Below, piece by piece: positions 1 through 64,000 of a DNA stretch of 64,000 bases. The stretch comes from Pristiophorus japonicus. Taxonomy: Eukaryota. The translations under genes were made by a program, and so were the position numbers. The DNA lies in contig NC_091979.1 in the NCBI RefSeq assembly GCF_044704955.1, forward strand, positions 317,564,001 through 317,628,000, written 5' to 3'. Every line of letters starts with the position of its first letter. Position 1 is the first letter of the stretch. The notes beneath the pieces were generated by a model. The model searched no databases and was not told the DNA's origin. It was given only the letters and a program-made list of their open reading frames with translations.

Positions 1-3000
1 ACTGAGTAGTAAGCTCAGCGAAGAATAGGATGAGGCAGTTTGAGTTGTTGCTCATAAGGAGAGAATGGTGAGTGTCTTGTTAGGCTCTCCGGAGAGTGCC
101 AAGCGAGGCACAGGGGGCAGCTGTAAGCTTATCTAAGATGCAGTCAAACCTGTGAGGGCAGCATGAGTGCAGGAAGGTGGAGGTGAGCTGTCAGATTGGA
201 GTAGGGAATTGGGAGGGCCGAGTACCCGAGAGGGGAGAAATGATAGGGGACACGTCGACAGAAGTGAGGGATCAATGAGGGGTAAAGAGAAATAAAATAA
301 AGTGTCAGTGAAAAGCACAAGTAGAAGTGATAGGTTCGGGTCCGGAGAGGCAGACAAAATGCTCACGAGAATGGACACAGGGAAACTCAAGTTCCATCGG
401 CCTGGTTACATAGCAATTACCCCACTCCATTTTAACTGCCTGCCTGTCGGTTTTCGCCAGGTAGGGGGGGAGTTAAAATCGGGACCACAAAGTCAGTTAC
501 AAAGGGGGAACGGAGCCAACAACTGATTTGTTGTGTATGTTATTCTATTATCCAGATTATTTGTTTCCTGATTGTGAAATTAGAAACTTAACCTGTTCAA
601 CAAAACTAACCATAACTGTTTTGCAATCTGCCTTCTCACCAAATGAGAATTTAAAAATTGCCAGGCTGGGAGCCAATGTATATCAGTGAGCAAAGGGGTG
701 ATGGGTGAATGGGACGGTGTGAGTTAGGATACGGGCAGCAGAATTTTGTAAGAATTCAAGTTCATGGAGAATGGCAGATGGGAGGCCGGCCAGGAGAGCA
801 TTGGAATAGTCAAGGCCAGAGGTAACAAAGGCATGGATGAGGGTTCCAGCAGCAGCTGAGCTGAGGCAGGAGTGCAGTTGTGTGATGTTACTGAGGTGGA
901 AGTTAGCAGACTTGCTGATGGAGCTGACATATGGTCGGAAGCTCATCTCGGTGTCAAATGTGACACCAAGGTTGCGAGTGGACTGGTTCAGCCTCAGACA
1001 GTTGCCAGGGAGAGGGATGGAGTCAGTGGCTTGGGAACAGAGTTTGTGGTGAAGATTCCCAATATTTAGTTGGAAGAAATTTCTGCTCATCCAGTACTGA
1101 GTTTTGGATAACCAGTGTGACCAATTAGAAACTGTGAATGGGTCGGGAGAGGTGGTAGTGAGGTAGAGCTGGGTGTTGTCAGCACAGATATGGAACCTGA
1201 TGCTGTGTTGTGGGATGATTTCACCGAGGGGAAGCATGATGTAGAGTAAAGGAGGGGGCCAGGGCTAGATCCTTGGGGAGTCCAGAGGTAATGCTGTGGT
1301 AGTGGGAAGAGAATCCATTGCAGATGATTGTCTGACTATGATTGGATAGAGAAGAATGGAACCAGGAGAGTGCAGACCCACCCAGCTGGAGGAGGGAGGA
1401 GAGGTGTTGCAAGTGATATTGTGGTCAACCGTGTCAAAGGCTGTAGACAGGTTGAGAACAATGAAGAGGGTTAGGTTAACACAGTCACAGACACATAGGA
1501 TGTCATTTGTGACTTTGATAAGGTTCGAATCAGTATTGGAGGAAAACTGATTGTAGGGTTTCAAACATGGATCTGCGGGAATGATCAGCATGGATTTGGG
1601 AGGCGATGGCACATTCAAGGACATTGGAGAGGAAAGGATTTTGGAGATGGGTCAGTGGGTTGCAGGGACAGAGGTGTTAGGAATGATTTTTTTTGAGGAG
1701 AAGGATGATGAAAGCAGATGTGAAGGGCTGGGGGACAGTACTTGAGGAGATTTAACAATATCTGCTGTTATGGGGGCCAGGAAGGGAAGTTGGGCGGTTA
1801 TCAATTTGGTAACAATGGGGTTCGAGTGAGCAGGAGGTGGGTCGAATAGACAAGGGGAGCTTGGAGTGGGCATGAGGTGAGATTGGGGAGAAATGGAGAA
1901 ATATGCAAGTTCAGGGCTAGAGCAGAGGGAAACCATAGGTGAAGTTTGACCTGGTGGGCTCGGTGAAAAGACGGAAGCAGGTGATGCGGCTGAACGGATG
2001 GTTTCAATGTTTGTGACCAAAAAATCTATGACCTCCTCACACTTGTTTTTGGAGATGAGGGTGGAAGAGGCAGGAAGAGGGATTTGGGAAGACTGTGTGT
2101 CAATAGAATAGAAGCCAGGGGCTTTCAATGCCTTCCAGAAAGATCGTGGAAAGGTGAGCATTTTTGGCAGAGGAGCGCAGGGCCCGATAATACTTTATAT
2201 GCTGCAGTCAGAGCTGGCAATGAATAGCGAAACCATTTGTTTACCATAAAAATTCATGTCTGCATCCCTTGGGCTTGAGGGAGCAGTGATGAGGGCCGTA
2301 CCAGGGAGAAGAACCAGAGTGAAAGAGATTAATGGTTTAAATGGGGACAAGAGCATCAGAGGTGGAGGTGAGGGAGTGATTGAGCAGATCAGTAAATGAA
2401 GAAATGTTGTGATCAATGGAGGGACAAATGCGAGGCAGTTGAGAATTTGAAAGTGCAGTGTTAAGTGACTTGGGGAGAGTTTTTTTTACAGTGGCAGACA
2501 CAGAACGAAGTGAAGTTGTGAGGGGAAAGAGGGATGTGTGTTGTGAGCAATACTAGGAAGTGATCAGAGATGGCCTTATCTGTGATTGACACGGGGGGAA
2601 CAGCGAGGCCAAGTGAGGAGGCAAGGTCGAGGGGATGGCCATGAATATGGGTAGGGGAGTTTATATGAAGGGAAAGATTAAGTGAGGATATGAGGGTAAT
2701 GAACTCAGAGGTGAGAGAGAATGTTGAGTTAAGATGGAGGTTGAAATCACCGAAGATGAGAAATCAGTTGGTGCAGAGACTAAGGGAGGAAAGCAGTGAA
2801 GATATCTCGGTGGAAATTTGGCTCTGTATTTGGCTGGGCATTAGAGAATGAGGATTTTAAATTTGAGAGAGGTAGAACAAAGTGGGATGGTCAAAGGGAG
2901 AGAAGATGCCAGACAAGTACAGAGAACTACCTCGGTGTGATTTGGTGATAAATACCACACCGCCACAGCGGTCGTTTGGGTGAGGCCAGTGGTGAAAGGT

Positions 3001-6000
3001 ATAGCCTGGTGGGAAAGATTCACTTGGGGGAAGGCACCTTCAACCATCAGCCAGGTTTCTGTCAAGACCCTGATGTCGCAGCAATCATCCACAGGGTTAG
3101 CTTTGGGAGGGGTGAGTGGGACGGGATGGAGATTGGAAAGGTTAATGCCCAGCTCTCACACTGAGTAGTAAGCTCAGCGAAGAATAGGATGAGGCAGTTT
3201 GAGTTGTTGCTCATAAGGAGAGAATGGTGAGTGTCTTGTTAGGCTCTCCGGAGAGTGCCAAGCGAGGCACAGGGGGCAGCTGTAAGCTTATCTAAGATGC
3301 AGTCAAACCTGTGAGGGCAGCATGAGTGCAGGAAGGTGGAGGTGAGCTGTCAGATTGGAGTAGGGAATTGGGAGGGCCGAGTACCCGAGAGGGGAGAAAT
3401 GATAGGGGACACGTCGACAGAAGTGAGGGATCAATGAGGGGTAAAGAGAAATAAAATAAAGTGTCAGTGAAAAGCACAAGTAGAAGTGATAGGTTCGGGT
3501 CCGGAGAGGCAGACAAAATGCTCACGAGAATGGACACAGGGAAACTCAAGTTCCATCGGCCTGGTTACATAGCAATTACCCCACTCCATTTTAACTGCCT
3601 GCCTGTCGGTTTTCGCCAGGTAGGGGGGGAGTTAAAATCGGGACCACAAAGTCAGTTACAAAGGGGGAACGGAGCCAACAACTGATTTGTTGTGTATGTT
3701 ATTCTATTATCCAGATTATTTGTTTCCTGATTGTGAAATTAGAAACTTAACCTGTTCAACAAAACTAACCATAACTGTTTTGCAATCTGCCTTCTCACCA
3801 AATGAGAATTTAAAAATTGCCAGGCTGGGAGCCAATGTATATCAGTGAGCAAAGGGGTGATGGGTGAATGGGACGGTGTGAGTTAGGATACGGGCAGCAG
3901 AATTTTGTAAGAATTCAAGTTCATGGAGAATGGCAGATGGGAGGCCGGCCAGGAGAGCATTGGAATAGTCAAGGCCAGAGGTAACAAAGGCATGGATGAG
4001 GGTTCCAGCAGCAGCTGAGCTGAGGCAGGAGTGCAGTTGTGTGATGTTACTGAGGTGGAAGTTAGCAGACTTGCTGATGGAGCTGACATATGGTCGGAAG
4101 CTCATCTCGGTGTCAAATGTGACACCAAGGTTGCGAGTGGACTGGTTCAGCCTCAGACAGTTGCCAGGGAGAGGGATGGAGTCAGTGGCTTGGGAACAGA
4201 GTTTGTGGTGAAGATTCCCAATATTTAGTTGGAAGAAATTTCTGCTCATCCAGTACTGAGTTTTGGATAACCAGTGTGACCAATTAGAAACTGTGAATGG
4301 GTCGGGAGAGGTGGTAGTGAGGTAGAGCTGGGTGTTGTCAGCACAGATATGGAACCTGATGCTGTGTTGTGGGATGATTTCACCGAGGGGAAGCATGATG
4401 TAGAGTAAAGGAGGGGGCCAGGGCTAGATCCTTGGGGAGTCCAGAGGTAATGCTGTGGTAGTGGGAAGAGAATCCATTGCAGATGATTGTCTGACTATGA
4501 TTGGATAGAGAAGAATGGAACCAGGAGAGTGCAGACCCACCCAGCTGGAGGAGGGAGGAGAGGTGTTGCAAGTGATATTGTGGTCAACCGTGTCAAAGGC
4601 TGTAGACAGGTTGAGAACAATGAAGAGGGTTAGTTTAACACAGTCACAGACACATAGGATGTCATTTGTGACTTTGATAAGGTTCGAATCAGTACTGGAG
4701 GAAAACTGATTGTAGGGTTTCAAACATGGATCTGCGGGAATGATCAGCATGGATTTGGGAGGCGATGGCACATTCAAGGACATTGGAGAGGAAAGGATTT
4801 TGGAGATGGGTCAGTGGGTTGCAGGGACAGAGGTGTTAGGAATGATTTTTTTTGAGGAGAAGGATGATGAAAGCAGATGTGAAGGGCTGGGGGACAGTAC
4901 TTGAGGAGATTTAACAATATCTGCTGTTATGGGGGCCAGGAAGGGAAGTTGGGCGGTTATCAATTTGGTAACAATGGGGTTCGAGTGAGCAGGAGGTGGG
5001 TCGAATAGACAAGGGGAGCTTGGAGTGGGCATGAGGTGAGATTGGGGAGAAATGGAGAAATATGCAAGTTCAGGGCTAGAGCAGAGGGAAACCATAGGTG
5101 AAGTTTGACCTGGTGGGCTCGGTGAAAAGACGGAAGCAGGTGATGCGGCTGAACGGATGGTTTCAATGTTTGTGACCAAAAAATCTATGACCTCCTCACA
5201 CTTGTTTTTGGAGATGAGGGTGGAAGAGGCAGGAAGAGGGATTTGGGAAGACTGTGTGTCAATAGAATAGAAGCCAGGGGCTTTCAATGCCTTCCAGAAA
5301 GATCGTGGAAAGGTGAGCATTTTTGGCAGAGGAGTGCAGGGCCCGATAATACTTTATATGCTGCAGTCAGAGCTGGCAATGAATAGCGAAACCATTTGTT
5401 TACCATAAAAATTCATGTCTGCATCCCTTGGGCTTGAGGGAGCAGTGATGAGGGCCGTACCAGGGAGAAGAACCAGAGTGAAAGAGATTAATGGTTTAAA
5501 TGGGGACAAGAGCATCAGAGGTGGAGGTGAGGGAGTGATTGAGCAGATCAGTAAATGAAGAAATGTTGTGATCAATGGAGGGACAAATGCGAGGCAGTTG
5601 AGAATTTGAAAGTGCAGTGTTAAGTGACTTGGGGAGAGTTTTTTTTACAGTGGCAGACACAGAACGAAGTGAAGTTGTGAGGGGAAAGAGGGATGTGTGT
5701 TGTGAGCAATACTAGGAAGTGATCAGAGATGGCCTTATCTGTGATTGACACGGGGGGAACAGCGAGGCCAAGTGAGGAGGCAAGGTCGAGGGGATGGCCA
5801 TGAATATGGGTAGGGGAGTTTATATGAAGGGAAAGATTAAGTGAGGATATGAGGGTAATGAACTCAGAGGTGAGAGAGAATGTTGAGTTAAGATGGAGGT
5901 TGAAATCACCGAAGATGAGAAATCAGTTGGTGCAGAGACTAAGGGAGGAAAGCAGTGAAGATATCTCGGTGGAAATTTGGCTCTGTATTTGGCTGGGCAT

Positions 6001-9000
6001 TAGAGAATGAGGATTTTAAATTTGAGAGAGGTAGAACAAAGTGGGATGGTCAAAGGGAGAGAAGATGCCAGACAAGTACAGAGAACTACCTCGGTGTGAT
6101 TTGGTGATAAATACCACACCGCCACAGCGGTCGTTTGGGTGAGGCCAGTGGTGAAAGGTATAGCCTGGTGGGAAAGATTCACTTGGGGGAAGGCACCTTC
6201 AACCATCAGCCAGGTTTCTGTCAAGACCCTGATGTCGCAGCAATCATCCACAGGGTTAGCTTTGGGAGGGGTGAGTGGGACGGGATGGAGATTGGAAAGG
6301 TTAATGCCCAGCTCTCACACTGAGTAGTAAGCTCAGCGAAGAATAGGATGAGGCAGTTTGAGTTGTTGCTCATAAGGAGAGAATGGTGAGTGTCTTGTTA
6401 GGCTCTCCGGAGAGTGCCAAGCGAGGCACAGGGGGCAGCTGTAAGCTTATCTAAGATGCAGTCAAACCTGTGAGGGCAGCATGAGTGCAGGAAGGTGGAG
6501 GTGAGCTGTCAGATTGGAGTAGGGAATTGGGAGGGCCGAGTACCCGAGAGGGGAGAAATGATAGGGGACACGTCGACAGAAGTGAGGGATCAATGAGGGG
6601 TAAAGAGAAATAAAATAAAGTGTCAGTGAAAAGCACAAGTAGAAGTGATAGGTTCGGGTCCGGAGAGGCAGACAAAATGCTCACGAGAATGGACACAGGG
6701 AAACTCAAGTTCCATCGGCCTGGTTACATAGCAATTACCCCACTCCATTTTAACTGCCTGCCTGTCGGTTTTCGCCAGGTAGGGGGGGAGTTAAAATCGG
6801 GACCACAAAGTCAGTTACAAAGGGGGAACGGAGCCAACAACTGATTTGTTGTGTATGTTATTCTATTATCCAGATTATTTGTTTCCTGATTGTGAAATTA
6901 GAAACTTAACCTGTTCAACAAAACTAACCATAACTGTTTTGCAATCTGCCTTCTCACCAAATGAGAATTTAAAAATTGCCAGGCTGGGAGCCAATGTATA
7001 TCAGTGAGCAAAGGGGTGATGGGTGAATGGGACGGTGTGAGTTAGGATACGGGCAGCAGAATTTTGTAAGAATTCAAGTTCATGGAGAATGGCAGATGGG
7101 AGGCCGGCCAGGAGAGCATTGGAATAGTCAAGGCCAGAGGTAACAAAGGCATGGATGAGGGTTCCAGCAGCAGCTGAGCTGAGGCAGGAGTGCAGTTGTG
7201 TGATGTTACTGAGGTGGAAGTTAGCAGACTTGCTGATGGAGCTGACATATGGTCGGAAGCTCATCTCGGTGTCAAATGTGACACCAAGGTTGCGAGTGGA
7301 CTGGTTCAGCCTCAGACAGTTGCCAGGGAGAGGGATGGAGTCAGTGGCTTGGGAACAGAGTTTGTGGTGAAGATTCCCAATATTTAGTTGGAAGAAATTT
7401 CTGCTCATCCAGTACTGAGTTTTGGATAACCAGTGTGACCAATTAGAAACTGTGAATGGGTCGGGAGAGGTGGTAGTGAGGTAGAGCTGGGTGTTGTCAG
7501 CACAGATATGGAACCTGATGCTGTGTTGTGGGATGATTTCACCGAGGGGAAGCATGATGTAGAGTAAAGGAGGGGGCCAGGGCTAGATCCTTGGGGAGTC
7601 CAGAGGTAATGCTGTGGTAGTGGGAAGAGAATCCATTGCAGATGATTGTCTGACTATGATTGGATAGAGAAGAATGGAACCAGGAGAGTGCAGACCCACC
7701 CAGCTGGAGGAGGGAGGAGAGGTGTTGCAAGTGATATTGTGGTCAACCGTGTCAAAGGCTGTAGACAGGTTGAGAACAATGAAGAGGGTTAGTTTAACAC
7801 AGTCACAGACACATAGGATGTCATTTGTGACTTTGATAAGGTTCGAATCAGTACTGGAGGAAAACTGATTGTAGGGTTTCAAACATGGATCTGCGGGAAT
7901 GATCAGCATGGATTTGGGAGGCGATGGCACATTCAAGGACATTGGAGAGGAAAGGATTTTGGAGATGGGTCAGTGGGTTGCAGGGACAGAGGTGTTAGGA
8001 ATGATTTTTTTTGAGGAGAAGGATGATGAAAGCAGATGTGAAGGGCTGGGGGACAGTACTTGAGGAGATTTAACAATATCTGCTGTTATGGGGGCCAGGA
8101 AGGGAAGTTGGGCGGTTATCAATTTGGTAACAATGGGGTTCGAGTGAGCAGGAGGTGGGTCGAATAGACAAGGGGAGCTTGGAGTGGGCATGAGGTGAGA
8201 TTGGGGAGAAATGGAGAAATATGCAAGTTCAGGGCTAGAGCAGAGGGAAACCATAGGTGAAGTTTGACCTGGTGGGCTCGGTGAAAAGACGGAAGCAGGT
8301 GATGCGGCTGAACGGATGGTTTCAATGTTTGTGACCAAAAAATCTATGACCTCCTCACACTTGTTTTTGGAGATGAGGGTGGAAGAGGCAGGAAGAGGGA
8401 TTTGGGAAGACTGTGTGTCAATAGAATAGAAGCCAGGGGCTTTCAATGCCTTCCAGAAAGATCGTGGAAAGGTGAGCATTTTTGGCAGAGGAGTGCAGGG
8501 CCCGATAATACTTTATATGCTGCAGTCAGAGCTGGCAATGAATAGCGAAACCATTTGTTTACCATAAAAATTCATGTCTGCATCCCTTGGGCTTGAGGGA
8601 GCAGTGATGAGGGCCGTACCAGGGAGAAGAACCAGAGTGAAAGAGATTAATGGTTTAAATGGGGACAAGAGCATCAGAGGTGGAGGTGAGGGAGTGATTG
8701 AGCAGATCAGTAAATGAAGAAATGTTGTGATCAATGGAGGGACAAATGCGAGGCAGTTGAGAATTTGAAAGTGCAGTGTTAAGTGACTTGGGGAGAGTTT
8801 TTTTTACAGTGGCAGACACAGAACGAAGTGAAGTTGTGAGGGGAAAGAGGGATGTGTGTTGTGAGCAATACTAGGAAGTGATCAGAGATGGCCTTATCTG
8901 TGATTGACACGGGGGGAACAGCGAGGCCAAGTGAGGAGGCAAGGTCGAGGGGATGGCCATGAATATGGGTAGGGGAGTTTATATGAAGGGAAAGATTAAG

Positions 9001-10260
9001 TGAGGATATGAGGGTAATGAACTCAGAGGTGAGAGAGAATGTTGAGTTAAGATGGAGGTTGAAATCACCGAAGATGAGAAATCAGTTGGTGCAGAGACTA
9101 AGGGAGGAAAGCAGTGAAGATATCTCGGTGGAAATTTGGCTCTGTATTTGGCTGGGCATTAGAGAATGAGGATTTTAAATTTGAGAGAGGTAGAACAAAG
9201 TGGGATGGTCAAAGGGAGAGAAGATGCCAGAGAAGTACAGAGAACTACCTCGGTGTGATTTGGTGATAAGTATCACACCGCCACAGCGGTCGTTTGGGTG
9301 AGGCCAGTGGTGAAAGGTATAGCCTGGTGGGAAAGATTCACTTGGGGGAAGGCACCTTCAACCATCAGCCAGGTTTCTGTCAAGACCCTGATGTCGCAGC
9401 AATCATCCACAGGGTTAGCATTGGGAGGGGTGAGTGGGACGGGATGGAGATTGGAAAGGTTAATGCCCAGCTCTCACACTGAGTAGTAAGCTCAGCGAAG
9501 AACAGCATGAGGCAGTTTGAGTTGTTGCTCATAAGGAGAGAATGGTGAGTGTCTTGTTAGGCTCTCCGGAGAGTGCCAAGCGAGGCACAGGGGGCAGCTG
9601 TAAGCTTATCTAAGATGCAGTCAAACCTGTGAGGGCAGCATGAGTGCAGGAAGGTGGAGGTGAGCTGTCAGATTGGAGTAGGGAATTGGGAGGGCCGAGT
9701 ACCCGAGAGGGGAGAAATGATAGGAGACACGTCGACAGAAGTGAGGGATCAATGAAGGGTAAAGAGAAATAAAATAAAGTGTCAGTGAAAAGCACAAGTA
9801 GAAGTGATGGGCTCGGGTCCGGAGAGGCAGACAAAATGCTCACGAGAATGGACACAGGGAAACTCAAGTTCCATCGGCCTGGTTACATAGCAATTACCCC
9901 ACTCCATTTTAACTGCCTGCCTGTCGGTTTTCGCCAGGCGGGGGGGAGGAGTTAAAATCGGGACCACAAAGTCAGTTACAAAAGGGGAACAGAGCTGGCA
10001 ACTGAATTCCTGTGTATGTTATTCTATTATCCAGATTATTTGTTTCCTGATTGTGAAACTAGAAGCTTAACCTCTTAAACAAAACTGTTTTGCAATCTGC
10101 CTTCTCACCAAATGAGAATTTAAAGATTGAGGCGTTGCCAGACTGGGAGCCAATGTATGTCAGTGAGCAAAGGGGTGATGGGTGAATGGGACGGTGTGAG
10201 TTGGGGTACGGGCAGCAGAGTTTTGGATGAATTCAAGTTCATGGAGGGTGGCAAATGGGC
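1..10260. repeat. Tandem macrosatellite, 3159-bp unit (3 full copies plus a diverging partial fourth; array continues off the left edge)
   Basis: Near-identical ORFs recur at exact 3159 offsets (133/3292/6451/9610; 683/3842/7001). Units 1-3 differ by only a few substitutions; divergence rises from about 9.2 kb onward. Confidence 0.97.
640..3130 (-). mobile_element. Degenerate L2-clade LINE making up most of the 3159-bp unit (copies at +3159 and +6318)
   Basis: Frameshifted ORF2 pieces: endonuclease 'DIRVLTETWL'; RT 'LNLSTAFDTVDH', 'FHICADNTQLYL', 'RNLGVTFD', 'LIHAFVTSGLDYSNALLAGLP', all typical of L2 RT. Confidence 0.85.
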
Positions 10261-12039
10261 CAAGTGAGCTGGCAAGGTCGAGTGGGTGGCCGTGAATATG
10301 GGTTGTGGAGTTTATATGGAGGGAGAGGTTAAGGGAGGATAGGAGGGCAGTGAAGTCAGAGGTGAGAGAGAAAGCTGAGTTGGGACGTACTTGAAATCAC
10401 CAAAGATGAGAAGTCAGTCGGTGAAGAGGTTGTGAAGATATCTGAGTGGAAATTACTTGGTATTTGGCTGGGCGATGGAGAATGAGGAATTACATGAGAT
10501 GACAGAGATGTGGAACAAGATGAGCTGTTCAAAGGAGGAGGTGTCAGAGGAGTATGGCGAGAGATCATGGTGTGATTTGGTGATGAATGTCTCCTGGCTC
10601 CCTGTGGAAACAACACCTCTCTCCTCGAGTTGACCCCCTACACCAAGGCCTCCAGTGCTGTATCCGAGAAACTTGCCACACGCTCTCTTCGCTGTTGTGA
10701 CATGATTTTTCTTTTCTCCTCCTCTCACTGTCTTCCCCAGCCAGTTCAATGAGCTGCTGCAGACAGAATGCACCTCCCCTTTCAGAAATGTAGACTGCCT
10801 TTAAGTAGTGCAGGCTAGCTTTATGTGGTACTAGCCTCGCACGACCTTGGGTCCCGTGCTGAGCATTCAGCCACTCAGCAACACGTTCGACACTGGGCTG
10901 AATGCCATAACCATGGAAATGAGCAGGCAGTATGAAGTTCGTGTGTTGCTTGCATTCCCCACAACTGGCGTGTGTTGATCGCACATCGCGATCCCCGCGC
11001 CCGTTTTCGGGGGCTAACGAATTTCTAGGCCTTTATATTTTTAAAGTTTATTTTTTGCAAATTAATAACTCCAGATTGGTAGAATTAAAATGGTGACTAT
11101 AGAATTAACAGTCGACTCACACATCCACCACTGAGTGAGAAACAAGGGTCTGGATTTACTTCAGTTACACCACCCAAAAATGGGGAAGGATGAAAATGGG
11201 GTGCGGAAGCCGACCGCCAGAACCTCACTCCTCAGAGCACCACCAGAAAGTCCCCCCATACCCCATTTGATATGTTGGTGGGGTGAGGGGGGCAGGGAGT
11301 GGGAAACGGGCCACCAGGTGAGGGCCGGCAATACAACAACAACTTGTATTGCTATCTAGATATATTTATAATACAGGCTGGGGAAGTAGCAGAACGCCCT
11401 TATGGACAGAGAAGGCCCAACAGTGGGCACCTCTCCCTCGCTTCTGTCCCCAGTCACTCAGTTTGTACAAATGCTGCTCATTCTGAAGCGGTAAGTAAAA
11501 TTGCGCTGCTAATCTTTGGGGTGTTTCTGCCCCCGTTAATGGTGGATGTTCCTCTCTCTGGTGTTGCTGTGCGATGCCACCATTCCCTGGCTATCAGTGG
11601 TGGCTCCTTGAAGTGTAACGGAGATCCCGCTGGGAGCCTGCCCTGCGGGTCTAATGAGCCCCAACCCAGGAAAATGGGTCGGTTGACGTGGGTCAGAGTG
11701 TTCGGTGGAAGCCCCGCTTGACCCACCTCTGACACAAACCCTTCCTGGAGGAAAACCCAGCTCAGGAAGATATAATGGTATTTCAAAGCTATCATGAAAA
11801 AAGCTGCTGGGATGGTTGAAGTAGTGTTGCCAACTCTGGTTGGACATATTCCTGGATGTTTTATCACATGACCTCCCACCTCCAATAGCCCCACCCTGAG
11901 CTCCCATCAGTGATTACCGGACTCGCACATCCTCACACATTCCCCCACCAATAGGAAAGGGAACAGACTCCAGAACCTGATTGGATGATTTTTTATTGTG
12001 AGACAGCAGCCTTTTTCCCCACCTCCAATATTTATATTC

Positions 12040-12981
12040 CAGGTACAACGTCCAGAATCCAGAATTCCCAAAACCAGAATTGTCCGAAAATTGGACAGTT
12101 TTGAAGCGGCCAAGGTGGCAACGGAGGGCAGTGCCGGGGGGCCACGGCCAGTGAGAATCGGCGGCCAGCGAGGAGCGGGGGATCGGCCGGTGGCGAGGAG
12201 CGGGGGATCGGCCGGCGGTGAGGAGTGAAGGATCGGCCGGTGGCGAGGAGTGAAGGATCGGCCGGCGGTGAGGAGCGGAGGATTGGCCGGTGGTGAGGAG
12301 CGGAGGATTGGCCGGCGGTGAGGAGCGGGGGATTGGCCGGCGGTGAGGAGCGGAGGATCGGCCGGTGGCGAGGAGCGGGGGATTGGCCGGCGGTGAGGAG
12401 CGGAGGATCGGCCGGTGGTGAGGAGCGGAGGATCGGCCGGCGGTGAGGAGCGGAGGATTGGCCGGCGGTGAGGAGCGGAGGATCGGCCGGTGGTGAGGAG
12501 CGGAGGATTGGCCGGTGGTGAGGAGCGGAGGATTGGCCGGCGGTGAGGAGCGGGGGATTGGCCGGCAGTGCGGAGCGGAGGATTGGCCGGCGGTGAGGAG
12601 CGGGGGATTGGCCGGCAGTGCGGAGCGGAGGATTGGCCGGCGGTGAGGAGTGGAGGATTGGCCGGCGGTGAGGAGCGGAGGATTGGCCGGCGGTGAGGAG
12701 CGGGGGATTGGCCGGCGGTGAGGAGCGGAGGATTGGCCGATGGCGAGGAGCGGAGGATTGGCCGGCGGTGAGGAGCGGAGGATCGGCCGGTGGTGAGGAG
12801 CGGAGGATCGGCCGGCGGTGAGGAGCGGAGGATTGGCCGGCGGTGAGGAGTGGAGGATTGGCCGGCGGTGAGGAGCGGAGGATTGGCCGGCGGTGAGGAG
12901 CGGAGGATTGGCCGATGGCGAGGAGCGGAGGATTGGCCGGCGGTGAGGAGCGCCAACAGCGGAGTTCAGACGTTGTACCTG
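12040..12981. mobile_element. Non-autonomous DNA transposon (Tc1/mariner-Tigger-like MITE) with 13-bp terminal inverted repeats
   Basis: CAGGTACAACGTC (12040-12052) is the exact reverse complement of GACGTTGTACCTG (12969-12981). TA follows the right end; the left flank reads TC (possible mutated TA). Confidence 0.65.
12162..12952. repeat. 25-bp GC-rich minisatellite (GAGGAGCGGAGGATTGGCCGGCGGT)n, about 31 copies
   Basis: Repeat read directly; 25-aa periodicity in the overlapping ORFs. Confidence 0.95.
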
Positions 12982-13344
12982 TACTAATAAACAAAAGGAT
13001 TCAAAGAAAATGTTAAAAACACACCATTTATTTCATGTCCCCGTGAATCTTCTCCCTAGTTGCTCACAGCAGTGTGCTGGAGATTAACCTTCAATACAGA
13101 CAGACTCCAGGGCAATCTGTTTGACTGATGTGGCTGTCATGGTTGAATAGCTAGCAGTGTGTGCAAGCTGTGAGATGTGAGTGTGAGGCTTGCGGCAGTG
13201 TGAAGTATGTGAGGGTGAGGTGAAGCTATGTCAGGTATGAAGCCTGACTGAGAGAGATTGTTGGGAGGTGAGTGATGGGGATGTGGTGAATTGAGCAGTG
13301 GGTGTGGCTCCTGTTGCAGTTGGGAAGACATGGCATTTGAGGTT

Positions 13345-13590
13345 GCATTCACTGACCTTGACCACTCATGTGAGGTCACTGAACTTCTTGCGGCACTGTA
13401 TGCAGGTCCTCGGGGCTTGACTCCGGGCACTGACCACCACGGCTATCTGCTTCCACTTCCTTTTGACCGTGTGTCTGGAGGGCTGCCTTCCCCCCTGTGG
13501 ATTCAGGACATCGCGCCTCCTTTCCACATCCTCCATCAAGGCCTTCAGTGCAACGTCCCAATAACTTGGAGCCCACTAGCTCCCCTGTTG
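13345..13590 (-). mobile_element. Degenerate PIF/Harbinger Myb/SANT-like DNA-binding gene fragment
   Basis: Minus-strand translation gives 'ALKALMEDVERRRDVLNP' and 'PRTCIQCRKKFSDLT', matching the trihelix Myb/SANT motif of Harbinger elements. Confidence 0.6.
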
Positions 13591-13804
13591 TGCCTTTCCT
13601 CACTCTTTCCCAGGTCAGAATCTCTTCAACCACGACCCCCAGCACCTGCTCCAGCCACAATGCAGCACCCCTTTAAGAGGTGCCGGTTGGCGCAGCACCA
13701 AGTTGGCGTGCTGCCTGCATTTCAATCAACGGGCGTGGGTTAATCATGCTTCACGATCCCTGAGCCCGTCTTCAGGACTATCCAGTTTAGCCCCTCAGGT
13801 GACT

Positions 13805-13975
13805 GTGTATCATCTCCAATACCTTAAGTTCAGTTTCCAGCATTGCACGGACCTGAGAAAACCTCCACAGAAAGGCTGTTTCTGGTGCTGTTTCAAGGAG
13901 GTGATTTTCCATTCGGTGTAAATATGGTGTGAGGCATCTGCACCTCTCCCAATGTTAGGTTCTTCCACTGTCCAA
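13805..13975. repeat. Dispersed interspersed repeat, family unassigned
   Basis: Clear homolog at about 60300-60445 ('ctccaataccttaa...cagtttccagcattgcac...cccaatgttaggttcttcca'). The adjoining 60140-60310 is homologous in reverse to about 41520-41700 and 47250-47430. Confidence 0.6.
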
Positions 13976-15384
13976 TTCCACGGAACTTTCCCAACCATTC
14001 CTCCCTAACCTTTCTCTAATAGCATTATGGCTACAGCTCGCAGTGTAAGGGCCATGTGTCACTCCACAATCAACAGCTGTTCAGTTTACTGCCTGTGTTA
14101 AAGGCTGGTCTGAATGTTCCTTACAGAGCTGGTACAGTTCACTATCACAAAGTATGGACTATGAGTGACACTTACTGTCAGCATTAGCGCAGATCAATGA
14201 CACAAATAAAATCGTAACTACAGTTTATTTTTATTGGTTATTTTAACACTCAGTCTCTGATATTACAGCAAATTAACATTTCTGCTGGGAAAAGCTATCT
14301 CTGCAACTATAAAGCTTTATTATTTTTTAACCATTTTAATCTATTACTTTATCATTTATCCATAAGTCACGCGGTAGAAATTAACCGCTTCCATTGAAGA
14401 GGCTGGAAATCAGGGAGCTGTGGGCGGCTCATTTCCCGGAGAGAGAGAACATAATCTTTATTCAGGCGTGATACCGACCATCCCGGACAAAGCGGGGAAA
14501 TCGGTGGGGACTGTACTCACAAATACTGAAGCAAAAGGCTGCTTCGAATAAAAATATTAACAGTATATATTAAATAAGGTAAGTCGGATGAGTATGCTGC
14601 CAAACTTGTTCATTGATCAGAGAGCATCACAGCATCTTTCAAACACTGGGGTAGAGTCTCTGCTAATTTGTGATAGTTTTATCAGCACAATCCAGTGAAA
14701 ACTGCTCAACCAGCGCAAAAGATCACGGGAACTCGAGCATGATTTACATCAAGTGTAAATCAAGTATTCCGTCATCTTTAACACTGGTTTAAAAATCTAC
14801 AAAACTGGCCCGGCCCACAGATAGAAATAACGAGGATGGCGAGTTTCCACCGATTGCACCCGTTCGAGGAAGGTTTTCAAATTAAACTAATTGCCTTAGG
14901 CACCAGGCACTAGTCGGCATGATTTAAAAGTTTTACATATTAAACATACTTTATTGACTTACAAACTGACTAGTGTATAACAATAAAACTAATAAATGGC
15001 TCAGTATAGTTTTCTTTTCAGACATTTCAGTTATCTTAAATCAGGTTTCCCACAGGTGAAAGGCTGGGCACTTCTATTAAAAATGCTTATTTTTTGTCAT
15101 AATCAAACTCCAAGGCCTTTTCAAAGCATTCAATAGCTTCGCACTTCTCCCCATCCAGCTGGTGTAGTAACCCAGGAACACCAAAGGCCTTGCTGTCTCT
15201 GGGATTCCTGTCAATTTGTTTTGATACAATCTTTCTCAAATTTTCGTGACACAATTGCCAACCTTTTGTGCCTTGTTCAATTGTAAGTCCTTCCAGAAAA
15301 TGGATGATAGCATTTGATTCAGATTCTTTCTAGTGCAGTTCAAAAAACCCAATCTGCAAAGACACTGCCTGCTGTTTATCAGGA

Positions 15385-16478
15385 CATAATAACATAAGAA
15401 CATAAGAAATAGGAGCAGGAGTAGGCCACCTGGCCCCATGAACCTGCTCCGCCATTTAATATTAAGGCTGATCTGATAATGGACTCAGCTCCACATCCCT
15501 GACCACTCCCCATAACTCCTTGTTCCCTTATCGCTCAAAAATCTGTCTATCTCCACCTTAAATATATTCAATGACCCAGCCTCCACAGTGCTCTGGGGCA
15601 GAGAATTCCATAGATTTACAACCCTCTGAGAGAAGAAATTCCTCCTCAACTCAGTTTTAAATGGGTGGCCCCTTATTCTGAGACTATGTGCCCTAGTTTT
15701 AGTTTCCCCTATGAGTGGAAATATCCTCGCTGCATCCACCTTGTCAAGCCCCCTAATTATCTTATATGTTTCGATAAGATACCTCTCATTCTTCTGAACT
15801 CCAATGAGTATTGGCCCAACTTACTCAACCTACCTCCATAAGTCAACCCCCTCAACTGCGGAATCAACCAAATGAACCTTCTCTGAACAGCCTCCAATGC
15901 AAGTATATCCTTCCTTAAATATGGAAGCCAAAATTGTACGCAGTACTCGATAGGTTGGCCTCACCAATATCCTGTACAGTTGTAGCAGGACTTTGCTGCT
16001 TTTATACTCTATCCCCCTTGCAATAAAGGCCAACATTCCATTTGCCTTCCTGATTACTTGCATACTAACTTTTTGTGTTTCATGCACAAGGACCCCCAGT
16101 TCCCTCTGTACAGCAGCACTTTGCAATTTTTTTTCATTTAAATTATAATTTGCTTTTCTATTTTTTCTGCCAAAGTGGATAACCTCACATTTTCCCACAT
16201 TATACTATATCTGCCAAATGTTTGCCTGTCTATATCGCTTTGCAGATTTTTTGTGTCCTCACTATTTGCTTTCCTGGCCATCTTTGTATCATCAGCAAAC
16301 TTGGCTACATTACACTCGGTCCCTTCATCCAAGTCGTTAATATAGATTGTAAATACTTGAGGCCGCAGCAACGATCCCTGCGGCACCCCACTCGTTATTG
16401 TTTGCCAACCAGAAAATGACCCATTTATCCCAACTCTCTGTTTTTGTTCGTCAGCCAATCCTCTATCCATGCCAACAT
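15385..16478 (-). mobile_element. CR1 LINE 3' portion (RT C-terminus, 3' UTR and microsatellite tail)
   Basis: QRVGINGSFSGW..TSGVPQGS, KFADDTK, 'FFSQRVVNLWNSLP'; tail reads (CATAAGAA)n on plus at about 15385-15410. Confidence 0.93.
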
Positions 16479-17890
16479 GCTAGTTGGATCCAAAATTGGT
16501 TCAGAGGTAAGAAGCAAAGGGTAATGGTTGATGGATGTTTTTGTGACTGGAAGGATGTTTCCAGTGGAGTCCGCAGGGCTCAGTACTGGGTCCCTTGCTT
16601 TTTGTGGTATACATCAATGATCTAGATTTGATTATAGGGAGTATGATTAAGAAGTTTGCAGATGACACTAAAATTGGCTGTGTGGTCGTTAATGAAGCAG
16701 AAAGTCATGGGCTGCAGGAGGATATCAATCTACTGGTCAGGTGAGCAGAGCAGTGGCAAATGGAATTTAATTTGGAGAAGTGTGAGGTAATGCACTTTGA
16801 GAGGGCTAATAAGGAAAGGATATACACATTAAGCGGTAGACCATGGAAAAGATGAATAAAGGGATCTTGGAGTGCTTGTCCACAGATCCCTGAAAGTAAG
16901 GTGGATAAGGTGGTGAAGAAGGCATACGGAATGGTTGCCTTTCTTGGCTGAGGCACATAATACAAGAGCAGGGAGGTTATGCTTAAAATGTATAATACTT
17001 TGGTTCGGCCACAGCTGGAGTACTGCGTGCAGTTCTGGTCGCCGTATTATAGGAAGGACGTGATTGCAATAGAGAGGGTGCAGAGGAGATTTGCTAGGAT
17101 GCTGCCTGGAATGGAGAAACTTAGCTATGCGGATAGATTGGATAGGCTGGGTTTGTTCTCATTGGAACAGAGGAGGTTGAGAGGAGACCTCATTGAGGTG
17201 TACAAACTTTTGAGGGGCCTGGATATAGTGGATAGCAAGGGCCTATTTCCCTTGGTGGTGGGTTCAATTATGAGGGGGCATAGTTTTAAGGTGGTTGGTG
17301 GAAGGTTCAGAGGGGATTTGAGGGGTGGCTTTTTCAAGCAGAGGGTTGTGGGGGTCTGGAACTTAGTGCCTGGAAGGGTGGTGGATGTAGAAACCCTCAA
17401 CGCATTTAAAAGGTGCTTGGATGTGCACTTAAAGTGCCGCAATCTGCAGGGTTACACGGACCTAAAGCTGGTAAGTGGGATTAGACTGGATAACCTGTTG
17501 GCAGGCACAGCTATGATGGTAAGTACTGCAGGGAATCGAATATATCCAGGGTGATCTCCTGGACGAGTTTCGATTACTTGGATGGGTTGGAGAGGAATGT
17601 TCCGAGATATTTTTTTCCCAATTGACCTGGGTTTTTCTCTGTTTTTTGCCTTTCCCAGGAGATCACATGGCTCCGGTTGGGGAGGAGTGTAGAATGTTTT
17701 GGTGCAAGGGGTGTCGCATTTGTGTGGGGCTGACTGGTTGGGCTGGGTGCTCTTTACCTTTCTGCCATTGTTCATTGATCATACGTTTATATGTAACTTT
17801 CAGGGCTGCTGACTGAGGGCCGTATGTTTCTTTGTCGGCCGGTGTGGACACGATGGGCCGAAATGGCCTCCTTCTGCGTTGTAGATTTGC
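16479..17890 (+). mobile_element. CR1 LINE 3' portion, different subfamily from its neighbour
   Basis: WIQNWFRGKKQRVMVDG, KFADDTK, LVRPQLEYCVQFWSP, RRLRGDLIEVYK; 3' end 'gggccgaaatggcctccttctgcgttgtag'. Confidence 0.92.
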
Positions 17891-19189
17891 AATTGTGCAA
17901 AAATAAATGATGGCTTCTGCTCAAATGCCTTTTCAAAATAGTACTTGCATTGATTGATCAACTCAGCTTTCTGTTGAAAAGCAGGATTGCGAGGGGCTTT
18001 GCTGCCTGGATATTTGATCAGTTGAAATATTTTTTTTCTGTAACACTGACCTATTTGGTGGTGTATGAAGGTAGAGTTTGGGGTAATTTTTAATGCTTTC
18101 TTCAACAGCTCCACAGCTTTTTCCACATCTCCTCTTCTGTAAAATTTTGCTGCATAACGAGTTACATATGGAAGATCAGGGGACTTCTGCAATGCTTGTT
18201 CAACTAATTCGTGTTCTTCCACCTTTTGATTGAACTCTTGTAGTTTTAGAGCCAACAGCACCATGGCTACAGAGTCATCTGGATCAAGTCCCCACACGTC
18301 GCAACTGCTTCACTGATTGGCTGCGGTCACCACTCTCTGGGGTACGAGAAAACGTGTCCACACGAAACATAACAGTCGCATAGCCAACGTTCCATTCAGT
18401 GTCATCAGGATCTTCCTCCAGAGTCTTCTCAAAACATTCCTTTGCCTCTTCATAGTATTGACTAGGAGAATTCAACAGTGACCAACCCTTCTCCCCGTAT
18501 ACTTCAGGTCTCAGTGCTGTATACCGAGAGCCATCGGTAAATTGTTTACAGATCATCTCCAGCTTGTCGAGGTAGGACTGGGCCTCTGTCAGTTGGCCCA
18601 TGTGATAATATACCCAGGCATAGTTTCCATAGGTGATGATGCTTCTTCTTTCAAATTCATGTTCCTGATTCTCCCTCAGAATCTTTTCAGCTTCCTTTAA
18701 GTTTTGAATTGCCCCTTTGAATTGCCTTGCAGACAGTTTACAAATGCGAGGTGGTTGTCAGACCTGGCCTGATAATTCACACCAGCCAGTATTAAATCTT
18801 GTAATCTATACTTCATGTCGTCCAAGTCAATGCTGTCTCTCTGTGGGCCCCACGTGAAGTGACATTGAAGCTGGCTGAGTTTTGCTTTCAAGCAATCATT
18901 CAGTGTGTTGCTGTAGGAGAACAAAATAATCAAAGCCCATCTTATGTGTATCTAACTTACATTTTTAGCTCATATATAATCAACATAGCAATGCTGGTAA
19001 AGTCAGAATAGCAGAACAGATGAGCAGCTCAGTGCACATGGGCCCGGAACACTTCCCTACAGCCTCACTGCCTGGCATCCCTCAGTTCGGGGGAAACCCA
19101 TTGGAATCCTGTAATGGTCCCGGAGGCAATAACAAATGAACAATTGGCTCATGAGTGTCAGCAGAAATCCACGATCATCCATTAGTCTG

Positions 19190-19555
19190 ATCATAGGTAG
19201 GAACATAGGAACATGTTCCACCATTCAATTTATCATGGCTGAACTGTATCACAACTTCATCTACCCACCCTGGTTCTGTAACCCTTAATACCCTTGCCTA
19301 ACAAAATTCTATCATCTCAGTTTTGACATTTTTAATTGGCCTAACCTCGACAGCTTATTAGGGGAGAGAGTTCCAGATTTCCACTACCCTTTGTGTGAAG
19401 AAGAGCTGTCTGACATCACCCCTGAATGGCTGAGCTCAAATTTCACTTTCATGCCCCCTTGTTCTGGCCTCCCCCACCAGAGGAAATCGTTTCTCTCGAT
19501 CGACCCGGTCAAATCCTTTAATCATATAAACATCTCAATTAGATCATCCCTTAAC
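19190..19555 (-). mobile_element. CR1 3' fragment
   Basis: Tail-like 'cataggtaggaacataggaacat' and similarity to the 3' ends of the other minus-strand CR1 copies in the window. Confidence 0.6.
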
Positions 19556-19958
19556 ACTGGGGAAAGCGGGCTCGGGGAATGGGAGACTGGGGAATGGGGG
19601 CTCGGGGATAGAGAGACTGGGGAATGTGGGCTCGGGGAGAGGGAGACTGGGGAATGGGGGCTCGGGGAGAGGGTGACTGGGAAATGGGGACTCGGGGAGA
19701 GGGAAACTGGGGAATGGGGGCGCGGGGAGAGGGAGACTGGGGAATGGGGGCTCGGGGAGAGGGAGACTGGGGAATGGGAGCTCGGGGAGAGGGAGACTGG
19801 GGAATGGGGGCTCGGGGAGAGGGAGACTGGGAAATGGGGGCTCGGGGAGAGGGAGACTGGGGAATGGGGGCTCGGGGAGAACGAGACTGGGGAATGGGGG
19901 CTCGGGGAGAGGGAGACTGGGGAATGGGGCCTCGGGGAGATGGAGACTGGGGAATGGG
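19556..19958 (+). repeat. 30-bp G-rich minisatellite (GGGAGACTGGGGAATGGGGGCTCGGGGAGA)n
   Basis: Repeat read directly; 10-aa periodicity (GERETGEWGL). Confidence 0.95.
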
Positions 19959-20321
19959 TCAGGGGGGATCATGGTGAGGCCAGGCGGGAGGTAGAAGAGG
20001 CCAGGTTGAGTGTAATTTATTCTGTGGTGGCCTGGAGGAGCTGGACTGATCCCTGGGCTCCAGACAAGGTCACTGGGCCTCTCCAGCCCTGGCCTTCTCT
20101 CACACACCACAGCAACTCCCTTCAGCCCCCTCCCAGCAGATCCCTTCAGCCCCCTTCCAGCAGATCCCTTCAGTCCCCTCGCAGCAGATCCCTTGAACCC
20201 CTCAGCAGATCGAGCTGCCGGGGGTGGGCAGAGCTTTCGGGGGGTTGGGAGTCGGGAAGTTGGGTTTGGAGGGTGGTGGGAGAACTCGGGACCGGGAGAG
20301 GCGGGGATTATCTTTAACCTA

Positions 20322-20363
20322 CCCGGCAACTGATGATGCAACTCGCAGTATTTGTCTGATTGG
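20322..20363 (+). promoter_or_regulatory. MHC X-Y promoter module (X1/X2 and Y boxes of the SXY enhanceosome)
   Basis: X1-like CCCGGCAACTGATG (20322-20335; compare HLA-DRA CCTAGCAACAGATG), overlapping X2/CRE-like TGATGCAA, then Y box CTGATTGG (20356-20363) 20 nt after X1, the conserved spacing. A second CCAAT box (CCAATCAG) lies at 20487-20494. Orientation matches the downstream MHC-I gene. Confidence 0.75.
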
Positions 20364-20547
20364 ATAGTTCAATGTTTGGAAAGTTTATTTCGGCACCAAC
20401 ACAAACTCTCCCCGTGTCTTTTCTACCCGGAGCCTGCTGACTCACAGCCTGTTTTTATTGTAATTGGAGACAAATATACCCTCGAACCAATCAGTCCGGA
20501 GGAGTCTGAGTGTAAAACACTCTGCACTGGGCAAAGCGCACGAACAG

Positions 20548-23500
20548 ATAGCACAGAGAGACAGTCCCAGAGACACAGTATCAGCACAGGGCACCGAGAC
20601 AGTCCCAGAGACACAGTATCAGCACAGGGCACAGAGAGACAGTCCCAGAGACACAGTATCAGCACAGGGCACAGAGAGACAGTCCCAGAGACACAGTATC
20701 AGCACAGGGCACAGAGAGACAGTCCCAGAGACACAGTATCAGCACAGGGCACAGAGAGACAGTCCCAGAGACACAGTATCAGCACAGGGCACAGAGAGAC
20801 AGTCCCAGAGACACAGTATCAGCACAGGGCACAGAGAGACAGTCCCAGAGACACAGTATCAGCACAGGGCACAGAGAGACAGTCCCAGAGACACAGTATC
20901 AGCACAGGGCACCGAGAGACAGTCCCGGAGACACAGTATCAGCACAGGGCACAGAGAGACAGTCCCAGAGACACAGTATCAGCACAGGGCACAGAGAGAC
21001 AGTCCCAGAGACACAGTATCAGCACAGGGCACCGAGAGACAGTCCCAGAGACACAGTATCAGCACAGGGCACAGAGAGACAGTCCCAGAGACACAGTATC
21101 AGCATAGGGCACAGCGAGCCAGTCCAGAGACACAGTATCAGCACAGGGCACAGAGAGACAGTCCCAGAGACACAGTATCAGCACAGGGCACAGAGACAGT
21201 CCCAGAGACACAGTATCAGCACAGGGCACAGAGAGACAGTCCCAGAGACACAGTATCAGCACAGGGCACAGAGAGACAGTCCCAGAGACACAGTATCAGC
21301 ACAGGGCACAGAGAGACAGTCCCAGAGACACAGTATCAGCACAGGGCACAGAGAGACAGTCCCAGAGACACAGTATCAGCACAGGGCACAGAGAGACAGT
21401 CCCAGAGACACAGTATCAGCACAGGGCACCGAGAGACAGTCCCGGAGACACAGTATCAGCACAGGGCACAGAGAGACAGTCCCAGAGACACAGTATCAGC
21501 ACAGGGCACAGAGAGACAGTCCCAGAGACACAGTATCAGCACAGGGCACCGAGAGACAGTCCCAGAGACACAGTATCAGCACAGGGCACAGAGAGACAGT
21601 CCCAGAGACACAGTATCAGCACAGGGCACAGAGAGACAGTCCCAGAGACACAGTATCAGCACAGGGCACAGAGAGACAGTCCCAGAGACACAGTATCAGC
21701 ACAGGGCACAGAGAGACAGTCCCAGAGACACAGTATCAGCACAGGGCACAGAGAGACAGTCCCAGAGACACAGTATCAGCACAGGGCACAGAGAGACAGT
21801 CCCAGAGACACAGTATCAGCACAGGGCACCGAGAGACAGTCCCGGAGACACAGTATCAGCACAGGGCACAGAGAGACAGTCCCGGAGACACAGTATCAGC
21901 ACAGGGCACAGAGAGACAGTCCCAGAGACACAGTATCAGCACAGGGCACCGAGAGACAGTCCCAGAGACACAGTATCAGCACAGGGCACAGAGAGACAGT
22001 CCCAGAGACACAGTATCAGCATAGGGCACAGCGAGCCAGTCCCAGAGACACAGTATCAGCACAGGGCACAGAGAGACAGTCCCAGAGACACAGTATCAGC
22101 ACAGGGCACAGAGACAGTCCCAGAGACACAGTATCAGCACAGGGCACAGAGAGACAGTCCCAGAGACACAGTATCAGCACAGGGCACAGAGAGACAGTCC
22201 CAGAGACACAGTATCAGCACAGGGCACAGAGAGACAGTCCCAGAGACACAGTATCAGCACAGGGCACAGAGAGACAGTCCCAGAGACACAGTATCAGCAC
22301 AGGGCACAGAGAGACAGTCCCAGAGACACAGTATCAGCACAGGGCACCGAGAGACAGTCCCGGAGACACAGTATCAGCACAGGGCACAGAGAGACAGTCC
22401 CAGAGACACAGTATCAGCACAGGGCACAGAGAGACAGTCCCAGAGACACAGTATCAGCACAGGGCACCGAGAGACAGTCCCAGAGACACAGTATCAGCAC
22501 AGGGCACAGAGAGACAGTCCCAGAGACACAGTATCAGCACAGGGCACAGAGAGACAGTCCCAGAGACACAGTATCAGCACAGGGCACAGAGAGACAGTCC
22601 CAGAGACACAGTATCAGCACAGGGCACAGAGAGACAGTCCCAGAGACACAGTATCAGCACAGGGCACAGAGAGACAGTCCCAGAGACACAGTATCAGCAC
22701 AGGGCACCGAGAGACAGTCCCGGAGACACAGTATCAGCACAGGGCACAGAGAGACAGTCCCAGAGACACAGTATCAGCACAGGGCACCGAGAGACAGTCC
22801 CGGAGACACAGTATCAGCACAGGGCACAGAGAGACAGTCCCAGAGAGAGAGTATCAGCACAGGGCACAGAGACAGTCTCAGAGACACAATATCAGCACAG
22901 GGCACAGAGAGACAGTCCCAGAGACACAGTATCAGCACAGGGCACAGAGAGACAGTCCCAGAGACACAGTATCAGCACAGAGCACAGAGAGACAGTCCCA
23001 GAGACACAGTATCAGCACAGGGCACAGAGAGACATTCCCAGAGACACAGTATCAGCACAGGGCACAGAGACAGTCCCAGGGACATAGTATCAGCACAGGG
23101 CACAGAGAGACAGTCCCAGAGACATAGTATCAGCACAGGGCACAGAGAGACAGTCCCGGAGACACAGTATCAGCACAGGCACAGAGAGTCAGTCCCAGAG
23201 ACACAGTATCAGCATAGGGCACAGTGAGACAGTCCCGGAGACACAGTATCAGCATAGGGCACAGAGAGACAGTCCCAGAGACACAGTATCAGCACAGGGC
23301 ACAGAGAGACAGTCCCGGAGACACAGTACCAGCACAGGGCACAGAGACAGTCCCAGAGACACAGTATCGACACAGGGCACAGAGAGACAATCCCAGAGAC
23401 ACAGTATCAGCACAGGGCATAGAGACAGTCCCAGAGACACAGTATCAGCACAGGGCACAGAGAGACAGTCCCAGAGACAGAGTATCAGCACAGGGCACAG

Positions 23501-26064
23501 AGACAGTCCCAGAGACACAATATCAGCACAGGGCACAGAGAGACAGTCCCAGAGACACAGTATCAGCACAGGGCACAGAGAGACAGTCCCAGAGACACAG
23601 TATCAGCACAGGGCACCGAGAGACAGTCCCAGAGACACAGTATCAGCACAGGGCACAGAGAGACAGTCCCAGAGACACAGTATCAGCACAGGGCACAGAG
23701 AGACAGTCCCAGAGACACAGTATCAGCACAGGGCACAGAGAGACAGTCCCAGAGACACAGTATCAGCACAGGGCACAGAGAGACAGTCCCAGAGACACAG
23801 TATCAGCACAGGGCACAGAGAGACAGTCCCAGAGACACAGTATCAGCACAGGGCACCGAGAGACAGTCCCGGAGACACAGTATCAGCACAGGGCACAGAG
23901 AGACAGTCCCAGAGACACAGTATCAGCACAGGGCACCGAGAGACAGTCCCGGAGACACAGTATCAGCACAGGGCACAGAGAGACAGTCCCAGAGAGAGAG
24001 TATCAGCACAGGGCACAGAGACAGTCTCAGAGACACAATATCAGCACAGGGCACAGAGAGACAGTCCCAGAGACACAGTATCAGCACAGGGCACAGAGAG
24101 ACAGTCCCAGAGACACAGTATCAGCACAGAGCACAGAGAGACAGTCCCAGAGACACAGTATCAGCACAGGGCACAGAGAGACATTCCCAGAGACACAGTA
24201 TCAGCACAGGGCACAGAGACAGTCCCAGGGACATAGTATCAGCACAGGGCACAGAGAGACAGTCCCAGAGACATAGTATCAGCACAGGGCACAGAGAGAC
24301 AGTCCCGGAGACACAGTATCAGCACAGGCACAGAGAGTCAGTCCCAGAGACACAGTATCAGCATAGGGCACAGTGAGACAGTCCCGGAGACACAGTATCA
24401 GCATAGGGCACAGAGAGACAGTCCCAGAGACACAGTATCAGCACAGGGCACAGAGAGACAGTCCCGGAGACACAGTACCAGCACAGGGCACAGAGACAGT
24501 CCCAGAGACACAGTATCGACACAGGGCACAGAGAGACAATCCCAGAGACACAGTATCAGCACAGGGCATAGAGACAGTCCCAGAGACACAGTATCAGCAC
24601 AGGGCACAGAGAGACAGTCCCAGAGACAGAGTATCAGCACAGGGCACAGAGACAGTCCCAGAGACACAATATCAGCACAGGGCACAGAGACAGTCCCAGA
24701 GACACAGTATCAGCACAGGGCACAGAGACAGTCCCAGAGACACAGTATCAGCACAGGGCACAGAGACAGTCCCAGGGACATAGTATCAGCACAGGGCACA
24801 GAGAGACAGTCCCGGAGACACAGTATCAGCACAGGGCACAGAGAGACAGTCCCAGAGACACAGTATCAGCACAGGGCACAGAGAGACAGTCCCAGAGACA
24901 CAGTATCAGCACAGGGCACAGAGAGACAGTCCCAGAGACACAGTATCAGCACAGGGCACAGAGACAGTCCCAGGGACATAGTATCAGCACAGGGCACAGA
25001 GAGACAGTCCCGGAGACACAGTATCAGCACAGGCACAGAGAGTCAGTCCCAGAGACACAGTATCAGCATAGGGCACAGAGAGACAGTCCCGGAGACACAG
25101 TATCAGCATAGGGCACAGAGAGACAGTCCCAGAGACACAGTATCAGCACAGGGCACAGAGAGACAATCCGGAGACACAGTATCAGCACAGGCACAGAGAT
25201 TCAGTCCCAGAGACACAGTATCAGCACTGGGCACAGAGAGACAGTCCCAGAGACACAGTATCAGCACAGGGCACAGAGACAGTCCCAGAGACACAGTATC
25301 AGCACAGGGCACAGAGAGACAGTCCCAGAGACACAGTATCAGCACAGGGCACAGAGAGACAGTCCCAGAGACACTGTATCAGCACAGGGCACAGAGACAG
25401 TCCCAGAGACACAATATCAGCACAGGGCACAGAGAGACAATCCCAGAGACACAGTATCAGCACAGGGCACAGAGAGACAGTCTCAGAGACACAGTATCAG
25501 CACAGTGCACAGAGAGACAGTCCCAGAGACACAATATCAGCACAGGGCACAGAGAGACAGTCCCAGAGACACAGTATCAGCACAGGGCACAGAGACAGTC
25601 CCAGGGACATAGTATCAGCACAGGGCACAGAGAGACAGTCCCGGAGACACAGTATCAGCACAGGCACAGAGATTCAGTCCCAGAGACACAGTATCAGCAT
25701 AGGGCACAGAGAGACAGTCCCGGAGACACAGTACCAGCACAGGGCACAGAGACAGTCCCAGAGACACAGTATCGACACAGGGCACAGAGAGACAGTCCCA
25801 GAGACACAGTATCAGCACAGGGCATAGAGACAGTCCCAGGGACACAGTATCAGCACAGGGCACAGAGAGACAGTCCCAGGGACACAGTATCAGCACAGGG
25901 CACAGAGAGACAGTCCCAGAGACACAGTATCAGCACTGGGCACAGAGAGACAGTCCCAGAGACACAGTATCAGCACAGGGCACAGAGAGACAGTCCCAGA
26001 GACACAGTATCAGCACAGGGCACAGAGAGACAGTCCCAGAGACACAGTATCGGCACTGGGCACA
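20548..26064. repeat. 40-bp minisatellite (CAGTCCCAGAGACACAGTATCAGCACAGGGCACAGAGAGA)n, about 138 copies
   Basis: Repeat read directly, with 38- and 39-bp variant units; 40-aa periodicity in overlapping ORFs. Confidence 0.98.
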
Positions 26065-26161
26065 GGAATCACACGGTCTGAATTGGGCGCAGCTCACGGA
26101 CGGTCTCTCGGAAAAGGATTGCCTGCAAACTGCTCATCCCAGCCTGTCGAGGGAAGTAACA

Positions 26162-27209
26162 ATGTTTGGACTGACCGTGCTGGCCCTTCTGTGTGGAGAG
26201 GTGTGTGCAGGCTCTCACTCCCTGCGGTACATGCACACGGCTATCACTCCGCTCCCGGGCATTGCTGAGTTCACCGATGTGGGTTATGTGGATGACCAGC
26301 AGTTTATTTACTATGACAGTGTGAGCCGCCAGTACACCCCGCGGCAGCGGTGGATCAGGGAGAGCGAGGGCGCCGAGTACTGGGAGCGCTACACACAGAT
26401 CCTGCGGGGCAAGGAGCAGGTGATGAAAGGCAACATTCAGACCGTCTTAACCCGCACCAACCAGACCGCCGGGATCCACACGCTGCAGAGGTTGTGCGGC
26501 TGTGAGCTGCGGGATGACGGCACCACCAGCGGCTTCTGGCAGTACGGCTGGGACGGGAAGGACCTGATCAGCTTCGACAAGGATCGCCTGGTGTGGGTCA
26601 CCCCGGTACCGTGGGGAGAGATCACCAAGAACAAGTGGGACCAGGACAGGGCCGAAATGCAGCAGGACAAAAGTTACCTGGAGCAGGAGTGCATCGAGTG
26701 GCTGAAGAAATACCTGAAGGCTGGAGAGAGAGAACTGGGAGCTGTTGCTCCTCAAGTGTTTCCTTCTGTGGACAAGGCGTCAAATATTAAAGCCCCCCAA
26801 CTCTCCTGTCTCCTCACAGGTTTTTACCCTCGCGAAATCCAAGTGACCCTCCTGAGAAATGGCGAGCCAATCAGGGACACGGAATCCACGGGCATCCTGC
26901 CCAATCACGACATGGGCTCAGATCGAGCCCGCGGATGGAGCCACCTATTCCTGTCAGTATGAGCAGAGCGGCCAAGCAGGAGGGAAGACCCGAGACTGGG
27001 ACGGGACGTACCGAGTGACTCCAGGATCGCCAGAGGGAATAAATAGGGGTTTGATTGTTGGAATTGTGATTGCTGCCGTCGCCCTGATTGCTCTTGTGAT
27101 CGGTGCGGTTGTGTGGAAGAGGAGAGGAGGAGAGGAGACATCTGGTTACAGCCCAGCGAACCCTGCTGAACGAGGAGAATTATCCCCAAACTCAGTAGCC
27201 CAGTCCTGA
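26162..27209 (+). pseudogene. Single-exon (intronless) MHC class I heavy-chain gene with a frameshifting deletion in alpha3
   Basis: Signal peptide MFGLTVLALLCGEVCA; alpha1 GSHSLRY...VGYVDDQQFIYYDS...EYWER...RTNQT; alpha2 HTLQRLCGCEL...GKDLISFD...ITKNKWD...YLEQECIEWLKKYL; alpha3 LSCLLTGFYPREIQVTLLRNG...ILPNHD. The frame shifts at about 26910 to TWAQIEP..YSCQYEQ, TM GLIVGIVIAAVALIALVIGAVVW and tail KRR..SGYSPA..*(27209). No intron at any domain boundary. Confidence 0.93.
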
Positions 27210-27454
27210 GGCTGATCCCGAAGTGAAGTTCACTGGGACTAGAATCTGGACTTGCTGTGTCGCAAGGAGGGTTCATTCAGAAGCAATCCACGATTCTGCA
27301 TCTTCATTTCGTTTGATTGTCACTGGCTGCTGCCAGTGTTAATAGTAATCGGTAATGTATCTATCATTGAGTGGGTTTGGGGATATTTTCTTTTTGGTGA
27401 TTGGATAGAAATCTCCAGTTGGGTCTTTTGGTGTTTAATGTAAATGAGATGTGT

Positions 27455-27521
27455 CGATTTCGGCACGGGCTGGATGGCCAAATGGTCGTCTTCCGTGCTG
27501 TAACCATTCTATGATTCTATG
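27455..27521 (+). mobile_element. Short CR1-type 3' end with (ATTCTATG)n tail
   Basis: 'ggcacgggctggatggccaaatggtcgtcttccgtgctgtaaccattctatgattctatg' resembles the CR1 terminal stem-loop plus octamer tail. Confidence 0.6.
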
Positions 27522-27531
27522 TATGGTGGCC

Positions 27532-28131
27532 GGGGGAGAGGGAGACTGGGAATGGGGTGGGGGGAGAGAGGGAGACTGGGAATGGGGTCTTGGGGAGACG
27601 GAGACTGGGAATGGGGGCTGGGGGAGAGAGGGAGACTGGGAATGGGGTCTTGGGGAGAGAGAGACTGGGGAATGGGGGCTCAGGGAGAGGGAGACTGGGG
27701 AATGGGGGCTAGGGGAGAGAGGGACTGGGTAATGGGGGCTCAGGGAGAGGGAGACTTGGGAATGGGGCCTCGGGGAGAGAGAGACTGGGGAATGGGGGCT
27801 TGGGGAGCGGGAGACTGGGGAATGGGGGCTTGGGGAGACGGAGACTTGGGAATGGGGCCTCGGGGAGAGAGAGACTGGGGAATGGGGGCTCGGGGCTCGG
27901 GAGACTGGGGAATGGGGGCTTGGGGAGAGGGAGACTGGGGAATGGGGGCTTGGGGAGAGAGGGAGACTGGGGAATGGGGGCTCTGGGAGAGGGAGACTGG
28001 GGAATGGGGGCTTGGGGAGAGAGGGAGACTGGGGAATGGGGGCTCTGGGAGAGGGAGACTGGGGAATGGGGGCTCGGGGAGAGAGAGACTGGGGAATGGG
28101 TGCTCGGGGAGAGGGAGACTGGGGAATGGGG
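27532..28131 (+). repeat. 30-bp G-rich minisatellite, second block
   Basis: Same unit as 19556-19958. Its right flank (28132-28464) is the reverse complement of 45196-45597 and 52136-52551. Confidence 0.95.
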
Positions 28132-28464
28132 TGGGTGTGGGTTCTAGTATTTCCCCCAGAGCCGGGAGCAGCAGCAACGTGGTGAGTGGGAGTGACACTG
28201 AGAGAGGAGCAGCCAGTAAAGGGGTGAGTGAAACCTGGGGACCTTACTGTGGGTAAATAGTGAAAGATTATTTCCAGTGGTGGGCGAATGGGGAACTAGG
28301 GAACGGAAACCAAAGATTCTAAAACCTAAAGGGAATGTGATAAATATTTGAAAAGGAAGAATGTTATAAGATCTGGGGGTGGGGTGGGCGGGGGGGAATG
28401 GGATTACAGAAGAGAGTGCGAGCTCCGAGGCCGAATGATCTCCTCCTGTGCAGTCATTTCTATA

Positions 28465-31160
28465 AATGCATTCCCCACTCTGCTCAATGTGCTGAAGTTG
28501 CAGCCCTGGTGACAGCAATCCAAATGACTTATGACATACCTGTTAATGCCTGGCCAGATAGTGCCTATGCGATTAACACTTTGTTACCTTTATCGCTGTA
28601 TGCTCGGAACACGATCAGCCCCTGTTTATGTTGGTAAGAAGTCTCACTCACCATCTTTGAACTTACACACCCGGAGCAACTCACAAGCAGATCATGCTGC
28701 TACAGATGCCACCGTTAACCTCTGGCAAGCTCCTACCCCTCCCTTAAGGTCTGTCCCGAGTATTCAAGGTGGGGACATCGATCTCCCGGTCTCTAGGCCA
28801 GTTATCTTCCCTATGCGGTTGTTATTGCATGGCATCGGGATGGATGTCCGTTGTCTCAGCCCACTCCATGGGCTGTGGACACACAATTGGCTCCAGATCA
28901 GTCTGGGAAATCTGCCATCCTGTTAATGTATGGGCCCTGCTTGCGGTGGCTATCATCTGATCTCCCAGTTGTCTGTGTTCCCCCATCCATGGCACCCAAA
29001 ATGTTTGATCTCCTCCATTGACACCCGGTGGGAGGACACTATTCAGCCGATGCAACTGTTCAGAAACTACGCAAATTTGCATGGCATCATAATTGTGTTA
29101 CTGACGTCACTCATAGAGTGAATGTTGCCTGCCCTGTTTACAGCAAAACCCAAGTGCCACATGAAGCGAGCACTGTTGGGAAGTCCCCCTTCTCCCGAGG
29201 GGGCCAAGGTCCCACCTTCAAATTGACTTTATAGGCCCTTGCCTACAGGGCCTTCTAGGTTGTGGTATTGTCTGGTTGTAGTTGATACGTTTACAAAATG
29301 GATGGAGTCTTTTCCATGTAAAACAAACACAGTATTGACAGCAGCTCGCCTATTATTGGGTGAGGTGAGCTGCAGGCAGGGAGTGCCAATTCAGGCTGAT
29401 ACCGCACAAAGTTTTACCGAGCTGCAACGGACAATGAGTATGTTGCATAAACTTCACATCTCCCACCGTCCACAATCATCTGGAATGGTGGAAAGAGGAA
29501 ATCGAATTCTGAAAATTATGTTAAACAAATTTGGTGCAGATCACCCCACCAAATGGTCTAGCATGCTGTCAATGTGCCAGATAGTTATTAGATCCACCCC
29601 GCATAGCACAACGGGTATTTCACCCTACCAAGCTATGACTGGGCGACTAATGCGAATGCCAGCCCATCTGTTAACCCCTTCAGTTACACCCTTAGTACAG
29701 GGAACTGCCAACCAAAAATGGCTTGAAATGTAGCCAGACAGACAGGGAAGTCAAGAAGCCAGGCATAGAAACACTTCGATAAGCAGTTCCGACCTTTTGA
29801 ACATCAAGTGGGAGATATCGTAATGCTACTAAACTATGGGAAGCAACAACATTGCTTCGAACCAAGGTGGAATGGCCCCATTCCCGATTATTGACGGGGT
29901 CAGTTCTTCGGTCTATCTGTTGCAATTCCCTGGGGAAAAAGGGGAGGACCAAGGGGGCTAAATAGTACCATATCAATCAGTTGAAAACCGTGAAAGAATA
30001 AATATTGCATGTTTTATCTTATAGAACCAGTTAAGAATGATCAGTTATCGAACCCTCCTGCTGGAGGTCATCATATACTTCAGACATTCGAACAGGTCTC
30101 AGACATGCTCAGTTACTTGACAACAGAAGATGTGAAATGGTTAATGTGGCTCAGGGAAGTGAGACAATTAACACATACTCCATCGAGAATCAATCTAATT
30201 AATGACAAAGAGAGAGATTTGGAGAATCTTTTAAGTCCATGACTTGTTGATTAGATGTTAAACTTCAGCTTTCTGTACAATGTCTGTTTTCATTACCTGC
30301 ATCAATGTTTGCTGGACATGTATATACTTAGTTGATGTGCTACTGATTGTCAGACTGAATTGTAACTATAATAATTATGTTTGGTAGGTAACAGAGCGTG
30401 GGAAAAGCCAGTACGAATCCAGTATGAGGGTTTTGATGCTGCCTCCTGTAGTATGTTTTACGGGTCTAAAGAGCCTCTTTCAAAACCGATACTGAAGTGA
30501 AACTGACAGTAAATGAGATACTTCAGTATAAGCTGCACAATTAAGTGGTTCAATTGGTACGACATTCAGAATGGTGGGATATTGGGCCTAATATATCAGT
30601 ACATTCTTAGGTTCAAATTATTTCACACGCTCTGGTAATTATTTAACTTGTGATGATAGTGTATTTGATATTTGATTAATTGAACACAACAAAAGGGAAT
30701 ATGTGAAGCAACACAGAGGAAACCCCAGGTGGGGTAAGATCAGGAGAGATACAAGAAACAGAGGATAGCCCAGGCAGGGCAGAATTGGAACACCGGAACA
30801 GTGAATTGAATTTGAGAAAGGGCTCAGAGGTTGCAACTCCCGTTTAAAGGAACGGATTGTAACAAAGGGGAAAATCTTCATTTTTGTATCACCCTTAGCA
30901 AAATCTAGAGTTGGCATGGTTAGTAGAGGTACGGAAATGAGAGATCGAAATAACTTTCTCTCAAGGAGGGGAATATGTTAGAAATCAGGGATACCGAAAA
31001 ATGTATAAAACTGTTATGAATGTATAAAACTGATACGAATGCTGTGTTTAAATCATTGTTTTGAACTAAAGACGGAATATCTATCAGCTACCTGTTACGA
31101 TTGTATGTTTTTGCGATACAACTAATGTGTTATATTCCATCTTAAAGTCTGATTAAACAC
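28465..31160 (+). mobile_element. Degenerate endogenous retrovirus-like element: RNase H, integrase, possible env remnant, PPT and start of 3' LTR
   Basis: RNase H 'HSAQCAEVAAL...NAWPDSAYA'; HHCC region 'GGHYSADATVQKL...ACPV'; integrase core 'VVVDTFTKWMESFP...HRPQSSGMVERGNRILK...TGISPYQAMTGR'; GPY/F tail 'VGDIVML...PRWNGP/FPII...YHINQLK'; polypurine tract AAGGAGGGGAA (30963-30973) followed by TGTTAG at 30976. Confidence 0.8.
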
Positions 31161-31162
31161 TA

Positions 31163-32560
31163 TGGGTTAGATTTTACACTTTTGTGCATATCGCCCAAAA
31201 ATTGGTGTTATTTCCGGCGTGGGCGGTAAGAAAGGGTTTTCAGATCGTCGGCTTCTCGCCCATTCTCAAAGCACCAGTCAGCATTTTTTAAATTAGGCGT
31301 TACCGCGAGCGATATGAAATGCACGGTAGCGTTAAATCTCTCTGAACTTCTGCCGTAAAGTGTCATCATCCATAGCAATGGCATGTTAGCGCTCGATTCC
31401 CGCGATTCAGGAGGTCAAGGATCACCATGACATGCACAGAAGAGGAGACAGAGAGAGGGGGAGCTGAGAGGGACTGGTGTGTGGCTGTGGTGTGGGCTTG
31501 TTTGGCTGTTGTGGGAGGCACGAGGGAGATTCACCAGCAGCAAAAATTCTACTAATCACCAAGAACATAGTTGGCACTGAGTTTTTATCCAACAAATAAG
31601 ATGTAACATGAAAGGGATGGTGGAGGCCCTGGAGCTGGTAGCCAGGAACACTGATGGCAGAGCGCTCCCAGTGGTCCCAGAGCATGGCACTGCACCCAAG
31701 GTGCTGCACCCATATTGCCAATGACACATTAGAGCCACGAGCAACATCTTCTTCTAGCTTGGAGCACGTTCCCACCTTGGGATCGTCCTCTCCCGTATCC
31801 ATCCACTCAGCAGCTCGGCTGTCATCCCCCCCCAACCCCCCACAATGAAGCGTCACCTGAGGAGCTCCTCGGCCAGGCGGCTTGGAGTCAAGAGGGAAAG
31901 GGGAAGGGGTAGAGGTGGGGAGGAGAAGTTGGGGGGGGGGGGGTGTGGGCCGGCAAGGGGAAGGGATGTTTTTTTACAGAAATACTGATGATTTCAGACA
32001 ACTGTTTGGTATAAATGTTTTTTATTTAAAAAAAACTTGTTGCGCATTGGCTCAGGTAGCTGCACCGTTACATGCTGGTGATTCCTCAACATCAAAGGGT
32101 ATAATTACACTTAACTTCCATCAACTTAAACTTTAACTGTCACCAAGGTGATGCCCACCATTGATGTATGACCTGCACACCCAGCAGTGTGTCAGCCTTG
32201 TAAATAACACCAACATTCTTTTAGGCAAAGTGATCATTGATGAGCTCCTAACCTAAGGCTCTTGCAGCTATCATGCCACCATGGACCCTTTCATGCAATC
32301 TACAGGGGGCAGGGGCATGGCTTCAGCATCAGCCTGATTGTCTGGTCCGATGTCAGCGTCTGCCTCCTTGTCCTCCTCTTCCTCTCTGTGGTGAGGTGGA
32401 CTGTCAGACTCTTCAGGCAATTCTAGTCCCCTCCTGATAGCCAAGTTGTGCAGCATGGAGCACACCACCACGAATTGAGCTACCTGCTCAGGGTGGTATT
32501 GGAGCTCGCCTCCTGAGTGGTCAAAGCATCTAAAGCGCTGCTTAAGCACTCCAATGGTTT
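31163..32560 (-). mobile_element. PIF/Harbinger DNA transposon remnant (HARBI1-like transposase C-terminus)
   Basis: ORF 32271-32549 'LKQRFRCFDHSGGELQYHPEQVAQFVVVCSMLHNLAIRRG' is the typical Harbinger DDE C-terminal motif. The left boundary is approximate. Confidence 0.75.
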
Positions 32561-33519
32561 TCTAAATTTGACTAATTCTGGTTTCATTAAAGCAGCATAT
32601 CCTTCGAGTAACCATTAGCAACACACTTGGAGATTGCTGATTGTAAGAATTGGCGGAAATATCAACAGACTTCAAAATATTTTGTACTTTAATTTTTGAC
32701 TTTTGCTTTTCCATATTTTCTGTTACTGCAGAAGAGCAGACAGCGGACTTGGGATAGGTCCATACATGTTCCAAAGGGATACACATCAGGTGGGTGGGGA
32801 TGGGTCAATGACTAAAATCGCAGGAAGATGGCTGATGGGACCCTTTGTCATCAGTGAGAGACCAAGTAAATCGAAATGACGGCGAGCCCCAGAGCACAGG
32901 AACCTCAGGACAAAGGAAGCCATTTGGCCACCCAGACTCATTGGAGCCTTTATCCCCAGAATGGCCCAGTAACAAAGACACAGGATTCATGGCTCTTTCA
33001 GTTGGATTGCCTCAGGCAAAAGACTGGTTTTTGGCGCAAAGAATTCGGAAGTATTTTCAGGTATAAGAGAAACGGCAGTTGCAGCCATCGCTCTCTTCTT
33101 CCAAGCTTACTTGTTTCATTCAATGCACACAAGGACTGGGACGGAGAGAAGACACCACCAGCTACGAGCAAAGAGAGCCTCCCTCATTGGGAGAAGCAGC
33201 GAGTAAGCCAGAGGGGTAACTGGTGAGCATTATCCCAGCCCACACATGTCTTAAGACCACCGCATGGTGTGAAGAGGTGTTGTGTGTCCCAACCAAGCCT
33301 TAGGGATTTAATGGAGAGGTTTCTGCGTGGATCATAGGCATATGTACAATCTGTTGGACAGATTCGGTGGTGCCCTATTGAGCCAAGCAGGAGTGTTTTA
33401 GTCATGGGTACTTCGCGATGGAGCCTGTTCAGATGAGCCAGTGTTGTGTGTTGTACTTTATTTTTTTCATGCCACCAGATTAATATGGCAGGGGGATGGG
33501 ATGGGAATCTATGCAGGGA

Positions 33520-35633
33520 GACAGAGGGGAATAAAATGGAGACAGAAGCAAAAGATAGAAAGGAGAATGGTAAAAGTGGAGGACAGAGAAACCCAAGGCA
33601 AAAAACAAAAAGGGCCACTTTACAACAGAATTCAAAAGGGTCAAAGTATGTTAAAAGACAAGCCACAATGTGAGGAGTATTCAGAATAAGGTGGACGAAT
33701 TAACTGCACAGATAGCTGTTAATGTATACGATGTGATTGGCATCATGGAGACACGGTTCCAGGATGATCAAGGCTGGGAACTCAACATCCAAAGGTATTC
33801 AGCATTTAGGAAGGATAGACGGAAAGGAAAAGGAGGTGGGCTGGCGTTGCTGGTTAAAGAGGAAATTAATGCAATTGTAAGGAAGGACATTAGCTTGAAT
33901 TATGTGGAATCGGTATGGGTGGAGCTACGGAATACCAAAGGACAGAAAACACAAGTAGGAGTTGTGTACATGCCACCAAACAGTAGCAGTGAGGTTGGGG
34001 ACAGCATCAAACAAGAAATAAGGGATGTGTGCAATAAAGGTACAGCAGTTATCATGGGCGACTTTAATCTACATATTGATTGGCCTAACCTAACTGGTAG
34101 CAATGCAGTGGAGGAGGATTTCCTGGAGTGTATTGGGGATGGTTTTCGAGACCAATATGTTGAGGAACCAACCAGAGAGCTGGCTATCCTCGACTGGATG
34201 ATGTGTAATGAGAAGGGACTAATTAGAAATCTTGTTGTGCGAGGCCCCTTGGGGAAGAGTGACCATAATATGGTAGAATTCAGTATTAAGATGGAGAGTG
34301 ACAAAGTTAATTCAGAAACTAGGGTGCTGAACATAAGAAAAGAATTGGCTAGATTAGACTGGCAAATGATACTTAAAGGGTTGACGGTGGATAGGCAATG
34401 GCAAAACACAAAGATCATATGGACGAACTTCAACAATTGTATATCCCTGTCTGGAGTAAAAATAAAACAGGGAAGGTGGCTCAACCGTGGCTAACAAGGG
34501 AAATTAAGGATAGTGTTAAATTCAATGAAGAGGCATACAAATTAGCTAGAAAAAGTAGCAAGCCAGAGGACTGGGAGAAATTTAGAATAAAGCAGAGGAG
34601 GACAAAGGGTTTAATTAAGAGGGGGGAAATAGAGTACGAGAGGAAGCTTGCCGGAAACATAAAAACTGACTGTAAAAGCTTCTATAGATATATGAAGAGA
34701 AAAAGATTAGTGAAGACAAACGTAGGTCCCTTGCAGTCGGATTCAGGTGAATTTATAATGGGGAACAAGAAATGGCAGACCAATTGAACAAGTACTTTGG
34801 TTCTGTCTTCGCAAAGGAAGACAAAAATAACCTTCCGGATGTACTAGGGGACCGAAGGTCGAGTGAGAAGGAGGAACTGGAGGATATCCTTATTAGGCGG
34901 GAAATTGTATTCGGGAAATTGATGGGATTGAAGGCCGATAAATCCCCAGGGCCTGATAGTCTGCATCCCAGAGTACTTAATGAAATGGCCCTAGAAATAG
35001 TGGATGCATTGGTGATAATTTTCCAACAGTCTATCGATGCTGGATCAGTTCCTATGGACTGGAGGGTTGCTAATGTAACACCACTTTTTAAAAAAGGAGG
35101 GAGAGAGAAAATGGGTAATTATAGACTGGTTAGCCTGACATCAGTAGTGGGGAAAATGTTGGAATCAATCATTAAGGATGAAATAGCAGTGTATTTGGAA
35201 AGCAGTGATAGGATCGGTCCAAATCAGCATGGATTTATGAAAGGGAAATCATGCTTGACAAATCTTCTGGAATTTATTGAAGATGTAACCAATAGAGTGG
35301 ACAGGGGAGAATCAGTGGATGTGATGTATTTGGACTTTCAAAAGGCTTTTGACAAGGTCCCACACAAGAGATTGGTGTGCAAAATCAAAGCACATGGCAT
35401 TGGGGGTAATGTACTGACGTGGATAGAGAACTGGTTGGCAGACAGGAGGCAGAGAGTCGGGATTAACAGGTCCTTTTCAGAATGGCAGGCAGTGACTAGT
35501 GGAGTGCTGCAGGGCTCAGTGCTGGGACCCCAGCTATTTACAACATATATTAATGATTTAGATGATGGAATTGAATGTAACATCTCCAAGTTTGCAGATG
35601 ACACTAAACTGGGTGGAGGTGTGAGCTGTGAGG
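33520..35633 (+). mobile_element. CR1 LINE ORF2 (APE endonuclease and RT), frameshifted and 3'-truncated
   Basis: RSIQNKVDEL, GGGLALLVK, IMGDFN, SDHNMVEF; KSPGPDSLHPRVL, NYRLVSLTS, YLDFQKAFDKVPH, QGSVLGP, KFADDTK. Confidence 0.95.
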
Positions 35634-38050
35634 AACATAAGAACATAAGAACTTAAGAATTAGGAACAGGAGTAGGCCATCTAGCCCCTCGAGCCTGCTC
35701 TGCCATTCAACAAGATCATAGCTGATCTGGCCGTGGACTCAGCTCCACTTACCTGCCCGCTCCCCTTAACCTTTAATTACCTTATTGGTTAAAAATCTAT
35801 CTATCTGTGATTTGAATACATTCAATGAGCTAGTCTCAACTGCTTCCTTGGGCAGAGAATTCCACAGATTCACAACCCTCTGGGAGAAGAAATTCCTTCT
35901 CAACTTGGTTTTAAATTGGCTCCCCCGTATTTTGAGGCTGTGCCCCCTAGTTCTAGTCTCCCCGACCAGTGGAAACAACCTCTCTGCCTCTATCTTTTCT
36001 ATCCCTTTCATTATTTTAAATGTTTCTTTAAGATCACCCCTCATCCTTCTGAACTCAGAGTAAAGACCCAGTTTACTCAATCTATCATCATAAGGTAACC
36101 CTCTCATCTCTGGAATCAGCCAAGTGAAACGTCTCTGTACCATCTCCAAAGCTAGTATATCCTTCCTTAAGTAAGGTGACCAAAATTGCACGCAATACTC
36201 CAGGTGCGGACTCACTAATACCCTATACAGTTGCAGCAGGACCTCCCTGCTTTTGTACTCCATCCCTCTCGCAATGAAGGCCAACATTCCATTCGCCTTC
36301 ATGATTACCTGCTGCACCTGCAAACTAACTTTTTGGGATTCATGCACAAGGAGCCAACGTCCGCCACGCGGCCGATGCCATCGAGTCGCTAAAAACAGCT
36401 CTGGGCCCTGACTCCGTTAGGTGCATCGAGGAGGCTCAAGCACGTGGGGAGATCCCGTCCGAACTGACCCCCGTCCGGACGGAATTCCTCATCGGCGCCA
36501 AACCCCGGAACCTCCCTCGGGGGCCGGCGCCTCACAACTTGAGCCGCCTCCGGGAAATCCCCTCCGTGCCTTTCAGTTCCGCGCGGAGGGGTTTCCTGTA
36601 CGGGCTGCTCCTGCACACCCTCAACTTTGCCATCCTCGCCGGCCGTCCGGACACGCCATGGCGCACCATCTTGCCGTCCGGAGGAGGCGGGGGTCCCCGA
36701 TGGAGGGCACTCTACGCAGGGGTCCTCCCACTATTCATCGGGGACTTGGCCTGGAGGGTGGTGCACGGAGCAGTGCCGTGCAATAAATTTTTAAGCCGGT
36801 TCACGGACTCCCAGGCCGCTTGCAATTTCTGCGGTCTGGAGGAGTCCGTGTTCCATGTTTTTATTGAATGCACGAGGTTGCAGCCCCTGTTCCACTATTT
36901 GAAGGGGCTGCTCCTGAAATTCTGGCTGCACTTCAGTCCCACTCTCCTGATCTTTGGGCACCCTGTGCGGAGGGGAGCGGGTAGGTCCGAAGGCCTCCTC
37001 GTAGGACTGCTCCTGGGCACGGCCAAGGGTGCCATCAGCCGGTCCAGGCAGCGGGCGGTCGAGGGGGTCGTTCAACCTGACTGCCTGCCTCTCTTCCGCT
37101 CTTACATCCGGTCCAGGGTGTCCTTGGAGATGGAGCACGCGGTGTCCACCGGTACGCTCGCGGCCTTCCGCGAGAGGTGGGCACCGGAGGGACTGGAGTG
37201 CATCATCACGCCCGGCAACCAAATTTTAATTTGATTTTACGTTTTAAAGTTTAATTTGTTTTAATTGCCGGTGCTTTTAGTGTCCCCCTTCCCTTTTATA
37301 GGGGGCACTGGGGAAAAATTGTGATTTTAGTGCCCAAAAAAAAAACAAAAGAAAAAAGAAAAAACACAAAAAAAAAACAAAAAAGGGGGGAAAAAAAGGG
37401 CCTTGTAAATGTCTGGAGTGTCACCCAGGTCGGGTGGCACCGTTTAATGTCTTTATGTTTTGCAGGTAAACTCAAAAGAGTTTCATGCACAAGGACCCCC
37501 AGGTCCCTCTGCACCGCAGCATGTTGCAATTTCTCCCCATTTAAATAAGATTCCCTTTTACTGTTTTTTTTTCCAAGGTGGATGACCTCACATTTTCCGA
37601 CATTGTATTCCATCTGCCAAACCTTAGCCCATTCGCTTAACCTATCTAAAGCTCTTTGCAGCCTCTCTGTGTCCTCTACACAACCCGCTTTCCCACTAAT
37701 CGTTGTGTCATCTGCAAATTTTGTTACACTACACTCTGTCCCCTCTTCCAGGTCAACTATGTATATTGTTAACAGTTGTGGTCCCAGCACCGATCCCTGT
37801 GGCACACTACTAACCACTGATTTCCAACCCGAAAAGGACTCATTTATCACGACTCTCTGCTTTCTGTTAGCCAGCCAATTCTCGATCCATGCTAATACAT
37901 TTCCTCTGACTCCGCGTACCTTTATCTTCTGCAGTAACCTTTTGTGTGGCACCTTATCGAATGCCTTTTGGAAATCTAAATACACCACATCCATCGGTAC
38001 ACCTCTATCCACCATGCTCGTTATATCTTCAAAGAATTCCAGTAAATTAG
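35634..38050 (-). mobile_element. CR1 LINE 3' half, interrupted by a Tx1 element
   Basis: YLDFQKAFDKVPH...QRDLGVLVHE (37296-38015 ORF) continues as HESQKVSLQV...HLEYCVQFWSP (35766-36347 ORF); (CATAAGAA)n tail at about 35634. Confidence 0.93.
36353..37481 (+). mobile_element. 5'-truncated Tx1-clade (L1 group) non-LTR retrotransposon with 14-bp target-site duplication
   Basis: ORF2 C-terminal zinc knuckle 'DLAWRVVHGAVPCN...CNFCGLEESVFHVFIECTRL', open to its stop at 37234; A-rich 3' UTR; TTCATGCACAAGGA duplicated at 36339-36352 and 37482-37495. Confidence 0.88.
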
Positions 38051-38826
38051 CTACAAGAGTTCAATCAAAAGGTGGAAGAACACAAATTAGTTGAACAAGC
38101 ATTGCAGAAGTCCCCTGATCTTCCATATGTAACTCGTTACGCAGCAAAATTTTACAGAAGAGAAGATGTGGAAAAAGCTGTGGAGCTGTTGAAGAAAGCA
38201 TTAGAAATTAGCCCAAACTCTACCTTCATACACCACCAAATAGGTCTGTGTCACAGAAAAAAACTACGTCAACTGATCAAATATCCAGGCAGCAAAGACC
38301 CTCGCAATCCTGCTTTTCAACAGAAAGCTGAGTTGATCAAACTATGCAAGTACTAGTTTGAAAAGGCATTTGAGCCCCGCCCATTAACATCTATTGCAGC
38401 ACAACTGGATTTTGCAAGAATCTGTATACTTGATGAAGAATATCCTGAAGCAGTGAAGATCACAGCAATCTAATGAAATTAGAATATATTCATCCAGAAA
38501 ATAAGCAGAAAATATGTTTACTGGCTGGGTTATTTCAACTGAACCAGAAAAGATAAAACCAGATGCCATCAGCCATTTTCTGGAAGGTGTCAAAGTTAAA
38601 TATGACTCAATACTACGGAAAAAAGTGTTGCAAACATTTGAAGAAGATAGCAGAATGACGACTTTGCATAAATTCAAAAGACAGCAAGGCCTTTGGTGTT
38701 CTTGGGTTACTGCACCAGCTGGATGGGGAGAAGTGTGAAGCTATTGAGTGCTTTGAAAAGGCCTTGGAGTTTGATTGTGACAATGAAGAATATCTAAGTG
38801 TTCTCTCTGAATTACGCCTTTCTATA
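38051..38826 (+). pseudogene. IFIT: IFIT-family exon 2, 3' half only (5' part replaced by CR1)
   Basis: LQEFNQKVEEHKLVEQALQKSPDLPYVTRYAAKFYRR...HHQIGLCHRKK, nearly identical to the 17.9-18.3 kb copy; premature TAG at 38354-38356; further frameshifts; ends EEYLSVLSELRLSI, like the IFIT5 C-terminus. Confidence 0.9.
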
Positions 38827-41800
38827 TCGGCAACGCTGATTTTCCCAGCTAAAACTAAACACATTTCTGAAGGATGCATTAATAGTCTCTGATCTATGAG
38901 AAGGTTTGTTCGGGTACTCACTTCACATGTTATATTCTGCTGGCACTTGCTTTCGAATGAACATTTTACTTGTGTGTATAATTTTCAAACGATGATCTTA
39001 TTGTAATTATTTTAAATTCCTGTGCTTCATTCAAGAATATTGACACCACTGGAGCACTACCCAAATAGGATGTGTTTCCATATCCTTAGACCTTTTGCTA
39101 TGTGTGGAATTAAACAAATCAATGTAGGTTTGGGGGAATTAGAGTTAATTGGGCCAATTGGACAGAGCCACAATAGTTGTTTATGAATTGGAGGAACTGT
39201 TTTTAAAACAAAAATACACATTACATGGGCCTGATTTTAACTCCAGACGGGTTTTGGGTGGGTGAGTGGTGAGGGGAATGGGAAACTCACCTGTTGCTGC
39301 AGATATCGGGCCCGGGGTATTTTAAATCCCCAACTTCATTATCGTGCGGCCAGTCCACTTCCCTCCCGTACGGCGTGCAGGTCGGTGCGTTGAAGGAGTT
39401 TCGGGGAGGGTCTCGGGGGAAGGACTGATGAGGGGGAAAATGTAGTTGTGCCTCGTTCGGGAGCAGGAACACTCGCGAGGTGTGAGACTTTGAACCAGGC
39501 GCACAAGTCTTGCCTCTCGTGAGAAATTGGGTTTACCACCACAAAAGGAAGTGGGGCACAAAATAACGCACTCCACTTCCTTTCTGGGGCGGTAGTGAGG
39601 TGAACGGATTGGGAGCAGGGCACAGCACTACACACTGGGCCACTTACTGCTTCCACGTAGGAGGGACTCTTCCCTTAATGAAAGGGAAGCGACCAAGCTT
39701 CAAACTCTGCAGGAATGACAGGGTCCTACCTGGACCAGTGAGGAGTGGGGGTGCTGTGTCCAAAGCAGAGTGCCGCACTGAATGATCGGGGCATGGACCG
39801 TATTCAAAGCACCAATGGGGTTCAGGATAAAATCGCCATCATTTTTTCTTTAATGACCCACACCTCCCCGGTACATGTCCCCTGAAGCTGTCGATGGCAT
39901 TGCTTGGCACAGCTTCAGGGGCTGATACCTAATTTACAGTCCGGGGCACTAACGGGACACAGCGGAGAGGGGCACTACAGGTTATTGCCACCACTAAACG
40001 CTCGCGGAAATTAGTGGGACCAGTTCGTGGAGCCGCGCACAGGCTAAAAGTCATTTGCACCCCAATGGGGCACTAACGGGAGGCGCTAATGCCCCAAATT
40101 ACCAGGCCATATTCTTTTTATGGTAATGATGGTGTAAAAAAAATCTCCAATCCAGCCCATAGAGGGTGCAATAAAACCACTCTGTCGACCTATCTTTCAC
40201 TTGCTGCCTCTTCACAATAAAGTCCCCCATCGGGTGAAAGGCTTTCCATGTGTACCAGCTGAGAGAGGACCAACGACCACTGCAGGCCCTTCAAATAAAT
40301 CATCAGCTTGATTCTGTTGCTGTGAAGCTTTGCTGACAGACGATTGGGCTCCCATCCAGAGCGTTCATTCAGATCTCAGCCTCTGTCACTGGGAGTCTCC
40401 CTGCCCTGTAACTGGTCAGCTGCACCTGCTCTTCATCAAACCTTCTGTGTCCCTCATTGGCCAACACAGAGCAGCTTGGACAATACCCGGGAAAGTCCCT
40501 TTTCCAGAGACTGTCACTATCACGATGAAGGGAAACGCAGTGGAGGGAGGAAAGTTAAAGGATATAGAAATAGGTTCAAATGGGTTAAAAAGCAATAAAA
40601 CGCAATGGCTGCAGACACTGATTGTCCAAACAGAGAATGTAATATGAGAGAGTGAATATTAAATAACCAATAAAATAAAACTGTGGCAAAGATTTAATTT
40701 CTGTTGTTGATCTGATGGGAAAAACCTGCACGATATTTTCTGGCAGTCGGTAATGTTTATGGCCATTTGCCACCATTTGGCGAACGGCAATTCATACATT
40801 TCATCTTGGTCACCACAGAGCCGATTGGGCCAAAGATGAGCAGAAGTCCATTTTATGGAGACTGTCGTCATCTCAGCTAAAGGAAGACACAGTAGACGGA
40901 GGAAAGCTAAGAGGATATAAGAAGAGTTTCAAAATAATGAAAACGTTATCATTACAGACACAGATTCTGCCAACAGAAGTCACACACGCCAATGATACTT
41001 GCCGGTTACAACCCAGACAGCAATGATCCTCTGCCAGTGAGGATGGTTTACAATCCCCCATTTGCCGATTTGGCAATTTTGTAAAGAAAAGGTAAAGTTC
41101 ATTGAAACATTTTGTTCCTCCTAGTAGTAGATTCTCTGCTGCTGACGAGAAAATTAAGTTTTAAAATTAATTCCCAAAGGAAATAGAGAATAAGTTGCAA
41201 TAAAATTGAACCAATGAACCTTCCTTTTTTGTCAAAATATTAAAAGATAATCCAATGCCCAAGCTCATTATAGAATCCAATGTATTTGAAAATGCACAAA
41301 ATAAGTTGTTAAAAAGCATTTTGGAGTTCACATCTTTTTTGAGGGTTGAGTCAGGTTCTTTGAAAGAGTTGATGAGCTTTTGCTACTTGTCGAAGTGTGG
41401 AAATTATGGGAAGTGCATGTGATTGGCTGTTGATGGAAGACAGGATGGACATTGGTGTGGTGTCCCACATAGTCAAACACCCTGCTACACTCGATGGTCT
41501 CCCATCAATAATGGGCCCCTGGGTGAGGTACTGGAGGGTGACCAGTGCCCATGGGACTGTGTCCCACAAGGGAGTCAACACCTTAAGGAGCGGAGAGAAG
41601 GGCAACAAATAGCAGAGAAAACGGGTAAGAAACAAAAACCTTTCTGGTTACTGGGTGTTCCCAGGCCCCAGGATGTATTTTCTGGCACTGCACAGGTGTC
41701 CTCTCCACCTCTAACCCAGAGGTGACTGCTGGGATGTTCTGGAAAACTTACACATTCATACATTCACACAAAAGTGCAGAGCAACAGTGTGAGTGAGAGC

Positions 41801-42024
41801 CACAATGTGATCCGATTGTGAGCTCCCTCAGTGCATTCCCACTGCAGCCTTCCTTCCTCCTTCCTACCCTCGGTGTGGAAGAAGTGCTTCCTGATTTCTC
41901 TCATCATAAGTGTAACTAATTATAAGACTCTGCTCCCTTGTTCTGAATTCCCCACCAGAGGAAATAGTTTCTCTGTATTGACCCGATCGAATCCCATTAT
42001 CATTTTAAACACCTCAATTAGCGG

Positions 42025-42300
42025 TGAGGCCATTGAGGGATTTGAAAACAAGGATGAGAATTTTAAAAGCGAGGCGTTGCCGGATGGAGCCAATGCAAGT
42101 CAGCGAACACAGGGGTGATGGGTGAATGGGACTTGGTGCGAGTTCGGATACGGGCACAGAGTTTTGGATAAGCTCAAGTTTACAGAGGGTGCAAGGTGGG
42201 AGGCCGGCCAGGAGAGCATTGGAATAGTCGAGTCTCGAGATAATTAAAGCGAGGATGAATGTTTCAGCAGCAGATGAGCTGAGGCAGAGTCGGAGACGGT
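42025..42300 (-). mobile_element. L2 RT C-terminal fragment (duplicate at about 47757-48030)
   Basis: Homologous to positions about 640-870 of the 3159-bp unit. Confidence 0.75.
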
Positions 42301-43962
42301 AAACGATACGATATTACAAACACTGAGCAATGCTGGTTCCTGTCCAGAGGGGACGACTGTTTTACATTTCTCTCGAGTTCAAATGAATTAAAATCAGGAG
42401 AGATGTTTAACAGGCCGTCGACTCACTACTACCCAGTTTACGCAGTCGCTCAAAGTCAAGCTCACTCCAGAGTCTGGGGTCAGGGAGCTAAAATGGCCCA
42501 GCCCTCACACTGAGGAGTCCGTGGAGATTTCCCTCTCTACTCACAACCCAGGCCCCAAGTTAAAATCAGGGCAATTAAAGCCTGTTATAAAGTGGAAACG
42601 AGTATTCTGTAAGTGACTTGATCCTCTTTTCAGACTTTGAAGAAGGGTCTATTCTGTGACAAATGGTAATGTAGCAGGGACTTCCTAATGACAGTCGAAA
42701 GCAATCTCAATTGTCATTTATTTCCATGGCAACAGAAAATAAACACGACTTTAAATTCCTGCCTAAGGTCCCATGGAATCTGACTGCACTTACTGTCGAT
42801 TCACAAATAAAACCAACCTCCAGATGGAAAGAGATCAGATGTCGTTAGTTTGACTTTCCAGGTCCAGTTTCTGAGTTATCAATTCTGGTTGGAGGCATTG
42901 CTGGAGATTTGATCATGTGACATTTGATCACATGTCACCTGACCGTGTGATGCCTGACCATATGGCATCTGACCACATGACATCTGATCATGTGACGCAT
43001 GATCACGACATCTGATCATGTGACACCTGATCACATGACTTGTACAAAGGCGATTGGGAAGGAAATTGTGGTCAGGCATCCTTTGGACGAACGCCTCGGA
43101 CCCGGAAAAATTTTCGGAAAATAGCTGGTAGTCATGGAGGAGCCTACGATTGCGGTCGGAGGCTTTCATTCGCTGCACAGCGTACGGGGAGATGACTTCC
43201 CCGTACGTACGGAAACGCTGGAGTCACATGGGCCTGGACCGCCAATCACTGGGTAGTATTCTCATTGATAAAAATGGGAACTCGGTTTTTACAAGTTCCC
43301 ATTACTATCGATGAGGAATCCCTCCTAAAACAAGAAACACAGCATAATAAATTAAAAACAACTCACATATTTAAAATTAATTGAAATTAAATGTAACTAA
43401 GTGTTTTAGAAAAAATATATATTTTTTGAATTTTTTTAATGTATTTGAATAGAGTTAAAAAAATTAACTTATCTTAATGGAGAGGGATTTTACATAAAAT
43501 TGAATAACTAAATAAAAATGTTATATGTTTCGAAAGTGTTACGCTGGTAAAAGTAAGCTATGCGCCTGCTTTTACCAGGAGTAAAAGTTTGAAGGACATT
43601 CGCTGGGCATGAGTTGGGCAAATAGCCCAATCTCTGCCACACAAAATTTCCTTATCCCGGGATGTGCTCGTTGACGGATCGGAAAAGCCGGTTTTCAGCG
43701 CATGTGCATCTTGCCACGAAAACCGACTTTTGTGATCCCTCGCCAGGTCTGTGCGCACATCGTACGGACCCGGCAAGGCTGCAATTTTCAGCCCAATTGC
43801 GTTTACCTTATAACCGTTACGTTCCCTGGAGTTGAGTATTTTTACTTGTGGTTACATGCCAGCAGCTGGTGGGCGATAACTTCCAAGAACCAGGAGACCA
43901 CCCGTGAGCAGACGGATAAGGGAATCCGAGGGTGGAAAAAGGGGGAATCTGAGGACCGGGAA

Positions 43963-44582
43963 TAGGGGAAACCGAGGGCGGGGTACCGGGGAAACCGAGG
44001 GCAGGGTACAGGGGAAACCGAGGGTGGGGTACCGGGGAAACCGAGGGTGGGGTACAGGGGAAACCGAGGGCGGGGAATGGAAGAACCGAGGGTGGGGTAC
44101 AGGGGAAACCGAGGGTGGGGTACCGGGGAAACCGAGGGTGGGGTACAGGGGAGACCGAGGGTGGGGCACAGGGGAAACCGAGGGTGGGGTACAGGGGAAA
44201 CCGAGGGCGGGGTACAGGGGAAACCGAGGGCGGGGCACAGGGGAAACCGAGGGCGGGGCACAGGGGAAACCGAGGTTGGGGTACAGGGGAAACCGAGGGT
44301 GGGGTACAGGAGAAACCGCAGGCGGGGTACAGGGGAAACCGAGGGCGGGGTACAGGGGAAACCGAGGGTGGGGTACAGGGGAAACCGAGGGGGGGGGGTA
44401 CAGGGGAAACCGAGGGGGGGGTACAGGGGAAACCGAGGGTGGGGTACAGGGGAAACCGAGGGGGGGGTACAGGGGAAACCGAGGGCGGGGTACAGGGGAA
44501 ACCGAGGGTGGGGTACAGGGGAAACCGAGGGGGGGGTACAGGGGAAACCGAGGGGGGGGTACAGGGGAAACCGAGGGTGGGT
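43963..44582 (+). repeat. 23-bp G-rich minisatellite (GGGGTACAGGGGAAACCGAGGGT)n
   Basis: Repeat read directly; 23-aa periodicity. Confidence 0.95.
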
Positions 44583-45597
44583 GAGCAATTTGCAGAGGGG
44601 AAACCAGAAGTCAAAGGAATTTTTTTCCACCAGTAAAGAATGGTAACTCACTGAAATTGTACTGATGACTAACAGTAATACTGGTATCACTCAGATTCCC
44701 CTCACAATCAACAGTAATACAATAACTGATTGATAGTCTATATGTTACAAGCAGTAATAGGTGTAATGTCTCTCTATCCTACATGTAACTAGCAGTAATA
44801 CTTTAACCCACTGATACTCACCCTGAAACCATACCCAGAATCCCCCTGCACTGCACCAGGTGAGGTCAGGCTCCTCAGTTGAAGCCACATTTAACAGGCC
44901 CAGTCGCTCTCTCTCTCTCTATCTCCTTGGAATCTGGTTTGGTCTCCGGTTCCGTGTGAAGATGACAATTCTGAACTGGGAACCTCAGTCTGAGCTGATC
45001 TGTACTTGGACTTCACACGTCAAACCCGGCCGACACAGACCCACCTGAACCAAACCGAGAGATTGCACAAAGGCCAGTGAGCTCAGTGTTTGGGGCACTT
45101 CTCACAGGGCACATTGTCCTAAACTCAGCTCAGCACCAACATTTCTAAACCGCTCCATGTGCTCGGTCTCAATAAAGGAGGGTTTGCATAGAATTATAGA
45201 AATGACTGCACAGGAGGAGACCATTCGGTCTCGGAGCTCGCACTCTCTTCTGTAATCCCATTCCCCCCCCAGATCTTTTTATATTCTTCCTTTTCAAATA
45301 TTTATCCCATTCCCTTTAGGTTTTAGATGCTACCTCAATAGCTACATGTAGTGAAGGATCCCACGGTCCAATAGCCCTTCCTCCTCCCTGCCCCCTTGTT
45401 TCTTCCAGTGAGAATCCTTGGTTTCTGTTCCCTAGTTCCCCATTCGCCCACCACTGGAAATAATCTTTCACTATTTACCCACAGTAAGGTCCCCAGGTTT
45501 CACTCACCCCTTTACTGGCTGCTCCTCTCTGTGTCACTCCCACTCACCACGTTGCTGCTGCTCCCGGCTCTGTGGGAAATACTGGAACCCACACCCA

Positions 45598-46230
45598 CCC
45601 CATTCCCCAGTCTCACTCTCCCCGAGCCCCCATTCTCCAGTCTCCCTCACCCTGAGCTCCCATTCCCCAGTCTCCCTCTCCCCGAGCCCCCATTCCCCAG
45701 TCTCTCTCTCCCCAAGCCCCCATTCCCCAGTCTCCCTCTCTCCCCGAGCCCCCATTCCCCAGTCTCCCTCTCCCAGAGCCCCCATTCCCTAGTCTCTCTC
45801 TCCCCGAGCCCCCATTCCCCAGTCTGCCTCTCCCCAAGCCCCAGTCTCCCTCTCTCCCCGAGCCCATATTCCCCAGTCTCCCTCTCTCCCCAAGCCCCCA
45901 TTCCCCTGTCTCCCTCTCCCCGAGCCCCCATTCCCCAGTCTCCCTCTCCCCGAGCCCCCATTCCCCAGTCTCCCTCTCCCCGAGCCTCCATTCCCCAATC
46001 TCCCAAGCCCCGAATCCCCAGTCTCCCGAAACATGAACCCCCATTCCCCCGAACCCCCATTCTCCAGTCTCCCCGACCCCCCATTCCCCAGTCTCCCTCT
46101 CCCCGAGCACCCATTCCCCACTCTCCCTCTCTCCCCAAGCCCCCATTCCCCAGTCTCCCTCTCCCCGAGCTCCCATTCCCCACTCTCCCTCTCTCCCCAA
46201 GCCCCCATTCCCCAGTCTCTCCCCTTCCCC
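45598..46230 (-). repeat. 30-bp G-rich minisatellite (C-rich on plus)
   Basis: Reverse complement of the 19.6 and 27.5 kb satellite. Confidence 0.95.
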
Positions 46231-46522
46231 AAACCTCCCAACTTGTCGCTGCTCTCGTTTTTGTGGTCGAGTGACATCACCGAGCCAGAGGTCCCACTGA
46301 GCAGCAGCCAGTGAGGTCACGGAGCGGGGGAGGGGTGGGTGGATGCACTGCGGCGGGAAATTTAAATCACTGATCTCACGTGGTGTTGGAGGCTGTGCTC
46401 GGGAGAGAAATCCACAAAACCCATTCTAAGCCCCAAAGTTAATCCTGAAAGGTGAGGACAGAGGGACATGGAGGCTTTTCATAATACTACTAACTTCCGG
46501 ATGGCTATTCTCAGACTTGGTC

Positions 46523-46593
46523 AGTGTTACTTTCCAGTTTCACTTTCAGGAACCAATTCCTCAAAATCATGTGATTCCGGATGGTATATAAAA
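46523..46593 (+). promoter_or_regulatory. Interferon-inducible promoter: ISRE and TATA box (copy 1)
   Basis: Perfect ISRE AGTTTCACTTTC at 46536-46547, degenerate ISRE AGTGTTACTTTC at 46523-46534, TATATAAAA at 46585-46593. Confidence 0.8.
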
Positions 46594-46663
46594 TATCCGG
46601 GAATACAAACCTTGCAGTGTTCCGGCTGATCGGCTAACTGAAGGTGAAATCCAGATCAGCATC

Positions 46664-46668
46664 ATGAG
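46664..46668 (+). CDS. IFIT: IFIT first coding micro-exon (ATG AG | gtcagt), copy 1
   Basis: atcATGAG followed by donor GTCAGT, about 75 nt after the TATA box. IFIT genes characteristically carry only Met plus 2 nt in exon 1. The phase fits the exon-2 acceptor seen at 18910 (ATG AG|C AAC = M-S-N). Confidence 0.72.
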
Positions 46669-49600
46669 GTCAGTGATCACTTCGCGTTACACAAAGTTAT
46701 TAGATGTACTGACATTTTAAGAAAATAACAGTGACGTTTTAATGGGGTTCCTCATTGCCATTTTACTTCCGGGTTTCGTGTCCCCAATGTACGTAAGCGG
46801 GCGTGACATGGACCCGCATGATGCGATTTCACCTCGACCACTGAAAGGGCCTGTTCACAGAGGCAATGGAGGAGTTAGCGACATTGGACTGGAAGGAGTG
46901 CAGGCAGAGTTATGGAAGGAAGGAGGACAAAGGATGCGCCCAGGTTTAATGAGGCATCCGTGGATATCATTGGAATGAAAATCCAATGCCCATGCTCATT
47001 ATCGAATCCAAAATACTTGAAAATAAACAAAATAAGTTGTTAAAAAGCATTTTGGCGTTCTCATCTTTTTTGAGGGTTGAGTCAGGTTCTTTGAAAGAGT
47101 TGATGAGCTTTTGCTACTTGTCGAAGTGTGGAAATTATGGGAAGTGCATGTGATTGGCTGTTGATGGAAGACAGGATGGACATTGGTGTGGTGTCCCACA
47201 TAGTCAAACACCCTGCTACACTCGATGGTCTCCACATCAATAATGGGCCCCTGGGTGAGGTACTGGAGGGTGACCAGTGCCCATGGGACTGTGTCCCACG
47301 AGGGAGTCAACACCTTAAGGAGCGGAGGGAAGGGCAACAAATAGCAGAGAAAACAGGTAAGAAACAAAAACCTTTCTGGTTACTGGGTGTTCCCAGGCCC
47401 CAGGATGTATTTTCTGGCACTGCACAGGTGCTCTCTCCACCTCTAACCCAGAGGTGGCTGCTGGGATGTTCTGGGAAACTTACACTTTCATACATTCACA
47501 CAAAAGTGCAGAGCAACAGTGTGAGTGAGAGCCACAATGTGATCCGATTGTGAGCTCCGTCAGTGCATTCCCACTGGAGCCTTCCTTCCTCCTTCCTTCC
47601 TTCGGTGTGGAAGAAGTGCTTCCTGATTTCTCCCATCATAAGTGTAGCTAATTATAAGATTCTGCTCCCTTGTTCTGGATTCCCCACCAGAGGAAATAGT
47701 TTCTCTGTATTGACCCGATCGAATCCCATTATCATTTTAAACACCTCAATTAGCGGTGAGGCCATTGAGGGATTTGAAAACAAGGATGAGAATTTTAAAA
47801 GCGAGGCATTGCCGGATGGAGCCAATGCAAGTCAGCGAACACAGGGGTGATGGGTGAATGGGACTTGGTGCGAGTTAGGATACGGGCACAGAGTTTTGGA
47901 TAAGCTCAAGTTTACAGAGGGTGCAAGGTGGGAGGCCGGCCAGGAGAGCATTGGAATAGTGGAGTCTCGAGGTAGTTAAAGCGAGGATGAATGTTTCAGC
48001 AGCAGATGAGCTGAGGCAGAGTCGGAGACGGTAAACGATACGATATTACAAACACCGAGCAATGCTGGTTCCTGTCCAGAGAGGACGACTGTTTTACATT
48101 TCTCTCGAGTTCAAATTAATTAAAATCAGGAGAGATGTTTAACAGGCCGCCGACTCACTACTACCCGGTTTACACAATCACTCAAAGTCAAGCTCACTCT
48201 GGAGTCTGGGTCTGGGAGTTAAAATGGCCCAGGCCTCACACTGAGGAGTCCGTGGGGATTTCCCTCTCCCCACGCAACCCAGGCCCCAAGTTAAAATCAG
48301 GGCAATTAAAGCCTGTTATAAAGTGGAAACGAGTATTCTGTAAGTGACTTGATCTTATTTTCAGACTTTGAAGAAGGGTCTATTCTGTGACCCATGGTAA
48401 TGTAGCAGGGACTTCCTAATGACAGCCGAAAGCATTCTCAACTGCAATTTCCATGGCAACAGAAAATAAACACGACTTTACATTCCTGCCTAAGGTCCCA
48501 TGGAATCTGACTGCACTTACTGTCGATTCACAAAAACAACCAACTTCCAGATGGAAAGAGATCAGATGTCGTTAGTTTGACTTTCCAGGTCCAGTTTCTG
48601 AGTTGTCAACTCTGGTTGGAGGCATTGCTGGAGATTTGATCATGTGACATTTGATCACATGTCACCTAACCGTGTGATGCCTGACCATATGGCATCTGAC
48701 CACATGACATCTGATCATGTGACGCATGATCACGACATCTGATCATGTGACACCTGATCACATGACTTGTACAAAGGCGATTGGGAAGGAAATTGTGGTC
48801 AGGCATCCTTTGGACGAACGCCTCGGACCCGGAAAAATTTTCGGAAAATAGCTGGTAGTCACGGAGGAGCCTACGATTGCGGTCGGAGGCTTTCATTCGC
48901 TGCACAGCGTACGGGAAGATGACTTCCCCGTACGTACGGAAACGCTGGAGTCACATGGGCCTGGACCACCAATCACTGGGTAGTATTCTCATTGATAAAA
49001 ATGGGAACTTTGTTTTTACAAGTTCCCATTACTGTCGATGAGGAATCCCTCCTAAAACAAGAAACACAGCATAATAAATTAAAAACAACTCACATATTTA
49101 AAATTAATTGAAATTAAATGTAACTAAGTGTTTTAGAAAAAATATATATTTTTTGAATTTTTTTAATGTATTTGAATAGAGTTAAAAAAATAAACTTATC
49201 TTAATGGAGAGGGATTTTACATAAAAATGAATAACTAAATAAAAATGTTATATGTTTTGAAAGTGTTATGCTGGTAAAAGTAAGCTATGCGCCTGCTTTT
49301 ACCAGGAGTAAAAGTTTGAAGGACATTCGCTGGGCATGAGTTGGGCAAATAGCCCAATCTCTGCCACACAAAATTTCCTTATCCCGGGATGTGCTCGTTG
49401 ACGGATCGGAAAAGCCGGTTTTCAGCGCATGTGCATCTTGCCACGAAAACCGACTTTTGTGATCCCTCGCCAGGTCTGTGCGCACATCGTACGGACCCGG
49501 CAAGGCTGCAATTTTCAGCCCAATTGTGTTTACCTTATAACCGTTATGTTCCCTGGAGTTGAGTATTTTTGCTTGTGGTTACATGCCAGCAGCTGGTGGG

Positions 49601-49689
49601 CGATAACTTCCAAGAACCAGGAGACTACCCGTGAGCAGACGGATAAGGGAATCCGAGGGTGGAAAAAGGGGGAATCTGAGGACCGGGAA

Positions 49690-49907
49690 TAGGGGAAACC
49701 GAGGGCGGGGTACCGGGGAAACCGAGGGTGGGGTACCGGGGAAACCGAGGGTGGGGTACAGGGGAAACCGAGGGCAGGGTACAGGGGAAACCGAGGGTGG
49801 GGTACAGGGGAAACCGAGGGTGGGGTACAGGGGAAACCGAGGGCGGGGAATGGAAGAACCGAGGGCGGGGCACAGGGGAAACCGAGGGCGGGGTACAGGG
49901 GAAACCA
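49690..49907 (+). repeat. 23-bp minisatellite, short copy
   Basis: Same unit as 43963-44582; ends at the internal duplication junction. Confidence 0.9.
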
Positions 49908-50970
49908 GATCCAGTTTCTGAGTTGTCAACTCTGGTTGGAGGCATTGCTGGAGGTTTGATCATGAGACATTCTGATCACATGCCACCTGACCATGTGATG
50001 CCTGACCATATGGCATCTGACCACATGATGTCTGATCATGTGACGCATGATCATGACATCTGATCATGTGACTTGTACAAAGGCTATTGGCTGGGAAATT
50101 GTGGTCAGAGGCATCCTTCGGACGAATGTCTCGGACCCGGAAAAATTTTAGGAAAATAGCTGGTCACGGAGGAGCCTACGATTGTGGTCGGAAGCCTTCA
50201 TTCGCTGCGCAGCGTACGGGGAGCTGACTTCCCCGTACGTACAGAATGCTGGAGTCACATGGGCCTGGGTAGTATTCTCATTGATAAAAATGGGAACTCT
50301 GTTTTTACAAGTTCCCATTACTGTCGATGAGAAAACCCTCCTAAAACAAGAAACACAGCATAATAAATTAAAAACAACTCACATATTTAAAATTAATTGA
50401 AATTAAATGTAACTAAGTGTTTTAGAAAAAGTATATATTTTTTGAATTTTTTTAATGTATTTTAATAGAGTTAAAAATAAACTTACCTTAATGGATTTTA
50501 CATTAAAATGAATGATTAAATAAAAATGTTATAGGTTTTGAAAGTGTTACGCTGGTAAAAGTAAGCTATGCACCTGCTTTTGCCAGGAGTAAAAGTTTGA
50601 AGGACATTCGCTAGGCAAGAGTTGGACAAATAGCCCAAACTCTGCCACACAAAACTTCCTTATCCCGGGATGTGCTCGTTGACAGATCGGAAAAGCCGGT
50701 TTTCAGCGCATGTGCATCTTGCCACGAAAACCGACTTTTGTGATCCCTCGCCAGGTCTGTGCACACATCGTACGGACCCAGCAAGGCTGCAATTTTCAGC
50801 CCAATTGCGTTTACCTTATAACCGTTATGTTCCCTGGAGTTGAGTATTTTTACTTGTGGTTACATGCCAGCAGCTGGTGGGCGATAACTTCCAAGAACCA
50901 GGAGACCACCCATGAGCAGACGGATAAGGGAATCCGGGGGTGGAAAAAGGGGGAATCTGAGGACAGGGAA

Positions 50971-51528
50971 TAGGGGAAACCGAGGGCGCGGAATGGAAGA
51001 ACCGAGGGTGGGGTACAGGGGAAACCGAGGGTGGGGTACAGGGGAAACCGAGGGCGGGGTACAGGAGAAACCGAGGGTGGGGTACAGGTGAAACCGAGGG
51101 CGGGGTACAGGAGAAACCGAGGGTGGGGTACAAGGAGAAACTGAGGGTGGGGTACAAGGAGAAACCGAGGGTCGGGTACAGGGGAAACCGAGGGCGGGGT
51201 ACAGGAGAAACCGAGGGTGGGGTACAGGAGAAACTGAGGGTGGGGTACAAGGAGAAACTGAGGGTGGGGTACAAGGAGAAACCGAGGGTGGGGTACAGGG
51301 GAAACCGAGGGCGGGGTACAGGAGAAACTGAGGGTGGGGTACAGGAGAAACTGAGGGTGGGGTACAAGGAGAAACTGAGGGTGGGGTACAAGGAGAAACC
51401 GAGGGTGGGGTACAGGGGAAACCGAGGGCGGGGTATAGGAGAAACCGAGGGTGGGGTACAAGGAGAAACTGCGGGTGGGGTACAAGGAGAAACCGAGGGT
51501 GGGGTACAAGGAGAAACCGAGGGTGGGT
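50971..51528 (+). repeat. 23/24-bp minisatellite, variant copy (GGGGTACAAGGAGAAACTGAGGGT units)
   Basis: Repeat read directly. Confidence 0.92.
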
Positions 51529-52551
51529 GAGCAATTTGCAGAGGGGAAACCAGAAGTCAAAGGAATTTTTTCCACCAGTAACTAATGGTAACACACTGAA
51601 ATTGTACTGATGATATACAGTAATACTGGTATCACTCAGATTCCCGTCACAACCAACAGTAATACAATAACTCATTGATAGTCTATATGTTACAAGCAGT
51701 AATAGGTGTAAAGTCTCTCTATCCTACGTGTAACTAGCAGTAATATTTAACCCACTGATAATCACCCTAAAACCATACCCAGAATCCCCCTGCACTGCAC
51801 CAGGTGAGGTCAGGTTCCCCAGTTGAAGCCACATTTAACAGGCCCCATCTCTCTCTCTCTATCTTCTCGGAATCTGGTTTGGTCTCCGGTTCCATGTGAA
51901 GGTGACAATTCTGAACTGGGAACCTCAGTCTGAGCTGATCTGTACTTGGACTTCACACGTCAAACCCGGCCGGCACAGACCCACCTGAACCAAACCGAGA
52001 GATTGCACAAAGGCCAGTGAGCTCAGTGTTTGGGGCACTTCTCACAGGGCACATTGTCCTAAACTCAGCTCAGCACCAACATTTCTAAACCGCTCCATGT
52101 GCTCGGTCTCAATAAAGGAGGGTTTTCATAGAATTATAGAAATGACTGCACAGGAGGAGACCATTCGGTCTCGGACCTCGCACTCTCTTCTGTAATCCCA
52201 TTCCCCCCAGGTCTTTTCATATTCTTCCTTTTCAAATATTTATCACATTTCCTTTAGGTTTTAGACGCTAGCTCAATAGCTACATGTGGTGAAGGATCCC
52301 ACGGTCTAATAGCCCACAGTTCAATGACCTTCCTCCTCCGTTCCCCCTTGTTTCTTCCAGTGAGAATCCTTGGTTTCTGTTCCCTAGTTCCCCATTCGCC
52401 CACCACTGGAAATAATCTTTCACTATTTACTCACAGTAAGGTCCCCAGGTTTCACTCACCCCTTTACTGGCTGCTCCTCTCTCAGTGTCACTCCCACTCA
52501 CCACGTTGCTGCTGCTCCCGGCTCTGTGGGAAATACTGGACCCTGCACCCA

Positions 52552-53272
52552 CCCCATTCCCCAGTCTCCCTCTCCCCGAGCACCCATTCCCCAGTCTCTC
52601 TCTCCCCGAGCCCCCATTCCCCAGTCTCCCTCTCCCTGAGCCCCCATTCCCCAGTCTCCCTCTCCCCGAGCCCCCATTCCCCAGTCTCTCTCTCCCCGAG
52701 CCCCCATTCCCCAGACTCCCTCTCCCCGAGCCCCCATTCCCCAGTCTCCCTCTCCCCTAACCCCCATTCCCCAGTCTCCCTCTCCCCGAGCCCCCTTTCC
52801 CCAGTCTCCCTCTCCCCGAGCCCCCATTCCCCAGTCTCCCTCTCCCCTAACCCCCATTCCCCAGTCTCCCTCTCCCCAAGCCTCCATTCCCCAGTCTCCC
52901 TCTCCCCGAGCCCCCATTCCCCAGTCTCCCTCTCCCCAAGCCCCCATTCCCCCTCTCCCTGAGCACCCATTCCCCAGTCTCCCTCTCCCCGAGCCTCCAT
53001 TCCCCAGTCTCCCTCTCCCCGAGCCTCCATTCCCCAGTTTCCCTCTCCCCGAGCCCCCATTCCCCCTCTCCCCGAGCCCCCATTCCCCAGTCTCCCTCTC
53101 CCCGAGCCCCCATTCCCCAGTCTCCCTCTCCCCGAGCCCCCATTCCCCAGTCTCCCTCTCCCCGAGCCCCCATTCCCCAGTCTCCCTCTCCCCGAGCCCC
53201 CATTCCCCAGTCTCCCTCTCCCCGAGCCCCCATTCCCCCTCTCCCCGAGCCCCCATTCCCCAGTCTCCCTCT
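52552..53272 (-). repeat. 30-bp G-rich minisatellite (C-rich on plus)
   Basis: Reverse complement of the 19.6 and 27.5 kb satellite. Confidence 0.95.
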
Positions 53273-53523
53273 TTCCTCCACACTTGATTTTCTTCGATTT
53301 CAGAGTACCCCACTTTCAGAGCAACCCCCGTTTTGAAAGACACAAAATTTCAAAGACCCCTAAATTCAGAGAACAGGGGGCCGGTCACAACGTGCTGTGT
53401 CTCCCTGTGCCCCCCGCCACCCAGCCCCCGTGTCAGCCACCCCCTGCCCGCGATTTTAACTACCAGGTTTTTGGGGATAGTATAATTCAACTAAGTTCCA
53501 GATGGGAATTATCAGACATGGTC

Positions 53524-53593
53524 AGTTTCACTTTCACTTTCCAGTTTCAGGAACCATTTCCTCAAAATCAGGTGATTCCGGAGGCTATAAGAA
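53524..53593 (+). promoter_or_regulatory. Interferon-inducible promoter: extended ISRE and TATA-like box (copy 2)
   Basis: AGTTTCACTTTCACTTTC at 53524-53541 followed by CAGTTTC; TATAAGAA at 53586-53593. Confidence 0.8.
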
Positions 53594-53668
53594 TATCCGG
53601 GAAGACAAAGCTTGCAGTGTTCCGGCTGATCGGCGAACTGAGGTACCGGTGACATCCAGACCAGCATC

Positions 53669-53673
53669 ATGAG
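53669..53673 (+). CDS. IFIT: IFIT first coding micro-exon (ATG AG | gtcagt), copy 2; exon 2 presumably lies beyond the right edge
   Basis: catcATGAG then GTCAGT, homologous to 46664. Confidence 0.72.
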
Positions 53674-54019
53674 GTCAGTGATCACTTCGCTTTACACACA
53701 GTTATCAGATGTACTGACATTTTAAGACAATAACAGTGACATTGACCCTGATATTAACCAGAGACGGGATCGGGGAGGGGGGGGAGGAGCAATCGCGGGC
53801 GACAAAAACACAACATCGTGGGACGTGGGAATTTCCAATTCAATGGGGATTCCTCATCATCATTTTACCTCTGGGTTTCATGTCTCCTGTCCATGTGACC
53901 AGTGGTGACACGGACCTGGATGGTGTGATTTCACTTTGACTATTTAAAGGGCCAGTTCCCAGTGGTGATGGAGGAGGAGATTTGCAGTTAGCTACATTGG
54001 GCTGGAAGGAGTGCAGGCA

Positions 54020-57000
54020 GCGTTATAGAAGGAAGGAGGACAAAGGCTGTGCCCAGGTTTAATGAGGCGTCTCTGGATGTGTTGCTGGGTACAGTAAGGG
54101 CAAGAAATGAGTCCTGTTTCCCAGCAATGGTAAAAAGAAAGCTGCAGCCACTTCAAAGAAGTTGTGGCTGGAAGTGGTGCAAGAAGTAAGCAGCAGGAGC
54201 CTCATAATGAGGAGATTGATTCAGTACAGTGTAAAGTCCTGTCCCCTCGGTACAGATTCACACGAGGCATGAAGTGAAGTCAAGGTCACTCTGGACCTGC
54301 ACCTTTATTTCACAGCTCTGGAATGATGCACTTGCCTGAGACCTGTCCTTATATACCTGTCTCTTGCAAGTGTACACCTGGTGGTAAGGTATGCTGGTGG
54401 TTAAGGTCATATCTTATTACAGTCATGTATAGCATGTTAGGATACAGTTATATATAATAATGTAAGATACATGACATCACCCTCCCCCAAGATCTTATTG
54501 TCTTTATAGGTTCAGTCTCTCAGGTGGTCTACGCTCTCGCGTGGAGCGACTGAGTTGTGGTTCAGCTGTTTGCCTTGGTGTCTGTTTTGATTTTTGGGTG
54601 TGATTGTTGTTGACTCGCCTGGGCTGTTTGTTGGGATTGCCCTTTCCTCAGGTTGTTCCCTCTGCCTGTCCATCAGGTGTGGTGCGAGTTCCACATTGTC
54701 GTCTGCCTCTGGTTCCGCAGTGTTGTTGGTAAATCTGCTTTTGACTTGGTCTACATGCCTCCGGCAGGTTTTGCCATTGTCCATTTGTACTACCAGTAGC
54801 CTGTTTCCTTCCTTGCCCGTTACTGTCCCTGCAAGCCATTTGGGACCCCTGCCATAGTTTAGTACAAACACTTTGGCCCCGATCTCATTCCATTTCACCC
54901 TCGAATTTCTGTCATGGTATTCAGTCAGCTTACAGCGCTTTGCCTCAACGATTTCGTGCATGTCTGGGAGGATTAATGAGAGCCTTGTTTTTAAAGTCCT
55001 TTTCATCAACAGTTGCGCGGGGGGGATCCAAGTCAGTGAGTGCGGACGAGATCTGTATGCCAGCAGCAGTCGCGTCAGGCGACCCTGCAGCATGGGACCT
55101 TGGATTTTAAGCATGCCTTGTTTAATGATTTGCACTGCTCTCTCCGCCTGGCCGTTGGAGGCTGGCTTGAACGGTGCCGTCTTGACGTGATTTATGCCGT
55201 GGTCAATTATAAAGTCTTGGAATTCTGCGCTGGTGAAGCACGGACCATTGTCACTGACCAATATGTCAGGGATTCCGTGCATTGCAAAGATGGTTGCGAG
55301 GCTCTCCACGGTGGTGGAGGTTGTGCTCGAGTTTAAAATGGTGCATTCGATCGACTTTGAAAATGCATCTACAACTACGAGGAATATTTTGCCCATGAAT
55401 GGGCCGGCATAGTCTACGTGTACCCGCGACCACGGTTTGGTAGGCCAGGGCCAGGGGCTCAGTGGAGCCTCCCTGGGGGCATTGCTGAATTGGACACAAA
55501 TGGTGCACCTTCGGATGCAGAGCTCCAAGTCTGCGTCAATACCAGGCCACCAGACGTGGGATCTGGCTATGGCCTTCATGACAACGATCCCCGGGTGCTC
55601 GCGGTGGAGCTCCCGGACAAATGCCTCTCTGCCTCACAGAGGCATGACTACTCGGCTGCCACACATCAGGCAGTCTGCTTGTAGTGATAGCTCATGCATG
55701 CGCCTGTGAAAGGGTTTTAATTCCTCGGGGCAGGCATCGCGAGCCTCTGACCAGTCACCGGTTAGGACACATCTTTTTACTAAGGATAATGAGGGGTCGC
55801 TGGCCGTCCAGGCTCTGATTTGGCGAGCCGTCATGGGCAAACCTGTGGACTCAAAGGCATTGATTGCCATGACTATCTCACAGTCCTGTTTGTCAGACCC
55901 TTCCGTGGTCGCCAGGAGTAGCCTGCTGAGCGCGTCGGCACAGTTGTCTGTGCCTTATGGTATAGTCGTAGGGTGCCAGCATGAGTGCCAACCGTTGAAT
56001 TCGCGCCGAGGCGTTGGCGTTTATTGCCTTGCTCTCGGATAGGAGGGATGTGAGGGGCTTGTGGTCGGTTTCTAATGCAAACTTGGCCCCGAAAAGATAT
56101 TGGTGCATCTTTTTGACACCGTACACGCACGCGAGCGCCTCCTTCTCTACCATTCTGTATCCGCACTCCGCCCGCGAAAGTGACCTGGAGGCATAAGCTA
56201 TGGGTTGTAATTTGCCCGCACTATTGACATGTTGCAAAACGCACCCGACCCCATACGCTGACGTATCGCATGTGAGAACTAGCTTTTTACCTGGGTCAAA
56301 GAAAGTCAAAACACTGTTGGAACACAGAAGGTTGCGTGCCTTATTGAAGGCGCGTTCCTGGGCGACCCTCAAAACCAATCGCACTCCTTCCTGAGTAGCA
56401 CGTGGAGAGGCTCCAGCAGCGTGCTTAAGTTCTGCATAAAGTTCCCAAAGTAATTGAGTAGCCCGAGAAAGGCGCGCAGTTCTGAGACATTCCGGGGCCT
56501 GGGTGACAGGCGAATTGCTTGTTTTGGACTCTGTTGGGCGGATTCCATCAGCGGCAATCCTTTAGCCCAAAAATTCAACCTCGGGTGTGAGAAACAGGCA
56601 CTTGGATTTCTTGACTCGTAGGCCTACCCAATCGAACCGCTTTAGTACTTCCTCCAAATTACGGAGATGGGAGTCGGTGTCCCTGCCCGTGATAAGTATG
56701 TCGTCTTGAAATACAACCGTCCCCGGGATGGACTTGAGCAGACTCTCCATGTTGCGCTGGAATATGGCAGCTGCCAACCTGATGCCGAATGGGCATCGAT
56801 TGGACTTGAAAAGGCCTCGATGTGTGTTGATGGTGGTGAGTAGCTTGGATTCCTCGGTCAATTCTTGCGTCATATATGCAGATGTGAGGTCTAATTTTGA
56901 GAAAAGTTTACCTCCACCCAATGTGGCAAATAAGTCCTCCGCTTTGGGCAGCGGGTACAGGTCCTGTAGGGAGACTCTGTTTATGGTAGATTTGTAGTCC

Positions 57001-59640
57001 CCACAGATTCGTACGGATCCACCAGGCTTCATGACTGGGACGATGGGACTTACCCAGTCACTAAATTTCACGGGTGATATAATGCCTTCCCGCAGAAGCC
57101 TGTCTAGTTCGTGTTCAATCTTTTCCCTCATCACATAGGGTACAGCTCTGGCCTTGTGATGGACCGGTCTAGCATCCTGTGTGATGTAGATTTTGACTTT
57201 GGCCCCTTTGAAAGTGCCCACACCTGGCTGAAAGAGATGTTCAAATCGCTTTATAACTGTTGAGCAGGAGGTCCGTTCCTCTAATGACATGGCATGGGCA
57301 TCATCCCATTTCCAGTTTAGTTTTGCCAGCCAGCTTCTCCCAAGCCGTGCTGGGGGGTCTCTGGGGACAATCCACAGAGGAAGTCGGTTCACTGTCACTT
57401 TGTGTGTGACAGAGAACATGGCGCTGCCGAGGACTGGTACGATTTCTTTGGTATAGGTCCTTAGTTTGGTGTCGACCCTTGTGAGTTTTGGTCAGTCTCT
57501 TTTATACGGCCACAGTAGTTCAACTTGTTGAGCGCCCATGACAGATTGACTCGCTCCCGTATCCAGCTCCATGTTGACAGATATCCCATTGAGTAGGACC
57601 CTCATCATTATAGGAGGAGTCCTGTTGTAGGAGCAGCGGCCATTGATCGTGTTGACCCGCTGTACACCGGTGTCCCGGGTACTGTCCCCACCATCTTCTG
57701 GTCCGCTTTCTGACCCATCTGATTCGTATACTAGCCGAGCTGCTGTTTTTTTGCGGGCCAAATGCCCTGTATAGTCACAGTTCCTGTAAACAGCCTGCTG
57801 AAATCGACATCCCCTTGACGAGTGCCCACCCCCACACCTCCAGCACAGACCTGTTCCATTGTTCAAAGTGTTCCCAAAGAATGAGCTGCGTCTGGCTGAT
57901 CTCTCTTGAGCTTCTCTCAGTTTATAGTTGATTGTGGGTTGATGAGGTGTGAACGGCCGTTCCTGTGGCCCTTGATGGCTTCTGCCTGCTGTCGACTGCC
58001 TGTTCTCCCGGTTTTGTCTGAGTGTGTGGGTAGCAGCTTGTTTAGTGCTGTGAACTTCTTGTTCCGATATTTCGTTAGTTGTCGTACCTGCATTGTAAAT
58101 CCACCTCGTTTCTTCTTCCCCTACCAAGAATGTCTGTGCAACCAGTGCTGCTGCCTCTAAGGTCAGGTTCTTGGTCTCTATGAGCTTTCGGAATATGCCT
58201 GCGTGGCCTATTCCTTCAATGGAAAAAGTCTCTCAGCATTTCTCTCCTCAGTTCATCGGAGAACTCACATAAACTAGCCAACCTCCGAATTTCCGCCACT
58301 AAGTCGGGTATGCTCTGGCCCACACAGCGTCTGTAATTGTAGAATCTGTGTCTGGCCATGTGTAGGCTGCTCGCTGGCTTCAGGTGGTCTCTTACCAGTG
58401 TGCTCAATTCTTCAAACGACTTGCTTGCTGGTTTCTTGGGTGCCAACAGATCCTTCATTAAAGCGTATGTTTTCGAGCCACAGCTGGTCAAGAGATGGGT
58501 TCTTCTCTTGTCTGCCTTATCATCGCCTAACCAGTCTTTGGTTACAAAGCTTTGCTGGAGTCTTTCTATAAAGTCTTCCCAATTGTCTCCTACATTGTTC
58601 TTTTCATCTGTTCTGTTGTTCGCCATTCTGTGGATTCTGTAATCCCGTAACCCGTCACCACTGTAAAGTCCTGTCCCCTCAGTACAGATTCACACGAGGC
58701 ATGTAGTGAAGTCAAGGTCACTCTGGACCTGCACCTTTATTTCACAGCTCTGGAATGCCGCACTTGCCTGAGACCTGTGCTTATATACCTGTCTCTTGCA
58801 AGTGCACCCATGATGGTAAGGTATGCTGGTGGTTACAGGTCATATCTTATTACAGTCATGTATAGCATGTTAGGATACAGTTATATATAATAATGTAAGA
58901 TACATGACATCCAGGAAGCATTTTAATGACCTAACTTGGTCAGGAAATGTGAGCAAAGTTGCAGATTCACCAACATCCTGTAGTCCATCCCCTCTCACTC
59001 GGTCTTGTTACACACCACTCCTCACACCTACTTACATTTCAGCAGCAACCTGCATTCCATTCCAATACAAGGGAGAGGGTGAGGACTGGAAGTGGGCCAT
59101 CACAGACTGTGGAGCTTACCACAGCGGAAGAGGAGGCCTTGGAGATCACCGGCCTCTCTGCCTCTCAGCATCGGAGATGGCCAGAGGTTGCACATTACTG
59201 CAGGGTGACAGAATTCATCTCTCACACCCAAATCCACCTTGTCTCTCCTCCACAGATATCACGTGAAGAACAGGAGCCCCTGCCCGTTGATGGTGAGCAT
59301 TCCTCAGAGAAGCTCATTCCTGCTGAGTGTGCATCGGCAGAGGACACATGCGGGCCAGGCACCAGCGCAGACACAAGCATTTCAGTGGGTCCTCTTAGAA
59401 AGTTAGGTGGGATGTTACCAAGTGAATCGCACTTCACAAGTGAGCACCAGCAGAGAGTGATGGTAGGGACAGCTATAGAGAGGCCATGTCGGAGGGCGCA
59501 ATCCTTTCCAAGCTCTGCTCAGCTGGAGAGAGATGTGGAACCTGAGGATTTATCAATGAAAAGGAGAATGACAGAGGGTCAGCAACACCTGTGTGAGGTA
59601 TTGGTAGCCCTGGAGATCCCAGGGCTATCCTGGAGGGTTG
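54020..59640 (+). mobile_element. Degenerate Harbinger Myb/SANT gene split by a Gypsy insertion (truncated paralog at about 46910-46975)
   Basis: 'AVPRFNEASLDVLL...KKLWLEVVQEVSSRS...RLIQ' lies left of the LTR element and 'RKHFNDLT' directly right of it. Confidence 0.7.
54230..58909 (-). mobile_element. Gypsy (Mag-like) LTR retrotransposon, structurally complete but frameshifted
   Basis: LTRs 54230-54476 and 58662-58909 (TG...CA; about 9 substitutions and 1 indel by eye); TSD TACAG/TCCAG; PBS TGGTGACGGG (minus, from 58660); PPT 54477-54488; gag with CWRCGGGHSSRGC, protease LDTGAS, RT FQDD, RNase H, integrase 'HVDYAGPF..VSDNGPCF..SNGQAERAV'. Confidence 0.96.
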
Positions 59641-60444
59641 GCATCTCAGATTGAAGGCAGTCACGGCATGTACAGGGTTAAGATTAAGTCTTGGCAGCTG
59701 ATTCATCAAGCTTTGTGGAATTTTCCATCACTGAGGGAAGACGATGGAGGAGACAATTTGACATACTTCAGTTACTTCCAATGTGAAGCACCCTGTTTGA
59801 AGTAGACACCAGAATTACTGCTTGAGAACGAGAAAGATTTGTTCTATAATTGGTTCCATTGCTGTGTGTAACCCCATCTCTTCTGTTATTATTAGTGGAT
59901 TTCAAAGTGGGGTCATGTGCTTTGGAGGCAGACAAATCGTTGAATACATAAGATTTAAATTCAAACAAACTAGTCTCTCATGATTGCCTCAGGGTGAAGG
60001 TGTCGTGCATTGTCCATTCACCATTGGGTTAATTTTCTGGAATCACACAGCACTGTACTTTGAGGAGACAAAAGTATTTTGCTTGCTGTACCTCTGCCTG
60101 TGAGCTTCAACTCAGTGAGCCCTTGATTAGAGGTGGGTACGGTGCCTGCCCAGTACCAAAAAATACAGCATGGGGCCTGGAAGGACCCAAGAACCTGAGA
60201 GGTTATTGTTTCTCATATAATATGCTCTGCCAATTTTTCCATTCTTCCCCTCTCCTGAAGGAGTTGCCTCATCAGTGGTACAGTCCCGTGGGCACTGGAC
60301 ATCCTCCAATACCTTAAAACCAGTTTCCAGCATTGCACATACCTCCAGAAAAAGGATGAAACTTCCAGGGGCTGCTTTTCCAATCGGTCTAAGTATGATG
60401 TGAGGCCTCTGCAGCCTCCCCCAATGTTAGGTTCTTCCATTGTC

Positions 60445-63125
60445 CGAATCCTCTGGACCAACGGCGAGAGCGGGATCAGGGCAGCAGAGGGCATGGGGAT
60501 AAAATCAGCAGTGACCGAGACCAATGGCAAGAGTGGGATCAGAGGAGCAGCGGTGGTTGGGATAAAACCATCGAGCTGGGAGTAGAGTGAACGGACCTGT
60601 GAGGGGGGAAATCAGTGTGACATCACAGGAAAGCAGGTAAGTTATTGGTTGGAGAGGATTTCTGGTTTATTGTCTTTTTTTCTAAACTATGGCATTGGTT
60701 TAAATTAAGAGCCCTGAGTGTAGATTTGAAAAATTCCGAGATAATTGATATTTCAAAACTTGAAAACCTAATTAGCTAAATAAAATACAATCGAGATGGC
60801 AGGGCAGGCGATGTATTGCAGCTGTAGCATGTGGGAGCTGCTGGACACCGGTGTGATCCATAGTGACCACATGCGCAGTAAATGTTGGCAGCTGGAGGAC
60901 ATTCGGCTCAGAGTTGATGAGCTGGAGTCCGAGCTGCAGACATTGTGATAGATCAGGGAGGGGAGAGTTATCTGGACACTTTGTTCAAGGAAGCAGTCAC
61001 ACCCCTTAGGTTAAATACTTGAAATTTGTTCTGTGGTCAGGGACAGGAGGGTGTGACTACGAGCGAGGCAGGTATGGGGATCCAGAAGGTGGCATTAGAG
61101 AAGCCTCAGCCCTTGCTCTTGTCCAACAGGCACTGTGCTGTTACACCCTGTGGTGGACGGGAGCATGAACTGCAGGAAGGCTGAGCAAACTGACCAGAGC
61201 ACTGTGGTACTGGGGGCCAGTCAAGTTGGGAGAATAAAAAGGAATGTAGTGTGGTCGGGGCAGTATAGTAAGGGGAATAGATACTGTTCTCTTCAGTCGA
61301 GGGCGTGATTCAGGGTTAAGGACATCTCCTCAGGCCTGGAGAGGAACATGGAGTGGGAGGGGGTAGATCCAGTTGTTGTGGTCCACGTAGGTACCAACGA
61401 GACAGGTAGGACTAATAAAGAGGTTCTGCAGAGGGCGTATGAGCAGTTAGGGGCTAAATTAAAAAGCAGAACCACAAAGGTAATAATCTCTGGATTAAAA
61501 CCTGAGCCATGAGAAAATTGTCATATGGTCAATAAGATCAGAGAGTTGAATGCATGGCTCAAAGATTGGTGTGGGAGAAATGGGGTTTGATTCATGGGTC
61601 ACTGGCACCATTACTGAGGAAAGAGGGAGCTGTTCCATTGGGACAGGCTTCACTTGAACCATGCTGAGACCAGTGTCCTGGCCAATCAAATAACTCGGGC
61701 TGTGGATAGGGCTTTAAACTACAGAGTCGGGGGGAAGGTACAGATGAGGGGAAATTTAGAAAGTTAAAGAGAAAGGACAAGGCAATAGCGTAGGATAGCG
61801 ACAGGGGTAATGATAACCAGAGTGTGGCTGGAAGGGACAGAGCAAACTAACATCGCAGTGCCCCAGAAAATAGGGTCAGAGTAGGGAATACTTGTAAAAA
61901 GATAAAATTACAGACTCTATCTGAATGCACGCAGCATTCGTAATAAGAGAGATGAATTGACGGCACAAATGAAATAAATGGGTATCATCTGATAGCCATT
62001 GCAGAGAAGTGGTTGCAAGGTGATCAGAATGGGAACTGAATATTCAGAGTTATTTTGACATTTCTGAAGAATAAGCAGAAAGGAAAAGGAGGTAGGGTAG
62101 CTCTGTTAACAAAGGATGAGATCAGTACTGTAGTGAGAAAATATCTTGGCCCGGTAGATCAAGATGTAGAATTAGTTTGGATGGAGATAAGAAATAATAA
62201 GGGAAATATGTCACTGGTGGGAGTAGTCTATAGGACCCTAACAGTAGCTACACTGTAGGACAGAGTATAAATCAAGAAATAATGGGGGTTTGTAATTTAA
62301 ATAAAAGCAATTACAAACGTATGAAGACAGAGTTGGCTAAAGGGGACTGGGAAAATAGATTAAAATGTAAAATTTTAGATAAGCAGTGGCAGGCATTTAA
62401 GGAGATATTTCATAATTCTCAACAAAGATATAATCCAGTGAGAAAGAATCTACAAGAAGGATGAACAATGCATGTCTAACTAAGGAAGTTAAGGATGGTA
62501 TCAAATTGAAAGAAAAGGCATACAATGTTGTGAAGATTAGTGGTAGGCCAGAATATTGGGAACTTTTTAGAAACTAGCAAAGGATGACTAAAAACATAAT
62601 AAAGAGGGAGACAATTAATTATGAGAGTAAATTTGCAAGAAATATAAAAACAGACAATAAGAGCTTCTACAAGTGTATAAAAAGGAAGAGAATAGCTGAA
62701 CTAAATGTTGATCGCTTAGAGGATGAGACTAGGGAATTAGTAATGGGAAAAAAGGAAATGTCAGAGACTTTGAACAAATATTTTGTATCTGTCTTCATGG
62801 TAGGAGACAGTAAAAGCATCCCAATAATATTGGATAATCAAGGGGCAAAAGGGAGGGAGGAACTTAAAACAATCACTATCACTAGAGAAAAAGTACTAGG
62901 CAAACTAATGGGACTAAAGGCTGACAAGTCCCCTGGACCTGATGACCTGCATCCTAGGGTCTTAAAATAAGTGGCTGCAGAGATAGTGGATGCATTGGTT
63001 GTAATCTTCCAAATTTCCCTAGATTCTGTAAAGGACACAGCAGATTGGAGGGAGACAGAAAGCAGGAAAATATAGGCCAGTTAGCCTAATATCTGTCATT
63101 AGGATAATGCTGCAATCCATTATTC
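60445..63125 (+). mobile_element. Old CR1 with 5' UTR, ORF1 (Zn-finger/coiled-coil, SGNH esterase) and ORF2 remnants
   Basis: 'CSMWELLD...CWQLEDIRLRVDELESEL' at about 60820; 'VVVHVGTNETG' at about 61375; 'GKGGRVALL'; 'KSPGPDDLHPRVLK'. Confidence 0.85.
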
Positions 63126-63460
63126 ATCATAGGCGGTCCCTCGTATTGAGGATAATTTGCTTCCACGCCAATAACGGATGAGTTCACAGGTGTTTCAATG
63201 AAGGACCCAGTATTCCAGGTTCCCGAACTGCATCCTGAAGGGTGGAAGATGCCTCTTTGTGGATTTTTTCACTGTGTGGTGGCCGTTGCACACCAGCCAC
63301 CACACGGGCTTGACAGAGCTAGGTCTTGGTCCAGTGACAAGGATTAACCAAGACGGCTGGAGACCAGCTCTGCTGCATGGACCTAGTGGGCTGGCCCGTG
63401 CTACCTCTGGGCCCTCGCCTCTTCTGGGCCCTGAACCCACGCCTCTCCTTAGCTCGATCA
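63124..63460 (-). mobile_element. Short interspersed element with (ATG)n-type tail, possibly RTE-related
   Basis: Begins 'tcatcataggcggtccctcg' on plus and interrupts CR1 sequence; family assigned only by resemblance. Confidence 0.35.
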
Positions 63461-64000
63461 CATAAAGGTGCAGCAGTTATAATGGGTGACTTTAATATGC
63501 ACATAGATTGGGTTAACCAAACTGGAAGCAATACGGTGGAGGAGGATTTCCTGGAGTGCATAAGGGATGGTTTTTTAGACCAATATGTCGAGGAACCAAC
63601 TAGGGGGGAGGCCATCTTACACTGGGTGTTGTGTAATGAGAGAGGATTAATTAGCAATGGCAGACATTTAGAGACCGCATGGATGAACTAGAACAATTGT
63701 ACATTCCTGTCTGGCGTAAAAATAAAAAAGGGAAGGTGGCTCAACCGTGGCTATCAAGGGAAATCAGGGATAGTATTAAAGCCAAGGAAATGGCATACAA
63801 ATTGGCCAGAAATAGAGCGAACCCGGGGACTGGGAGAAATTTAGAACTCAGCAGAGGAGGACAAAGGGTTTGATTAGGGCAGGGAAAATGGAGTACGAGA
63901 AGAAGCTTGCAGGGAACATTAAGACGGATTGCAAAAGTTTCTACAGATATGTAAAGAGAAAAAGGTTAGTAAAGACAAACGTAGGTCCCCTGCAGTCAGA
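63461..64000 (+). mobile_element. CR1 ORF2 fragment with an internal deletion, running off the window
   Basis: AVIMGDFNMHIDW...FLDQYVEEPTR, KVAQPWLSREI; closely similar to 34040-34740. Confidence 0.9.

What the first reader, a model, noticed from the sequence alone, without database searches (positions are those of the whole stretch)
19556..28464. MHC cassette appears inserted into the G-rich satellite marking the IFIT upstream region
Seen: in both plus-strand IFIT units the order is conserved flank, 30-bp satellite, about 250-300 bp, ISRE, exon 1. The same flank and satellite occur inverted at 27532-28464, correctly oriented as the upstream region of the minus-strand IFIT exon 2 at 18910. 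A second same-orientation satellite block lies at 19556-19958. The 7.6 kb between the two blocks is exactly the MHC promoter, VNTR and gene. The ISRE and exon 1 expected left of 19556 are missing, with a CR1 fragment there instead. Inference: satellite-mediated recombination or repair placed a promoter-bearing MHC-I cassette into an IFIT promoter region, a possible route for shuffling immune genes.
Basis: partly seen in the sequence, partly recalled or inferred. Interest (0 to 1): 0.7.

Follow-up and report, generated by a model that had tools for sequence, protein, structure and literature searches.

The report
Intronless shark MHC-I retrogene family
A spliced, intron-free copy of a shark's classical MHC class I gene, still carrying the parent's promoter, sits in a broken antiviral IFIT gene far from the MHC and exists in nine copies, eight with an intact protein frame; it was likely pasted in by a CR1 LINE enzyme that recognised a LINE tail in the gene's own mRNA rather than moved by the satellite.

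Summary
The layout is real; the cause is probably not the one proposed. The 7.56-kb insert is a retrocopy of the classical class I gene beside TAP on contig C19. All 7 introns are lost exactly, and it stops at a CR1 LINE tail that already lies in the parent's 3' UTR. Five of seven other dispersed copies that reach this tail also stop in its terminal repeat. It carries the parent's X/Y-box promoter, so the template was likely a 5'-extended transcript. It landed once, antisense, at the satellite upstream of an IFIT gene that lost about 2.7 kb (ISRE, exon 1, most of the intron). The block was then amplified to nine copies; eight encode an intact 355-aa class I protein, and the window's copy is frameshifted. 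The 'conserved flank' is a dispersed repeat, and the regular satellite was not found at donor loci, so satellite recombination is an unlikely mover, although the extra left array may come from repair. Intact class I genes outside the MHC contradict a 2023 survey of elasmobranchs. Expression and function are untested.

The parts
17880..18913 (-). IFIT exon 2, 5' part; pseudogene (frame breaks at codon 72, cut by CR1 DNA at 17879; the rest resumes near 15384)
   Evidence: IFIT1/5/2/3 hits E 3e-38 to 7e-28; frame state; self-alignment
18914..19555 (-). Native 3' end of the IFIT intron, including a CR1 fragment (about 19210-19555); left breakpoint of the about 2.7-kb deletion at 19555/19556
   Evidence: 88% to the intron of C5 IFIT genes L039 and L110
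19556..19958 (+). Left, extra block of the 30-bp G-rich satellite (403-545 bp in the nine copies)
19959..20209 (+). Piece of class I upstream DNA that lies 2.8-15 kb above the promoter in present C19/C11 class I genes; homology runs up to the satellite junction
   Evidence: 80-83% matches
20210..20312 (+). 103-bp G-rich linker with no source found outside the cassette copies
   Evidence: 10 of 10 hits are cassette copies; no match above shuffled controls
20313..20550 (+). Parental class I promoter from the X box on (X-like 20323-20341, Y box CTGATTGG 20356-20363); the parent's upstream ISRE-like word is not carried
   Evidence: 84-85% to C19 promoters; box names recalled from the MHC SXY module
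20551..26065 (+). 40-bp VNTR in the 5' UTR region, 0.85-5.5 kb across copies, no ATG; short versions sit at the same place in two C19 class I genes
26066..27209 (+). 5' UTR and intronless class I coding sequence (ATG 26162, original stop 27207-27209); this copy has a 20-bp deletion at 26905 and stops early at 26962
27210..27521 (+). Spliced 3' UTR ending in a CR1-type tail (about 27461-27521: stem-loop plus ATTCTATG repeat) inherited from the parent's last exon
27522..28131 (+). About 10 junction bases, then the right satellite array (609-914 bp in the nine copies, the size of a whole native array)
28132..28465 (+). 'Flank': part of a dispersed repeat that carries the satellite; an 83-bp internal deletion is shared by all nine cassette copies
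45194..46670 (+). Reference unit 1: flank, array, spacer, ISRE-like run, IFIT-type exon 1
   Evidence: same order leads to an exon 2 in C5 (L039)
52134..53675 (+). Reference unit 2: flank, array, different spacer, ISRE-like run, IFIT-type exon 1

Best explanation
The insert is an intronless copy of the classical MHC class I gene that ends at a CR1 LINE tail present in the parent's 3' UTR, and it was likely made by a CR1 reverse transcriptase priming at that tail on a 5'-extended, promoter-containing transcript, inserted once at the satellite of an IFIT upstream region, and then multiplied to nine copies with the IFIT cluster. Shown: loss of all introns, the end point, parental promoter and tail, the shared junctions, the missing IFIT ISRE and exon 1, and eight intact 355-aa frames. 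Inferred: the enzyme, the extended transcript, and that the 2.7-kb deletion and the extra left array arose at or after repair of the 5' end. Also inferred: that selection kept the frame open, so that the intact copies would work as a near-monomorphic class I family outside the MHC.
For: Parent on C19 (54,657,885-54,675,689) has 8 exons with GT-AG introns, and all 7 junctions are joined exactly in the cassette, including the intron just after the stop codon. The parent lies 135 kb from a TAP2-like exon and 260 kb from a weak proteasome-subunit hit. Its last exon holds the same tail and continues past it; the cassette stops in the tail's repeat. The same tail follows a CR1 ORF2 end in L077 and L048 and folds into one stem-loop in cassette, parent and CR1 (z -4.0, -1.1, -1.2). 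Of 7 dispersed spliced copies that reach the tail, 5 end in the ATTCTATG repeat, 1 ends inside the tail and 1 reads on. Nine copies share both cassette junctions, the intron-satellite junction and the flank deletion, and differ by 0-18 bases in 1.46 kb. 8 of 9 frames are intact. Eight independent dead copies of similar branch length (0.06-0.16 versus 0.08) carry 23 stops or frameshifts in 1002 codons, which predicts about 8 for 355 codons (P(0) about 3e-4, rough). Contigs of a second sample and study (X5) bridge six of the exon joints with 1-8 differences.
Against: No target-site duplication was seen; the insert is flanked by satellite on both sides. The 5' 354 bp (upstream piece plus linker) and the left array are not explained by plain target-primed insertion. 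No transcript starting upstream of the parent promoter was observed. A splice acceptor-like AG sits right at the promoter junction in 4 of 4 class I promoters aligned, but 2 of the next 5 bases differ. Branch-specific dN/dS in alpha3-TM-tail is 0.42-0.50 against 0.78 for dead copies, not significant (Fisher p 0.22-0.34). The retrocopy branch (0.08) is longer than the divergence of the host flank from other C3 units (3-4%), which fits either a diverged donor allele or an older intermediate copy. The C19 gene lacks the VNTR and part of the 5' UTR, so it is not the exact donor.
Confidence: 0.75

Rival explanations
1. Two steps, as the first reader partly proposed. An intronless copy arose first (retroposition elsewhere, or cDNA conversion of a class I paralog that kept its promoter), and was later moved as DNA into the IFIT array by satellite-guided break repair, which duplicated the array and deleted 2.7 kb.
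For: Arrays flank both ends in the same orientation; the right array alone is native size and the left one is extra, ending at the same repeat phase as native arrays. The insert carries DNA from upstream of the promoter. The parent has a G-rich array 3.9 kb upstream and G-rich DNA 1.7 kb downstream. The retrocopy looks older than the host flank.
Against: The 3' end carries no downstream genomic DNA: it stops in the tail repeat, 10 bases from the array. The parent's arrays have a different unit, and 0 of 48 exact two-unit matches lie on C19 or C11. No second full-length intronless copy at another site was found among 105 protein matches or 23 promoter matches.
Confidence: 0.15
2. The copy was made by another retroelement (poly(A)-primed L1-like, or LTR template switching), and its end at the tail is a later truncation.
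For: One dispersed copy (L084) reads through the tail, so other priming occurs. Several proteasome hits on other contigs are long, exon-spanning matches that look like processed copies of genes not checked for a tail.
Against: No poly(A) and no LTR at either end; 5 of 7 independent copies and the cassette stop within the same few bases.
Confidence: 0.06
3. The arrangement or the copy number is an assembly product across the satellite and VNTR.
For: Some copies are identical or one base apart over 1.46 kb (L033/L034, L035/L038, L031/L037), and unplaced contig C3585 repeats one copy. No contig bridged a satellite junction by 31 bases on both sides. The window's 20-bp deletion was not listed in the laid contigs.
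Against: Nine copies in both orientations over 2.7 Mb share junctions but differ in array, VNTR and point variants in at least three lineages. An intronless gene cannot be made by a join. The copy number, not the structure, is in doubt.
Confidence: 0.04

Closest known systems
Elasmobranch classical class I (UAA); nurse shark chain 6LUP, Squalus acanthias Q8HWH7
   Same: Best solved match E 1e-86; 72-73% identity to Q8HWH7 and to the C19 parent; groups with them in the tree (94/90) inside a 100/100 clade; peptide-terminus residues kept.
   Different: Intronless, on a contig region without TAP or proteasome hits, nine near-identical copies rather than one polymorphic locus.
Retrogenes that inherit the parent's promoter through a 5'-extended transcript (Pgk2 type; Casola and Betran 2017, PMC5470649, sections 5 and 14 read)
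   Same: Spliced body plus parental upstream DNA; that review puts this route at about 3% of mouse and human retrocopies.
   Different: No poly(A) or target-site duplication; ends in a CR1 tail. That review says CR1's strict 3' recognition limits which cellular RNAs can be copied.
SINEs that borrow a LINE 3' tail, e.g. shark HE1 SINE with HER1 LINE (Ohshima 2013, PMC3747384, passages and table read)
   Same: A short LINE tail with stem-loop and terminal repeat at the 3' end of a non-autonomous RNA.
   Different: The passenger is a protein-coding host mRNA that gained the tail by an insertion in its 3' UTR. I did not test whether this tail is HER1/HE1 itself.
MHC-unlinked class I genes of the tammar wallaby (Siddle et al. 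2009, PMC2719672, abstract and passages read)
   Same: Class I genes, some classical-like, moved out of the MHC, with mobile elements implicated.
   Different: There movement is attributed to recombination at endogenous retroviral DNA; here the gene passed through spliced RNA and was amplified inside an IFIT cluster.

Membership tests
Retrocopy (processed gene) | Precise loss of the parent's introns | tested here: met
   7 of 7 junctions
Retrocopy (processed gene) | 3' end at an RNA priming site, no downstream genomic DNA | tested here: met
   Ends in the tail repeat while the parent continues; no poly(A)
Retrocopy (processed gene) | Target-site duplication | tested here: inconclusive
   None seen by eye in nine junction pairs; both sides are satellite
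CR1-tail-mobilised RNA (SINE-like) | 3' tail shared with a CR1 LINE, with stem-loop and terminal microsatellite | tested here: met
   Same tail behind CR1 ORF2 ends in L077 and L048; same fold; tail is very high copy
CR1-tail-mobilised RNA (SINE-like) | Independent copies end at the tail and are 5'-truncated | tested here: met
   5 of 7 end in the repeat, 1 inside the tail, 1 reads on; all 7 are 5'-truncated
CR1-tail-mobilised RNA (SINE-like) | Tail-dependent mobilisation in trans by the LINE enzyme | not testable with these tools
   Needs a cell assay
Classical class I (UAA) | UAA-lineage sequence and conserved peptide-terminus residues (Y7, Y59, R84, T143, K146, W147, Y159, W167, Y171; numbering recalled) | tested here: met
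   All present, with both disulfides and the N86 glycan site
Classical class I (UAA) | Linkage to TAP and PSMB genes | tested here: not met
   TAP2-like and proteasome hits lie beside the C19 parent; none among the scored hits at C3 316-320 Mb
Classical class I (UAA) | High allelic polymorphism and broad high expression | not testable with these tools
   One genome; the copies within it are nearly identical
Repeat-mediated non-allelic recombination | Homologous repeat at donor and target, junctions inside shared sequence | tested here: not met
   0 of 48 exact satellite words on C19 or C11; parent arrays have another unit; at most 3 shared bases at the 5' junction
Repeat-mediated non-allelic recombination | Empty single-array allele | tested here: inconclusive
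   6 of 14 other C3 units viewed, all with ISRE and exon 1; C5 shows the undeleted state; no deleted-but-empty unit found

The most novel reading that the evidence does not exclude
A LINE tail stranded in the 3' UTR turned this shark's classical MHC class I mRNA into a SINE-like mobile template. One full-length product kept its promoter and became an expressed, selected, peptide-presenting class I family of up to eight genes inside the antiviral IFIT cluster: working class I genes outside the elasmobranch MHC.
Probability: 0.4. Interest if true: 0.8.

Novelty: new variant of a known kind. Interest (0 to 1): 0.62.

Why it matters
Verissimo et al. 2023 (PMC10751288, abstract and section 9 read) report no class I genes outside the elasmobranch MHC and use this to argue for ancestral linkage. 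Eight intact classical-type genes on another chromosome are a counter-example and show how a shark can make one. CR1 is thought to make few retrocopies because it needs its own 3' end. A host mRNA with that end in its UTR, with several dispersed copies stopping at it, is a natural test of that rule and predicts which other shark genes will have retrocopies. The dispersed copies and the transposon-borne fragments also matter in practice: they will confound class I genotyping with alpha3, transmembrane or 3' UTR probes and primers in this lineage.

Tried and rejected
Satellite and flank as IFIT-specific marks: rejected for the flank. Of 40 scored matches (703 first-look candidates, inflated by a CR1 tail in the query), 16 lie outside IFIT clusters at 83-88%, and 7 of 11 fetched have degenerate satellite beside it. 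The regular array is nearly cluster-specific: 45 of 48 exact words in the C3 cluster, 2 on a duplicate contig, 1 in another copy of the repeat at C3:311.69 Mb; the C5 IFIT arrays are more degenerate and gave none. A source for the 103-bp linker: none. Terminal inverted repeats of a recalled hAT type on the satellite-bearing repeat: only scattered 2-mismatch hits, so its class is unsettled. Microhomology at the intron-satellite junction: a similar word lies 8 bases away, not at the junction. Expression: no RNA holder listed. Runs X5-X8 have no recorded kind; X5 may be RNA by its size and depth pattern, but that is inference, and it also holds a 269-base contig over the promoter. Branch-specific dN/dS was not significant. 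The proteasome exon on C19 was not identified to gene. An orthologous intronless gene in other sharks: no protein closer than 73% except a 100% identical UniRef record labelled Pristiophorus japonicus (near lengths only, no genomic context); run X6, labelled another organism, holds two short near-identical pieces. Literature: six answered searches on class I and retrocopies listed no paper on an intronless shark class I gene; two searches returned nothing. Almeida 2020 and 2021 are not held and supplements of Verissimo 2023 were not read; any of these could bear on novelty. Earlier scan findings: none. No structure prediction was run, as the fold is settled by sequence.
Full report
Setting. 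The window is G000:C3:317,564,001-317,628,000 of a 5.9-Gb genome. The class I protein is closest to nurse shark class I among solved structures, and an intact copy is 100% identical to a UniRef record labelled Pristiophorus japonicus with an automatic name only. The region is a large IFIT cluster: 97 matches to the exon 2 query, most at C3 316.3-319.5 Mb and a second group at C5 24.7-25.1 Mb.

The observation. The four satellite arrays, the inverted flank, the ISRE-like runs and exon 1 of the two plus-strand units, and their absence left of 19556 are all in the sequence. A C5 IFIT gives the undisturbed order: flank, array, spacer, ISRE, exon 1, intron, exon 2 (L039, L110). The 642 bp left of the cassette is 88% identical to that intron, CR1 fragment included. 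Measured on L039, 2,667 bp (spacer, ISRE, exon 1, most of the intron) is missing here.

One event, nine copies. The protein search found nine intronless copies within 2.7 Mb of C3. All nine have the same order and the same three junctions, and share a deletion in the flank. They differ by 0-18 bases over 1.46 kb, in VNTR length (0.85-5.5 kb) and in array length. Eight encode a full 355-aa protein with leader, alpha1-3, transmembrane and cytoplasmic parts. The window's copy has a 20-bp deletion between short direct repeats at 26905. The neighbouring IFIT exon 2 is broken in the eight copies read in full (L035 was only partly fetched). Some copies are identical or one base apart, and an unplaced contig repeats one of them, so nine is an upper bound for one haplotype.

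The insert is a retrocopy. The best parent, C19:54,657,885-54,675,689, has eight exons and translates to P0005. It lies 135 kb from a TAP2-like exon and 260 kb from a weak proteasome-subunit hit, as expected of the class Ia region. The cassette joins all seven exon boundaries exactly. In a protein tree of 38 rows (proteins of 300-420 aa, P0001 left out as identical to the query) it groups with the parent and Squalus Q8HWH7, away from the horn shark records at 47-49% identity. The residues that anchor peptide ends are kept (numbering recalled).

How it was copied. The parent's last exon contains a roughly 60-base tail and runs on beyond it; the cassette stops in the tail's ATTCTATG repeat, 10 bases from the right array. 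The same tail follows CR1 ORF2 ends elsewhere and folds into the same stem-loop (significant against shuffles only in the cassette copy). A search with the 3' part scored 40 of 506 candidates, a number inflated by the tail: nine cassettes, seven dispersed spliced copies reaching the tail, 22 fragments ending at one internal point, and two others. Of the seven, five end in the repeat, one inside the tail and one reads on; all are 5'-truncated. This is the pattern expected if a CR1 enzyme recognises its own 3' end in the mRNA. That the enzyme did so is inferred; strict CR1 recognition is taken from PMC5470649 (section 5) and PMC3747384 (passages).

The 5' end. Two other processed copies begin at the 5' UTR (L087, L088). 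The cassette instead carries the promoter from the X box on (84-85% to C19 promoters), a 103-bp linker of unknown source, and 251 bp that lies 2.8-15 kb upstream in present class I genes. The promoter junction falls at an acceptor-like AG conserved in four promoters, which would drop the parent's ISRE-like word, but two of the next five bases differ. A 5'-extended, possibly spliced, transcript explains this best, the Pgk2 route of PMC5470649 (section 14). It was not observed. The VNTR is inherited: short versions lie at the same place in two C19 genes, though not in the best parent, so the true donor was a related allele or paralog.

The satellite. The flank belongs to a dispersed repeat of a few kb whose G-rich part is degenerate in most copies. 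The regular 30-bp form is almost confined to the C3 cluster and absent from the donor contigs; the parent's own upstream array has a different unit. The right array is the size of a native one (609-914 against 641-843 bp), the left one (403-545 bp) is extra, and in 12-mer content resembles unit-2-type arrays more than its partner. So the cassette did not simply split one array. Either repair of the 5' end copied satellite and rejoined in the intron, or a later unequal exchange did so. The cassette is antisense to the IFIT and the IFIT ISRE is gone, so no interferon promoter was captured.

Is it a working gene? Against the parent, dN/dS is 0.41-0.44 overall, dS about 0.24 in alpha3-TM-tail, and the 3' UTR is 85% identical. 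The retrocopy's branch is as long as those of dead tail-ended copies. Eight independent dead copies carry 23 lesions in 1002 codons, predicting about 8 in 355; the intact copies have none (transposon-borne copies other than L071 were left out as non-independent). The 1-5.6 kb between promoter and start codon has no ATG in any copy. Contigs from a second sample and study bridge six exon joints with cassette-type sequence; that run's kind is not on record, so this shows either an intronless gene in a second sample or its transcript.

Verdict. A real and unusual structure, best read as a promoter-bearing classical class I retrogene made through a LINE tail, inserted once and amplified with an IFIT cluster. 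It is a new variant of a known kind (retrogene). It matters because it breaks the published statement that elasmobranchs have no class I genes outside the MHC (PMC10751288, section 9) and offers a test of CR1 specificity. The claim that it is not in print rests on the searches named under Tried and rejected, with two key shark class I papers unavailable.

Noticed in passing
L075, L076, L078-L082, L117-L119 (e.g. G000:C9:76,332,300-76,333,700): A 1.2-1.45 kb non-autonomous element with 16-bp terminal inverted repeats carries a spliced class I fragment (alpha3 end, transmembrane, tail, 150 bp of UTR). 22 of 40 scored hits end at its junction, 15 exact junction words on 8 contigs, termini. L071 looks like the precursor: a tail-ended retrocopy inside the same element. 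Harbinger-like by its ends (recalled, not tested).
   Followed up: partly
G000:C11:148.36-148.57 Mb (L015, L026, L028, L065-L068): At least two intron-containing class I genes with the same promoter type lie on C11, away from the C19 MHC; a second exception to MHC linkage, or a translocated piece of the MHC.
   Followed up: no
G000:C3 316.3-319.5 Mb and C5 24.7-25.1 Mb: Very large IFIT expansion: 97 exon 2 matches, dozens with open frames of 476-515 aa, in inverted and tandem blocks.
   Followed up: no
G000:C19:56.25 Mb and 56.61-56.69 Mb: A second TAP-like gene and a second classical-type promoter and alpha2 exon about 2 Mb from the parent: a duplicated class Ia region or a second haplotype in the assembly.
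   Followed up: no
L089, L090, L086, L087, L088: Processed copies of other class I lineages, with a different transmembrane region, also exist; whether their parents have a LINE tail was not checked.
   Followed up: no
window 1-10259: Three and a quarter tandem copies of a 3159-bp unit at 98.5-99% identity, holding decayed LINE-like frames; no Pfam match for the one frame scanned.
   Followed up: no
window 54227-58911: LTR retroelement with 252-bp terminal repeats 95.7% alike and reverse transcriptase and integrase matches on the minus strand, inside the intron after exon 1 of unit 2; frames are broken.
   Followed up: no
window 17919-18243 and 38051-38375: 325 bp of IFIT exon 2 is 95.7% identical between the minus-strand pseudogene and a plus-strand 3' fragment, against about 76% further on: likely gene conversion.
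   Followed up: no
window 41243-52551: Nested tandem duplications (2.7 kb at 96.9%, 1.06 kb three times) with 23-bp and 15-bp minisatellites upstream of the two plus-strand units.
   Followed up: no
G000:C1:134,137,535-134,138,074 and similar rows: Several proteasome-subunit matches span 100-180 profile positions in one frame, which suggests processed copies of these genes too.
   Followed up: no

Follow-up and report, generated by a model that had tools for sequence, protein, structure and literature searches.

A class I retrocopy with a partial X1-X2-Y promoter and a 40-bp repeat array in an IFIT cluster of the sawshark Pristiophorus japonicus

The gene, its family and its landing site

The window (the whole 64,000-nucleotide stretch of Pristiophorus japonicus DNA analyzed here) carries on its forward strand an intronless MHC class I coding sequence (26162-27209), preceded by an array of 40-bp repeats and, further upstream, by an X1-X2-Y promoter module. 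Loss of 20 bp after 26904 throws it out of frame, and the 266-residue product ends at 26962 without the transmembrane part. The window copy is the pseudogene of a family of nine genes, eight of which have intact frames and encode 355 residues each; in the single assembly used, the nine copies show 0-18 differences over about 1450 bases. The earlier sequence-only reading had described a promoter together with its gene, and its module, array and ATG are all real, but the frame-breaking deletion had escaped it.

The insert lies within a cluster of IFIT genes on C3. Upstream of it, on the reverse strand and head-to-head with the retrogene, is a broken IFIT exon 2 with stops and frameshifts (17800-18910), lacking exon 1 as well as the ISRE promoter. 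It is followed by a reverse-strand CR1 fragment, the end of ORF2 (19214-19555), and by a GA-rich 30-bp minisatellite on the forward strand (19556-19958). The other half of this minisatellite resumes behind the insert (27523-28131, forward) and gives way to a flank (28132-28465, forward) found again behind the array of an unoccupied IFIT site. Unbroken arrays of the same 30-bp type sit just upstream of IFIT promoters. The copy was inserted into a minisatellite of the IFIT cluster and then amplified to nine copies. As both flanks belong to one minisatellite, any target-site duplication would be masked. We also considered that the copies might borrow an adjacent IFIT promoter and rejected the idea: in the 10-kb stretches surveyed around the copies, none has the promoter unit next to it.

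Sequence comparison identifies the gene as a processed retrocopy of an MHC-linked, intron-containing class I gene. That parent lies on C19, with a PSMB9-like exon about 260 kb away, and among 46 matches it is the sole intron-containing gene of the copy's alpha3 type (83% identity). The alpha3 domain clusters with the parent and dogfish AAN77874; a quick alpha1 tree leaves the copy unplaced. Intron loss is precise at all seven exon junctions, that of the 3′ UTR intron included. The sequence-only reading had suggested two other routes, removal of the introns in situ through cDNA-mediated conversion or transfer of the gene as a DNA block; the rival weighed here joins the two, with gene and promoter moving together once the introns had gone. 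Although the promoter and a far-upstream class I unit do stand in the correct order, such a move would require breaks exactly at the end of a CR1 tail and exactly at an AG. Moreover, the copy is on another chromosome with all seven introns gone, its tail is not followed by the parent's 3′ flank, it is bounded by IFIT minisatellite, and the MHC-linked loci that we inspected include no class I gene without introns. We therefore regard this explanation as very improbable and already largely refuted.

The promoter piece and the repeat array

Motif scanning and alignment to paralogs place an X1 box at 20322-20335, overlapped by an X2-like box, TGATGCAA (20334-20341), and, after a 20-nt spacer, a Y box, CTGATTGG (20356-20363), all on the forward strand. 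These boxes and their spacing are as the sequence-only reading had given them, and 20 nt falls within the 20-22 nt expected between X and Y in an SXY module. The X1-Y pair has a single match in the window, compared with a chance expectation of 0.02, and only 2 of 100 shuffles produced one. The inherited proximal promoter continues (20364-20550, forward) with TGACTCA at 20438-20444, CCAAT at 20487-20491 and a degenerate TATA-like element at 20511-20519. Its identity to the promoters of intron-containing class I genes is 78-85% for five of six and 72% for the sixth, so that the assignment to an MHC promoter holds up in alignment: the module is a true piece of a class I promoter. X1, Y and CCAAT are identical in all nine copies. 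The suggestion that the module would sit about 280 bp from the ATG if the array were removed was also about right, since the distance from X1 to the ATG is 294-318 bp in four of the six paralogs (577 and 758 bp in the remaining two). An origin of the module in a common repeat, which the sequence-only reading had said would count against it, is rejected: of 17 promoter matches in the genome, 16 are at class I genes or copies.

However, the module is an X1-X2-Y piece and not a full SXY, because the retrocopy promoter has neither the S box nor the ISRE that its parent carries, an absence on which the sequence-only reading had not remarked. A full SXY module binds RFX, CREB and NF-Y and recruits NLRC5 or CIITA. 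Sixteen nucleotides before X1, five of the six intron-containing paralogs have CCAACCT, whereas the window has AGGCGGG, and in none of the nine copies does CCAACCT occur at the 5′ junction or in the sequence upstream of it. At 19441 the CR1 fragment contains a word resembling an ISRE; we rejected it as a substitute, only three of the nine copies carrying it. The window copy can be compared with the SXY enhanceosome of class I and class II promoters described in PMC4374748. X1, X2 and Y with 20-nt spacing are common to both, and the X1/X2 core GCAACTGATGATGC occurs in a printed primer for the mouse H2-Eb promoter. H2-K has CTAACCT at the same spacing before X1 as the CCAACCT of the shark paralogs, and the parent gene has an H2-K-like ISRE as well as an S box at 16 nt. 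The copy differs in having neither the S box, the basis of NLRC5 specificity, nor the ISRE. The recruitment of NLRC5/CIITA that had been attributed to the module is not supported for the copy, given that NLRC5 needs the S box (PMC4374748).

Between the promoter and the coding sequence lie 139 units of a 40-bp VNTR (20551-26065, forward; period 40, 139.1 copies by repeat scan) and an inherited 5′ UTR that contains ctgctcatcccag (26066-26161, forward), so that the described succession of 40-bp array and ATG is correct. The six intron-containing paralogs have 0, 0, 1, 1, 3 and 6 units of a class I 5′ UTR repeat, and by homology the array is this repeat in expanded form. The array is specific to the retrocopy family: all 285 genome-wide matches of one of its 27-mers fall within the copies, which rules out a common repeat here as well. 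Array size ranges from about 22 to 139 units across the nine copies. The longest belongs to the single frameshifted copy, and two intact copies have 112 and 124 units.

The array likely lies in the untranslated leader. The putative start site, at about 20544-20550, is deduced from where two processed copies of one paralog begin, and both of these copies retain their UTR repeats (2 and 9 units) while having lost intron 1. The leader is free of ATG in all nine copies. An alternative is that the array is absent from mature RNA, either because it is spliced out or because transcription starts near its 3′ end and the X-Y module acts as a distant enhancer. In its favor, an extra exon further upstream appears in three of the six gene models in the database, whose products have 380, 380 and 385 aa, and there are AG sites at about 26090 and 26142. 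Yet these gene models conflict among near-identical copies, there is no GTRAG donor between promoter and array (seven of the nine leaders have none at all), and the processed copies of the paralog keep the repeat. The supposed splice acceptor ending at 26142 turned out to be part of the inherited 5′ UTR, the same site being found in two C11 genes without an array. Taken together, we consider absence of the array from the mature RNA unlikely.

The 5′ junction and the CR1-type tail

The insert begins with a segment containing a 24-bp repeat (19957-20212, forward) that resembles a class I upstream unit. Over its core (19993-20158) it is 80-83% identical to a unit located 2.8-15 kb upstream of four intron-containing class I promoters, in the orientation seen at those four loci. 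In this assembly the unit is missing from the 44 kb upstream of the parent; therefore, either the donor allele differed or the piece was derived from a paralog. Next comes a G-rich stretch (20213-20312, forward) in which GAGGCGGGG, which we take to be GC-box-like, covers the S-box position (20299-20305). No significant match to 20213-20312 was found on either strand of the four upstream regions or elsewhere in the genome. Homology to the parent promoter then starts at the junction (20313-20321, forward), right after a CAG of the parent that constitutes a putative acceptor between S and X1. The junction is spanned by a contig of sequencing run X1 (kind of run unrecorded).

The acceptor-like site is moderate, with 11 pyrimidines among 17 positions, and is conserved in five of six paralogs; by chance alone, a break would fall this close (within 1 nt) to a site of this kind with a probability of 2-17%. 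The copied transcript probably started upstream of the normal promoter start, and the partial promoter was likely kept because the source RNA, being upstream-started, was longer than usual. As to how the junction itself arose, we lean toward splicing at the AG. The same retrocopy could, somewhat doubtfully, have acquired its junction in another way, either because a long, unspliced copy suffered a deletion in the genome afterwards or because the reverse transcriptase switched templates. No splice donor for the junction was found, 100 bp have no source, the upstream piece retains an apparent donor and intron-like sequence, and coincidence with any YAG is 17% likely by chance, all of which suits deletion or switching. 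On the other hand, the break coincides precisely with the end of the CAG in a pyrimidine-rich site that five of six paralogs keep, and both similar short words are retained, unlike in a microhomology deletion.

The 3′ UTR (27210-27521, forward), from which the UTR intron of the parent is gone, terminates in a CR1-type tail (about 27463-27521) that stands in place of a poly(A) tract of the L1 type. The end of the copy coincides with the end of this tail, the parent's UTR continuing further, and none of the parent's 3′ flank follows. Of 11 distinct matches to the tail, four have CR1 ORF2 within 400 bp upstream, four are the parent or its copies and three are neither. The parent gave rise to five independent retroposition events. 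Three of them stop at the tail, namely those behind the C3 copy, a C14 copy and a dispersed family taken as a single event; two stop elsewhere. Although host mRNAs are considered uncommon templates for CR1, these observations make it likely that CR1 machinery primed reverse transcription at the CR1 tail in the parental 3′ UTR.

SINE/LINE shared-tail retroposition by stringent LINEs (CR1; HE1/HER1 in sharks), as outlined in PMC3747384 and PMC5470649, similarly involves a LINE 3′ tail and no poly(A), but here the cargo is a full protein-coding mRNA with the tail inside its 3′ UTR. Retrogenes with a parental promoter, such as Pgk2, likewise combine an upstream-started transcript with a parent-derived promoter before an intronless coding sequence, and among retrocopies expressed in human and mouse about 3% are reported to have inherited a parental promoter (PMC4772013, PMC5470649). 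Compared with the Pgk2 type, the inherited promoter here begins only between S and X1, apparently from a splice acceptor onward, a CR1 tail replaces poly(A), and amplification to nine copies followed.

Overall, we put at roughly 0.7 the probability of the following reading: the gene is a retrocopy with X1-X2-Y and a core promoter but no S box or ISRE, derived from a likely upstream-started, spliced RNA by CR1-tail retroposition into an IFIT minisatellite, now in nine copies, with the array likely in the 5′ UTR. An upstream-started class I transcript would have been spliced into the promoter at the AG between S and X1, and the spliced RNA reverse-transcribed by CR1 machinery by way of the CR1 tail in the parental 3′ UTR. 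The cDNA would have been integrated into the IFIT minisatellite, the locus amplified to nine copies, and the class I 5′ UTR repeat expanded into the array. RFX and NF-Y would be predicted still to bind the promoter, NLRC5 would be recruited poorly, and transcription would start just before the array. The resulting leader of 1.0-5.7 kb, free of ATG and predicted to be weakly folded, would lower but not abolish translation of a nearly invariant, peptide-binding class I chain.

Selection, expression and biological meaning

The coding sequence has the marks of past constraint. Parent and copy align without gaps over 355 codons, compared with nine gaps in 526 bp of flanking non-coding sequence; about nine indels would be expected on one branch of the coding part and none is seen (P ~ 1e-4). 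Pairwise dN/dS, which mixes both branches, is 0.49 (0.38-0.69) overall, 0.30 (0.14-0.68) in alpha3 and 0.92 in the transmembrane/cytoplasmic part. All eight peptide anchors, YYRTKWYY, are kept in the intact copies. Hence purifying selection probably acted on the protein after insertion, and its trace, an intact frame, is seen in eight of the nine family members, the window copy being the exception. Positive selection at peptide-contact positions was considered and rejected, with 18 of 57 contact positions differing as against 38 of 122 others (P = 1.0). Among the eight intact copies, 8 of the 13 variable codons are residue-changing, and therefore there is no support for present-day constraint.

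The family may be functional, its members being class I genes of one exon that bind peptides and arose by retroposition outside the shark MHC. In this view splicing took away the S box and ISRE and ended NLRC5 control, amplification of the IFIT cluster carries the copies along, interferon enhancers of the cluster are possibly used, and a leader of 22 to 139 units sets output, much as the sequence-only reading had suggested that array length could tune or silence expression; we hold this to be a speculative, rather unlikely reading. It is also possible, though again doubtful, that a family once under selection is now a silent passenger of IFIT amplification, with a weak promoter and unconstrained array growth. 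The absence of S box and ISRE from the promoter, the missing neighboring IFIT promoter unit beside all nine copies, the longest array in the sole frameshifted copy and the residue-changing variation all fit silence. Against it stand the eight intact frames, the unaltered X1, Y and CCAAT in every copy, the arrays of 112 and 124 units in intact copies and leaders without a single ATG.

The family shares all eight peptide anchors with elasmobranch class Ia and Ia-like/Ib molecules (PMC10751288; dogfish AAN77874; nurse shark PDB 6LUP), but its genes have a single exon, hardly vary, exist in several copies and lie away from the MHC chromosome. Classical class Ia genes are highly polymorphic and linked to PSMB8/9 and TAP; here the copies are on C3, whereas the parent is near PSMB9 on C19. 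According to PMC10751288, whose main text does not name the sawshark genus, no class I gene lies outside the MHC in the surveyed genomes. The family departs from the rule stated there, by which the class I genes of elasmobranchs remain within the MHC. The route proposed here would let an edited promoter pass to a retrocopy, and the CR1-tail route can yield a full-length retrogene. Nine near-identical genes with leaders of about 1.0-5.7 kb represent a natural series for the effect of a 5′ UTR repeat on expression, and the parent-copy pair is well suited to testing the role of the S box in NLRC5 recruitment in cartilaginous fish.

A class I gene without introns and its source

The X1, X2-like and Y boxes (20322-20363), the 40-bp array of 139 units (20551-26065) and the ATG (26162) picked out by the sequence-only reading were all borne out, and the X1-Y pattern has a single match in the window against 0.02 expected. 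The gene 3′ of the array (26162-27209, forward strand) is that of an MHC class I heavy chain, with the shark structure 6LUP as closest solved relative. A search with alpha1 gave 35 matches, nine of them on chromosome 3 (316.6-319.3 Mb) at 98-100% identity; module, array and intronless gene are present in all nine, and a tenth promoter was found on a small contig. The 355-aa frame is intact in eight copies. The window copy, whose frame stops at 266 aa because of a 20-bp deletion in alpha3, is the sole pseudogene of the family. For an intact sister copy, the top database match is 100% identical and carries the source label Pristiophorus japonicus. Among contigs of run X1 (run kind unrecorded), one has an intact alpha3 and another spans the 5′ junction, which is therefore not an assembly artefact.

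All parts of the copy find a match at 71-87% in an intron-containing gene on chromosome 19 (54.654-54.676 Mb), which, among 46 matches, is the only intron-containing gene with the copy's alpha3 type. All seven GT-AG introns of this parent, including one 3′ of the stop codon, are precisely absent from the copy. Such precise removal makes an RNA intermediate certain in practice. The routes initially envisaged, intron loss in place or movement as a DNA block, are wrong. The parent lies ~260 kb from an exon with PSMB9 as best matches, in agreement with what PMC10751288 describes for the class Ia region, and this PSMB9-like linkage makes it a likely classical class Ia gene. The same paper reports no class I gene outside the elasmobranch MHC in the genomes surveyed, whereas the present genome has intact copies on chromosome 3 and intron-containing class I genes on chromosome 11. 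The latter (148.4-148.6 Mb, L091-L096), off the MHC chromosome, have kept the S box and X1 and have a damaged Y box.

The two ends of the retrocopy

Promoter comparison confirmed that the module is homologous to those of six intron-containing class I paralogs. The proposed SXY module nevertheless held only in part: X1, the X2-like box and Y are present, but the S box and ISRE are missing. Five of the six paralogs have CCAACCT 16 nt 5′ of X1, preceded by an ISRE-like word, much as mouse H2-K has CTAACCT at equal spacing, 3′ of its ISRE (primer text, PMC4374748); the retrocopy has neither of these H2-K-type elements. Its identity to the parents begins immediately 3′ of their CAG between S and X1. 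On the 5′ side of this junction it carries ~255 bp matching a unit located, in the same orientation, 2.8-15 kb upstream of four paralog promoters. The simplest reading is that a transcript started far upstream and was spliced into the promoter, in which case the S box and ISRE would have been lost as an intron. However, no donor site was found, and the acceptor is moderate (11/17 pyrimidines; chance 2-17%). The source of the 100 bp between the upstream unit and the junction was not found either, and in the assembly used here the 44 kb 5′ of the parent lack the unit. Retrocopies with a parental promoter, acquired through an upstream start, are described as known but rare, at ~3% of expressed mammalian retrocopies (PMC4772013). 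Since S box replacement is reported to abolish NLRC5 activation in mouse reporters (PMC4374748), a weak NLRC5 response is predicted for the retrocopy promoter. In shark class I promoters, a class II-like X box (14/14 with H2-Eb) stands together with an S box and ISRE of class I type, a layout possibly close to the ancestral module.

At the 3′ end, homology between copy and parent stops where a short tail in the parent 3′ UTR ends; the parent runs on, and the copy's 3′ end has no poly(A). Of 11 distinct matches to this tail in the DNA examined, four follow the end of CR1 ORF2, four are the parent or copies, and three have no ORF2 within 400 bp. Twenty retroposition loci were reduced to independent events by counting 15 as one dispersed family, dropping one derived from another paralog and taking the rest singly; three of the resulting five events from the parent terminate at the tail and two elsewhere. 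Because stringent LINEs are described as recognising their own 3′ end (PMC3747384, PMC5470649), the copy's RNA was likely primed by CR1. The dispersed family (L130-L143, L146) carries a spliced alpha3-to-UTR piece of the parent with common flanks, and its members reach the tail. Additional processed class I copies, all decayed, occur on chromosomes 6, 13, 2, 17, 36 and 14 (L087, L088, L089, L090, L144, L145); that on chromosome 17 has its 5′ part inverted.

The array as a probable inherited leader

A related 39-40-bp repeat lies between core promoter and ATG of the paralogs (0, 0, 1, 1, 3 and 6 units). Alignment of the array unit exceeds 200/200 shuffles for the 6- and 3-unit repeats and equals the shuffle maximum for a single paralog unit. 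Two processed copies derived from the 3-unit paralog lack intron 1 but retain the repeat, in 2 and 9 units, so the array is likely 5′ UTR by descent. Both begin just 5′ of the first unit, which maps the normal start and would place that of the window copy at ~20544-20550. The candidate acceptor at 26142 turned out to be inherited UTR sequence; three of six database gene models add upstream exons, inconsistently. Given that none of the nine leaders contains an ATG and that one piece of 300 nt folds more weakly than its shuffled versions (-36 vs -68 kcal/mol, 30 mononucleotide shuffles), ribosome scanning through the leader would be possible in principle. The arrays number ~22, 24, 24, 27, 29, 29, 112, 124 and 139 units. 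The three copies with long arrays are mutually closest (1-7 differences in ~1450 bp, vs 12-18 to the others), which argues for a likely single and recent expansion.

Amplification in the IFIT cluster and the encoded protein

Most IFIT matches (84/97) fall at 316.35-319.54 Mb of chromosome 3; genome-wide, the IFIT expansion is very large, with 11/97 matches on chromosome 5 (24.7-25.1 Mb). An intact IFIT gene has an unbroken 30-bp minisatellite immediately upstream of its ISRE-TATA-exon 1 unit. The retrocopy interrupts a minisatellite of this kind, head-to-head with an IFIT gene, and the IFIT promoter unit is gone beside all nine retrocopies. Flanks are common to the copies at 95-98% over kilobases, so they multiplied as DNA along with the cluster. 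Elsewhere in the window, 41243-53967 consists of two to three duplicated blocks that contain repeats of 23, 15 and 30 bp. Within this region, 53481-53700 is an IFIT promoter on the forward strand, complete with tandem ISREs, a TATA and exon 1, which recurs at 46481-46693. Other elements include a tandem array at 1-10259 (3159-bp unit, 98-99% identical, with LINE reverse-transcriptase fragments inside), an LTR retrotransposon at 54227-58911 (253-bp LTRs 96% alike; integrase and RT domains) and retroviral-like remnants at 28461-30000, with an integrase-like frame lacking a Pfam match; this last block lies ~6 kb later in sister copy L055.

Comparison with the parent points to an encoded protein maintained for a long time in the past. 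The alignment is gap-free over 355 codons, with ~9 indels expected on one branch, and dN/dS is 0.49 (alpha3, 0.30; TM/cytoplasmic part, 0.92). All eight peptide anchors are kept; the pocket residue set differs. Divergence is 0.16 in UTR and promoter, and dS is 0.19-0.26 outside alpha1 and 0.79 within it, the last value suggesting that the copy's alpha1 may come from a different allelic lineage than the parent's.

A search of mostly open-access literature turned up no report of a class I retrogene in sharks. A retrogene that inherits its promoter is of a known kind; what sets this family apart is the edited promoter, the CR1 tail, the expanded UTR repeat and the amplification in the IFIT cluster.

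What the first reader, a model, noticed from the sequence alone, without database searches (positions are those of the whole stretch)
26162..27209. Completely intronless MHC class I gene with a near-classical peptide groove, inside an IFIT cluster
Seen: leader, alpha1, alpha2, alpha3, TM and cytoplasmic tail are contiguous. By alignment to HLA numbering, Y7, Y59, R84, T143, K146, W147, Y159 and Y171 are all kept, as are the N86 glycan site (NQT), C101/C164 and a cytoplasmic GYSPA tyrosine motif. Only position 123 (L) and an extra Cys at 99 deviate. Established: class I genes normally use one exon per domain, and IFIT clusters are not part of the MHC in mammals. From memory, single-exon nonclassical class I lineages have been reported in elasmobranchs, but this needs verifying. 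Inference: this is a retro-derived class I lineage member that still looks peptide-binding and lies in an interferon-response locus.
Basis: partly seen in the sequence, partly recalled or inferred. Interest (0 to 1): 0.85.

Follow-up and report, generated by a model that had tools for sequence, protein, structure and literature searches.

The report
Broken intronless shark MHC class I copy
This is a dead copy, broken by one 20-letter deletion, of an unusual Japanese sawshark gene family: MHC class I antigen-presenting genes with no introns in the coding part that sit among interferon-induced IFIT genes, so it shows how that family is born and dies but is not itself a working gene.

Summary
The stretch is a real MHC class I heavy-chain sequence with leader, alpha1, alpha2, alpha3, TM and tail contiguous, and the eight peptide-terminus residues are kept. 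It is not intact. A 20-nt deletion at 26911/26912, flanked by a (T)CACGA direct repeat, removes GTYQLTT of alpha3 and shifts the frame, so the ORF ends at 26962 after 266 aa.

Six intact proteins annotated in Pristiophorus japonicus are 98-99% identical to it. Contigs of a DNA run and of probable RNA runs carry only the undeleted form.

The copy sits in a cassette: an MHC-type X1/X2/Y promoter box, a 5.5-kb 40-bp VNTR, the single coding exon, and a 3'UTR. The 3'UTR ends in a CR1-type hairpin plus (ATTCTATG)x2. The cassette splits a G-rich satellite next to an IFIT pseudogene.

In the tree the family is classical-type (UAA-like). It is nearest the sawshark's own 355-aa class I protein (71% identity) and Squalus, and lies outside the UBA-like group.

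Best reading: a young pseudogene member of a CR1-retroposed, segmentally duplicated family.

The scan had already found intact copies of this family on other DNA of the same genome. I found no published shark precedent; teleost L-lineage genes are the nearest.

The parts
17800..18911 (-). IFIT pseudogene, large exon: broken frames, cut short by a LINE near 17880, no ISRE promoter left
   Evidence: PDB IFIT5 7e-31 and IFIT1 5e-30; ORFs split at 18297/18601; acceptor ...ctacag|caac near 18911 read; no ISRE core nearby
19114..19184 (+). Upstream exon used in the gene model of paralog P0124 (MVPEA.TNEQLAHECQQKSTIIH), lying antisense in a LINE fragment outside the cassette; GT follows at 19185
   Evidence: tblastn 96% over 23 aa; sequence read
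19556..19958 (.). Left half of the 30-bp G-rich satellite that the cassette splits
   Evidence: TRF 13.4 copies, 92% matches; same unit and orientation as 27523-28131
19959..20325 (+). Unique 5' part of the cassette, nature unknown
   Evidence: No other match in the window
20326..20363 (+). MHC-type X1/X2/Y promoter box: GCAACTGATG, 20 nt, CTGATTGG
   Evidence: 1 match in the window, 0.00 expected from 100 shuffles; a further CCAAT at about 20488
20551..26065 (.). 40-bp VNTR, 139 copies, between the promoter box and the coding exon
   Evidence: TRF score 9889, 94% matches
26066..26161 (+). 5' leader; 26093-26161 matches the N-terminal extension of P0001; splice acceptor cccag|cctg at 26141/26142
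   Evidence: tblastn 100% over 24 aa; P0124 junction ...IIHY|LSREVT
26162..26911 (+). Coding piece A: leader, alpha1, alpha2 and the first 53 residues of alpha3, ending PNHD
26905..26912 (+). Site of the 20-nt deletion (placement ambiguous within the direct repeat TCACGA); the frame shifts here
   Evidence: DNA contig X1 and contig X5 have 20 nt put in behind 26904; intact paralogs read PNHDGTYQLTTWAQ
26913..27209 (+). Coding piece B: rest of alpha3 (WAQIEP...YSCQYEQS), connecting peptide, TM, tail with SGYSPA, and stop. Open, but out of frame with the ATG
27210..27460 (+). Low-copy 3'UTR without a canonical AATAAA
   Evidence: Read; X5 contig 26959-27518 runs through it
27461..27521 (+). CR1-type 3' end: hairpin 27461-27500, then (ATTCTATG)x2 at 27506-27521; the cassette ends here
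   Evidence: Fold -25.8 kcal/mol, z -3.95; depth 366,000 in DNA run X1 against about 200 for the gene, with loose ends on both sides; motif positions; CR1 rule in PMC8665684
27523..28131 (.). Right half of the split satellite; with the flank to 28320 it recurs, reversed and uninterrupted, at 45411-46230 and 52363-53272

Best explanation
Window 26162-27209 is a young pseudogene copy of a sawshark-specific multi-copy family of classical-type (UAA-derived) MHC class I genes. In this family the whole protein is encoded on one exon.

Shown:
- The copy is 98-99% identical to six intact annotated paralogs.
- It carries one disabling lesion, a 20-nt deletion between (T)CACGA direct repeats. This is the signature of replication slippage or microhomology repair. 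It removes seven alpha3 codons and shifts the frame, so translation stops after 266 aa without the second alpha3 cysteine, the TM or the tail.

Inferred:
- The family founder was made when a class I transcript ending in a CR1 3' end (hairpin plus ATTCTATG repeats) was reverse-transcribed by CR1 machinery into a G-rich satellite upstream of an IFIT gene.
- The IFIT-MHC unit was then multiplied by segmental duplication, because sequence outside the cassette (the upstream exon of paralog P0124) is shared.
- This unit is decaying as a whole. The IFIT partner is a promoterless pseudogene, and a 5.5-kb VNTR separates the MHC-type promoter box from the exon.
- This copy makes no working heavy chain.
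For: Identity and breakage: (4-8 amino-acid differences from each paralog over 348 comparable residues).

Deletion and its direct repeat: where a 20-nt insertion behind 26904 is present in a DNA contig and in an RNA-like contig. Both pieces are otherwise free of stops.

Family clade 100/100; sister to sawshark P0002 at 88/81, then Squalus at 92/88; UBA-like clade separate. Eight groove residues kept.

CR1 end.

Split satellite with uninterrupted copies elsewhere in the window.

Shared flank with a paralog: (19114-19182).

Promoter box.

IFIT pseudogene.
Against: - No read or contig showed the window's own deleted form or any of its roughly ten private letters. Logan contigs drop rare variants among many near-identical copies, so the deletion is not confirmed independently of the assembly.
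- A plain retrocopy should not carry the parental promoter, yet an X1/X2/Y box lies upstream.
- No clear target-site duplication was found; there is only a loose ATGGTG.GGCC similarity at both junctions.
A single founding insertion and the parent's introns are therefore inferred, not shown.
Confidence: 0.8

Rival explanations
1. The gene is intact in the animal and the 20-nt deletion is an assembly or consensus error in a collapsed multi-copy region.
For: Every contig laid over the site, in the DNA run X1 and in X5, has the 20 nt. The window's private letters were seen in no contig.
Against: Contigs of runs with many 98-99% identical copies keep the majority path and drop single-copy variants. 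The copy has about ten further private substitutions spread over 1.4 kb, as expected of a separate locus and not of a local error. The deletion lies exactly between direct repeats, as real slippage deletions do.
Confidence: 0.1
2. It is a one-off processed pseudogene made directly from the mRNA of an intron-bearing gene, unrelated in origin to the other intronless copies.
For: No introns; a CR1-type 3' end at the boundary; inserted in a satellite.
Against: It carries a promoter box and 5' leader upstream of the ATG that match annotated paralogs beyond the coding part (P0001 extension, 24 of 24 residues). Even the exon of P0124, 7 kb upstream and outside the cassette, is present. That points to DNA-level duplication of a unit of 8 kb or more. 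The nearest non-family protein is only 71% identical.
Confidence: 0.05
3. The family lost its introns in place, by conversion of an ordinary class I gene with its own cDNA, and reached the IFIT cluster by DNA-level movement. On this reading the CR1 end is a later, unrelated insertion.
For: The MHC-type X1/X2/Y box upstream is easier to explain if the promoter was never lost. Teleost L-lineage genes show partial and complete intron loss (PMC4810163).
Against: The cassette boundary coincides to the base with the CR1 terminus and is followed at once by the resumed satellite. There is no poly(A) signal before it.
Confidence: 0.15

Closest known systems
Shark classical-type MHC class I (UAA), e.g. 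nurse shark Gici-UAA (PDB 6LUP), Triakis UAA, Squalus Q8HWH7
   Same: Same domain order. All eight peptide-terminus residues, the N86 glycan site, the disulfide cysteines and the GY.PA tail motif are shared. The copy groups with squalomorph classical-type sequences in the tree.
   Different: No coding introns. Multi-copy and nearly invariant between copies. It lies among IFIT genes, not beside TAP/PSMB genes (that linkage was not tested here). Apparent expression is about a thousandfold lower than that of the P0002-type gene in two RNA-like runs. This copy is frameshifted.
Teleost L-lineage MHC class I 'processed genes' (Dijkstra et al. 2007; reviewed in PMC4810163)
   Same: Class I genes that have lost all domain-separating introns, exist in several copies, and are expressed at low levels.
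   Different: L-lineage molecules lack the peptide-binding residues and belong to a separate, bony-fish lineage. The sawshark family keeps all eight residues and derives from shark UAA-type genes.
Shark nonclassical UBA lineage (multicopy, derived from UAA; PMC12562908, PMC10751288)
   Same: An expanded shark class I family derived from UAA.
   Different: UBA-like sequences (Hefr O19480, sawshark P0032) have lost Y59, T143 and K146 and form a separate clade. Published UBA clusters map inside the MHC.
LINE-mediated processed pseudogenes / CR1-dependent retrocopies
   Same: Intron-free copy of a transcript ending in the LINE's own 3' recognition structure, a hairpin plus 8-nt microsatellite.
   Different: It carries an upstream MHC-type promoter box and has been further copied at the DNA level together with its flanks.

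Membership tests
MHC class I heavy chain | alpha1-alpha2 peptide-binding superdomain | tested here: met
   Pfam PF00129 E=4.3e-53 over profile 1-179; 6LUP E=3.5e-87
MHC class I heavy chain | Complete C1-set alpha3 domain with both cysteines, followed by TM and tail in frame | tested here: not met
   C1-set matched only over profile 3-55 of 86. A 20-nt deletion removes GTYQLTT and shifts the frame, with a stop at 26962
Classical-type (UAA-like) class I | Eight conserved residues that hold the peptide termini (Y7, Y59, R/Y84, T143, K146, W147, Y159, Y171) | tested here: met
   YYRTKWYY, as in 6LUP and Triakis UAA; residue list from PMC8236899
Classical-type (UAA-like) class I | High polymorphism in groove residues | tested here: inconclusive
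   Six paralog proteins differ at only 0-4 positions from one another and not at typical groove sites. Allelic data are not available
Classical-type (UAA-like) class I | Tight linkage to TAP/PSMB8 in the MHC | not testable with these tools
   The window holds IFIT fragments and transposons only. Scan notes place the W-category MHC cluster on another piece of the genome (unchecked)
Classical-type (UAA-like) class I | High, ubiquitous expression | tested here: inconclusive
   Family contigs at depth 35-50 (X5) and 7 (X7), against about 70,000 and 2,000 for P0002-type pieces. Contig depth is a poor measure, and the tissues are unknown
Processed (retro-derived) gene copy | All domain-separating introns absent | tested here: met
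   Collinear tblastn without gaps other than the 20-nt deletion
Processed (retro-derived) gene copy | 3' end marked by the mobilising LINE's signature (poly(A) for L1; hairpin plus ATTCTRTG repeats for CR1) | tested here: met
   No poly(A). CR1-type hairpin and (ATTCTATG)x2 at the exact cassette end; high-copy in the DNA run
Processed (retro-derived) gene copy | Target-site duplication | tested here: inconclusive
   Only a loose ATGGTG(A)GGCC similarity at 19971 and 27523
Processed (retro-derived) gene copy | Parental promoter not carried along | tested here: not met
   X1/X2/Y box at 20326-20363
Shark UBA nonclassical lineage | Groups with UBA sequences and shares their altered groove residues | tested here: not met
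   Separate clade 100/99; UBA-like rows read YAR I.W
Teleost L lineage | Groups with bony-fish L sequences and lacks peptide-binding residues | tested here: not met
   Nested within shark sequences; residues kept. No L sequence was included in the tree

The most novel reading that the evidence does not exclude
The family to which this dead copy belongs may be a working, peptide-presenting class I system. On this reading it escaped the MHC by CR1-mediated retroposition, was co-amplified with IFIT genes in an interferon-response cluster, and turns over by birth and death. That would be an exception to the published rule that no elasmobranch class I gene lies outside the MHC (PMC10751288). This copy, with one lesion and under 1% divergence, would then be a very recent loss or even a null allele still segregating in the population.
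Probability: 0.3. Interest if true: 0.8.

Novelty: new variant of a known kind. Interest (0 to 1): 0.5.

Why it matters
Published surveys state that in elasmobranchs every class I gene maps to the MHC (PMC10751288). Intron-free class I genes are known only from the non-peptide-binding teleost L lineage (PMC4810163).

A classical-type, intron-free class I family spread through an IFIT cluster would be a new way for antigen-presentation genes to leave the MHC and multiply. It would also be an example of the rare CR1-dependent route to retrogenes.

This particular copy adds the 'death' side of that story:
- It dates a loss to very recently, with a single lesion.
- It shows the whole IFIT-MHC unit decaying together.
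- It preserves the insertion anatomy: split satellite, CR1 end, promoter box and VNTR.

By itself it is a pseudogene and has no function to study.

Tried and rejected
Copy-to-copy flank comparison, the parent's gene structure and dN/dS could therefore not be done.
- Reads: only contigs were available. They show the intact form and none of the window's private letters, so they neither confirm nor refute the deletion. They also give no copy-specific evidence of transcription.
- That X5 and X7 are RNA is my inference from a 1000-fold depth contrast that is absent in DNA run X1. The low-depth family contigs could in principle be DNA carry-over.
- Run X6, labelled as another organism, holds pieces 99.7% identical. 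Its nature is unknown.
- A search for an ISRE by the MHC promoter found none with GAAANNGAAAS. The elements I first took for ISREs at 19440-19500 are coding sequence of a LINE fragment.
- No clear target-site duplication was found.
- The bacterial-type promoter scan is irrelevant to a shark gene.
- Literature: no shark intronless class I or class I retrogene was found. The two Almeida papers on shark Ib lineages are not held, so I could not check whether they mention intron loss.
- Lineage names (UAA, UBA) are assigned from residue patterns, a few named sequences and reviews, not from a curated reference set.
- For alignments and trees I joined the two coding pieces with X at the break inside scripts. 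Search tools were given the pieces apart.
- No structure or complex prediction was run, because sequence identity to solved class I chains makes the fold certain.

Full report
**What is there**

Window 26162-27209 (+) reads as an MHC class I heavy chain. The ORF from the ATG at 26162 matches Pfam MHC_I over the whole profile (E=4.3e-53), plus the first two thirds of a C1-set domain. Its best solved relative is the nurse shark class I chain 6LUP (E=3.5e-87).

Full-length class I proteins align to the DNA collinearly and without intron-sized gaps: residues 1-250 on 26162-26911 and residues 258-355 on 26913-27206.

**It is broken**

- The ORF from the ATG ends at 26962 after 266 aa. The rest of alpha3, the TM and the tail are open only in the next frame (26859-27209).
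- Six intact proteins annotated in Pristiophorus japonicus (355, 380 and 385 aa) read ...PNHDGTYQLTTWAQIEP... where the window reads PNHD, one extra base, then WAQIEP.
- Contigs of a DNA run (X1) and of run X5 carry 20 extra nucleotides behind 26904.
- With those letters restored in the alignment, the missing segment lies between two copies of (T)CACGA. That is the pattern left by replication slippage or microhomology repair.
- Both coding pieces are otherwise free of stops.
- The copy differs from each paralog at only 4-8 of 348 comparable residues.
- About ten private nucleotide differences from the paralog consensus are visible over 1.4 kb.

This is a young pseudogene with a single disabling lesion. 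The truncated product would lack the second alpha3 cysteine, the TM and the tail.

Neither the deleted form nor the private letters appeared in any contig. These are Logan contigs of runs that hold many near-identical copies, and rare paths are dropped. The reads therefore do not confirm the deletion independently. I give an assembly error about one chance in ten.

**The groove residues**

By alignment with the crystallised nurse shark UAA, Triakis UAA, the Squalus cDNA and others, the residues equivalent to Y7, Y59, R84, T143, K146, W147, Y159 and Y171 are all kept (YYRTKWYY). PMC8236899 lists these as the peptide-terminus binders.

The two 'deviations' are ordinary for sharks. Cys99 is shared with nurse shark UAA, and Leu123 with Squalus. 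The HLA numbers themselves come from my recall of HLA-A2.

**Which lineage**

In a maximum-likelihood tree:
- The window copy and the intact paralogs form one clade (100/100) on a long stem (0.24).
- That clade is sister to the sawshark's own 355-aa class I protein P0002 (88/81), then to Squalus Q8HWH7 (92/88).
- All of these lie inside a group of classical-type shark sequences.
- The UBA-like sequences (Hefr O19480, sawshark P0032), which have lost Y59, T143 and K146, form a separate clade.

Identity to P0002 is 65% in alpha1, 73% in alpha2 and 84% in alpha3. The family is therefore an old offshoot of the squalomorph classical-type gene that was amplified or homogenised very recently. No closer relative from another species appeared among 5.8 billion proteins.

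**The surroundings**

The copy sits in a cassette bounded by the two halves of one 30-bp G-rich satellite, at 19556-19958 and 27523-28131. The same satellite with its right flank occurs uninterrupted and reversed at 45411-46230 and 52363-53272. Each of those has an ISRE core about 300 nt beyond it. These look like empty sites upstream of IFIT-type promoters.

Inside the cassette, in order:
- 367 nt of unique sequence.
- An X1/X2/Y box, GCAACTGATG-N20-CTGATTGG, at 20326-20363 (one match, none expected).
- A 40-bp VNTR of 139 copies at 20551-26065.
- A 96-nt leader.
- The coding exon.
- A 313-nt 3'UTR.

The last 61 nt (27461-27521) are a stable hairpin (-25.8 kcal/mol, z -3.95) followed by ATTCTATG twice. 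This is the 3' architecture that CR1 reverse transcriptase is thought to recognise (PMC8665684, citing Suh 2015). In the DNA run this segment has a depth of 366,000, against about 200 for the gene, with unrelated sequence on both sides. It is therefore a genuine high-copy LINE end. The cassette stops exactly at its terminus.

To the left of the satellite lie a LINE fragment and an IFIT pseudogene on the minus strand (17800-18911; IFIT5 E=7e-31). The pseudogene has broken frames and no ISRE promoter left. A second IFIT fragment lies at 38072-38356.

**How the copies spread**

The N-terminal extensions in the annotated paralogs are informative.
- P0001's extension is the in-frame translation of the window's leader (24 of 24 residues).
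- P0124's extension is an exon found at window 19114-19182, outside the cassette, with a GT after it and an acceptor at 26141/26142.

At least one intact paralog therefore shares flanking DNA beyond the cassette. This argues for DNA-level duplication of an IFIT-MHC unit of 8 kb or more, and against repeated independent retroposition.

**Expression**

Runs X5 and X7 are unlabelled. They show class I pieces at depths of 70,000 and 2,000 that are only about 300 deep in the DNA run. The adjoining loose ends spell the P0002 protein. I take both runs to be RNA.

In them, contigs of the intronless family (intact form) reach depths of 35-50 and 7, and one runs from the coding part through the 3'UTR into the CR1 end. 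This suggests low-level transcription of the family. None of it can be assigned to this copy, and DNA carry-over is not excluded.

**Best explanation and rivals**

- Best (0.8): a recently inactivated member of a single-coding-exon, UAA-derived class I family. I put roughly 0.6 on the sub-claim that the founder arose by CR1-mediated retroposition into the satellite upstream of an IFIT gene and then spread by segmental duplication.
- Rival, assembly error (0.1).
- Rival, a one-off processed pseudogene (0.05). The shared leader, promoter and outside exon contradict it.
- Rival, intron loss in place by cDNA conversion followed by DNA movement (0.15). The presence of an MHC-type promoter favours it; the exact coincidence of the cassette end with the CR1 terminus counts against it.

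**Comparison with what is known**

Veríssimo et al. 2023 report that no elasmobranch class I gene lies outside the MHC. The only documented intron-free class I genes I could find are teleost L-lineage genes, which lack peptide-binding residues. Searches for a shark precedent found nothing, but two key shark Ib papers were not available.

Whether the IFIT cluster is unlinked to the sawshark MHC could not be tested. Scan notes place the W-category MHC cluster on another piece of the genome (unchecked).

**Earlier work in this scan**

Other agents have already reported intact copies of this family on other DNA of the same genome, within about 1.7 Mb on either side. Their reports include the CR1 tail and the promoter. 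I re-tested those two points on this copy and they hold.

This window adds the pseudogene state, the microhomology deletion, the split-satellite anatomy with empty sites, and the shared outside exon.

**Verdict**

The locus itself is a dead gene of moderate interest. The family it belongs to is an unusual variant of a known kind.

Noticed in passing
window 20551-26065: A 5.5-kb array of 139 copies of a 40-bp unit lies between the MHC-type promoter box and the coding exon. The unit resembles the sequence just before it (gcactgggca...cacagagagacag), so it probably expanded in place from the 5' leader. Whether intact copies have a shorter array is unknown.
   Followed up: partly
window 19114-19184 (+): The first coding exon of one annotated paralog's gene model (P0124) is present here, antisense in a LINE 3' fragment 7 kb upstream of the ATG. 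It would splice over the satellite, promoter box and VNTR to an acceptor at 26141/26142. It is either an exonised transposon piece or a gene-prediction artefact.
   Followed up: partly
window 26087-26089: Two paralog proteins (P0001, P0121) start 25 codons upstream, at an in-frame ATG-type start whose place in this copy reads GCG CAG. The annotated long forms are probably leader read-through and not real N-termini.
   Followed up: no
run X6 laid on window 26470-26771 and 27041-27188: A small 2021 run labelled as a different organism holds pieces 99.7% identical to this family. This is either a close relative that also carries the family, or a labelling difference.
   Followed up: no
window 683-8479: Three tandem copies of a 3,159-bp unit, each with the same 184-, 119- and 169-aa minus-strand ORFs. 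The ORFs look like transposon remnants; there was no Pfam match at E<0.001.
   Followed up: no
window 43942-44581, 49669-49906, 50950-51527: A second G-rich satellite (23-bp unit GGGGAAACCGAGGGCGGGGTACA) recurs three times near the IFIT-type promoter units.
   Followed up: no
window 54512-58626 (-): An LTR-retrotransposon body with integrase (rve, 1.3e-14), reverse transcriptase (1.7e-22) and gag-like ORFs, inserted just beyond the ISRE promoter at 53525-53541.
   Followed up: no
window 33670-38356: LINE ORFs (endonuclease, reverse transcriptase, zf-RVT) in both orientations abut an IFIT fragment at 38072-38356. This IFIT copy was cut by transposon insertion.
   Followed up: no
window 12170-12952: A 25-bp satellite (31 copies) that produces long artefactual ORFs on the minus strand.
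   Followed up: no
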